Notes under the pieces: generated by a model
What the model was told of the DNA's origin: nothing
Databases searched by the model: none
What the model saw: only the letters and a program-made list of their open reading frames with translations
Shown here: piece after piece, positions 1 to 32,000 of the stretch
Position numbering within the stretch: position 1 is the first letter of the stretch
How the letters are laid out: each line of letters opens with the position of its first letter
Assembly: GCA_964648855.1 (NCBI GenBank)
Contig: CAZYLT010000011.1
Location: forward strand, 30,001-62,000
Origin: an uncultured archaeon
Lineage (GTDB): Archaea > Asgardarchaeota > Thorarchaeia > Thorarchaeales > Thorarchaeaceae
DNA length: 32,000 bases
Direction: 5' to 3'
Position numbers and translations under genes: made by a program

Positions 1-283
1 TAATCCGCAACCGCCGTTTTACCGAGCCTTCAACTCTCTCGAATGACAACTTGATGATGCCTTGACTTGCATACCTTTCGACCATAATTCCTGCTTCATC
101 CAGCTCGCTTGTGAGCAACGCAGTCACGGAGAGTCTTGACAACAGAGCAGCAATCTTCATTACTGCCTCTCTTCCTTCCTGTAAGCCCAAATCGTTAAGG
201 GATGCGGCAACTGAATCTAACACCAAACGCTTCGCTCCAATTTTCTCCTGTCCCTCTGAGATTCTATCCAGGATGGTCTTGAA
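1..283 (-). pseudogene. KaiC/RAD55-like RecA-superfamily ATPase, C-terminal part; 5' half disrupted; runs off the window edge
   Basis: Manual minus-strand translation FKTILDRISEGQEKIGAKRLVLDSVAASL...VTALLTSEL...VERYASQGIIKLSFERVEGSVKRRLRI has the KaiC-family Walker B (RLVLDS), TxLLTSE and R-x-L-x-I motifs. An in-frame TGA lies immediately upstream (284-286) and no Walker A was found. Confidence 0.65.
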
Positions 284-1020
284 TCAAGTTTTCCAACGGG
301 GATTGCGAACGCCACAACAAAAAACCATTCTTTCACTATTCCTCAAACTGTGCCCAGCCGTCGCATGCAGAGTAAAACATCCACCAGTTCAGGGCCTTTG
401 GCTCAACTCGCAGCTTGACTCCACTATCGGCATAGGCCCAGTCCTGTCTTCCTTGCTTCCATGGTGACCCGCAGAGTGGACAGACCATGAGCATGTTATG
501 GATTTCACTTTTTTAAAGCTCGTTGGGATTTGTTAATACTAAAGCAGGGAACAGGCGTTTTCTAATTCTTTGGGTGTAATTATGATTGTCTGTCCTCCTA
601 TTCTCTTGGGCAATGAGCTCATGTCCGAGAGAAATGGATAGATTCAGGTATTCTGACGCTCAGTGAGAGGATTGTAGTGGACTGGCGATGCCTGCTATCG
701 ACAACGGAGAAGAGGGGCTTGCAGATGGTGGACTGGATCAGAATCCCCACGATGTCAATCCTGCGCATGGCCTCTTTCGCGATGTTACATAATCAGAGGA
801 CAGGTATTCGATCTGAATTCATCTCTGACTAACCTAGCTAAATGAACTAGAGGATTTAGGAATAAAAAAAGGATCTGTTGCCCTCATCCATGGCTGCTGT
901 TACTTCAGTATGGGGGAAAATTTGGGAAAAATCTAACACTTTTATTGGACATTTGAACTAGGAGACAGGAGATATTACAATTCTTTGCAAATGAAGAACG
1001 TGATTAGAAGAATGTCGTTA

Positions 1021-1389
1021 ATGAAAGATAGGTTATTTGCCTATAAGCAAGTAATTGCTGTAAGAACTGACTTGGATATGAGCTCGGGAAAGACTGCAGT
1101 ACAGGTTGCACACGCAGCGGTAAGCGCAGGAGAACGTACGCGCACTATGAAGCAAGAAGTCTACAAGGCATGGCTAAGAGAGGGTCAAAAGAAGGTTGCA
1201 GTGAAAGTGGGTTCGCAAGAGGAACTTATCGAGCTAGTTCGAGGTGCAAACAATATGGGTCTGCCATATGCCTTAGTGAAAGATGCAGGACTAACAGAGC
1301 TTCCCGCTGGCACGGCCACGGTAGTCGGTATCGGCCCTGCTAAGTCTAAAGAAATTGACAGACTAACTGGACATCTCAAACTATTGTGA
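1021..1389 (+). CDS. pth2: Peptidyl-tRNA hydrolase Pth2
   Basis: YKQVIAVRTDLDMSSGKTAVQVAHAAV, W.REGQKKVAVK and DAGLTEL.AGT.TVVGIGP motifs. Start ATG 1021 (1012 is an alternative). Confidence 0.96.
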   Translation: MKDRLFAYKQVIAVRTDLDMSSGKTAVQVAHAAVSAGERTRTMKQEVYKAWLREGQKKVAVKVGSQEELIELVRGANNMGLPYALVKDAGLTELPAGTATVVGIGPAKSKEIDRLTGHLKLL

Positions 1390-1399
1390 GTGACAATCG

Positions 1400-2749
1400 A
1401 TGGAAACCCCATTCCCAATTGAGAAGTCTTTGGGCATCGAGTTGTATAGCACCTCCTGGTCCGGGCTAGGGGGCTCGATAAAAAAACGGTATGAAGATTT
1501 CATTGTGGAAGAGATAACCCCAAGTGGCAAAGTTCTCGAGGTGCTGAATAATCCACATTCGCTCCCTCCCATCAACGAACAGGCCCCCAGCAATCCCGAA
1601 GATAGCAAGAAACATCTGCATTTTACGGTTCAAAAAATGGGATTGACGACATTTGATGTTGCCAATATCCTTGCCAGCTCGCTTGGTATCCCACGTCACT
1701 TGGTCACGCATGCTGGGCTAAAAGACAAGAGAGCCATAACTTCGCAACGTATGTGCGTTCCGGGGAGTCAATTTGAGAGATTGGGGTCAGTCGAACTGTA
1801 TGATATATGGCTAAGAGATCCTGAATATTCACGAGGGCAGATTCACATCGGAGACCTCTGGGGAAATCGCTTTGAGATTGTATTGAGAGATATAGAGTCT
1901 CCTTGTGAAGGCAGGTTGGATGAAATCAATTCACTGAGAAACACCCCCTTGTTGAATTACTACGGCGTCCAGAGATTTGGGGTAGTAAGACCATTTACCC
2001 ATCTGGTAGGAAAATCACTCGTCAAAAACGACTATGAGCAAGCTATATCCTATATGCTATCAACTCAAAGCGAGTACGAATCTGAACACGTTACCGCCCT
2101 AAGAGAGGAGATTGCCGCTGGAAACTTGGATGAGAATCTTCTGGAAGAACTCCCCAGTGACTTCCGATACGAGCGTACCGTTATAGAGTATCTAATAGAC
2201 CACCCAGGTGAATACGAAAAGGCATTTTTCCGCATTCCTTCTCGCATGCAGGCTTTCTTTGTTCATGCCTACCAATCCTTCATATTCAATCAGCTCATCA
2301 GTCTTCGCGCAAAGAGGGGTCTCTCAATAGAAACGCCTCAAATTGGTGATTTCATTGTTAAGCAAGATATGACTCATAGTGGGCGGGACCATTGGTTGTA
2401 TGTGAACGAACGAAGTCTAGAAGAGCGAAGACATCTTGTGAGGTCCGGTCGTTATGGTCTTGCTGCTCACATACCCGGATATTCAACGAAGTTGCCGCCA
2501 GGAAAACCCTCTGAAATGTTAAGAGAGATACTGACGAAAGAGGGGGTTCGTCTTATTGACTTCCGAAATCCTGCACGGAAACAACTCGATTCAGCTGGAG
2601 GGCTTCATCTTGTTTCAATAAGAGTTCCCAATCTCAAAGCAGAATGTAAATCCAAGTCTCTAGTTCTTTCCTTTAGTCTGAAGAAGGGCTCCTATGCAAC
2701 CATAGTTATGCGGGAATTAATGAAGAATCATCCCATAAACAGGGTCTAA
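1400..2749 (+). CDS. truD: tRNA pseudouridine(13) synthase TruD/Pus7
   Basis: EDFIVEE, HAGLKDKRAITSQ (catalytic Asp), GDLWGNRF, NYYGVQRFG, HAYQSFIFN and LKKGSYATIVMRE motifs. Confidence 0.96.
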   Translation: METPFPIEKSLGIELYSTSWSGLGGSIKKRYEDFIVEEITPSGKVLEVLNNPHSLPPINEQAPSNPEDSKKHLHFTVQKMGLTTFDVANILASSLGIPRHLVTHAGLKDKRAITSQRMCVPGSQFERLGSVELYDIWLRDPEYSRGQIHIGDLWGNRFEIVLRDIESPCEGRLDEINSLRNTPLLNYYGVQRFGVVRPFTHLVGKSLVKNDYEQAISYMLSTQSEYESEHVTALREEIAAGNLDENLLEELPSDFRYERTVIEYLIDHPGEYEKAFFRIPSRMQAFFVHAYQSFIFNQLISLRAKRGLSIETPQIGDFIVKQDMTHSGRDHWLYVNERSLEERRHLVRSGRYGLAAHIPGYSTKLPPGKPSEMLREILTKEGVRLIDFRNPARKQLDSAGGLHLVSIRVPNLKAECKSKSLVLSFSLKKGSYATIVMRELMKNHPINRV

Positions 2750-2750
2750 T

Positions 2751-3335
2751 TCATGGACGCCGACGAGTGAAATCCATCATTTTTTCTTCATATGCATCGT
2801 CGTCTTTTGTTTTCTCTTCCTTCTTCTCACGTTTATCTTGGAACTGGAAAATTACAGGATCGCCCACTATGGCAGTAGCAATGTTTCTTAGTTGTTCTTT
2901 AGAATAGGGAATTCTTTCTCTGTCCTCCGGCCTAAGCATGACTATGCTCTCTTTGACACCAGTTGGCAAATATAGGCTGTTCACTCCAACTTCAACTGCG
3001 GGTTTGATGAGTGACCGAATTGCAGCATGAAGCTTGGCTGGCCCTTCTACAATCATTGTTTCTCCGTATTTCTCTTCAATCTCGCTCATCAAAGCATCAT
3101 CTGAGGTCAGGACCTTCTTGTTTCCTTTCTTTAAGACGAGAATAAGGAGGTCATCAGTCTGTATTGCCCTTAGCAACTTGAGTTCTTCGAGGGATGGATA
3201 ATCCTCTCTCTTCTCCAATAGCCATTTGCAGAAATCAATCTCAAACTTGGTTATTTCTCCCCTATCAAGTCGGTCTTGGCAGTTTGGACATAACATATCA
3301 GTTTCGAGGTCAAATACACAGACTGGTAGTTTCAT
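2751..3335 (-). CDS. Archaeal NusA-like KH-domain protein (NusA paralogue with N-terminal Cys cluster)
   Basis: N-terminus MKLPVCVFDLETDMLCPNCQDRL and GVNSLYLPTG are typical of this archaeal family. Confidence 0.75.
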   Translation of the reverse strand: MKLPVCVFDLETDMLCPNCQDRLDRGEITKFEIDFCKWLLEKREDYPSLEELKLLRAIQTDDLLILVLKKGNKKVLTSDDALMSEIEEKYGETMIVEGPAKLHAAIRSLIKPAVEVGVNSLYLPTGVKESIVMLRPEDRERIPYSKEQLRNIATAIVGDPVIFQFQDKREKKEEKTKDDDAYEEKMMDFTRRRP

Positions 3336-3407
3336 TTTCTTCGCCTAGCAAAGCTGTGACAGCTCAATAGGTCTTCTTAGCCAAGGCAATAAGAAACTTG
3401 CCAAAGG

Positions 3408-3719
3408 TCACTTTGAAAGCGTAATCTCTATTGTCGACACATTGAGATCGCTGCCTTTGTCCGTCTTGACAGTGGTAGTGCCTATGATAATATCAGCAAC
3501 TTCCAGCTCCTGAATGAATCTATTCCGAGTTATCTCTGCCACATCAACAGCTCTACTAATCAGTCTCCCTCTGGCCTTTATCTCGACCTCTGTGGCTCCT
3601 TTATTGAATAGAGTCACACACGCCAAGACATAGCTCATCACATTCTTAGAACCTACAAGAACTGTTGAGTCACCGATATCATTGTCTTCGGAACGTTCCG
3701 AATTCTTTTCCTCCGCCAC
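3408..3719 (-). CDS. albA: DNA/RNA-binding protein Alba
   Basis: [14 protein letters not shown]...[19 protein letters not shown]...NVSTIEITL. Probable GTG start at 3719, preceded by GGAG. Confidence 0.95.
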
Positions 3720-3936
3720 GTGAAATCTCTCCACTGGGTAAATCCAGCTCGATATATTTAGTTGAGCGTGACTCATATAGATTTCGTTTAATATGGATAC
3801 AGCGCATACCATCAGCTCTGACGAAAGATAAGAGAATTAATCTCCCTTTTCCTAGAATACGAACCGCATCTTCCTATTTGTCAGGTCACAACACTTTTCT
3901 TGATACCCGCGGCGATTTGAATTGGATGTTTACAAA

Positions 3937-5205
3937 TTGGCAGATATTACTTTCTTAGGAGCCACAAAGGAGATTGGGAAGGCTGGCTATCTTCTAGAAG
4001 AACAAGATGAAACCCTTCTAGTTGATTATGGTGTGAAGTTTGGTAACCCACCAACATTCCCCGATATGGTTGATACACGCAATCTTCAAGGAGTGGCTCT
4101 CACTCATGCACACTTAGATCACACAGGTGGGGCACCATGGATTCTCTCAAAGAATCCCCAACTCTCATTGCTCTGTACTCCAGCTACACGTGATATAGTT
4201 ACTCTCCTTGTTCACGATATGTACAAGATTTCGCGAGGAAGGTTACCTTTCTCGAAGAAGGACTTGGCCCGCGTCAACAGACAGTGCCAACCATTGGCAT
4301 ATGAAGAAACCATGCCCATCGGCCGCCATTATGAAATGACTTTGTTTAATGCCGGTCATATCCCCGGAAGTGCCATGGTATCCGTTAGATATGATGGCAA
4401 ACGTATTCTATTCACAGGCGATTTTAACGCAACCGAATCGAGATTATGTGCTGGAGCTCGGAACAACCTTCCAAAGCATGACTTTGTTGTTACTGAGAGC
4501 ACATATGCTAGAAGAATAAATCCCGCCCGTGAGGAGATTGAACAAGACCTTGTAGATACGGTTGTTGAAACTGCCGAGAACGGGGGCACTGTTCTTATCC
4601 CTGCGTTTGCTGTGGGCAGAAGTCAAGAGGTTATGTGTATTCTAGAGAATTATGGTGTACTGGATAATTTTCCAACTCATGTTGATGGTATGGCGAGAGC
4701 TGTAAACAAAATTCTCCTCAAACATCCCGAGTATGTTGGAGCTCCCAGAGATTTCGAAAGTGCCATGAAGAAGACTCATGCGATTCGTAACAATAGGGAC
4801 CGAAACGCAGCTGTGTCACCTGGAAATATTATCATATCCCCTGCAGGAATGCTCAAGGGCGGTGCTTCACATATTTATTTCAAGAAGGTTCATGACGATC
4901 CTCGGAACGCCATTGTATTGGTGAGTTTTCAAATACCTGGGACGCCTGGGGCCGAGTTGCTAGCAAAGAACATGGCAACTGTGGGTAACAGGGTGTTCAA
5001 GGTCACTGCCAAGGTTCGTTATCACCATCTCAGTAGCCACTCTGATGCAAATGGAATGCTGGAAAAGCTATCAGGAATACCCGGAGACCCAGAGTTCTTC
5101 CTGATACATGGAGAACCCGAGTCGTGCGAAGCCCTTGCTCAGAAACTGAGAGAACTAGGACGCAGGGCTACTGTTCCGGAAAGAAATGAAACGTATCAAG
5201 TCTAA
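3937..5205 (+). CDS. Beta-CASP metallo-beta-lactamase ribonuclease (no N-terminal KH domains)
   Basis: FLGA..EIG, THAHLDH, AGHIPGS, TGD, ESTY, PAFAVGRSQE, SSHSD and IHGE motifs. Probable TTG start at 3937. Confidence 0.92.
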   Translation: MADITFLGATKEIGKAGYLLEEQDETLLVDYGVKFGNPPTFPDMVDTRNLQGVALTHAHLDHTGGAPWILSKNPQLSLLCTPATRDIVTLLVHDMYKISRGRLPFSKKDLARVNRQCQPLAYEETMPIGRHYEMTLFNAGHIPGSAMVSVRYDGKRILFTGDFNATESRLCAGARNNLPKHDFVVTESTYARRINPAREEIEQDLVDTVVETAENGGTVLIPAFAVGRSQEVMCILENYGVLDNFPTHVDGMARAVNKILLKHPEYVGAPRDFESAMKKTHAIRNNRDRNAAVSPGNIIISPAGMLKGGASHIYFKKVHDDPRNAIVLVSFQIPGTPGAELLAKNMATVGNRVFKVTAKVRYHHLSSHSDANGMLEKLSGIPGDPEFFLIHGEPESCEALAQKLRELGRRATVPERNETYQV

Positions 5206-5423
5206 AGTACTTCAGCCTCTTCAGTAGGTCGAGCCTCAACTACTTGACATTTGATATTTTGAAGAATATCCTCGGCCTGTTGAGGTTCAGCCACTAACGT
5301 ATAGAGATATCTTGTAGTGCGAAGTTTGAGCTTTACCTGCTTGCTGCCCCTCTTAACACGACACTCAGTTGCGTCTTCGCTCATCTCAATGAACTTGTCT
5401 ATATCGTGGATTTGTTTAGGCAT
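5202..5423 (-). CDS. rpl38e: Ribosomal protein L38e (eL38)
   Basis: MPKQIHDIDKF...VKLKLRTTRYLYTL matches the eL38 consensus (KxKxRxxRYLYTL). GAGG SD upstream. Confidence 0.93.
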   Translation of the reverse strand: MPKQIHDIDKFIEMSEDATECRVKRGSKQVKLKLRTTRYLYTLVAEPQQAEDILQNIKCQVVEARPTEEAEVL

Positions 5424-5453
5424 TATTTAGGCCTCTTTGAATTGCTATTTTTG

Positions 5454-5560
5454 TGGTGGGCCGGGGGCGATTTGAACGCCCGACCTTCGCCGTGTGAAGG
5501 CGACGTTTTCTAGCTGACCGGTTAATCCGGCCAGTACATAGCCAACTAGACCACCGGCCC
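5454..5560 (-). tRNA. tRNA-Val: tRNA-Val(CAC) with 30-nt intron at position 23/24 and encoded CCA
   Basis: Reverse complement folds as acceptor GGGCCGG/CCGGCCC+ACCA, anticodon arm TCGCC-TTCACAC-GGCGA and T arm GGGCG-TTCAAAT-CGCCC. The D stem GTC/GAC is restored only when 5507-5536 is removed. Confidence 0.95.
5507..5536 (-). other. Non-canonical tRNA intron in the D-arm
   Basis: TACTGGCCGGATTAACCGGTCAGCTAGAAA has an internal 8-bp hairpin CTGGCCGG/CCGGTCAG and a relaxed bulge-helix-bulge at the junctions (TG|T and AA|A bulges). Confidence 0.85.
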
Positions 5561-5584
5561 AGACTCTGTCGGCTATATAGTATC

Positions 5585-5743
5585 TCACTGCCTCTTTCGT
5601 CTCTTCGGCCGGAGGTCCTTACCTTTGCACTTGCGACACTTTTTTGCCTTGATTGGGTTTGTAGCTCCACAGTCTCTACAGACTGATTTGTAGAGCAAGT
5701 AGTGCTGCGCAAGTCTTCGCTTCTCAATATCGGAAACTGGCAT
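5585..5743 (-). CDS. rpl40e: Ribosomal protein L40e (52 aa, not in the ORF track)
   Basis: Manual translation [52 protein letters not shown] shows the CxxC...NP..A..CRKC...LRPK L40e signature. GAGGT SD upstream. Confidence 0.96.
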
Positions 5744-5764
5744 TGGTATGACCTCTTTCTAAGC

Positions 5765-5812
5765 GTGATGACTCTGTAGTAGTCAGCCCGCTCAGGCCAA
5801 CCCAGACACTGA
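5765..5812 (+). ncRNA. Candidate box C/D sRNA
   Basis: Perfect box C GTGATGA (5765-5771) and box D CTGA (5809-5812) span 48 nt in an intergenic gap. Internal C'/D' boxes are poor and no target was identified. Confidence 0.25.
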
Positions 5813-5832
5813 GAATTTAAACCTATTCTTTC
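5812..5832 (-). promoter_or_regulatory. Putative BRE-TATA promoter for rpl40e/tRNA-Val/rpl38e
   Basis: Minus strand reads GAAAGAATAGG-TTTAAA-TTCT: a purine-rich stretch followed by a TATA-like box ~75 nt upstream of the rpl40e ATG. Confidence 0.45.
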
Positions 5833-5887
5833 AGCCGCAAGGATCCCTGAGGGCAGGAATAACCATTCCGCCACCTAGTATCTTATT

Positions 5888-6757
5888 CTAGACCATCTCA
5901 TCTAATAATCTGGCAATGTCACTGGGTTTCTTGGCAACCTCGACTCCAGCTTTATTGAGAGCTTGAATCTTACTAGCTGCCGTCCCAGTGCTACCGCTGA
6001 TAATGGCTCCTGCATGACCCATCCGCTTTCCCGGTGGAGCAGTTCTGCCAGCTATGAACCCTACAACCGGCCTGTCATAATGGTCTTTGATGTAGGCGGC
6101 TGCTCTCTCTTCAGCATCGCCACCAATCTCTCCCACCAGAACTAGTGCCTTCGTTTCTCTATCTTCCTGAAACAGTTTCACCGCCTCAATGGGTGTCAAT
6201 CCCACGCATGGGTCTCCTCCTAGACCAATAGCTGTTGAAATCCCCAAATCTTCGTTTGTCATGCCAGCGGCGATTTCATAGGTAAGAGTTCCACTGCGTG
6301 ACATGAGGCCAACTTCTCCATGCGAGAAGACATGGCCGGGCATTATCCCTAGCTTTTGTTTTCCTCCTGGCGTGATAATGCCTGGTGTGTTGGGTCCAAT
6401 CACAGTGACCCCTCTTCTCTTAGCAGCATGAATCACTTTGATCTCGTCTTTCACTGGAACATGCTCAGTAATCACCACTACGGGATCTAGTTCAGCAGCA
6501 ATTGCTTCTAGTGCTGCGTCAGCTGCAAAGCGAGCTGGAACAAAGATGACTGAGGAATTCACTTCATGATTCTCTTTCGCCTGTTTCACACTGTCATAGA
6601 CCGGTATACCATGAACTTCCTGTCCAGATCTTCCAGGGGTGACACCAGCAACGACATTTGTGCCATACTCTAGCATTGCACCCGCATGGAATGTCCCTTG
6701 AGAACCCGTTATCCCTTGAATGAGGACTCTTGTATCTTTATTGACCAGTACTGCCAT
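5888..6757 (-). CDS. sucD: Succinyl-CoA ligase alpha subunit
   Basis: QGITGSQGTFH, GVTPG, IGPNTPG, SRSGTLTYE, GEIGG and RMGHAGAII (phospho-His) motifs. Confidence 0.97.
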   Translation of the reverse strand: MAVLVNKDTRVLIQGITGSQGTFHAGAMLEYGTNVVAGVTPGRSGQEVHGIPVYDSVKQAKENHEVNSSVIFVPARFAADAALEAIAAELDPVVVITEHVPVKDEIKVIHAAKRRGVTVIGPNTPGIITPGGKQKLGIMPGHVFSHGEVGLMSRSGTLTYEIAAGMTNEDLGISTAIGLGGDPCVGLTPIEAVKLFQEDRETKALVLVGEIGGDAEERAAAYIKDHYDRPVVGFIAGRTAPPGKRMGHAGAIISGSTGTAASKIQALNKAGVEVAKKPSDIARLLDEMV

Positions 6758-7903
6758 CTAACTCTCCTCCTTTACTAGTTCAACAACCTTCGCAGCTGCC
6801 TCTTCCATCGTTTGCAGGAAGGGAATTCCAGCTTCATTTAGTATCCTCTGCCCTTCTTCTTCATTCGTTCCAACCATTCTGATTACCAAGGGCACCTCTA
6901 TTTCCCTTTCTTCTCGTGCAGCAACTATTCCTTTTGCAACCTCATCACAACGGGTTATACCTGCCATGATATTGACTAGGATTGCCTCCACTTTGTCATA
7001 CATCAACGCAATCTCAATGCCTCTCTCAACTCTCTCAGCATCAGCGCCTCCTCCAAGATCCAGAAAGGTACTGGCATCTCCTCCATGCAGAGCTACTGCA
7101 TCAAGAGTTGCCATGGTTAGTCCAGCCCCATTACAGATACAAGCAATGTTACCATCGAGTTCAACATATGCCATTCCTTCCTGTGAGGCCATTCGTTCAC
7201 GTTCATTCTGTTCGGCTTGTTTCCTATCGAGCTTGTCAATAAGCTCCCGATGACGATAAAGCGCATTGTCATCTATGTTTAGCCTTGCATCTGCGGCAAG
7301 AAATTCTCCATCGGTGGTAAGTATGAGCGGATTAATCTCGGTCAGTTCCACATCGTATTCCTGGACTATATTCCATAATGTTCTGAAGAATCCAGCAAGC
7401 TTGATGATTTGTTTTCCTGAGAATCCCATATCTATCGCCATTTGTTGAGCCTCGTAGGGCTGAAATCCCATCAAAGGATCTACATGCTTTTTGACGATTT
7501 TTTCAGGACTCTCCTCGGCAAGCTCTTCAATTGACATTCCCCCTGCTGAGCTGCCAATCACGACATACTTACGTTGATTTCTGTCAATAGTAATTCCTGC
7601 ATAGATCTCCTGTTCAATGTCAAGTTTCTCTTCAATCAATATCGCTTCAACAGGCAAATCATTAATTCTCATCTCAAGTATCTCTTGAGCGTACTTCGCA
7701 GCTTCGTCAGGTGTATCGGCAAATTTGATACCTCCAGCCTTTCCTCTTTTACCTGAGAGTACCTGTGCTTTCACGACTACAGGTTTTCCAATCTCACTGG
7801 CAACCTTCTTGGCTTCTGCAGGCGTGGTCGCTACACCCCCAGCAGGAGTTGGCATCTTAAAAGACCGGAAGATATCCTTTGCTTCATGCTCGAATAGCTT
7901 CAT
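6758..7903 (-). CDS. sucC: Succinyl-CoA ligase beta subunit
   Basis: MKLFEHEAK, VVKAQV..GKRGKAGG, EINPL, DDNALYRH and NGAGLTMATLD motifs. Abuts sucD; start revised to ATG 7903. Confidence 0.97.
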   Translation of the reverse strand: MKLFEHEAKDIFRSFKMPTPAGGVATTPAEAKKVASEIGKPVVVKAQVLSGKRGKAGGIKFADTPDEAAKYAQEILEMRINDLPVEAILIEEKLDIEQEIYAGITIDRNQRKYVVIGSSAGGMSIEELAEESPEKIVKKHVDPLMGFQPYEAQQMAIDMGFSGKQIIKLAGFFRTLWNIVQEYDVELTEINPLILTTDGEFLAADARLNIDDNALYRHRELIDKLDRKQAEQNERERMASQEGMAYVELDGNIACICNGAGLTMATLDAVALHGGDASTFLDLGGGADAERVERGIEIALMYDKVEAILVNIMAGITRCDEVAKGIVAAREEREIEVPLVIRMVGTNEEEGQRILNEAGIPFLQTMEEAAAKVVELVKEES

Positions 7904-7980
7904 CGCTTTCATTCCTTCTTGGAGAATGGGGGTTGAGTATTTTGTCCCCCGGGTTAAGCCGCCTTCGCGAACTGCCACAT

Positions 7981-7986
7981 AAAAAA
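7981..7986 (-). terminator. Possible oligo-T terminator after the helicase-like gene
   Basis: T6 run 1 nt after the TAA stop on the minus strand. Confidence 0.35.
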
Positions 7987-7987
7987 G

Positions 7988-10219
7988 TTAACTGAAATGG
8001 CTAAGTAGACGCATAAACCCTTCCCGTAATGATTGGATCTCTTGCCTTAATTGCTTTCTCTCTCTGCTCGTCAGCCCAAGAATAATGGAACCGACATAAT
8101 GAAGTTCCTCAATGACATTCTCCAATATCCCTGGAGAGTCATCCTCACAATATGGGATTCCTTTGTCATGATTCTCTTCTGACGAGGCAATCACTCTTCT
8201 TACCAAGTCCCTTGGTGCCCCAGTCCGGTCTATAACAACCCGTTCTAAAAGGTCGTTCAAATTCACTCGCTTCTTTGAGATAGCTTTAGTGACCAGTTTG
8301 GCATCTTCGACTGGTACTCCCAGAATCGCAACACTCTCTCCAAGGCTAGTGCATTGGAGACCGTCTTTTGCCTTTCTGATGAAACTTTCTGATTCAAGAT
8401 TATCTATAACTTCCAGCCCAGTCAGCGCTTGTTGTACCACGGCAGTGGCATACGTCGATGCCTCCGTCTTTAAGGCAGTCCTAATGAACTTCACAATATG
8501 CTTGCAGAGCCTATGTCTTTTCGCACCTTGATATTTCCAGGCTTCACATGTACATGAAATGCCCTCTCCCGCTCTGAGCAAGACATGATGCCATAAATCT
8601 CTTGATTGACTATGCACTAGCCCTTCAATTTTGTCTGGGCGTGTACTGACAATCCTAACGCTCTTTTCTGGAATCTTCTCTGCCCTCTCACGAGCAGCCT
8701 TTGTTGATCTTAGAGCAAGAAGGGTGTCAACTGATGCCTCGGGCTCAATATACCCTTTCCCAGTCAACTTCGCAGCCGCCCTGTTACTATGTGCCCAGAA
8801 TGTTCGGTCCAGAATACCAAAGGGATCCGTTTTGTCTCCGAAGGCCGCACATAACTCTGCAAGAATGAGATCCTGCATGTGTTCGCTCTCATCAAGCATG
8901 CTATCCACTTCTCCTGCTCTTGGAGCGATATTACCCACTGGATCTGTGATGAAGTACCTATTAATCACACGTGTCTTTTCTGATTCCGAGTCGAGTACAA
9001 TAATTCCAAATGCTTCAATATCCAGACCCCGTCTTCCTGCAGATCGGAGTATTTTGTCCAGTTGCCATTCAGATAGCATTGTGAGACCCTGCGTGACCGG
9101 TTGTGTCTCCTTTTCCTGCATGAAAACACCGAGTAGAAACACCACTGTGGCTCTCAATCCGCTAGCTATGGCGAATTTTGATGGCATAACCAAGACAGGT
9201 AGAAGCCTATCCTCCCACGCCTTAGATATGGCACGTCTCTGTGTTCTAGAAACACCCTGATGAAAGAATGCTATGCCCCTAGAAATTGTCCGTCCAAGAC
9301 TCTTGGTCATCTTACAATCCTTGTAATGACCAGTGACCTCTTCAGCCAGTTCCCTGAGTTCATCTCTATGTCCCAGTGTCAAAGGCAGCTCGAGCCTTAC
9401 ACCGCCGTTCTTCCCGACCCCAGCCAAGCCTAAAGCCAAGTGGTTTGCCATATCCCGATTCGGAGTCATAATCATGATTTGTCCCCCGCGTCGATGGACG
9501 AACTGAGTCAAATCCTTGAGTGACTCGTTCATATTCTCGAATACCTTTACGCTGAATATTCTCTTGACATCCGCCTTTTCATCTACAATCGGAGTTGCAT
9601 CAAGCCAGGTAACGAGTTCGACCAAATCCTCTACTGGGGGACAAATGGCTATATGTTGTAGGTCCCGCCCTCTTCGCATAATTGTCACGAGTATTGTTTC
9701 AAGGCGGGCACCTAAGTCCGGTTCGCCTATGAGGTCAAGACGCTCCGTGAGCACACACTGGATATCATTAAGAATCTCTGGATGAGTGCGAAGAGCAATT
9801 CCTAGGGCACTATATGTTGCTACGATAACTCTACCAGTAATCTCCTTAGTATCTAGGGCGTCCCTTCTTCTCGAAATCATTTTGGCTTCTATGCCCAACC
9901 GCGTACAGTGCCTACTCACCGATCTGAATCTTTTCTCAGCCTGATGCGGGTTGGGAGACAAGACAATTGCTTTTGTTTTGAAGTTCGATGTCACTCTATG
10001 GAGAAGTCCTACCTCGGCTATCTTATATGCCTCATCATAGTCATAGGTAACAAGAATTTGACTGTCCCCAATTGAAAGCCCCTCCCGAACAGAGGCTCTT
10101 TGGAAATTAGTGAGACTAGCCCAACCTTCTCGCCTCAATATCTCTAGTAGACGAGGCGAAATCCGAGCTAACTCGAGTTCCCGCAGACTACTCAAATCAT
10201 ATCCACTCCCTGACTTCAA
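7988..10219 (-). CDS. Degenerate Ski2/Hel308-like SF2 helicase-fold protein with a SWIM zinc finger
   Basis: Q-motif LTNFQ, RVIVATY, LIGEPDLGARLETIL, GIAFFHQGVS..QR..I, AGRRGLD and CTSLG follow Hel308 order, but Walker A and DExH are absent. SWIM is CTC-x12-CKH. Confidence 0.8.
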   Translation of the reverse strand: MKSGSGYDLSSLRELELARISPRLLEILRREGWASLTNFQRASVREGLSIGDSQILVTYDYDEAYKIAEVGLLHRVTSNFKTKAIVLSPNPHQAEKRFRSVSRHCTRLGIEAKMISRRRDALDTKEITGRVIVATYSALGIALRTHPEILNDIQCVLTERLDLIGEPDLGARLETILVTIMRRGRDLQHIAICPPVEDLVELVTWLDATPIVDEKADVKRIFSVKVFENMNESLKDLTQFVHRRGGQIMIMTPNRDMANHLALGLAGVGKNGGVRLELPLTLGHRDELRELAEEVTGHYKDCKMTKSLGRTISRGIAFFHQGVSRTQRRAISKAWEDRLLPVLVMPSKFAIASGLRATVVFLLGVFMQEKETQPVTQGLTMLSEWQLDKILRSAGRRGLDIEAFGIIVLDSESEKTRVINRYFITDPVGNIAPRAGEVDSMLDESEHMQDLILAELCAAFGDKTDPFGILDRTFWAHSNRAAAKLTGKGYIEPEASVDTLLALRSTKAARERAEKIPEKSVRIVSTRPDKIEGLVHSQSRDLWHHVLLRAGEGISCTCEAWKYQGAKRHRLCKHIVKFIRTALKTEASTYATAVVQQALTGLEVIDNLESESFIRKAKDGLQCTSLGESVAILGVPVEDAKLVTKAISKKRVNLNDLLERVVIDRTGAPRDLVRRVIASSEENHDKGIPYCEDDSPGILENVIEELHYVGSIILGLTSRERKQLRQEIQSLREGFMRLLSHFS

Positions 10220-10395
10220 ATGCGCAAATGCACTTCCAGAGGTGTGTATTCTGTCCTATTATCCCTTTTTATGTCAAAACTATCGAAAAATAATCAGAAA
10301 TTGCCATAATGCGTTACCGGAAGACATTGAGACTGTAAGACATCGTTTGATAAGGTGTAATTGCATTTTGATTTGCTTTTAGCCAAGTGATAGAT

Positions 10396-10670
10396 ATGGA
10401 ACTAACACGCTCCATCTGCAGTGAGAATTGCTTAAATCAGATGTACTCCACTCCTCTGGAAAGAAAATTGGTCATATTGATGATCTGACATTCAAATTCG
10501 ATGGTGCACTGAAGCTGTCCAAGTTCATAATTGCTGGGTCTGTCTTTGAGGAACTCTTAGAAACATTCGGAGTTCGTCCTGACAAGGATCGCATCTTTGA
10601 CGCTTCGCTAATAAAGAAAACTGATGGAGAAGAAATTCATCTCAACACCACGACGAACAAGTCATACTAA
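10396..10670 (+). pseudogene. PRC-barrel domain protein, frameshifted near the 5' end
   Basis: ATG at 10396 gives MELTRSICSE. After a 2-nt offset (agtGAgaattg) it continues LLKSDVLHSSGKKIGHIDDLTF...FIIAGS, a PRC-barrel pattern. Confidence 0.65.
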
Positions 10671-10937
10671 GTGATTCTAAGGAAAAATTCGACAAAGCAA
10701 TGTAAGATGCCCTGAAATCCAAAGAGCAACAATCCACAAAAGATTCAAAGGATGTTACACGGGATATCTCTACAGCCCGGCTTTTTGCGCACCTGCCCTA
10801 CTAGGATCCACAAGAAACTTTTTGCCACAACAATACCTCTATCATATACCAATTGAAAAGCAATAGATGGTGGATGTAGTATTGTCATCTGAAGTTGGAG
10901 AATGTGGTAATTCCAATCTCCTTGAGGACTGAAAGTC

Positions 10938-11678
10938 ATGGCTTTCGTAGCAACCAAAGACAGTAGTTTCGAAATAATCCTGAAAAAAGGATTCAAAGTA
11001 AAACCCGGCTCCATATTCATATCTGGATTTCATGGGCTTGGAGAGGTCGGTTTCCTTAGTACAGCACATCTCACACGTACTCTTGAGGCTGAACGTGTGG
11101 GTTTTATCAAGAGTGATATGCTGCCGCTTTTCGTGTCTATGGAAAATGAGAAGATGGTGCTTCCATTTGAAATCTATTTCTATGAAGAAAAGAACATGAT
11201 ATTTTTCGTTCCACGATTTCAACCTCATCAATCTGAACAATGGGGATTCGTTGAGCATCTAGCAAACTGGATTATGGAACAGAAATTCGACGAAGTTCTC
11301 CTGTTGGGTGGACTCGATGCTAGCTTCAAAGAAGGCGAAGAAGATATGCGTACGGTTCCGACTAACGCATATAGACCAAAGCTTGACAAATGGAATGTAC
11401 CAATATTGGAAGAAGGTCTCTTTGTAGCTGGCCCTCTAGCCTTGCTATTGGCAAATTTGGAGATGAATGAATGTCCAGCCATAGGATTACTTACTTATGC
11501 CACCAGAGGGCGTCCAGATCCCCGCTCTGCAGCGAGTATGCTTGAAAAAATCAATGATGTGTTTGGTGTTTCAGCAAACGTGGATCAACTCATCGAAGAG
11601 AGCAAAGAGATTGAGCGCCTGGAAAAGATGAGGAAATCAATCGAGTCCGATAGTGACCCATCGCAGATGTACCTGTAA
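10938..11678 (+). CDS. PAC2-family proteasome assembly chaperone/activator (PbaA/PbaB-like)
   Basis: GFHGLGEVG, LLGG, GPLALLL and PDPRSAA motifs; C-terminal HbYX tail (MYL). Confidence 0.92.
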   Translation: MAFVATKDSSFEIILKKGFKVKPGSIFISGFHGLGEVGFLSTAHLTRTLEAERVGFIKSDMLPLFVSMENEKMVLPFEIYFYEEKNMIFFVPRFQPHQSEQWGFVEHLANWIMEQKFDEVLLLGGLDASFKEGEEDMRTVPTNAYRPKLDKWNVPILEEGLFVAGPLALLLANLEMNECPAIGLLTYATRGRPDPRSAASMLEKINDVFGVSANVDQLIEESKEIERLEKMRKSIESDSDPSQMYL

Positions 11679-11690
11679 GGCCGGAAGAAG

Positions 11691-12233
11691 CTAGCCCAGT
11701 TTCCTGATGTACCAGCCGATATCGATGAGATTCTTGGCTACTAGGTCCTCAGCCTTCAGATAGGGAACTCGTGTTGCATCGACCGACAGTTCAGCAAGAC
11801 CCAATACGTCATCTCTTTCATTCAGAACTATGACTCGCTGACGTCTTTTCAGTGACTGGTCAATGTCAATCACTGACTCCTTAATGATACTCCTACCATA
11901 AGTGAAAGATTCTGCAGCGATTTGTTTGACATGAATTAGATTCGACGTCAATTTTGCCAGTGGATTAAGAATAGGCAAGCTAAGTCTTAACCTACTCTGA
12001 TAAACATCAACAAACCATAGTCCAAGAGAATAGACATCGAGGCCCGAGATGGTATTTTCGAAAAACCTCATCCACTCTCTGGGAACAAGGTAAATTGAAT
12101 CTAGTTGTTCACCTTCAATTTTTGCGGGTACCCGTTCTTTGATCAAAGCCTGTGTGACACCATCTCCGAATTCTTTGTCAATCTGAGCTGCAATCTTGTC
12201 CCAGTATGTAGACTCGACCAACTCTAACTCCAT
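11691..12233 (-). CDS. Nip7-like PUA-domain ribosome biogenesis protein
   Basis: AAESFTYGRSIIKESV, VIVLNERDDVLGLA and KNLIDIGWYIR resemble the Nip7 C-terminal PUA domain. Abuts the Nop2 gene. Confidence 0.85.
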   Translation of the reverse strand: MELELVESTYWDKIAAQIDKEFGDGVTQALIKERVPAKIEGEQLDSIYLVPREWMRFFENTISGLDVYSLGLWFVDVYQSRLRLSLPILNPLAKLTSNLIHVKQIAAESFTYGRSIIKESVIDIDQSLKRRQRVIVLNERDDVLGLAELSVDATRVPYLKAEDLVAKNLIDIGWYIRKLG

Positions 12234-13211
12234 TTACAAAGCACCTACCTTCCTCATCCTGCAAATGAAGAATCCTTCCGTCCCATCCTTTTGAGGGAGA
12301 AACCGCTTTGCCATTTTCAGTGATTCGTCCAGTTGTACACCATAAGGCTGTGGATATCCCGGTGACCCAAAATCCTGAGTTATAGGTCCAATCTCCATCT
12401 CTGGATGATTTCGCAGAACATTATCCACAACAAACTCGTTCTCCTCTGGTGCAATAGAACAGGTTGCATACACCAGCACTCCTCCTATTCTAAGCTTCTC
12501 CACGGCAGCCTCAAGCATATCTCCTTCTCTGGTTGCACAGTAGCGAACATCAGCCATGGACTTGCTCGTCTTTCTGGTTGGGTCAATTGGAATGAGGCCC
12601 TCTCCAGAGCACGGCGCGTCCAGCAGGATTCTGTCGGGCTCAATATCAATCTCTTCCAATCTTCTTGCATCGCCTCTTATGACAAGTGAATTTGTAACTC
12701 CACAACGTTGGATATTACTCTCAAGACTCTGAATCCTTTTTCGATCATTTTCTATTGACACAACAATGCCAGTATTGTTCATACGTTGACCAATGTGAGT
12801 AGTCTTTCCTCCCGGAGCAGATGCAAGATCCATAATCACTTCACCAGGCTGCGGGTTTAGGACATCTACCACGGTCATGGATGGAACTCCTTGGACATAG
12901 TAGTGACCTAACATATGTTCCATCAAGGCACCCGGGGATAATCCTTGGAAATCTGCAACGTAGCCAAGGTCTATCCAATCAATCGGATCTAAATAGACCC
13001 CCTTCTCACTAAGACGCTGGATTGTCGTTGAAGGGGATGCAAGCAAGGGATTCAATCTAATGGCAGTAGGAATGGGTTTCTCGCAGGCTTCAAGGAAAGC
13101 GATTGTTTCAGACATTCCCCATAGCGTGAGATAGCGCTCCAACATATAGGGAAGGTACCCCCACTCTTCCGCAATCTCTTTTGCCTGTTCTCTTATCTTT
13201 CTACTCGCCAA
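12234..13211 (-). CDS. Nop2/RsmB-family RNA m5C methyltransferase
   Basis: GHYYVQ, DLASAPGGKTTH, ILLDAPCSGEG, VYATCS..PEENE and EGFFI motifs; both catalytic Cys present. Confidence 0.95.
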   Translation of the reverse strand: MASRKIREQAKEIAEEWGYLPYMLERYLTLWGMSETIAFLEACEKPIPTAIRLNPLLASPSTTIQRLSEKGVYLDPIDWIDLGYVADFQGLSPGALMEHMLGHYYVQGVPSMTVVDVLNPQPGEVIMDLASAPGGKTTHIGQRMNNTGIVVSIENDRKRIQSLESNIQRCGVTNSLVIRGDARRLEEIDIEPDRILLDAPCSGEGLIPIDPTRKTSKSMADVRYCATREGDMLEAAVEKLRIGGVLVYATCSIAPEENEFVVDNVLRNHPEMEIGPITQDFGSPGYPQPYGVQLDESLKMAKRFLPQKDGTEGFFICRMRKVGAL

Positions 13212-13243
13212 TATTTCTAATCCCCTTCAATTATCTAAAATTT

Positions 13244-13684
13244 TCAATCTTCTCCAATATCTTCATTCCATAGGCTTGGGTTATCCTCGATGAATCTAGT
13301 CATCATTTCTATACATTCGGGATTATTTTCTACCTTCAAATCAACCCCGCGGCTTTTGAGATAATCCTCTGGTCCCTCAAATGTCCGATTTTCTCCTATA
13401 ACGACGCGTGGAATTCCGTAGAGAAGTACCGCACCGCTACACATGTCACAGGGTGATAGAGTTGAATATAGAGTGGATTTTCGATACTCGACAGCCGTCA
13501 ACCGTCCTGCGTTCTCTAGGCAATCCATTTCTGCATGAAGAATAGGACTACCATCTTGTATTCGCTTGTTATGACCGCTACCTACTATTTTGTCGTCAAT
13601 AACTAAGACAGCTCCTATCGGAATCCCTCCCTCCTTCAATCCTCTCTTTGCTTCATCTATAGATGATTGCATAAATCGGTTCAT
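13244..13684 (-). CDS. Zinc-dependent cytosine/nucleoside deaminase (yeast Fcy1-like)
   Basis: EGGIPIG, HAE, SPCDMC and C-terminal WNEDIGE motifs. Confidence 0.92.
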   Translation of the reverse strand: MNRFMQSSIDEAKRGLKEGGIPIGAVLVIDDKIVGSGHNKRIQDGSPILHAEMDCLENAGRLTAVEYRKSTLYSTLSPCDMCSGAVLLYGIPRVVIGENRTFEGPEDYLKSRGVDLKVENNPECIEMMTRFIEDNPSLWNEDIGED

Positions 13685-13705
13685 TATCTCACAATCTCCT
13701 TGCTA

Positions 13706-14959
13706 TCATTGTATTTGTGCCAAGGCACTCTGTAGCTCATTTACACTGGGCATTATGGCTTTCACTTCAGGTGTGAGTCTATCTGGCGTTGCAAGGTCTT
13801 TGAATCCTGATCCAGTGATGGGGACCACAACCCTATCCCTCAAGTCAATAGTTCCCTCATCAATGAGAAGTTCAAGTCCCGCCAACGCGGCAACTCCACT
13901 CGGTTCAGCAAAAATACCCTCCAGCCTTCCCAGTTCTACAAGATAGTGTTCAATTAGGGAATCTGGGACTGAGACCGCCTTTCCGTTTTCTGATTCCAAA
14001 TACTTCAGTGCGGCATCGCCATCCCATGGAAACGGATCCGCAAGTCCTCCTGCGACCGTTTCATTTGAGTCCCATGGCTTGATGTCTAAAGGAGGTTGAT
14101 CCTCTTTGAATGCTCGAACAATGGGTGCACACCCTTCAGGTTGAACTACAACTGGTCTGGGTATATCATCGATTAGTCCCATTTGCTCAAATTCGGAAAA
14201 TCCTTTCATAGTCCCAGACATCAGCCCTCCGCTTCCGGTGGGGAAAAGGATCCAGTCGGGAGGCTTCCAATTCATTTGCTCGGAAATTTCGTAAGCTATG
14301 GATTTTGTGCCTTCATATTGGAAGCAATTGAATGGACCAAAAGATGGACATGGCACCCAATCTAGTTGGTCACATGCATTCTTGAGAAGGGTTGTAGTGG
14401 GATCGATACCTTCCTTCTCTTTCTTAACTCTGAATACATTAGCGCCGAGGGTTCTAAGATGGATTAGCTTCCCTGCGGGGGCATTTTCGGGTACAAATAC
14501 CATGGCCGCAATGCCAGCTCTAGCTGCATATGTTGACATTGATGCAGCCGCATTCCCGGAAGAGGCTGCTGCTACAGTTTCTGCACCATCTTCAACGGCT
14601 CTACTAACGCCCACGCAGATTGGTCTATCTTTGAACGAACCCGAGGGGTTAGTAGTTTCATCCTTTAGAAAAAGATGTTTGAGATTCATCCTCTCTGCTA
14701 GTCTTTTACTCTGCAGCAGCGCAGTACCTCCTTCTCCCAGGGTCACGATATTCTCTCTTCTGGTCAATGGCAGAAACTCGAAGTATTTCCAGAGCCCTGG
14801 CTCTCTATTTGCCAATGTGGTCTTATCCACTACATCCTTTAGTGACTCAATATCAATTTCAATATCAATACGTCCACCACATCCGTCATTGGGCGGCACG
14901 TCTGAATTTTCATACGTTTTGCCGCACTTTGCACACTGGTAGGTACTGACAAAAGACAC
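13706..14959 (-). CDS. thrC: Threonine synthase (PLP-dependent)
   Basis: TLGEGGT, NPSGSFKDR, ASSGNAAAS, PTGSGG, EPSG and TGSGFKD motifs. Probable GTG start at 14959 after GGTGG. Exact substrate is unverified. Confidence 0.88.
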   Translation of the reverse strand: MSFVSTYQCAKCGKTYENSDVPPNDGCGGRIDIEIDIESLKDVVDKTTLANREPGLWKYFEFLPLTRRENIVTLGEGGTALLQSKRLAERMNLKHLFLKDETTNPSGSFKDRPICVGVSRAVEDGAETVAAASSGNAAASMSTYAARAGIAAMVFVPENAPAGKLIHLRTLGANVFRVKKEKEGIDPTTTLLKNACDQLDWVPCPSFGPFNCFQYEGTKSIAYEISEQMNWKPPDWILFPTGSGGLMSGTMKGFSEFEQMGLIDDIPRPVVVQPEGCAPIVRAFKEDQPPLDIKPWDSNETVAGGLADPFPWDGDAALKYLESENGKAVSVPDSLIEHYLVELGRLEGIFAEPSGVAALAGLELLIDEGTIDLRDRVVVPITGSGFKDLATPDRLTPEVKAIMPSVNELQSALAQIQ

Positions 14960-15082
14960 TTTTACATCAACCACCATCACAAAGTATGCCAAGGTTATGT
15001 GGCTTGTGGCTTGCACATTAATTACTGGCATAATGGGCGGATATTCATTCGACCGCTTGGGTACTCGATGAGGCTATCAATA

Positions 15083-15676
15083 ATGAACAAGACCAGCATT
15101 GAAGTGGAAATAAAAATCAAGATTGACAATCTGGAGGCTGTAGGGCGACAATTAGAATCAATGGGGGCTAAGCTGAAGAATTCAGAAAAACAAGTCGACT
15201 TGTACTATAACCATCCATGTAGGGACTACTCGGTGACAGATGAAGCTCTGCGCATTAGAAGAAGAATCCTCGTTAAAACAGAGGGTGAAGAGAGCAACCT
15301 AGATAAATTTCCCCTCATCGAGATCACATACAAGGGGCCCAAACTTGACGAATCTACTAAGACGCGGGTCGAGCACTCGGTCGGAGTCAATAGTTACGAG
15401 AATGCTAAGCTCATATTCTCCTCTCTCGGTTTCATAGAAGTTGCTAGCATTGAGAAGCAGAGAGTCTTCTATACACATGGCGACATTACCATCAGCCTTG
15501 ACAATGTACTCGATGTTGGGTGTTTCATAGAGCTCGAAAGAATAGTTACTAATCCTGATTTGCTTGGCAAGGCCCGAAAAGAGATTCTAGAGTTGGTTGA
15601 ATCCCTCGGATACAGTATCAAGGATTCAATTCGAGAGTCCTACCTAGAATTATATCTTGCAAAAAATCAATCTTAG
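15083..15676 (+). CDS. cyaB: CYTH-domain protein (class IV adenylate cyclase / triphosphatase family)
   Basis: EVEIK (ExExK), DLYYNHPCRD, DEALRIR, TYKGPK, FIELE and SYLEL motifs. Start revised to ATG 15083. Confidence 0.9.
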   Translation: MNKTSIEVEIKIKIDNLEAVGRQLESMGAKLKNSEKQVDLYYNHPCRDYSVTDEALRIRRRILVKTEGEESNLDKFPLIEITYKGPKLDESTKTRVEHSVGVNSYENAKLIFSSLGFIEVASIEKQRVFYTHGDITISLDNVLDVGCFIELERIVTNPDLLGKARKEILELVESLGYSIKDSIRESYLELYLAKNQS

Positions 15677-16284
15677 CTAACTAGACCCATTTCTTTCTCT
15701 AGCTGAACCACAAATTCCTCCAGTACATTATGGCGATCTTGAGCCATCTGTTGTCCAATATCTGTATACATGAGGTCACGTAATTTCAGGAGTTTCTCGT
15801 GCGCATGCTGAAGAAAACCTTCGATGCCACGATTATCAACTGATGATTGCGCAACAGCTCGAAATACTCCAATAGCTCCTATTGCGTCTAGCTTATCAGC
15901 ATCACTTAGAATCTTTCCTTCGACATTTACGGCTTCTAAGCCTTCACTGAACCTATGTGTTCTAATCGTTTGAATAACAGACTCAATCTCTGAGTCCGAA
16001 TAGTTAAGGGTCTCCAGAATCTCTACACTCATTTCTCCTGAGAGTATCGAATGAGACTTTCCCGCCTCCTTTTCGAAAGGTCTACCGATGTCATGGAGCA
16101 GTGCGGAAGCGCCTAGTACTCGAATATTCACTTCCTCCTTTTGCGCCATCTCCAGTGACAGACTCAGGACTCGCTCAATGTGAGCATAAGTATGTGCTCC
16201 TATTTCATCATCGCCAAGAGTCTGTTTCACGTACTCTTCAATAGGTTCCCTCGGGAACTCGGTGATGTCTTTGGAATGATTCAA
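15673..16284 (-). CDS. HD-domain phosphohydrolase
   Basis: H...HIERV, LLHDIG, HRFS and DADKLDAIGAIG motifs. Probable TTG start at 16284; the longer ORF-track start overlaps the next gene. Confidence 0.9.
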   Translation of the reverse strand: MNHSKDITEFPREPIEEYVKQTLGDDEIGAHTYAHIERVLSLSLEMAQKEEVNIRVLGASALLHDIGRPFEKEAGKSHSILSGEMSVEILETLNYSDSEIESVIQTIRTHRFSEGLEAVNVEGKILSDADKLDAIGAIGVFRAVAQSSVDNRGIEGFLQHAHEKLLKLRDLMYTDIGQQMAQDRHNVLEEFVVQLEKEMGLVS

Positions 16285-16441
16285 CTGTAGTGTCTTCCTA
16301 TATCGATTTATTGAAGGGAGCCATGCAAGAAATCCTTTAAACACTACCCTCAGAAAGTCTGAATACCACCTGAGGATTTGCCTCTGTAGTGAAGTTTGTG
16401 GCTTCACAGATGCACGCCCAAGGAAGCCTAGAGGGACGCCA

Positions 16442-19400
16442 TTGAGTGCCAGCAAGACAGAGACCAAACGAAAAATGGGACTAGTCACAATAGCTAGCTC
16501 CTTATTCATTATTGCCACTATCGTTTGGGGGACTTATACCCTCATCATGATCCAGAGTGGAAACGTTAGAGCATATCAGCCACATCAACCATTCGATGAG
16601 ATTCCTCCTTGGGAATATGACCTTGATTGGGCTGGTGGACGAACCAACTGGTTTGAGAATGTGAACTACACTGATATTCCACTAGACCAAGAATTACCAG
16701 AGAATCTTCTTGAACAGATGGAAAATGTTGTATTTATCGCAGAACCGGACCAACCTGCTCAATTATGGCGGAATAGTGCTTACGATCAATACGACGGCTC
16801 AGGGTGGTCAAAAACTCAGGCTTCGCAATACACATTTTCTGGCATCTCACAAGAAGACGCGACAAATCAAGGTAATACTATCTATACAATTTACCTCAAT
16901 GTTTCTGTTGGACCTAATGTCGGTGAGATTGAATTGCCGACGATTTTTCCAGAGGCTCAGGTAATCCAAGGCTCATTTCAGAGTGAACCTGCAGGACGCA
17001 TTGAGAGTTATGAACTCTCTACCGATGATTATGGCACTGTACGATTTAGCCCCATGCTTTTGGGAGATACAAATGAAACTATTGTCGTAAGCTACGACGT
17101 GACATATACAGAACAAAATCAACAGAATATCTCGGATAATGCAGTAGAAGGCAGTGCTGCCCCAGCTAGTATCTCCAGTCTCTATACTGACCTCTCCCTA
17201 GTGGATGAATTGACTCCTCGCGTTCAAAATGAAATAGACCCATTCCGTGATGTGGGGGACAATGCGTATCAGAAGGCACGTGCAGTTGAAGTATACTTTC
17301 GTGATACTTATGACCTCATAATTGATGAGGAGCGCATAAATGAGAGACCTCCAAGTGACCGTGAAGTAACAGATTGGTTTATAGAACGAGGCGGGGGGCT
17401 GCCTATGGACTTCGCTACCGCCTATTGTGTCTTCATGCGCGACTTAGGAATCCCTGCAAGAATGACAATAGGTTATGCGCTTGGGGATGCTCAAGATGGC
17501 TATCGAATCGTCCGAGTACGTCATATGCTGTTTTATGCAGAGGTCTTCATTCCTCTTCAGGGTGGCGGCGGTGAGTGGATACAGGTCATACCTCTAAGTC
17601 TTCCCGATAATATGGGCGGTGGTGAACTCCCTGCAAATGCAGGAGAGGGAAATGTTTCACTGTACGTGTTTCCACCTCAATGGTCTCTCATTGGGGAGCC
17701 ATTCAACTTGAGTTCGCTCCTCCTAGTTAATGACATCCCTGTGGCTAGGAATGAAACAATTGTGTTTCATGATGAAACAGACAACGTTCCAATGGGCACA
17801 GCAGAGATTGAACAGGGAACTTACTTACCCTTGGCGAATATCACCTATACATTCCCCGATAATGCAACAGTTAGCGCCCATAATATATCCGCAACTTGGA
17901 ATTCTGATGCCTATTCGGTGAGCAATTTCACCATAGTATATGCTGTCGGTGAAGCTAATCCATTGTCGCCACAATCCGTTAGAACGAGCTCGAGTTTTAT
18001 GCCAAGCGAAACAACCGATGTGAATATCAAGCTGGGACTTGATAATTACACAGCTCATTGGGAGGATATCCTTCACGTCTATGGCACCCTTACTGTCAAT
18101 GGTCAACCTGTGGACGGCACAACACTGGATAACGATCAGATGCAGATAATGTGGGACGAATTGTTCTATGGAAATGCCACAATTCAATCGGACGGTTACT
18201 ATGAGATCGATATCTATGTTGACCCTGCTGATCTCCTTCGCATGACAACGGGTGACCACTTGCTATGGGCTCAGTATGCTGGTGAATACGACAGCGAAAC
18301 AGGATTTCCCGTCATATTGCCGGGTCGATCCCAAGATAACTCCACGGTGGAAGTTCGTGGCCATCCAAGCTTTGGCCTCTCAGTGTCTCCGACTGATACC
18401 TATGCTGGTTCAACCCTCACATATGAGGGGGTGCTAGAACTACTGAATGGTACGCCGCTCGTAGGTGAAACAGTTGGTATTATTCTAAATGGTACATTGG
18501 TTGATACGACCACGACTAATAGCTCAGGAGGATACATGTATGACTACAGTATTCCATGGGATTATCCTGCAGGCACTGTTTACGCACAAGTCAATTGGAC
18601 TTCAGGACTCACATTGATAGATGGAAATACAAGCGCCTCGATATCCGTGATTATCAGAGCCGGCCTAACCGACCTCACCATCGATTCATCACCGCGTTCG
18701 CCCGACCCAGTACATATCTTTGAGAACATAACCATCTATGGATATCTTACTGATGCCTCAAACGGAACTCCTTTGGCTGAACGAACAATAGACATTTGGT
18801 GGGAGGAAGATGGTTCGCCAGTACAAATCGGAAGCAATACTACAACAGCGACCGGTTATTATGAACTTGTATACACAGTTCCAAGCGGTTATGAAGGTGA
18901 AGTGACCTACTGGAGTGAATTCTCATCAACGGAACCATATTATCAGAGCAGTCGCTCAGTGAACCTTTCAATTATCGTGAAGAAGTATGACGTCACCATC
19001 ACTATCTCAGCTACTCCTGACCCGGTTAGCATTTCAGAGATTGTTTGCATCGAAGGTTTGGTAACTCTGCCGGAAATCCCTGCCTTGCTTCGAGATGCTC
19101 ATCTAACAATCTGGTGGCACAACTCAACTGGTACCTATAACATTACTGGGATATACACAAATTCAACTGGTGGCTACCTGTTTGATTACCAGGTCCCCAT
19201 AGACCATGAATTGGCAGCTGTGGAGGTCTGGACACAATTTATCTCTCCGTCTCCAGCACTGGCAAGTAACGAGTCCCAACATATCTCATTGTCAGTTTCA
19301 AACTACGCCTCAATTATCTCAGTCGATTCAAACTCAACCATTGTGCATTTGAATGAGTCCATTCTCATCTATGGCAATCTGCATTTGAACAACGGAACTC

Positions 19401-22400
19401 CGCTAGCGGGTTATACGGTGCAGATACAGTGGGACAACGGGTCCGTATACTACTTCAATGTCACAACAAATGGTGCAGGAGATTACTCATTCGTTTACAA
19501 CTTCTCACTGAGTCAAGACTCAGAAGGCATAGTAGAAGTTCAGGCAATTCACACCTCTATCAATCCCATATACAACAGCTCATCGGCATGGTTAAGTCCA
19601 TCTCTTATGGTGCAGCTCTATCAGCTGGACTTAACCGGCACTGTGAATGCAACCCAAGTTCATCAAGACGAAGTCCTCCTATTCTCTGGGACCCTTTCGT
19701 TTGTTGACAACGGTGCGCCAATATCCGGAGAAACAATAAGCGTCTTCTATGATCACGGTAATGGAACAGTTTCTGAATTCCTCAAGATAACAGATTCATC
19801 TGGCGGATATTCCTTCCTCTACAATTACTCATTCGCCGATGCATTGGGAGCTATCTACATCTGGGCAGAGTATACGAGCACTAACCCTCTTTGGGATAAC
19901 TCAACGTCTCCTACAAGGACTGTCCAAATAATTCTATACTCTCTCGACCTAACAACGACAACCAATAGCTCCACCTACTACCTTGATCAGGCTGTCTTCA
20001 TCTCTGGACAGCTTTCGTTCACAAACAACGGAACAGGGATTTCGAACGAACAGGTTCGTGTATTTTGGGATAATGGTACTGACGTGATTGACCTTGGTTT
20101 CCATACAACGAATTCAACCGGCTATTACAATCTGACGATTGATTTGTCGCCCCAAGATCACTCTCCGGGAGATTTCACGATATGGGCAAACTATTCCAGT
20201 TCAAATGCGCTTTGGGATAACGCCTCCTCATCCCCAGGCACTACCATCACACTACAGCTCTATCAAGTTGTTCTTGATGTCAGTATAAGTCCAAATCCGG
20301 TATACCTCAACGAAACTGTGACTATAACGGCACATCTCTACTTTATGTTAAACGGGTCAGACATTTTCGGTGCTGAGATTACTCTGTGGTGGTATAATGG
20401 AACCGATTTCAATCTGGTGACACTCACAACAGATCCTACGGGAGAGGTTTCTTTCGCATACGATAGGATGGACAGGGATACCACCCTCTCAGTGGAGATT
20501 TTTGCAAACTATTCGGGTTCAAGTCTTATCGAGAGCAAGGAGTCCACTCATCAGTTGCTCACCTTGTTGAGATGGTCTACAGTATTCTCTTCCATCAGTA
20601 CGGGCGGGACAACCTCTTATCACCCAACGGAAACCATCGTGATATCGGGAATCTTGTATTATGATGAACCAGATCCGGATGTGCCCTATGGAGGAGTCAT
20701 AGTGGAAATCCTGATTGATGGATCTGTGGTCAATTCTACAACGACTGCCTCAGATGGATCCTTCACTAGCTACTATACAATACCTGCATCAATTTCTCCT
20801 GGTACATACGATTTGACAACTAGATTCACTTCGTCGAACAACTGGGTGTCTGGTACGACATCAGCCCCTGTATCCATAGATATTGATGCCTATCAACTCG
20901 TTTGGACTTTAACACTGAACAGCGCAGTATCATATCCCATCACACTGTATCGGAGTGAATGGCTAAACATATCAGGAACACTAGAATTGGACGACGGAAC
21001 TCCGTATGGGGGACAGACTGTAGACATCTACTGGATATTAGTTGGCTCAGACGAACTCGCAGAATTCATTATTTCAGTCGTCACTCAACCAGATGGCTCA
21101 TTCCAATACCAGTTTAGAATTAGTGATACTGAAACGCTTGGTCTCAAGGACATCTGGGCAAATTGTACTCCCACAGACCCCTATGTTGCATCAGGAGAAT
21201 CCTCCTCTCGAAGTGCATTTATTGAACCGATTCCAGTTTCACTCACTGTATCCGCCGACGTATCTTTAGCATACTTGGGCGATACTATCACAATAAACGG
21301 TACACTCACTTTTGGAAATGGTACACCTATAGTCAATGAAGACGTAGAGATTTTCTGGAATGGTGGACTGATTGCCACTATAACAGTGGAAGATGGCATA
21401 AACGGCTCCTATATTCACTATCTGGATTTACCATACTTTGAAGATGTTGGCCTGATTGCCCTCTATGCGAGGTTCGTTCAGCCATCAGAAGCCTATTCTG
21501 AAGCCGAAACACCTGAAGAAATTATCGAGGTACGCGATCTCATCACAATCAGTTTCGATGCTCAAGAAATCTTTGTGGTAAATCGAGGTGACTCACTTGA
21601 AATGAGTGGCGGTGTCGCCAACGACGGCCGTGGAGTTGGAGACCTAGAGGTCGAACTGTTAGTCAACGGCACATCCACAGGGCTAACTACCACGACCGAT
21701 TCAAGTGGCAACTTCCTCTTCACCATTGTCGTAGAATCGGACCAAGAGGCTGGTTCGTACAATCTCAGTGTCATTGCAGTATCTAGCTACCGTGAGGTAT
21801 CGGCGGCATCAGACTACTGGATTGTAGATGTACACCTCCGTTCAATAGTTTCAATTGTGATTGACAGGGGTGGCGTTGTTCTTGTCGGTGAGAATCTTAC
21901 AGTTAGCGTCAATGTAGTGGATGAGGATGGAAATTCAGTAGGTGGAGAATATGTTGAAATCTACCTAAACAACACGCTCATGGAAACAATTACACTGTCT
22001 GGAACTGGGCTCTTCACCACCAACATCGATATCACTAGTAGCTGGGATGGCGGGAGTGGTCATTTTGTTGCTAGGGCTGTTTTCGCCGGTGTAGGGCTTA
22101 TTGACGCATCAAATGACACAAGTGATTCAACGGTACACATTGTTATGAATGTTGAAATCATTGATCTATCCCCCTCATCCGTCCTTCCTAACTCACCATT
22201 CTCGATATCGGGCCGATTAGTGGATGAGGAAGAGAATCCAATTGTTGGGCGAAGTCTTCGAATCTATCTAAACAGTTCGTCAGAATATCAAACCCCTTCA
22301 ACAGATGAAGATGGTGCTTTTACGTATTCTATTAGAACTGGGTATCCAGACCAATCTCGTTTGAACTACATTATTGCTCTTCATAGGAACGATGGGACTG

Positions 22401-22615
22401 AGTTCGACAGAGCATCGGGAACAGTTCTGATCCAGGCATCTTCTCCGCCCACCATAGATACTGTTATGATGATGTTTTGGACTATTTCTATTGTTGCCGA
22501 GATTGTTATCGGGTCTTTGCTACTGACCCGCTATCGTTCTTCAGGTGGCCCATTCAATCAAGGAATAACGATGGAGAAGAAAGAATCTATAGAATATAAG
22601 AAAGAAACAAGGTGA
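16442..22615 (+). CDS. Giant membrane-anchored surface protein: transglutaminase-like (TgpA-like) domain plus ~15 Ig-like repeats
   Basis: N-terminal basic plus hydrophobic segment; WRNSAYDQYDGSGW and FATAY..FMR.LGIPAR...GY transglutaminase-family motifs; ~105-aa beta-rich repeats; C-terminal TM helix and short charged tail. Confidence 0.88.
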   Translation: MSASKTETKRKMGLVTIASSLFIIATIVWGTYTLIMIQSGNVRAYQPHQPFDEIPPWEYDLDWAGGRTNWFENVNYTDIPLDQELPENLLEQMENVVFIAEPDQPAQLWRNSAYDQYDGSGWSKTQASQYTFSGISQEDATNQGNTIYTIYLNVSVGPNVGEIELPTIFPEAQVIQGSFQSEPAGRIESYELSTDDYGTVRFSPMLLGDTNETIVVSYDVTYTEQNQQNISDNAVEGSAAPASISSLYTDLSLVDELTPRVQNEIDPFRDVGDNAYQKARAVEVYFRDTYDLIIDEERINERPPSDREVTDWFIERGGGLPMDFATAYCVFMRDLGIPARMTIGYALGDAQDGYRIVRVRHMLFYAEVFIPLQGGGGEWIQVIPLSLPDNMGGGELPANAGEGNVSLYVFPPQWSLIGEPFNLSSLLLVNDIPVARNETIVFHDETDNVPMGTAEIEQGTYLPLANITYTFPDNATVSAHNISATWNSDAYSVSNFTIVYAVGEANPLSPQSVRTSSSFMPSETTDVNIKLGLDNYTAHWEDILHVYGTLTVNGQPVDGTTLDNDQMQIMWDELFYGNATIQSDGYYEIDIYVDPADLLRMTTGDHLLWAQYAGEYDSETGFPVILPGRSQDNSTVEVRGHPSFGLSVSPTDTYAGSTLTYEGVLELLNGTPLVGETVGIILNGTLVDTTTTNSSGGYMYDYSIPWDYPAGTVYAQVNWTSGLTLIDGNTSASISVIIRAGLTDLTIDSSPRSPDPVHIFENITIYGYLTDASNGTPLAERTIDIWWEEDGSPVQIGSNTTTATGYYELVYTVPSGYEGEVTYWSEFSSTEPYYQSSRSVNLSIIVKKYDVTITISATPDPVSISEIVCIEGLVTLPEIPALLRDAHLTIWWHNSTGTYNITGIYTNSTGGYLFDYQVPIDHELAAVEVWTQFISPSPALASNESQHISLSVSNYASIISVDSNSTIVHLNESILIYGNLHLNNGTPLAGYTVQIQWDNGSVYYFNVTTNGAGDYSFVYNFSLSQDSEGIVEVQAIHTSINPIYNSSSAWLSPSLMVQLYQLDLTGTVNATQVHQDEVLLFSGTLSFVDNGAPISGETISVFYDHGNGTVSEFLKITDSSGGYSFLYNYSFADALGAIYIWAEYTSTNPLWDNSTSPTRTVQIILYSLDLTTTTNSSTYYLDQAVFISGQLSFTNNGTGISNEQVRVFWDNGTDVIDLGFHTTNSTGYYNLTIDLSPQDHSPGDFTIWANYSSSNALWDNASSSPGTTITLQLYQVVLDVSISPNPVYLNETVTITAHLYFMLNGSDIFGAEITLWWYNGTDFNLVTLTTDPTGEVSFAYDRMDRDTTLSVEIFANYSGSSLIESKESTHQLLTLLRWSTVFSSISTGGTTSYHPTETIVISGILYYDEPDPDVPYGGVIVEILIDGSVVNSTTTASDGSFTSYYTIPASISPGTYDLTTRFTSSNNWVSGTTSAPVSIDIDAYQLVWTLTLNSAVSYPITLYRSEWLNISGTLELDDGTPYGGQTVDIYWILVGSDELAEFIISVVTQPDGSFQYQFRISDTETLGLKDIWANCTPTDPYVASGESSSRSAFIEPIPVSLTVSADVSLAYLGDTITINGTLTFGNGTPIVNEDVEIFWNGGLIATITVEDGINGSYIHYLDLPYFEDVGLIALYARFVQPSEAYSEAETPEEIIEVRDLITISFDAQEIFVVNRGDSLEMSGGVANDGRGVGDLEVELLVNGTSTGLTTTTDSSGNFLFTIVVESDQEAGSYNLSVIAVSSYREVSAASDYWIVDVHLRSIVSIVIDRGGVVLVGENLTVSVNVVDEDGNSVGGEYVEIYLNNTLMETITLSGTGLFTTNIDITSSWDGGSGHFVARAVFAGVGLIDASNDTSDSTVHIVMNVEIIDLSPSSVLPNSPFSISGRLVDEEENPIVGRSLRIYLNSSSEYQTPSTDEDGAFTYSIRTGYPDQSRLNYIIALHRNDGTEFDRASGTVLIQASSPPTIDTVMMMFWTISIVAEIVIGSLLLTRYRSSGGPFNQGITMEKKESIEYKKETR
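17654..22440 (+). repeat. Tandem array of ~15 diverged Ig-like domains (protein-level repeat)
   Basis: Recurring pattern i.i.G.L....G.P..g..v.i.w...tT...G.y.f.y......G...iwA.y about every 105 aa. Confidence 0.8.
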
Positions 22616-22622
22616 AAAAAAC

Positions 22623-23075
22623 ATGCAGCTTGAAACAATAATGCCAATTGCCGCCGTTACTGGCGCCATCATAGTCGTGCTGCTATATCTCTACTACGTA
22701 AAGGGATACTTCAGAAATAGTGAATCCATCACAAGTGTAGACATGCCCCAAAAACTGCGAAAAATAAAGAAGATGGCTGATTCTGGCAAGTACGACGAGG
22801 CTATTATTCTAGCATATCGAACGTTTGAAGAGATGGTTGGAAATAAGACACGTTCGAGTCGTGCGAGCTCGGAAACAGCTCGTGAATTCACTGACCGCAC
22901 ATTGAAGATTCTTCCACTTGACGCTGAGAAAGTTGATACCTTTATCGGCATCTATCAGAGAGCCCGGTTCTCAAATCACAAAGTATCCCGCGATAGCTAT
23001 GAATCTGCAATCAAGATATTCACAGACATCTATCCTCGCATAGAAGGGGCAACACCATCGGTTGCAGCAGCTTAG
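22623..23075 (+). CDS. DUF4129-domain single-pass membrane protein
   Basis: N-terminal TM, then GKYDEAIILAY, SETAREF and YQRARFSNH. AGGTGA SD upstream. Confidence 0.85.
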   Translation: MQLETIMPIAAVTGAIIVVLLYLYYVKGYFRNSESITSVDMPQKLRKIKKMADSGKYDEAIILAYRTFEEMVGNKTRSSRASSETAREFTDRTLKILPLDAEKVDTFIGIYQRARFSNHKVSRDSYESAIKIFTDIYPRIEGATPSVAAA

Positions 23076-23111
23076 ATATTACGGAGTCGGAAAATAAAGG
23101 AGTCAACGAAA

Positions 23112-24497
23112 ATGGGTTGGAAAGAAGCAATGCAAATCACGCTCTTCATTCTAGCCTGGATTCCGATTGGTTTTCTAGCTGTCACAACATTCTCTGGTGG
23201 CACAGAAGCCTACCCTCAAGATTTCTCGGTATTCAACTCGGATTGGAATGGGTTGAGTGACTATCGGATTCAGATTGAAGAACAAGGTTATGACGTTAGT
23301 GTGATTCAGTCTACAATGAGCACAGTCACTCGCTATGATGGAAATGCAGTTCTTTTCATAATTGGTCCTGTGAGGGACTTTACAATCGATGCAACATTGA
23401 CGATCTTCCAGCATATACTAGGTGGTGGTACGGTTGTTATTGCAGATGATTTTGGTACAGCCAACACATCATTTTCATTGTTGAATGAATACCTTCTCGA
23501 TGTAATCGGAGCTCAGTATCTAGAGGCACTAGGCGTTGATGGGTTTGTTTCCTTTGCCGATGGTGTTCTTCTAGATTTGGACTCCTATCACATGACGCCT
23601 AAAGTTCCTGTCATTCGCAATTTCGTCTTGCATCCCCTTACTCAGGGAGTCGATTCTCTTTATCTCAATAATGCCACAGTGCTCTCTCCAACCAGTGCAC
23701 TTGGATTCGCTGGAATCGCCCGTACAACTTCTCGGGCTTGGTGTGAAACAAATATCTCCGACCCGCGTCCTTCACCAAATGAAGGTGAGCTGTCCGGTGT
23801 ATTGCCCGTTGTTGGAGCAATTGATATTGGTTCTTTTCGCGACGGTGCCGGAAAGCTGGTGGCAATATCCGACCCAAGCCTTTTCATAAATGATATGTAC
23901 ACCAGGTTTGAGGGCAACAGAAGGTTTGCTATGAACGTTATAGATTGGGCAACAGAGGGTTCTAGCAACGACACAATCATATTTTCAGAACAGCTTCTTG
24001 CAACCCCCATTTACTCTTCTGAGTTCTTTTTTGGGGCATTTCTCGGGAGGATATTTTGGGCATCCACCAACCTGTTCCTAGCACCGGTATATCCCTTGAT
24101 GACTGCAATTGGCATTAAGAAGTACTTACCAGACATGAAGAAGCCCGAAGTTAAAAGCGTGTCAGAGGTATTCATGAGGAAGGGGCAGACATACTTCAGC
24201 GAGCGCATGTCTTACTATAGAACAGAGGGCAACTATGGGCGAGTAGTGAGGATGCTATATCGTCGATTGCGACGTGGATTACAAAAACAATACCATTGGA
24301 CACAGTTTGACCCCCGTGAGTTATGGGAGATTGTGAGCCATAAAATGCCCAACATGGAGAAGGAAACTTTCTTCGAAACAATTGATAGAATTGAAGAAAT
24401 AAAATCGAAGTCGGACATCAAAATTAGTGAAGACGAAATGATGAGTTTGTTCTTCTGGATGCGTGACATCCAAACCAAACTGATTGAAACAAAATGA
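23112..24497 (+). CDS. DUF4350-domain membrane protein
   Basis: FSVFNSDWNGLS, GGTVVIADDFGTAN, GKLVAISDPSLFINDM and N..F..N motifs; N-terminal TM and a second hydrophobic stretch. Confidence 0.85.
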   Translation: MGWKEAMQITLFILAWIPIGFLAVTTFSGGTEAYPQDFSVFNSDWNGLSDYRIQIEEQGYDVSVIQSTMSTVTRYDGNAVLFIIGPVRDFTIDATLTIFQHILGGGTVVIADDFGTANTSFSLLNEYLLDVIGAQYLEALGVDGFVSFADGVLLDLDSYHMTPKVPVIRNFVLHPLTQGVDSLYLNNATVLSPTSALGFAGIARTTSRAWCETNISDPRPSPNEGELSGVLPVVGAIDIGSFRDGAGKLVAISDPSLFINDMYTRFEGNRRFAMNVIDWATEGSSNDTIIFSEQLLATPIYSSEFFFGAFLGRIFWASTNLFLAPVYPLMTAIGIKKYLPDMKKPEVKSVSEVFMRKGQTYFSERMSYYRTEGNYGRVVRMLYRRLRRGLQKQYHWTQFDPRELWEIVSHKMPNMEKETFFETIDRIEEIKSKSDIKISEDEMMSLFFWMRDIQTKLIETK

Positions 24498-24511
24498 GGT
24501 AGAAGATAATA

Positions 24512-25498
24512 ATGACTGCAGAATCGACAGATACGACCATGGGAAACTCAGAATCTCCCATGTCTATATCACAGGTACATGATATTACAGACGAAATCAT
24601 CCGTGAGTGTGGCCGAATCATAGTTGGAAAAGTTGAAATCCTTAGAGACGTTCTGATTGCGTTTCTATCTGACGGACATGTTGTACTTGAGGGCGTTCCT
24701 GGCTTGGCAAAAACCTACATGGCTAGAACATTTGCATCAATACTAGGATGTGCGTTCAAGAGAATTCAACTAACAGTTGATACATTGCCCGCTGACCTAC
24801 TGGGAACAAATGTTTTCAATCAGCAGACTGGCGAATTTTGGTTCCGAAAAGGGCCAGTCTTTGCGAATCTGGTTCTTGCTGATGAAATAAACAGATGCCC
24901 TCCAAAATCACAGAGCGCTCTATTAGAGGTAATGGAAGAGCGTCAGGTTTCCACTGAGGGTGTCACGCGGAAGCTACCTAGGCCGTTCCTAATCATTGCC
25001 ACACAGAACCCGGTTGAGCAAGAGGGCACCTATCCACTTCCTGAAGCTCAGCTTGATAGATTCATGTTCAGATTAGTTTTGGATTACCCTACTGGAGCTG
25101 AAGAGGCAGAAGTCATTCGTCGTAAACATAGAGGTGAAGTTGATGACCTCCGAGTACTGGTGAATCCACAAAGCATTGTCAAACTGCAAGATGCTTGTAA
25201 AACTGTGTACATGGATGAGGATATCATTGAGTATATTCGAGATATTGTGGTCAGAACCCGCAACGACCCACAGATCTTGCTGGGAGGGTCTCCTAGAGCG
25301 TCCCTCGTTCTTATGAATGCGTCTAAGACGCGGGCTGCCATGCTTGGAAGAGATTATGTGATTCCTGAAGATGTAAGAAAACTCTCGTTACAAACCCTAA
25401 ATCACAGGCTCATTCTCAAGCCGGAGGCTGAGCTTGAAGGACTCACTGTTAAGCGAGTTGTAAGCAAGATTCTCGGAGAAGTCGACATTCCAAGATAG
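24512..25498 (+). CDS. moxR: MoxR-family AAA+ ATPase
   Basis: GVPGLAKT, LADEINR, SALLEVMEE, ATQNPVEQEGTYPLPEAQLDRF and GSPRAS motifs. Confidence 0.96.
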   Translation: MTAESTDTTMGNSESPMSISQVHDITDEIIRECGRIIVGKVEILRDVLIAFLSDGHVVLEGVPGLAKTYMARTFASILGCAFKRIQLTVDTLPADLLGTNVFNQQTGEFWFRKGPVFANLVLADEINRCPPKSQSALLEVMEERQVSTEGVTRKLPRPFLIIATQNPVEQEGTYPLPEAQLDRFMFRLVLDYPTGAEEAEVIRRKHRGEVDDLRVLVNPQSIVKLQDACKTVYMDEDIIEYIRDIVVRTRNDPQILLGGSPRASLVLMNASKTRAAMLGRDYVIPEDVRKLSLQTLNHRLILKPEAELEGLTVKRVVSKILGEVDIPR

Positions 25499-25509
25499 AA
25501 CCCAGAGGA

Positions 25510-26841
25510 TTGCGAATATTGATAACACAGAGAGGTTGGATTGTTCTCTTTTCCGGCGTGTTACTACTCACTAGTGGATTCTCCTTTGATAATTTCTACC
25601 TCACACTGGTAGGAGTATATTTACTCGTTGGATTAGTGGTGACGCTTCCTCTCTTCGCAATGACAGCAAATCTTTCGGGAATAGAAGTTGAGCGCTACAT
25701 CGATAAGACGAAAATTTTCTCAGGTGATTTTCTCAAGGTCAAAGTAGTTGTAAAGAACACCTCAAGAAGACACTTTGACTTTATCGAGGTACATGATCAA
25801 TATCCCGAAACCTGGATATTGGCGATCGGCGAAAATTTCATCGCATCACGAATCGAACCCAATAGCAGCATTACTTTTTCATATATTGTTCAGGTCAGAA
25901 TGCGCGGTTCCTATTATCTAGGACCAACTGAGGTCATAATGAGGGACCGACTGGGCCTCCATTTCTACAAGCGCACAGTTAGAGAAAGAACCCAGATGCT
26001 TGTGTACCCAACTTGGAAGGATGTACGAAGACTCGAAGCTATCGGGAAGCAACGGCAACTGGGACTGATGTTCGGAGCTCATAGAACAAAGGTCGTTGGT
26101 ATGGGTACTGACTTTGCAGGTTTCAGAGATTATGTCCCAGGTGATGCTTTCAGGGTAATTGATTGGAAAAGCAGTGCTCGACGTGGGGATATGATTGTCA
26201 AACAATATGAGATGGAGAAAAACGTCCAAATCATCTGCATGGTTGACTCCTCGGGAAGTATGGGAAATGGCTATCCTGAAAACACCAAACTAGAATATGC
26301 GATACGTGCAGCTGTACTTCTAACTAATCTTGGGCTAGAACGCAAGGACCTTGTGGGCACCTGCGTCTTCAGCAATCTGGTGCATTCATATGTTTCCCCC
26401 TCTTTGCATCCGAATCATATGTACGACGTTTTGGAGGCATTGGCACGTGCGGAGCCCACTGGCTGGAGTAACTATGAGGCTGCCATATCTCATGTGACCA
26501 GTCAGACAAAGAATCGTTCATTCATAATCTGGCTCACAGACCTGGAGGAGTCTCCTGCTCCACTGCTCAATGCCATGAAGAAAGTCGTTGCGAATGGGCA
26601 CCAAGCTATGGTCATCAGTCCCTTTGGTCCGTGGTTTGAGGCACCAATAGGTCAATTCGGCCCTGTTGAACGAGTGTTAGCTGAAGCGGTTTCAGAAGAA
26701 TTATGGGAGCGCCGCCTCAAGATTTCTAGAGCGCTTGCCAGATTTAGCATAGATGTTATCAATGTGGGTCCAGAGGATTTCTTGCCAACAATAATCAAAC
26801 AATACGAGAATGCAAAGCAACGGGGGGTTGGAATGTATTGA
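25510..26841 (+). CDS. DUF58 / VWA-domain membrane protein (MoxR partner)
   Basis: Two N-terminal TMs, RG.Y.LGP, LVYP, RDYVPGD..R.IDWKSSAR and MIDAS DSSGS motifs. Confidence 0.93.
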   Translation: MRILITQRGWIVLFSGVLLLTSGFSFDNFYLTLVGVYLLVGLVVTLPLFAMTANLSGIEVERYIDKTKIFSGDFLKVKVVVKNTSRRHFDFIEVHDQYPETWILAIGENFIASRIEPNSSITFSYIVQVRMRGSYYLGPTEVIMRDRLGLHFYKRTVRERTQMLVYPTWKDVRRLEAIGKQRQLGLMFGAHRTKVVGMGTDFAGFRDYVPGDAFRVIDWKSSARRGDMIVKQYEMEKNVQIICMVDSSGSMGNGYPENTKLEYAIRAAVLLTNLGLERKDLVGTCVFSNLVHSYVSPSLHPNHMYDVLEALARAEPTGWSNYEAAISHVTSQTKNRSFIIWLTDLEESPAPLLNAMKKVVANGHQAMVISPFGPWFEAPIGQFGPVERVLAEAVSEELWERRLKISRALARFSIDVINVGPEDFLPTIIKQYENAKQRGVGMY

Positions 26842-28226
26842 AGACAGTCACATGGATTCTAAGAGCACTTTCAACGTTGGCATTCATTGCCATGTGCTGG
26901 ATTGTCTATAACATTATGTCTGGCTTATGGGATTGGAACGCTCCGTATGTCTTCATAGTCACGACCTTCAGATTGCTTTCAATGGTGCTGTTTTTTGTTG
27001 CGTCTATAGTTATTACCGGATTAGTAGCTGGCATCACAGGTTCCCAACCAGGCCCACTCGTAGTTGGACTGTACAATACACTGGTGTTGAGAGGATGGTA
27101 TCTGCAACCGTTTGGTGTCAGCGGTCCTTTCACCTCTGTGGAGGCAATATTTCAGAACTTCATTTTCAACTTGTTCAATATTTGGGAGATATTGCAGGTT
27201 AATACTTTCATCTTCATCTATTTCCTGTTCGCCGCACTGGGTGTCGCATTATTCCTCCAATCTCTCGTCAGAATGAATCACAAATTTGTTGGAGGGGCAT
27301 TTTTGGCTATTCAGGGAATCTTGGTGATGGCCGCATTTGCAGAATTTCTTGTTAGCCAAGGTATAATCACGGCACCACTCTTGGCCACTGCAGATATTCC
27401 CAACTTCGAGCTCTTTCCGACTGACATTCTTGTATTTCTCACCAGCAGCCCTCAAATACTTGCACTGGTTTCATTTGCATATCTAGAGTTCAGTTACCAG
27501 ATGCTGTATAGCGACTCGGTAGGAAAACCAGTTGAAGAACGAGAAGAGACCCTGAAGAAACAATTGCTGGCACTTCGACAAGAAACAAGGAAGCAAGATG
27601 AGATTGAACGTGATGAGAAGATCAGAACAACAGGAATGAGTAGCGTTTCTGGAGCCACCGCATTTTCTTTCTTGAGAGAGGCAATTGAACGCAAGGTTCT
27701 TGGTCGAAAAGATGCAATCGAGAATCTTGATGTAATCTCTGACGTAAGACGATTACAGATTTTTGTCGATGAATTGCTTAGTTCTGACCCCGAAGCAAAA
27801 AACAACTTGACTGCTTCTGCGGCAGCCCCCTCAGAAAGTTATGTCATCATATCTACCATACTGGGTTCTACAATTCGTTTTGCTGGTGTCATCATGCTAT
27901 CGTTTGTTTTCATGAATCCCGCATTCTTCATAGCTTTCTTCAACCTGCCTCCTGGCATACAAAACAGTGTCGAGATTGCACAGCCTGAAATGGTTGTCTT
28001 CTTCCTTCTACCTATCTTGTTATTGTTCCCCCTTGTTGCCATGATAATCGTATTGTTTACAAGAGATGAGGTAACCACCCCGGACAAGGAAAAAACTGAG
28101 GTCAAGAAGGAGAGCATAGTCCAGAAGCCGGCAAGAAGAAGGAAACGAGCCTCAAAGTCGAAAAGGGAACGCAAGCCTGAAGAAGATGAATGGGACCGAG
28201 CTCTTGAAAAAGAATTCAAACGATGA
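26838..28226 (+). CDS. Hypothetical multi-pass membrane protein
   Basis: About 8 hydrophobic segments, a central charged helical loop and a K/R/E-rich tail. TTG start overlaps the DUF58 stop (TTGA). Confidence 0.8.
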   Translation: MKTVTWILRALSTLAFIAMCWIVYNIMSGLWDWNAPYVFIVTTFRLLSMVLFFVASIVITGLVAGITGSQPGPLVVGLYNTLVLRGWYLQPFGVSGPFTSVEAIFQNFIFNLFNIWEILQVNTFIFIYFLFAALGVALFLQSLVRMNHKFVGGAFLAIQGILVMAAFAEFLVSQGIITAPLLATADIPNFELFPTDILVFLTSSPQILALVSFAYLEFSYQMLYSDSVGKPVEEREETLKKQLLALRQETRKQDEIERDEKIRTTGMSSVSGATAFSFLREAIERKVLGRKDAIENLDVISDVRRLQIFVDELLSSDPEAKNNLTASAAAPSESYVIISTILGSTIRFAGVIMLSFVFMNPAFFIAFFNLPPGIQNSVEIAQPEMVVFFLLPILLLFPLVAMIIVLFTRDEVTTPDKEKTEVKKESIVQKPARRRKRASKSKRERKPEEDEWDRALEKEFKR

Positions 28227-28247
28227 AGGAATGAGGTTCTATATTTG

Positions 28248-29216
28248 ATGCAGAGTGTTGTACTTACCCATGGTGATGTAGATGGCATAACAGCTGGCGC
28301 AATAGCCTTGCTCGTTTCTCCTGGTGCTACCTTCTACTTTACACGACCATCCCAAATACACATGGATTTATTTCGTATAGCAAAGGATCGTCCCGATAAG
28401 GTCCGTATAAGCGACATAGCAGTCAACAGGAAGCGATTTCCGGAAGTTATTCGGGCCCTTGATAGGTTTCCCAATCACACCGAAATTACTTGGATTGACC
28501 ATCATCCAATTCTTAGCAAACATAGGAAGGAATTGGAAAAACGAGTTGACTTCTTTCATGAGAAGGGCCCAAGCGCGGCTGAATTAGTTTACAAAAAATA
28601 CCAAGAGAAGCTTCCTGAACACGCCATCCATCTCGCACTATATGGAGCGATTGGTGATTTTTGTGATGACACCCCATTTGCAAGAGAACACCTGGAAGAC
28701 TATGACAAAAGAACACTCTACCTTGAAGCAGGGCTTTTAGTACAGGCTCTGCAAGAAATAGACTATCGCAGAGAATCCAAAGACCTTGTTCGAGAGCTTA
28801 CATTGGGAGTACCTCCCAGTTCTATGAACAACATCGTCGAGCTTGCAATGAAAGCCACAAGAATTGAACATGAGGTCTTCAATTATGTAAAACAAAACGC
28901 TCGGAAGATGGGTGAGGTAGGATATATCTTGGATATGCCAATTTCAGGATACCGTGGGAAATCCGCAAAATTTGCTGCATATGTCACACAATCCCGTGTA
29001 GGAATAAGCGCCAGGTCTTTCGCTGATGTGATAGATATGAGCCTGCGAAGAAGAGGTCCACGTGTTGATTTAAATAAGACTCTCATCGAGATTCTTTCTA
29101 GAATCGATGATGCACATGGTGGAGGGCATCCTGCAGCCTCCGGGGCGACGATGAAGAAGGAGGATTTTCCCGGATTCCTTCAGAAATTGACCGAGTATGT
29201 TTCCGAGAGGACCTAG
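28248..29216 (+). CDS. DHH/DHHA1-family phosphoesterase
   Basis: THGDVDG, ISD, WIDHH, GD and GGGHPAASG motifs. Confidence 0.92.
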   Translation: MQSVVLTHGDVDGITAGAIALLVSPGATFYFTRPSQIHMDLFRIAKDRPDKVRISDIAVNRKRFPEVIRALDRFPNHTEITWIDHHPILSKHRKELEKRVDFFHEKGPSAAELVYKKYQEKLPEHAIHLALYGAIGDFCDDTPFAREHLEDYDKRTLYLEAGLLVQALQEIDYRRESKDLVRELTLGVPPSSMNNIVELAMKATRIEHEVFNYVKQNARKMGEVGYILDMPISGYRGKSAKFAAYVTQSRVGISARSFADVIDMSLRRRGPRVDLNKTLIEILSRIDDAHGGGHPAASGATMKKEDFPGFLQKLTEYVSERT

Positions 29217-31426
29217 ACAAAGAAACTAATGGCGCTCCAAAGCACCCAAATGACAGTCACAATCGCTTCTCCGGCGACGACCCCACTCAAAATCCTACTT
29301 ACTCGCTCGTAGCGAGGCGCGTCTTTCGCAATACCACATGAGTCTATTTCATTCGAACCGACCGTCTCTTTACTCATTTGGTAGTTAATACATCCACCAA
29401 TGAGCATGGCCGCTGTTGTTGCCGGCGGAATCAAGAGGCCAACTGCAAGGCTCATTGGGCTCATGCCCCTTCTGTTTAGTTCTCTTCCTGCCAAGAATCC
29501 TATTGCTCCAAACACAAAGAGATAAGCAAAAGCGAGAAGAGGATGAAGATTAGGAAGTTGATCAAGACCTGGCATCTCCAGATTGCCCAGGCCTGCCAGA
29601 CTGATAACCAGGAATCCAAAAAGTTGTGCTGCAGGACTTGGAAAATCGGCTCCGCCAAACCCGTAGATAAGAAAAATCATATACGTAATCAATGACCCTA
29701 CTAACGTTCCAAGAAGGGCTCCAACAAACACTGCTTTGAAAATATCCCTCCCATTTACTCCAGTTAGGGTGCCCAGTTTCAAGTGAACCAATACTGCGAT
29801 GGCAGCATCCTGAAGTGCACCTAACATCGACATGAAAGTGATAATTGCTGCAAATGATATCCGGAACAAGAGAATTGCTGGAATTGCCACCATGTCGGAA
29901 AAATAGCCAGCAAGCATTCCGGTTTCACTTATTGATCTTGCTGTGAAATAAGCAGAAACCAGTGCTAGGGGTGAGCCAATTGCAAATAGGAGCCAATGTA
30001 TTTGCAAACCGGAAAATAGCCTTAACACCCCAAAAACAAGGATTCCAACTGTCATGAATATTAGCATAGAAGTGACAGCAACCCATGGGGGAATCTGCCC
30101 CCTTCTAGAATCCAAGTACGCTCTGGGGTCAGACACCATTGCACGAATCTCCTCTTTTATCGCCTTAATTGAGAATAACTGCCCTCTTACTCTCATGAGC
30201 CTATCAAGTTCAGAGGGCGAATGTGGGTCTTCTATGACTACACCCTGATATTCATTGAATTCCGTATTCTGCTCATTGACCGAACGTTCAAACTCATCGC
30301 GTGATAATTCGTCAGGACTTCTACTCGTGACAACATCCCCAAGAATAATAGATGCAAACACTCCTAGCGCAAGATAGAGAATCTCTGGTCTAGTGAGATG
30401 TTCTCCAAAGGGAATGAATGCAGCACCCTCAATAGCCAGCCATATGACTAGAGAGGCGAGGCTTCCCGCTGCCATGACTAAGACCCGCTTCCATCCAACA
30501 AAGAACCCAATGGCTGCAATTAATGGTGAATTGCTAATCCCTATCCAATCCGGGACAATGGGGTTCACTGCATGAGGAAAAGAGCTGAACGTGGCTGGTG
30601 CTTGTGTTCTAGAACTGACTACATACTCTGCAGCTCGTGTGGCCGCAGTCCAAGATGCCGCAGCTCCAAGGCCTGCTATTACCGCTGTCTTTGTGTCTAC
30701 ATCTGCACCAAGGCAATTGATGCACTCCGCCTGAGGCAAAACTTGCGGCCAGGGCTCATTCATGAATCTATCCCTAAATGGCACCATTAGAATCAGTCCA
30801 AATATCGCGCTCGCTCCTGTCACGAAGGCTATAAATTGATACGTAATTAGCGATGAAGCGATACTCGGCTGAAAAATGGCGATGGCCGGAAAAGTGATTA
30901 GAACGCCAATGGAAACCATGGACGAGCTATTGGCTATAGATACGACCACTGCATTTTCTTCCGGAGTGTATTTTCCAAACATTGTCAAAATCAAGAAGCC
31001 CAGTAATTCCGCCCCAACGAAATAGACAACACCCAGCTTCAGCGCGAGATAAATGCCCAAGAAAGTCATGACTACTCCAACTATAACGCCTGTAGTCAAC
31101 GCTCTCTTAGTCAAGGGAAACTTTGGCTTACTGGTAACAAAACCGTATATTGCCAAGCTACCTGCAGCCATTACAACAATCTCTGAAAACGCACCCAAGA
31201 CTAGCGATAATGAAACATAAAGCACTACTCCTAGGCACAGCAGACCTAGGCTCTTTTTATCAAGGGGCCCCGTAACCAAAGAACCGACCAGAAGCACAGA
31301 TTCGATCACTATTGTGGTGATGACACCATAGTCCGTCCTACCCTGAAAGAGAACGATAAGTGCATAGAAAAGCCCTGCAATATATAAACCTAGCAAGAGA
31401 GCTCGGTCTGACTTGGGCTTCTTCAT
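29213..31426 (-). CDS. OPT/YSL-family oligopeptide transporter
   Basis: LTKRAL..G, YLALKLG, EEN, ETG, FPSPAA and SGVVAGEAI motifs; many TM helices. Confidence 0.85.
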   Translation of the reverse strand: MKKPKSDRALLLGLYIAGLFYALIVLFQGRTDYGVITTIVIESVLLVGSLVTGPLDKKSLGLLCLGVVLYVSLSLVLGAFSEIVVMAAGSLAIYGFVTSKPKFPLTKRALTTGVIVGVVMTFLGIYLALKLGVVYFVGAELLGFLILTMFGKYTPEENAVVVSIANSSSMVSIGVLITFPAIAIFQPSIASSLITYQFIAFVTGASAIFGLILMVPFRDRFMNEPWPQVLPQAECINCLGADVDTKTAVIAGLGAAASWTAATRAAEYVVSSRTQAPATFSSFPHAVNPIVPDWIGISNSPLIAAIGFFVGWKRVLVMAAGSLASLVIWLAIEGAAFIPFGEHLTRPEILYLALGVFASIILGDVVTSRSPDELSRDEFERSVNEQNTEFNEYQGVVIEDPHSPSELDRLMRVRGQLFSIKAIKEEIRAMVSDPRAYLDSRRGQIPPWVAVTSMLIFMTVGILVFGVLRLFSGLQIHWLLFAIGSPLALVSAYFTARSISETGMLAGYFSDMVAIPAILLFRISFAAIITFMSMLGALQDAAIAVLVHLKLGTLTGVNGRDIFKAVFVGALLGTLVGSLITYMIFLIYGFGGADFPSPAAQLFGFLVISLAGLGNLEMPGLDQLPNLHPLLAFAYLFVFGAIGFLAGRELNRRGMSPMSLAVGLLIPPATTAAMLIGGCINYQMSKETVGSNEIDSCGIAKDAPRYERVSRILSGVVAGEAIVTVIWVLWSAISFFV

Positions 31427-31529
31427 CCTTTAATCCATCTCCAAGGAGAGCATGACACCAAACAGAACACACTCTCTGCTGCTGAATAGTCATATCATGA
31501 ATGGGCCAGAGTTCAGTGGTCAGATGTCG

Positions 31530-31841
31530 TTATTTATTGTTTATGCCCATCCGTAGTTTTTCCTCGACCTCCGATGGGGACATCCCGTGTATCACTAACG
31601 TTTTCTCCTTCGATAGATGACCTGAAGCAATGACAACCTCACTACTAGAAACTCCCAAGAGATTGGACAGTCTTTTTACCAGCTCTGCATTGGCTTTTCC
31701 TTTTCGGGGTGTACTCCTAAGATTAAGAACGATAAGGTCTTCGGCCATTTCTCGAACGAGATTTTCTTCGTTCGAGTTGGGTCTCACGACAATGCGCAGG
31801 AATGTTCCCGTGTCAGCTTCCCAAATGGTTTTATCATTCAT
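31530..31841 (-). CDS. DUF167 (YggU/UPF0235) family protein
   Basis: VRPNS, PRKGKANAELVKRLS and IASGHLSKEK motifs. Start revised to ATG 31841. Confidence 0.9.
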   Translation of the reverse strand: MNDKTIWEADTGTFLRIVVRPNSNEENLVREMAEDLIVLNLRSTPRKGKANAELVKRLSNLLGVSSSEVVIASGHLSKEKTLVIHGMSPSEVEEKLRMGINNK

Positions 31842-31956
31842 ATCTCTCAAATCATACTTGGAATATTTGAATCTGTTCCGTCGTGAATTGTTTTTTATAC
31901 AATACCTGCGGCTACAACTACGGAATTGAACAGATATTCTATGGAGTAAATTCGAA

Positions 31957-32000
31957 ATGTCTGATCCTATTATGGAAGCATACACACAAGCATATGAAGC
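31957..32000 (+). CDS. Possible 5' end of a gene continuing beyond the window
   Basis: GGAG followed by ATG and an open frame MSDPIMEAYTQAYE to the window end; divergent from DUF167. Confidence 0.4.
   Translation, partial: MSDPIMEAYTQAYE

Follow-up and report, generated by a model that had tools for sequence, protein, structure and literature searches.

The best sequence and structure match to the protein described here is archaeal Hel308/Hjm, a Ski2-like SF2 DNA helicase. The C-terminal cassette of Brr2, also Ski2-like/Hel308-like and a structural match as well, does not unwind but provides a regulatory and interaction platform; this inactive cassette has kept ATP binding and forms one chain with its active partner. 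Among proteins with a SWIM zinc finger, Shu2/SWS1 bind Rad51 paralogues. To our knowledge, a non-enzymatic role has been proven for few pseudo-helicases. Utp25, a DEAD-box pseudohelicase of the SSU processome, has catalytic motifs that are dispensable or lost and a conserved non-enzymatic function (PMC9539457).

In the literature searched, neither SWIM-bearing Hel308 proteins nor the protein analysed here turned up; the latter is encoded in an uncultured archaeon of the Thorarchaeaceae (Asgardarchaeota; contig CAZYLT010000011.1). All coordinates refer to the window, that is, the whole stretch of 32,000 nucleotides that was analysed. The gene product is probably a functional protein without ATPase activity that descends from a SWIM-bearing Hel308 paralogue specific to Asgard archaea, in other words, a pseudo-helicase.

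The gene and its genomic context

The ORF at 7988..10219 on the minus strand encodes 743 aa with no internal stops, in accord with the original prediction of an uninterrupted frame, when the longest version, with a TTG start at 10219, is taken. The real start is probably the TTG at 10195, which yields a protein of 735 aa, because a start codon is located immediately 5' of S-S/T-L-R-E-L in all 20 orthologous loci and because GGAGTGG lies about 8-10 nt upstream.

7988..10195, minus strand: pseudo-helicase gene, probable true extent (735 aa plus stop)
10203..10209, minus strand: GGAGTGG, Shine-Dalgarno-like, about 8-10 nt 5' of the TTG at 10195 (read from the sequence)
5888..7978, minus strand: sucC and sucD (succinyl-CoA synthetase), directly downstream, order kept in 20 of 20 family loci
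10938..11678, plus strand: PAC2 proteasome-chaperone gene, divergently transcribed, a conserved neighbour in 20 of 20 loci

Sequence conservation of SucC sets in at about 7900, some 87 nt away from the pseudo-helicase gene; sucC and sucD are neighbours, the membership of which in a pseudo-helicase system is putative at most. The neighbourhood also holds ribosome-related genes, namely, those for Nop2/Sun, a Nip7-like PUA protein and r-proteins, and in the Odin and f21 genomes, the orthologue has other neighbours. Altogether, this setting (PAC2, sucCD, Nop2/Nip7-like) is one of housekeeping genes and points to no pathway. A functional link to TCA-cycle genes (sucCD downstream in Thorarchaeota, aconitase downstream in one Odin genome) was dropped because the f21 genomes have ThiN, PALP and DUF885 neighbours. 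A role in defence has little in its favour: the PADLOC matches to HamB and PDC-M23B are marginal (E 5e-5 to 4e-3) and come from the generic helicase core. The source stretch of the gene was matched by microbial-mat DNA runs only, and among the runs listed, no RNA run contains it.

A Hel308 fold with a SWIM insert

In the AF2 model of the pseudo-helicase (pLDDT 76.9, pTM 0.74), tandem RecA-like domains precede a winged helix and a ratchet domain of reduced length, and the best Foldseek matches are Hjm (2zj5/2zj2) and Hel308 (2va8/2p6r), with E values of 1e-23 to 1e-20 and TMq of 0.59-0.64. These matches bear out the Hel308/Ski2-type fold with tandem RecA-like domains that had been proposed from the sequence. 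The accompanying description as a full-length Hel308 holds for the fold but not for the extent: the protein lacks HhH domain 5 and roughly half of the ratchet domain, a loss of length for which the SWIM insert compensates. The NCBIfam Hel308 models match with E values of 1e-27 to 1e-29 and about 95 bits, against cut-offs of about 900-1200; the Hel308 equivalog model NF040935 gives 94.6 bits, below its curated cut-off of 1200 bits. The Pfam DEAD and Helicase_C models do not match the protein.

9590..10132, minus strand: RecA1-like domain, residues 30-210 (model and Foldseek)
8936..9589, minus strand: RecA2-like domain, residues 211-428 (model and Foldseek)
8771..8935, minus strand: first half of the winged-helix domain, residues 429-483 (model)
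8462..8770, minus strand: insert in the winged-helix domain, residues 484-586, consisting of two helices, a four-strand sheet and the SWIM zinc finger
8498..8554, minus strand: SWIM zinc ligands C556-x-C558 ... C572-x-H574 (Pfam and alignment)
8270..8461, minus strand: second half of the winged-helix domain with the wing and the TSLG helix, residues 587-650 (model)
7991..8269, minus strand: shortened ratchet-like helical domain, residues 651-743 (model)

In the ratchet helix, the canonical Trp is replaced with Tyr708 and the Arg with Asn701. The chain stops after the ratchet-like helices, with no HhH domain 5 and no match to HHH_5, which is present in the canonical Hel308 of the same genome and in one relative (G033). 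Net charge by domain does not separate the dead forms from the active ones.

The insert of about 100 aa is located between the equivalents of Hjm residues 451 and 457, in the domain that also carries the arch insertion in Mtr4/Ski2, and is the most conserved part of the pseudo-helicase. An intact SWIM ahead of the TSLG motif was part of the original prediction and is indeed there: the four ligands (C556, C558, C572 and H574) are invariant in all relatives (25 diverse sequences), TSLG occupies residues 624-627, and the Pfam SWIM model (PF04434) scores 19.6 bits, exactly the gathering cut-off. Modelled alone, the module reaches pLDDT 86. In a wide structural comparison, both best matches of the isolated module are SWIM proteins, namely, the SWIM region of ZSWIM8 (Z 7.6, rmsd 2.9, 89 residues), which stands well above the next matches, and Shu2, a weak match (Z 3.9). 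Foldseek with the isolated module yielded nothing significant (ZSWIM8 ranked second, with E 0.2), and a search of the ESM Atlas produced no usable match.

Replacement of the ATPase motifs

Alignment with canonical relatives fixed the readings of the motifs and confirmed each of the replacements (in Walker A, DExH, SAT and QMAGRAGR) that had been noticed from the sequence.

10025..10051, minus strand: former Walker A/motif I, VTYDYDEAY, residues 57-65 (canonical alignment)
9863..9871, minus strand: former motif Ib, TGD replaced with RRR, residues 117-119 (at least 90% conserved)
9734..9748, minus strand: former motif II, DEIH replaced with T-E-R-L-D, residues 158-162 (R160 and D162 invariant)
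9635..9643, minus strand: former motif III, SAT replaced with CPP, residues 193-195 (canonical alignment)
9032..9055, minus strand: former motif VI, KILRSAGR, residues 389-396 (canonical alignment)

The canonical Walker A sequence PTSSGKT corresponds to TYDYDEAY (residues 58-65), so that Lys becomes Glu63; GxGK[ST] is absent, and the replacement is fixed across the Thorarchaeota family. DEIH of motif II aligns to ERLD (residues 159-162), with (D/E)RLD as the family form, which does not conform to DExH. In motif VI, the first Arg of GRAGR is replaced with Ser and the second Arg alone is retained; G395 is invariant, as is R396 in 24 aligned orthologues. Motif Ia is changed from PLRALA to PNPHQAE, and the Arg of motif IV is gone. 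The glutamine of the Q-motif (Q40) is invariant in the orthologues.

The loss of motifs is fixed in all 24 and all 61 aligned Thorarchaeota orthologues, none of which keeps the canonical forms; these are found just in distant relatives, that is, SWIM-Hel308 paralogues in other Asgard lineages and in the same genome. The replaced motifs themselves are among the most conserved stretches of the protein: D60, E63 and A64 are at least 97% conserved in a 22-sequence set thinned to <80% identity, Y65 is invariant in 24 aligned orthologues, and the 15-residue windows of lowest entropy include, along with SWIM (561-575), former motifs I (60-74), II (160-174), V (348-362) and VI (394-408).

The gene was matched in 24 of 24 and 59 of 59 sampled family genomes, as one copy of about 735 aa where complete, and the frame is intact at about this length in 20 of 20 orthologous loci and in about 120 orthologues among the matches listed. 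Purifying selection is strong, with whole-gene dN/dS values of 0.075, 0.108 and 0.063 in three close pairs; by domain, the values are 0.016-0.024 for SWIM and 0.04-0.14 for the RecA domains. Given the family-wide presence and the low dN/dS, the gene is not decaying.

Stepwise decay within an Asgard-only family

The pseudo-helicase is a member of a family of SWIM-bearing Hel308 paralogues that is confined to Asgard archaea and in which most proteins have canonical motifs. In the phylogeny, the SWIM helicases form a single clade (support 100/100), within which the SWIM insert occupies the same winged-helix site in the Asgard SWIM-Hel308 paralogues, the pseudo-helicase included. The degenerate clade is supported at 98/93, and a stem of 1.36 substitutions per site leads to the Thorarchaeota.

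The pseudo-helicase's own clade decays in steps, and the nearest relatives are canonical. The Odin, Ran and Hod-like forms keep Walker A and lack SAT and the arginine fingers; the Thorarchaeota form has lost all ATPase motifs along with the C-terminal helix-hairpin-helix domain. The Thorarchaeota pseudo-helicase is the end point of this stepwise decay from helicase to pseudo-helicase across Asgard lineages.

Possible functions of the pseudo-helicase

An enzyme fold that is kept, catalytic residues that are lost and purifying selection on the gene, the features by which a pseudoenzyme is recognized, are all found in this protein. Canonical ATP binding and hydrolysis should be impossible with the motifs described above, and the protein would then act by binding rather than by translocating. 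The former nucleotide cleft seems to have been re-engineered rather than to have decayed. The replacement of the Walker A Lys with the invariant Glu63 and of the catalytic Glu of motif II with the invariant Arg160 amounts to a charge swap that could preserve a salt bridge and seal the site. The conserved RRR patch in place of TGD in motif Ib could grip the phosphate backbone without ATP, and the SWIM module probably provides the adaptor surface, to which a partner protein or some feature of a nucleic acid would dock. Most likely, then, the protein serves as a static binder or scaffold during transactions of DNA (possibly, RNA). Binding of DNA or RNA may itself be altered or lost, because contacts have changed in motif Ia, at the Arg of motif IV and at the ratchet-helix Arg, now Asn.

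More speculatively, the Asgard clade B SWIM-Hel308 proteins might form a natural series from a motor (the canonical forms) through an ATP-binding switch (the Odin, Ran and Hod-like forms, with Walker A only) to a nucleotide-free clamp (the Thorarchaeota form, with none of the motifs). The Thorarchaeota protein would then be a Hel308 permanently 'locked' in its grip on a DNA or RNA structure while its SWIM arm recruits a partner, and would be the stand-alone equivalent, in archaea, of the inactive Brr2 cassette or of the arch-bearing Ski2/Mtr4 adaptors. We consider this scenario rather unlikely as a whole.

An alternative to which we give a low probability is a trans-acting regulator of an active helicase, as the inactive C-terminal cassette of Brr2 is for the active N-terminal one. 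Brr2 cassettes are among the structural matches, and an active partner was sought and two candidates found in the same genome: a canonical Hel308 (L001) with DEAD, Helicase_C, domain 4 and HHH_5, to which nothing ties the pseudo-helicase, and an active-looking SWIM paralogue (L002:1486-3684) with PTGSGKT, DEVQ, SAT and GRAGRPG. However, about 6 of the 24 family genomes with the pseudo-helicase, among them the two genomes of one genus, yielded no active SWIM paralogue, and the pseudo-helicase gene is never adjacent to those of the active paralogues. The lack of fused (tandem) forms among longer proteins is weak evidence in the same direction. The pseudo-helicase gene does not adjoin RadA paralogues either, and a complex prediction for RadA (residues 30-341) with residues 429-743 of the pseudo-helicase gave no support and is uninformative either way.

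Comparably doubtful is a pure protein-protein scaffold that has lost contact with nucleic acid, for example, a ribosome or RNP assembly factor, with SWIM and the remodelled cleft as docking sites. Several canonical nucleic-acid contact residues are replaced, ribosome-related genes lie nearby, and Utp25 provides the precedent of an essential pseudohelicase (PMC9539457). The link through neighbours, however, is only synteny within one family, the surroundings are different in Odin and f21, and the RRR patch together with the retained aromatic residue of the ratchet helix (Y708) fits nucleic-acid binding.

Hydrolysis of a nucleotide through a non-canonical site made of the newly conserved residues (D60, E63, R117-119, R160 and R396) is improbable: the high, non-random conservation of the replaced motifs and the invariance of Q40 speak for it, but the glycine, lysine and threonine of the P-loop are all gone, the acidic D-Y-D-E loop should repel phosphates, and motifs II, III and VI changed together. 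We know of no SF2 enzyme that works without a P-loop. A functionless relic, a pseudogene in the making, as the loss of every catalytic motif and the long stem might suggest, is the least credible alternative and hardly compatible with a dN/dS of 0.06-0.11, 131 positions that are at least 97% conserved, a match in 59 of 59 family genomes and a frame that is intact in all 20 orthologous loci examined.

Comparison with known systems

The labels 'DEAD/DEAH box helicase' and 'hypothetical protein' that these genes carry in annotations are both wrong. Because intermediates survive in different Asgard classes, recombinant proteins would allow the path that led from motor to scaffold to be tested.

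The pseudo-helicase shares with archaeal Hel308/Hjm (2zj2, 2va8, 2p6r) the fold and the order of RecA1, RecA2, winged helix and ratchet helix; it differs in the replacement of motifs I, Ib, II, III and part of VI, in the SWIM module of about 100 aa within the winged helix, and in the absence of half of domain 4 and all of HhH domain 5. With the canonical Asgard SWIM-Hel308 paralogues, it has in common the insert position, the origin and a similar length, HhH often being lost in them as well. These paralogues, however, keep GKT, DE(I/V)(H/Q), SAT and GRAGR, whereas the Thorarchaeota protein is predicted to be ATPase-dead; furthermore, the canonical SWIM paralogues of Thorarchaeota are encoded in a cluster of recombination genes, alongside RadA paralogues and a HerA/VirB4-like protein, whereas the pseudo-helicase adjoins sucCD.

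The Thorarchaeota protein differs from the Brr2 cassette in the missing P-loop and in being a separate protein; the closer analogues of Brr2 are the Odin, Ran and Hod-like intermediates, with Walker A kept and no arginine fingers. Utp25 resembles the pseudo-helicase in combining a helicase fold with lost or dispensable catalytic motifs and a conserved non-enzymatic function, but is a eukaryotic DEAD-box protein rather than a member of Ski2/Hel308 and has no SWIM domain. ZSWIM8 and Shu2/SWS1 share the CxC...CxH zinc finger and the preceding sheet but either stand alone or serve as E3 adaptors. Eukaryotes have no closer known relatives than the Asgard archaea. In eukaryotes, helicases of the Ski2/Hel308 type diversified both through the insertion of domains (the arch of Mtr4/Ski2) and through inactivation (the second Brr2 cassette); in the pseudo-helicase family, both domain insertion and inactivation are seen within one lineage.

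Loss of the ATPase motifs on a Hel308 scaffold

The window's protein is a pseudo-helicase of the Hel308 family. Searching Pfam identified the SWIM zinc finger alone (residues 545-576, with a score exactly at the gathering cut-off), and neither DEAD nor Helicase_C was detected in the protein with these models. The NCBIfam Hel308 models align to residues 18-485 (E 1e-27 to 1e-29) with ~95 bits, far below the curated cut-offs of ~900-1200 bits, and the closest solved relatives by sequence are Sulfolobus Hel308 (2va8) and Pyrococcus Hjm (2zj2). The original prediction held that the SF2 catalytic motifs had been replaced, and each of its motif readings is borne out by the alignment with canonical relatives, from which the following replacements were taken.

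Helicase motifs in canonical relatives and in the window's protein
Walker A: PTSSGKT, replaced by TYDYDEAY
Motif Ia: PLRALA, replaced by PNPHQAE
Motif Ib: TGD, replaced by RRR
Motif II: DEIH, replaced by ERLD
Motif III: SAT, replaced by CPP
Motif VI: QMAGRAGR, replaced by KILRSAGR

An AlphaFold2 model built with 24 orthologues as input (pLDDT 76.9, pTM 0.74) matches Hjm and Hel308 over the whole length (E ~1e-23, TMq 0.59-0.64), followed by the PolQ helicase, Mtr4 and Brr2 cassettes. When the wider-family profile was aligned to Hjm, the insert, of ~117 profile positions, fell between Hjm residues 451 and 457, that is, within the winged-helix domain, and the initial half of the ratchet domain (Hjm 510-573) was largely absent. 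Because the protein terminates after the ratchet-like helices, it lacks the HhH domain 5 that both the Hel308 of the same genome and the nearest SWIM relative with canonical motifs possess. In the model of the insert in isolation (pLDDT 86), two helices are combined with a four-strand sheet and the zinc finger; a comparison with ~48,000 chains ranked two SWIM proteins highest, ZSWIM8 at Z 7.6 (rmsd 2.9 Å over 89 residues) and then Shu2 at Z 3.9.

No description of SWIM-bearing Hel308 proteins, or of the dead form, was found in the literature searched. A published survey covering archaeal Ski2-like helicases (PMC10946056) was checked for inactive or degenerate forms and for zinc; where it refers to zinc, it does so for the zinc-finger domains of Mtr4 and ASH-Ski2 and never in connection with a SWIM insert.

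Origin and stepwise motif loss

A full-sensitivity search combined with a motif scan retrieved many Hel308-like proteins in which a SWIM finger at this same site is accompanied by canonical GKT, DEIH, SAT and GRAGR; all the organism-named ones come from Asgard archaea, and one Baldrarchaeia protein contains DEAD, Helicase_C, SWIM, domain 4 and HHH_5 together. In a tree rooted on SWIM-less Hel308, all SWIM-bearing forms comprise one clade (100/100), within which the window's protein belongs to a sub-clade (98/93) that also contains proteins of Odinarchaeia, Ranarchaeia and Hod-like MAGs.

As read from these sequences, motif loss is stepwise. The sisters of the sub-clade (G033 and P0137) have canonical motifs. 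In most of the proteins from Odin, Ran and Hod-like genomes, Walker A is kept, motif II reads DETY, DDAQ, EECD or DEFQ, motif III reads SSN, SGK, SAN or SDI, and the arginine-finger pair is absent; the Odin orthologue in G026, for example, retains Walker A and has lost motifs III and VI. In Thorarchaeota, at the end of a stem branch of 1.36 substitutions per site, Walker A, motifs II and III and the arginine-finger pair are all gone. Thus canonical motifs, which would count against the original prediction if orthologues kept them, occur among the proteins compared only in remote relatives beyond the family. Another Ranarchaeia protein in the degenerate clade (P0278) shows the reverse order of loss, with motif II kept (DELH) and Walker A degenerate (SSNRQSKD), which suggests independent routes to inactivation.

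Conservation and selection

At least 120 orthologues were listed (48-91% identity, ~735 aa), and every organism-named one is from a Thorarchaeota-type MAG. Matches were found in all family genomes of two samples (24/24 and 59/59), every complete match being single-copy; three matches, from fragmented assemblies, are weak or partial. The Nei-Gojobori dN/dS is 0.075, 0.108 and 0.063 for three unsaturated pairs; the SWIM module alone gives 0.016-0.024 and the RecA-like domains give 0.04-0.14. These selection data exclude a relic gene.

In a set of 22 sequences filtered to <80% identity, conservation reaches ≥97% at 131 positions. The SWIM finger and the former motifs I, II, V and VI are among the 15-residue windows with the least variation, which argues that the old active-site cleft was remade and then fixed. 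The Walker A lysine has become an invariant Glu63 and the catalytic glutamate of motif II an invariant Arg160, which may be read as a charge swap that could preserve a salt bridge over the emptied site.

The gene and its neighbours

The relevant features of the window are as follows.

3922-5205, plus strand: metallo-beta-lactamase/beta-CASP/RMMBL protein, a ribonuclease of the CPSF73 or aCPSF type, within a few kb of the pseudo-helicase
6758-7978, minus strand: longest sucC ORF, with a GTG start at 7978
7988-10219, minus strand: pseudo-helicase, 743 codons in one frame
11691-13211, minus strand: Nop2/Sun-type RNA m5C methyltransferase, then directly a separate UPF0113/Nip7-like PUA protein

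The pseudo-helicase frame contains no stops, as originally predicted. Its real start is likely the TTG at 10195, yielding a protein of 735 aa, given that a start codon immediately precedes the conserved S-S/T-L-R-E-L in 20/20 orthologous loci and that GGAGTGG lies just upstream. Translation of sucC probably begins at ~7900, with the ATG of M-K-L-F-E-H-E, because orthologues align only from residue ~24-26; this start leaves ~87 nt after the pseudo-helicase stop, space for a separate sucC promoter.

All 20 family loci share one arrangement, in which a divergent PAC2 gene is followed by the pseudo-helicase, sucC and sucD. Outside the family, the orthologue is adjacent to ThiN/PALP/DUF885 genes in f21 genomes and to aconitase in the Odin-like G026 (L039:5986-10164), where the aconitase gene, 28 nt downstream, occupies the position of sucCD in Thorarchaeota. 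Aconitase and sucCD are both TCA-cycle genes, which may reflect chance or old synteny. The neighbourhood looks like inherited synteny that points to no pathway. Separately, the Nop2/Sun and Nip7-like pair resembles the eukaryotic Nop2-Nip7 ribosome-biogenesis pair.

Possible function

The window's protein combines an established Hel308 fold with the loss of all ATPase signatures and a winged helix that bears a zinc-finger arm, under strong constraint that is highest on the SWIM arm and the remodelled cleft. We infer an ATP-independent binder or scaffold that may still hold nucleic acid via the RRR patch, which is conserved, and via Tyr708, the aromatic residue kept in the ratchet helix, while the SWIM arm would dock a partner. 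Several canonical backbone contacts are lost, which argues against nucleic-acid binding and makes a pure protein scaffold, such as Utp25 (PMC9539457), a real alternative.

Another real alternative is a trans-regulator of an active helicase, comparable to the inactive Brr2 cassette. The search for an active Hel308 paralogue, proposed with the original prediction, yielded two relevant proteins in the same genome (3.1 Mb, 94.6% complete): a canonical Hel308 with the full domain architecture (L001) and an active-looking 732-aa SWIM paralogue from another SWIM clade, with PTGSGKT, DEVQ, SAT and GRAGRPG (L002). The latter (contig C3, ~46-64 kb) sits between Rad51-family genes, at distances of ~6 kb on the upstream side and ~3 kb on the downstream side, and overlaps by 4 nt an upstream gene of 464-770 aa with only a weak HerA match. 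Obligate pairing with this paralogue seems unlikely, since it was not found in ~6 of the 24 family genomes that carry the pseudo-helicase.

For the preferred ATP-independent binder or scaffold, the proposed docking arm has a counterpart in known helicases: Mtr4 and Ski2 likewise carry their arch domain as an insertion within the winged helix (PMC10946056), so that the SWIM arm occupies an analogous position.

Follow-up and report, generated by a model that had tools for sequence, protein, structure and literature searches.

What does a giant surface protein of an uncultured archaeon have in common with the AAA+ ATPase and the membrane proteins encoded beside it, and which of its neighbors belong to the same system? 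The genes concerned form a co-oriented cluster of seven in a contig stretch of 32,000 nucleotides (hereafter the window). A sequence-only reading of the window had joined all seven in one membrane complex, in which a cytoplasmic AAA+/VWA motor carries a long extracellular Ig stalk tipped by a noncatalytic head. Comparison with other genomes supports a smaller system. The locus represents, for the Thorarchaeota, a single-copy operon present in nearly all sampled Asgard archaea, and it is a variant both of the bacterial MoxR-DUF58-TgpA/YebA operon and of the archaeal arCOG01314 system.

Architecture of the gene cluster

All seven open reading frames were recovered on the forward strand (Table 1) with the tight spacing that had been described. 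The gaps from g1 to g7 are 7, 36, 14, 11, −4 and 18 nt, the negative value arising where the start of g6 overlaps the stop of g5 (TTGA). Sites resembling Shine-Dalgarno (SD) sequences occur at the cluster junctions, and the one for g2 (AAGGTGA) overlaps the g1 stop. A divergent gene for an HD phosphohydrolase and a convergent gene for an OPT transporter flank the cluster.

Table 1. Features of the gene cluster, in positions of the window.
Feature	Coordinates	Strand	Evidence
g1, 2057-aa TgpA-like pseudo-transglutaminase surface protein	16442..22615	+	ORF, Pfam, AF2/fold match
Degenerate TGase-like core catalytic positions (Pro321, Leu363, Ile383)	17402..17590	+	Alignment to TgpA 6g49 and 26 Asgard homologues
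g2, 150-aa protein, N-terminal TM and predicted cytoplasmic DUF4129	22623..23075	+	Pfam DUF4129 E 1e-9
g3, 461-aa DUF4350 / GldG-like protein (arCOG01314-type)	23112..24497	+	Pfam DUF4350 E 5.5e-13, ABC_transp_aux E 3e-10; composition
g4, 328-aa MoxR-proper AAA+ ATPase, predicted cytoplasmic	24512..25498	+	Pfam AAA_3 E 3.4e-62, AAA_lid_2 E 7e-21
g5, 443-aa DUF58/VWA protein	25510..26841	+	Pfam DUF58 E 4.6e-28, VWA_2 E 6.7e-10
g6, 462-aa polytopic membrane protein	26838..28226	+	No Pfam match; hydrophobic TM segments
g7, 323-aa DHH/DHHA1 phosphoesterase, lineage-specific neighbor	28245..29216	+	Pfam DHHA1 E 5e-7

Pfam agrees with the domain assignments of the sequence-only reading (g6 has no match), and hydrophobic transmembrane (TM) segments are found in each of the five proteins said to carry them: two in g1, one in g2, one clear and one weaker in g3, two in g5 and seven in g6. 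The supposition that the host is an Asgard archaeon also holds, the organism being a member of the Thorarchaeota. Its own genome contains a single match each for DUF4129 and DUF58, and one match each above the cut-off for AAA_3-proper and DUF4350 beside weaker ones, g4 being the sole strong AAA_3 match.

Conservation across Asgard archaea

The gene order repeats in every sufficiently long locus of ~110 related genomes, an arrangement far beyond chance. The core order is found in 14 Asgard families; g1 to g6 keep their order in 23 of the 24 genomes of the family and in 13 other Asgard families. Absence of the giant and multi-pass proteins from moxR/DUF58 loci of related genomes had been named as grounds for giving up the idea of a common module. 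The two proteins accompany moxR/DUF58 across the phylum, so no such absence was found. Conservation within the family is another matter, since the HD and OPT flanking genes, which are conserved at this level only, are likewise kept there; synteny at that depth thus carries no functional signal. The conserved core consists of the TgpA-like/DUF4129 protein, DUF4350, MoxR, DUF58/VWA and g6. Because the first of these genes is split in the window, the five-gene core appears there as six open reading frames.

The DHH gene was included as a module member in the initial proposal and drops out on distribution. Of the 69 assessable loci, 27 lack it (~40% in Thorarchaeota), as do all Asgard loci outside the Thor group; in these loci OPT or other genes come straight after g6. 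A search with g7 as query did not find it in four family genomes that retain g1 to g6, and in genome G025 it is unlinked, on another contig. The protein itself has the DHHA1 domain (PF02272, E 5.4e-7) and the motifs HGDVDG, IDHHP and HGGGHP, and weakly matches archaeal RecJ. We conclude that g7 is a dispensable neighbor outside the core system.

Core proteins diverge at very different rates. Family-wide identity is ~80% for MoxR and DUF58 (80–84% for g4), ~50–60% for g3, g6 and g2, and 32–42% for the repeat array of g1, whose length ranges from 7 to 15 repeats. This combination of fast change and variable length has the appearance of surface-type evolution.

A pseudo-transglutaminase split from its DUF4129 domain

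From its N terminus, g1 comprises a TM segment (residues ~12–35), a beta-sandwich with a TGase-like head (~78–385) and 14 tandem Ig-like repeats of ~106 aa each (501–1975). A further TM segment (~2006–2030) and a short basic tail complete the protein. Pfam detects Transglut_core (PF01841) above its cut-off (E 4.9e-11) and repeats of the CarboxypepD_reg/Big/MG4 type. The AF2 model of the head (pLDDT 80) has as its best Foldseek match in the PDB the periplasmic domain of Pseudomonas aeruginosa TgpA (6g49; E 9.6e-13, target TM-score 0.65). By hydrophobicity there is only a single N-terminal TM segment, and the multi-TM DUF3488/TgpA_N domain gave no Pfam match in g1 at E ≤ 0.01. The ectodomain contains 0.4% Lys and 61 sequons.

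The label pseudo-transglutaminase proved apt. Alignment to 6g49 and 26 Asgard homologues places Pro321, Leu363 and Ile383 at the positions of the catalytic Cys, His and Asp, and all three residues are replaced in every Thor-family homologue examined. The Asgard lineages L048 and L128 retain the full triad, and in several other Asgard families it takes the form S/H/D. Nevertheless, the motif GGGLPMDFATAY..GIPAR around the lost triad is strongly conserved in the Thor family. Judged by these residues, the head appears to be a dead enzyme that is nonetheless maintained.

Although g1 and the DUF4129 protein had been listed as separate components, they lie on a single polypeptide in 36–40 of 57–59 loci with a readable junction (the ranges reflect two scripts); in the others they are split. 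The fused relatives consist of an N-terminal TM segment, a TgpA-like head, Ig repeats, a TM segment and a cytoplasmic DUF4129 domain, and the "MQL" start of g2 falls inside the longer protein. Only one TM segment precedes DUF4129 in these relatives, as in the TgpA layout. Thus, g1 and g2 derive from a single ancestral TgpA-like protein, of which each is one half, and the version in the window is a split derivative in which g1 has acquired a C-terminal TM segment of its own.

With its conserved N-terminal TM segment and this additional C-terminal one, g1 is probably anchored in the membrane at both ends, and its head therefore probably lies near the membrane with the Ig array forming an arch. 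This predicted geometry makes the proposed stalk with the head at its tip doubtful. The N-terminal segment could instead be a cleaved signal peptide, in which case the geometry would change.

Other core components

The DUF4350 protein g3 has the layout of the arCOG01314 family described in PMC5898192 (N-terminal signal or TM segment, ectodomain, C-terminal TM segment; PF14258). Its TM segment spans residues 9–27, its ectodomain ~30–295 and its second hydrophobic segment ~300–330; the C-terminal tail is rich in Lys and Arg and is predicted to be cytoplasmic.

In g4, the AAA_3 match (PF07726) covers the full profile (1–131) and is joined by AAA_lid_2 (PF17863). Walker A (GVPGLAKT) and Walker B (LVLADEINR) are both intact in the translation. 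The bpMoxR profile (PF20030) scores 42 bits (E 7e-11) on the same region to which AAA_3 is assigned with 209 bits. The gene for g5 begins 11 nt past g4, and MoxR and DUF58 genes are adjacent in all loci examined. Its product (DUF58, PF01882; VWA_2, PF13519) has an N-terminal hairpin of two TM segments followed by a VWA-fold domain, which is predicted to be cytoplasmic and has a composition of the cytoplasmic type. The MIDAS motif is intact, with DSSGSM at residues 246–251 (D246-S-S248-G-S250). Among 12 Asgard homologues D246 and D344 are invariant and S248 is nearly so.

The multi-pass protein g6 has five TM segments, a charged coiled-coil loop of ~115 aa that is predicted to be cytoplasmic, two more TM segments and a basic tail. 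No Pfam or NCBIfam match was found for g6 or 21 homologues, and its AF2 model (pLDDT 76.8) has no meaningful fold match. The family forms 125 clusters among 1.84 billion representatives, and its named members are confined to Asgard archaea, where it is present in 276 of 301 genomes and 25 of 30 families. In the loci examined g6 always directly follows the DUF58 gene, and it contains invariant polar residues.

Relationship to known systems

The bacterial MoxR-DUF58-TgpA/YebA operon (PA2875-PA2874-tgpA, PMC3507681; Bacillus subtilis yeaC-yeaD-yebA type; PMC3495828) likewise places MoxR-proper beside DUF58/VWA. In both cases an extracytoplasmic TGase-like domain, as predicted here, is followed by a TM segment and a cytoplasmic DUF4129 domain, which in the window is supplied in trans by g2. 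The window locus differs in lacking the catalytic Cys-His-Asp, in having one N-terminal TM segment rather than the multi-TM DUF3488 domain, in the 14 Ig-like repeats inserted between head and TM segment, in its division into two polypeptides, and in its additional DUF4350 and g6 genes and gene order.

The second relative is the archaeal arCOG01314 neighborhood, described as a "putative novel secretion or membrane remodelling system" (PMC5898192). Both include a membrane-anchored DUF4350 ectodomain protein and MoxR (COG0714), and in both a protein with Ig and vWA parts, surface proteins of the Ig-like type and small polytopic membrane proteins are encoded in the same neighborhood. A haloarchaeal example on a Haloferax larsenii plasmid encodes a 748-aa protein with an N-terminal TM segment, CarboxypepD_reg repeats, a TM segment and DUF4129, which is the layout of fused g1 and g2. 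DUF1616/COG4743 (PF07760), which is found in the haloarchaeal version and is listed as a frequent rather than obligatory arCOG01314 component, has no match in the seven proteins. Distinctive of the Asgard locus are the TgpA-like head, the fixed five-gene order, the g6 family (detectable only in Asgard archaea among named members) and a vWA protein predicted to be cytoplasmic rather than secreted. The system cannot be called new in kind: predictions of it date from 2012 for bacteria (PMC3495828, PMC3507681) and from 2015 for archaea (PMC5898192).

The locus also resembles the Esr pathway, known from oral Actinomycetota (bioRxiv 10.64898/2026.09.08.750141), and the PFNA cluster of Bifidobacterium (PMC8430577), which combine a filament of ~14 Ig/FN3-like repeats with MoxR, vWA/DUF58 and a transglutaminase-family protein. 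Among relatives of this theme, Esr alone has a role demonstrated by genetics, in surface sensing. However, its sensor head is a beta-propeller, its transglutaminase is a separate and apparently active anchoring enzyme, and it signals through Ser/Thr kinase, phosphatase and FHA proteins, none of which occurs in the Asgard cluster. In eukaryotes, the dynein/midasin AAA+ proteins and the inactive ciliary transglutaminase-like (TGL) domain of CC2D2A/MKS6 (Zhang and Aravind 2012) also link a MoxR-clade AAA+ with a membrane-associated inactive TGL, a predicted peptide binder; this likeness is proposed as an evolutionary analogy only.

Predicted topology and function

We assigned topology from hydrophobicity, the positive-inside rule and composition. 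Predicted outside parts have 0.4–0.8% Lys and 1.5–3.4 sequons per 100 aa, and predicted inside parts 4–11% Lys and 0–0.9 sequons per 100 aa. TM segments and composition together point to a cytoplasmic AAA+/VWA pair and extracellular TGase-like and Ig domains, as the sequence-only reading had placed them. Two published accounts differ from this arrangement: in that of Makarova et al. the vWA protein is secreted (PMC5898192), and in that of Zhang and Aravind the TGL domain is cytoplasmic (PMC3495828).

The function that we favor, and consider reasonably probable, is that of a cytoplasmic MoxR/VWA chaperone for a glycosylated surface complex, which it would assemble or switch. The core genes would encode a single membrane-spanning assembly. 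Outside, it would display the lysine-poor, heavily N-glycosylatable TgpA-like protein, whose dead head would only bind, with its 14 Ig-like repeats, together with the GldG-like ectodomain of g3, the DUF4350 protein. TM helices from g1, g2, g3 and g5, along with the seven-TM g6, would form the membrane part. A MoxR AAA+ hexamer and the membrane-tethered DUF58 would lie inside, as would the DUF4129 domain of g2, the coiled-coil loop of g6 and the basic tail that ends g3. The DUF58 MIDAS site might grip the cytoplasmic domain of a membrane partner, most likely DUF4129, because the trio of MoxR, DUF58 and TGase-DUF4129 has been kept from bacteria to archaea. ATP use by MoxR could then drive assembly, maturation or conformational switching of the complex, and the outcome would be control over surface glycoprotein display on an envelope without an ordered S-layer. 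Asgard envelopes indeed lack an ordered S-layer and bear "complex surface proteins" of unidentified nature (PMC9834061). Related bacterial systems also work at the envelope: in P. aeruginosa the PA2875-PA2874-tgpA genes are transcribed together and tgpA is an essential gene (PMC3507681), and cells need the MRP-type MoxR RL3499 to maintain their shape and an intact membrane (PMC3893208). The near-universality of the Asgard operon fits a housekeeping envelope role, but does not separate an assembly chaperone from a sensor; roles in adhesion and sensing are possible.

Information might instead flow from outside in, with the head and Ig array detecting a ligand or neighboring cell and relaying this through DUF4129, DUF58 and MoxR to a cytoplasmic response, as in Esr. 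In favor of this, Esr pairs a filament of 14 Ig-like domains and a terminal sensing domain with a transglutaminase, a vWA protein and MoxR, and genetics have shown that it senses epibionts (bioRxiv 10.64898/2026.09.08.750141); the PFNA cluster combines an FN3-repeat protein with MoxR, DUF58 and a TGase (PMC8430577). A length-variable, fast-evolving ectodomain would also suit a protein that touches other organisms, and peptide binding is expected of an inactive TGase domain (PMC3495828). Nonetheless, we regard such a sensor as unlikely. None of the Asgard loci examined has kinase, phosphatase, FHA, beta-propeller or effector genes in or beside the cluster, there is no PADLOC match, and AAA_3 far outscores bpMoxR. 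A near-universal single copy resembles a housekeeping rather than a conflict system, and double anchoring of g1 would keep the head close to the membrane. An archaeal secretion system, with the membrane proteins as conduit and MoxR/VWA powering or gating export, was predicted by Makarova, Galperin and Koonin in 2015 on the grounds that DUF4350 resembles GldG, an ABC auxiliary protein linked to gliding and type IX secretion (T9SS), and that membrane and Ig-like neighbors abound (PMC5898192). The additional ABC_transp_aux match of g3 and the conserved, polar-residue-bearing seven-TM g6 with its unmatched fold would be in keeping with this proposal. We give it only a slim chance, as substrate genes, an ABC ATPase or permease and a secretin-like component are all lacking beside the core in Asgard loci, MoxR ATPases are known as maturation chaperones rather than translocation motors (PMC3893208), the VWA protein is predicted here to be cytoplasmic, and no large extracytoplasmic protein other than g1 is always there.

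The full model of the sequence-only reading, a seven-gene apparatus with DHH as nucleotide-signaling or output arm, finds support in the junction in the organism's own genome, where g7 follows g6 by 18 nt with an SD-like site and without a T-run, and in the 42 of 69 assessable loci with DHH in the same position. The distribution described above largely refutes this model, and the unrelated HD and OPT flanks are also kept within the family; we consider the model very improbable. Membrane-proximal ATP-dependent degradation, in which VWA recruits, MoxR unfolds and TGL cleaves (Zhang and Aravind 2012), has a chance close to negligible. The intact Cys-His-Asp of lineages L048 and L128 speaks in its favor, but replacement of all three residues across the Thor family refutes this reading for the locus in the window. 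In addition, TGL and MoxR/VWA lie on opposite sides of the membrane, as predicted here and as shown for TgpA (PMC3507681).

Implications

Few prokaryotic gene modules without a known mechanism are as widespread as the MoxR-DUF58-TgpA theme. Asgard surface proteins are thought to be relevant to the cell-cell contacts behind eukaryogenesis, and an operon that joins a giant putative surface glycoprotein to an AAA+/VWA pair is a concrete candidate for such a surface structure. The value of this candidate is limited in that the kind of system had already been predicted in 2012 and 2015 and its function is inferred. A bolder version, which we judge distinctly unlikely, holds that the module builds and actuates one of the "complex surface proteins" seen on Asgard cells by cryo-tomography, a MoxR/VWA-controlled glycosylated Ig arch with a peptide-binding head that contacts syntrophic partners. 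If true, it would represent a prokaryotic inside-out adhesion device, and a living example of the partnership of MoxR with an inactive TGL from which dynein/midasin and the ciliary TGL proteins have been proposed to stem. Finally, the graded loss of the triad among Asgard archaea, from intact through Ser for Cys to all three residues gone in Thorarchaeota, amounts to a natural experiment on the need for catalysis in the module.

Gene Cluster and Conserved Core

The sequence-only reading described a seven-gene membrane apparatus in which a giant pseudo-transglutaminase/Ig protein is combined with a MoxR-VWA module. We confirmed the plus-strand cluster of seven open reading frames (ORFs), termed here g1 to g7: a 2057-residue TgpA-like surface protein (g1), a DUF4129 protein (g2), a DUF4350/GldG-like protein (g3), a MoxR AAA+ ATPase (g4), a DUF58/VWA protein (g5), a polytopic membrane protein (g6) and a DHH/DHHA1 phosphoesterase (g7). 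Pfam searches recover every domain named in that reading, with g6 remaining free of any match, and transmembrane (TM) segments are present in five of the seven products. The source genome (3.1 Mb, 94.6% complete) carries one match each for DUF4129 and DUF58, and one clearly best match each for AAA_3 and DUF4350 together with weaker matches elsewhere. Its DUF58 protein is 97% identical to that of a same-genus relative, Candidatus Thorarchaeota archaeon TEKIR_14.

The cluster is bordered by a divergent HD phosphohydrolase gene on one side and a convergent OPT transporter gene on the other. Taken at its longest, the HD ORF runs over the start of g1, and thus the true start of the HD gene probably lies further in. 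The overlap of the DHH and OPT gene ends leaves no space for a terminator on either strand.

Coordinates of features in the window and, where indicated, in homologous loci
Feature	Positions	Strand	Remarks
743-aa ORF	7988-10219	-	Sole Pfam match a SWIM zinc finger, at cut-off; otherwise unannotated
CYTH/class IV adenylate cyclase-like gene and HD phosphohydrolase gene	14999-16518	+ and -	Tail-to-tail overlap of 4 nt
g1-g7, seven ORFs	16442-29216	+	Intergenic gaps 7, 36, 14, 11, -4 and 18 nt
Predicted extracellular segments (g1 head and array, g3 ectodomain)	within 16442-24497		Low-Lys segments
Cytoplasmic parts used for Lys comparison	within 22623-28226
g1 C-terminal TM	22460-22615		Also in split-form loci L018, L019, L022, L037, L038, L040 and L041
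OPT-family transporter, 737 aa	29213-31426	-	Tail-to-tail overlap of 4 nt with DHH gene end
Locus L035 (same contig as L098), junction	~8240-8700		Fused g1 plus second DUF4129 gene
Locus L116 (CP070658.1)	~9300-9640		Scaffolding join; upstream half of operon missing
Locus L134 (Haloferax larsenii plasmid pHl5678-2)	11680-14446		Two small membrane proteins downstream of DUF58

A g6 homologue was located in 38 of 41 relatives, and approximately 16 kb around each was searched with the proteins of the window. Within the window's family the entire neighbourhood is syntenic, and because this extends to the HD and OPT genes on either side, which are unrelated, shared gene order at family depth says nothing about function. 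These flanking genes are gone from 13 further families of the phylum, where the order TGase-like/DUF4129, DUF4350, MoxR, DUF58 and g6 is kept. The same five genes occur in six named non-Thor loci found by a DUF58 search, which are labelled Hodarchaeota, Freyarchaeota, Jordarchaeia, an unplaced Promethearchaeota MAG, an uncultured archaeon and a MAG labelled Thermoproteota. That search of genome contigs was confined to the best 80 loci, nearly all from Thorarchaeota, and so has little reach beyond Asgard; among these 80 species-level loci, every sufficiently long stretch contains the core. One apparent locus without g1-g3 (L116, from a MAG presented as a ‘complete chromosome’) was ruled out, as it has a 300 N assembly gap inside moxR.

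Split of an Ancestrally Fused Protein

The products of g1 and g2 are one protein that is split in the window. In many relatives one ORF runs from the TGase-like head through the repeats and a lone TM segment to DUF4129, which is the layout of bacterial TgpA. Depending on which of two scripts is used, the fused form is present in 36-40 of 57-59 loci with a readable junction. Fused forms read ‘...TGGNMQL..[TM]..DUF4129’ across the junction, and g2 of the window begins at this ‘MQL’. There, g1 ends in an insertion of ~50 residues that supplies a TM of its own, bearing the conserved pattern W...E...RYR, and runs through a basic tail to the stop codon, which is overlapped by a Shine-Dalgarno-like AAGGTGA. 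All outgroup loci are fused, indicating that fusion is ancestral, and about four changes of junction state are required on the MoxR+DUF58 tree. A third state is seen in one Thorarchaeota clade, where DUF4129 stays fused to g1 and an additional DUF4129 gene, lacking any TM segment, comes next; the product of this extra gene fits a soluble cytoplasmic domain.

Programmed frameshifting or read-through joining g1 to g2 was ruled out on three grounds: g2 lies in a different frame, a second in-frame stop is met soon after that of g1, and split forms have an inserted TM-coding segment that is absent from fused forms.

The TM segment gained by split-form g1 has a conserved Trp, a Glu at mid-membrane and an RYR exit motif. 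In g6, Arg347 within the sixth TM is nearly invariant, and S377, E384 and P392 are invariant. An intramembrane charge pair is conceivable.

A Maintained Pseudoenzyme with a Variable Repeat Array

An AlphaFold2 model of g1 residues 1-520 (pLDDT 80) shows a TM helix and, after a linker that is poorly predicted, a beta-sandwich, followed by the TGase-like core and the first Ig domain. In the PDB the model is closest to P. aeruginosa TgpA, matching its periplasmic domain in 6g49 with E 9.6e-13 and a target TM-score of 0.65, and this 6g49 chain is also the best sequence match, though a weak one. The description of g1 as a pseudo-transglutaminase holds, as its catalytic Cys, His and Asp positions are occupied by Pro321, Leu363 and Ile383. 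Read in the same order, these positions are Pro, aliphatic or Thr, and aliphatic in every Thor-family homologue examined; Asp/His/Glu in a sister family (L027); Ser/His/Asp in Hod-type and other loci; Gly/His/Asp in L046; and Cys/Tyr/Asp in L133. An intact Cys/His/Asp triad is found in L048 and L128, which are of Frey/Jord type. Hardly any variation is seen within the Thor family in the motif that surrounds the lost cysteine, which argues that the head is a maintained pseudoenzyme and not a decaying gene.

Behind the head, an HMM iterated on g1 identifies 14 tandem units of ~106 residues (residues 501-1975). Repeat number ranges from 7 to 15 in Thor relatives and from 0 to 5 in other Asgard lineages, and identity across relatives is 32-42% for the array versus ~80% for MoxR and DUF58.

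Topology and Composition

Topology was assigned by simple rules and by composition. Four Lys/Arg residues ahead of the N-terminal TM of g1 and RYR behind its C-terminal TM suggest an N-in, C-in protein with a large outside loop. The N-terminal hydrophobic stretch is probably an uncleaved anchor, because it is ~24 residues long and, like the ‘IQxGxVR’ that comes after it, is conserved in the family. If so, the array would form an arch held at both ends, with the head near the membrane. The DUF58 protein begins with a hairpin of two TMs; in g3 an N-terminal TM is followed by an ectodomain and then by another hydrophobic segment; and g6 has seven TMs and a charged coiled-coil loop of ~115 residues.

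Lys content and N-X-S/T sequons per 100 residues are 0.4% and 2.4 in the g1 head, 0.4% and 3.4 in the Ig array and 0.8% and 1.5 in the g3 ectodomain, all predicted to be outside. The corresponding values are 4-11% and 0-0.9 for the parts predicted to be inside (g2, the g3 tail, MoxR, the soluble part of DUF58 and the g6 loop). Used as an internal control, composition places the VWA domain on the same side of the membrane as MoxR. DUF58 retains its MIDAS residues, and MoxR its Walker motifs.

In the predicted extracellular segments Lys is nearly absent, Arg is kept and sequons are abundant, and Lys depletion is shared by most Asgard g1 homologues. This avoidance occurs in a protein descended from an enzyme that cross-links Gln to Lys.

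The g6 Family

Neither g6 nor 21 homologues have a Pfam match even at E ≤ 1, or an NCBIfam match. Searching a g6 profile against 301 Asgard genomes that are 80% or more complete gave matches in 276 of them, spread over 25 of 30 families and mostly in single copy. The family is small, at 125 clusters in a set of 1.84 billion representatives. Named members are hypothetical proteins of Thor-, Njord- or Helarchaeota, the one exception being a partial MAG record labelled Korarchaeota that falls in the Njordarchaeia cluster. Only Asgard hypothetical proteins and clusters were returned from the ESM Atlas. The structure model (pLDDT 76.8) has no Foldseek match at E ≤ 0.001, and the generic helical bundles that VIA ranks best (Z 7.7) score within the tool's stated noise range. 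The g6 protein appears to be a conserved membrane partner, seemingly restricted to the phylum among named members.

Downstream of DUF58 on the Haloferax larsenii plasmid (L134) are a 139-residue four-TM protein and a 300-residue protein with an N-terminal coiled coil and two TMs, a layout like that of g6 cut in two. The likeness is one of layout alone, as profile comparison of g6 with these two proteins gave no sequence similarity.

Relation to Known Systems and Proposed Role

The locus is a variant of MoxR/DUF58/TgpA-type and arCOG01314 systems that are already described. In P. aeruginosa, PA2875-PA2874-tgpA is one transcript, tgpA is essential and the TgpA periplasmic domain has transglutaminase activity (Milani et al., PMC3507681). 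The same Haloferax plasmid encodes DUF4350, MoxR, DUF58 and DUF1616 together with a 748-residue protein composed of an N-terminal TM, CarboxypepD_reg repeats, a TM and DUF4129. A defence-system reading was set aside, there being no PADLOC match.

We favor an ATP-driven chaperone or switch. The MIDAS site of DUF58 would grip a membrane partner by its cytoplasmic domain, with DUF4129 as the likeliest candidate. MoxR would remodel the held domain and so control how a glycosylated surface complex is assembled or which state it adopts; the head of this complex would serve in binding, not catalysis. We rank this above degradation, as proposed for the very common MoxR-vWA-YebA(TGL) operon (Zhang and Aravind 2012, PMC3495828), and above secretion. 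A secretion or membrane-remodelling complex has been proposed for the archaeal arCOG01314 (DUF4350) neighbourhood, which contains MoxR, an Ig/vWA protein, Ig-like surface proteins and small membrane proteins (Makarova et al. 2015, PMC5898192).

A sensor is also ranked lower. Esr of oral Actinomycetota and PFNA of bifidobacteria combine an Ig/FN3 filament with MoxR, vWA/DUF58 and transglutaminase (bioRxiv 10.64898/2026.09.08.750141; PMC8430577), and Esr is a demonstrated surface sensor; however, the kinase/FHA proteins through which it signals (bioRxiv 10.64898/2026.09.08.750141) are absent from the Asgard cluster. Inclusion of the DHH gene in the apparatus, as the sequence-only reading had it, is not borne out, since 27 of the 69 loci that could be assessed lack this gene, as does every non-Thor locus. 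A g7 query did not find it in four family genomes that retain g1-g6, and in one genome (G025) it lies on a different contig from the cluster. The DHH gene is a neighbour and not a component of the module.

For the favored chaperone or switch, a housekeeping role in the envelope is supported by the near-universal single-copy presence of the system and by the envelope phenotypes of bacterial counterparts; in Rhizobium, membrane integrity and cell shape depend on an MRP-type MoxR (PMC3893208). Asgard envelopes have no ordered S-layer and carry unidentified complex surface proteins (PMC9834061).
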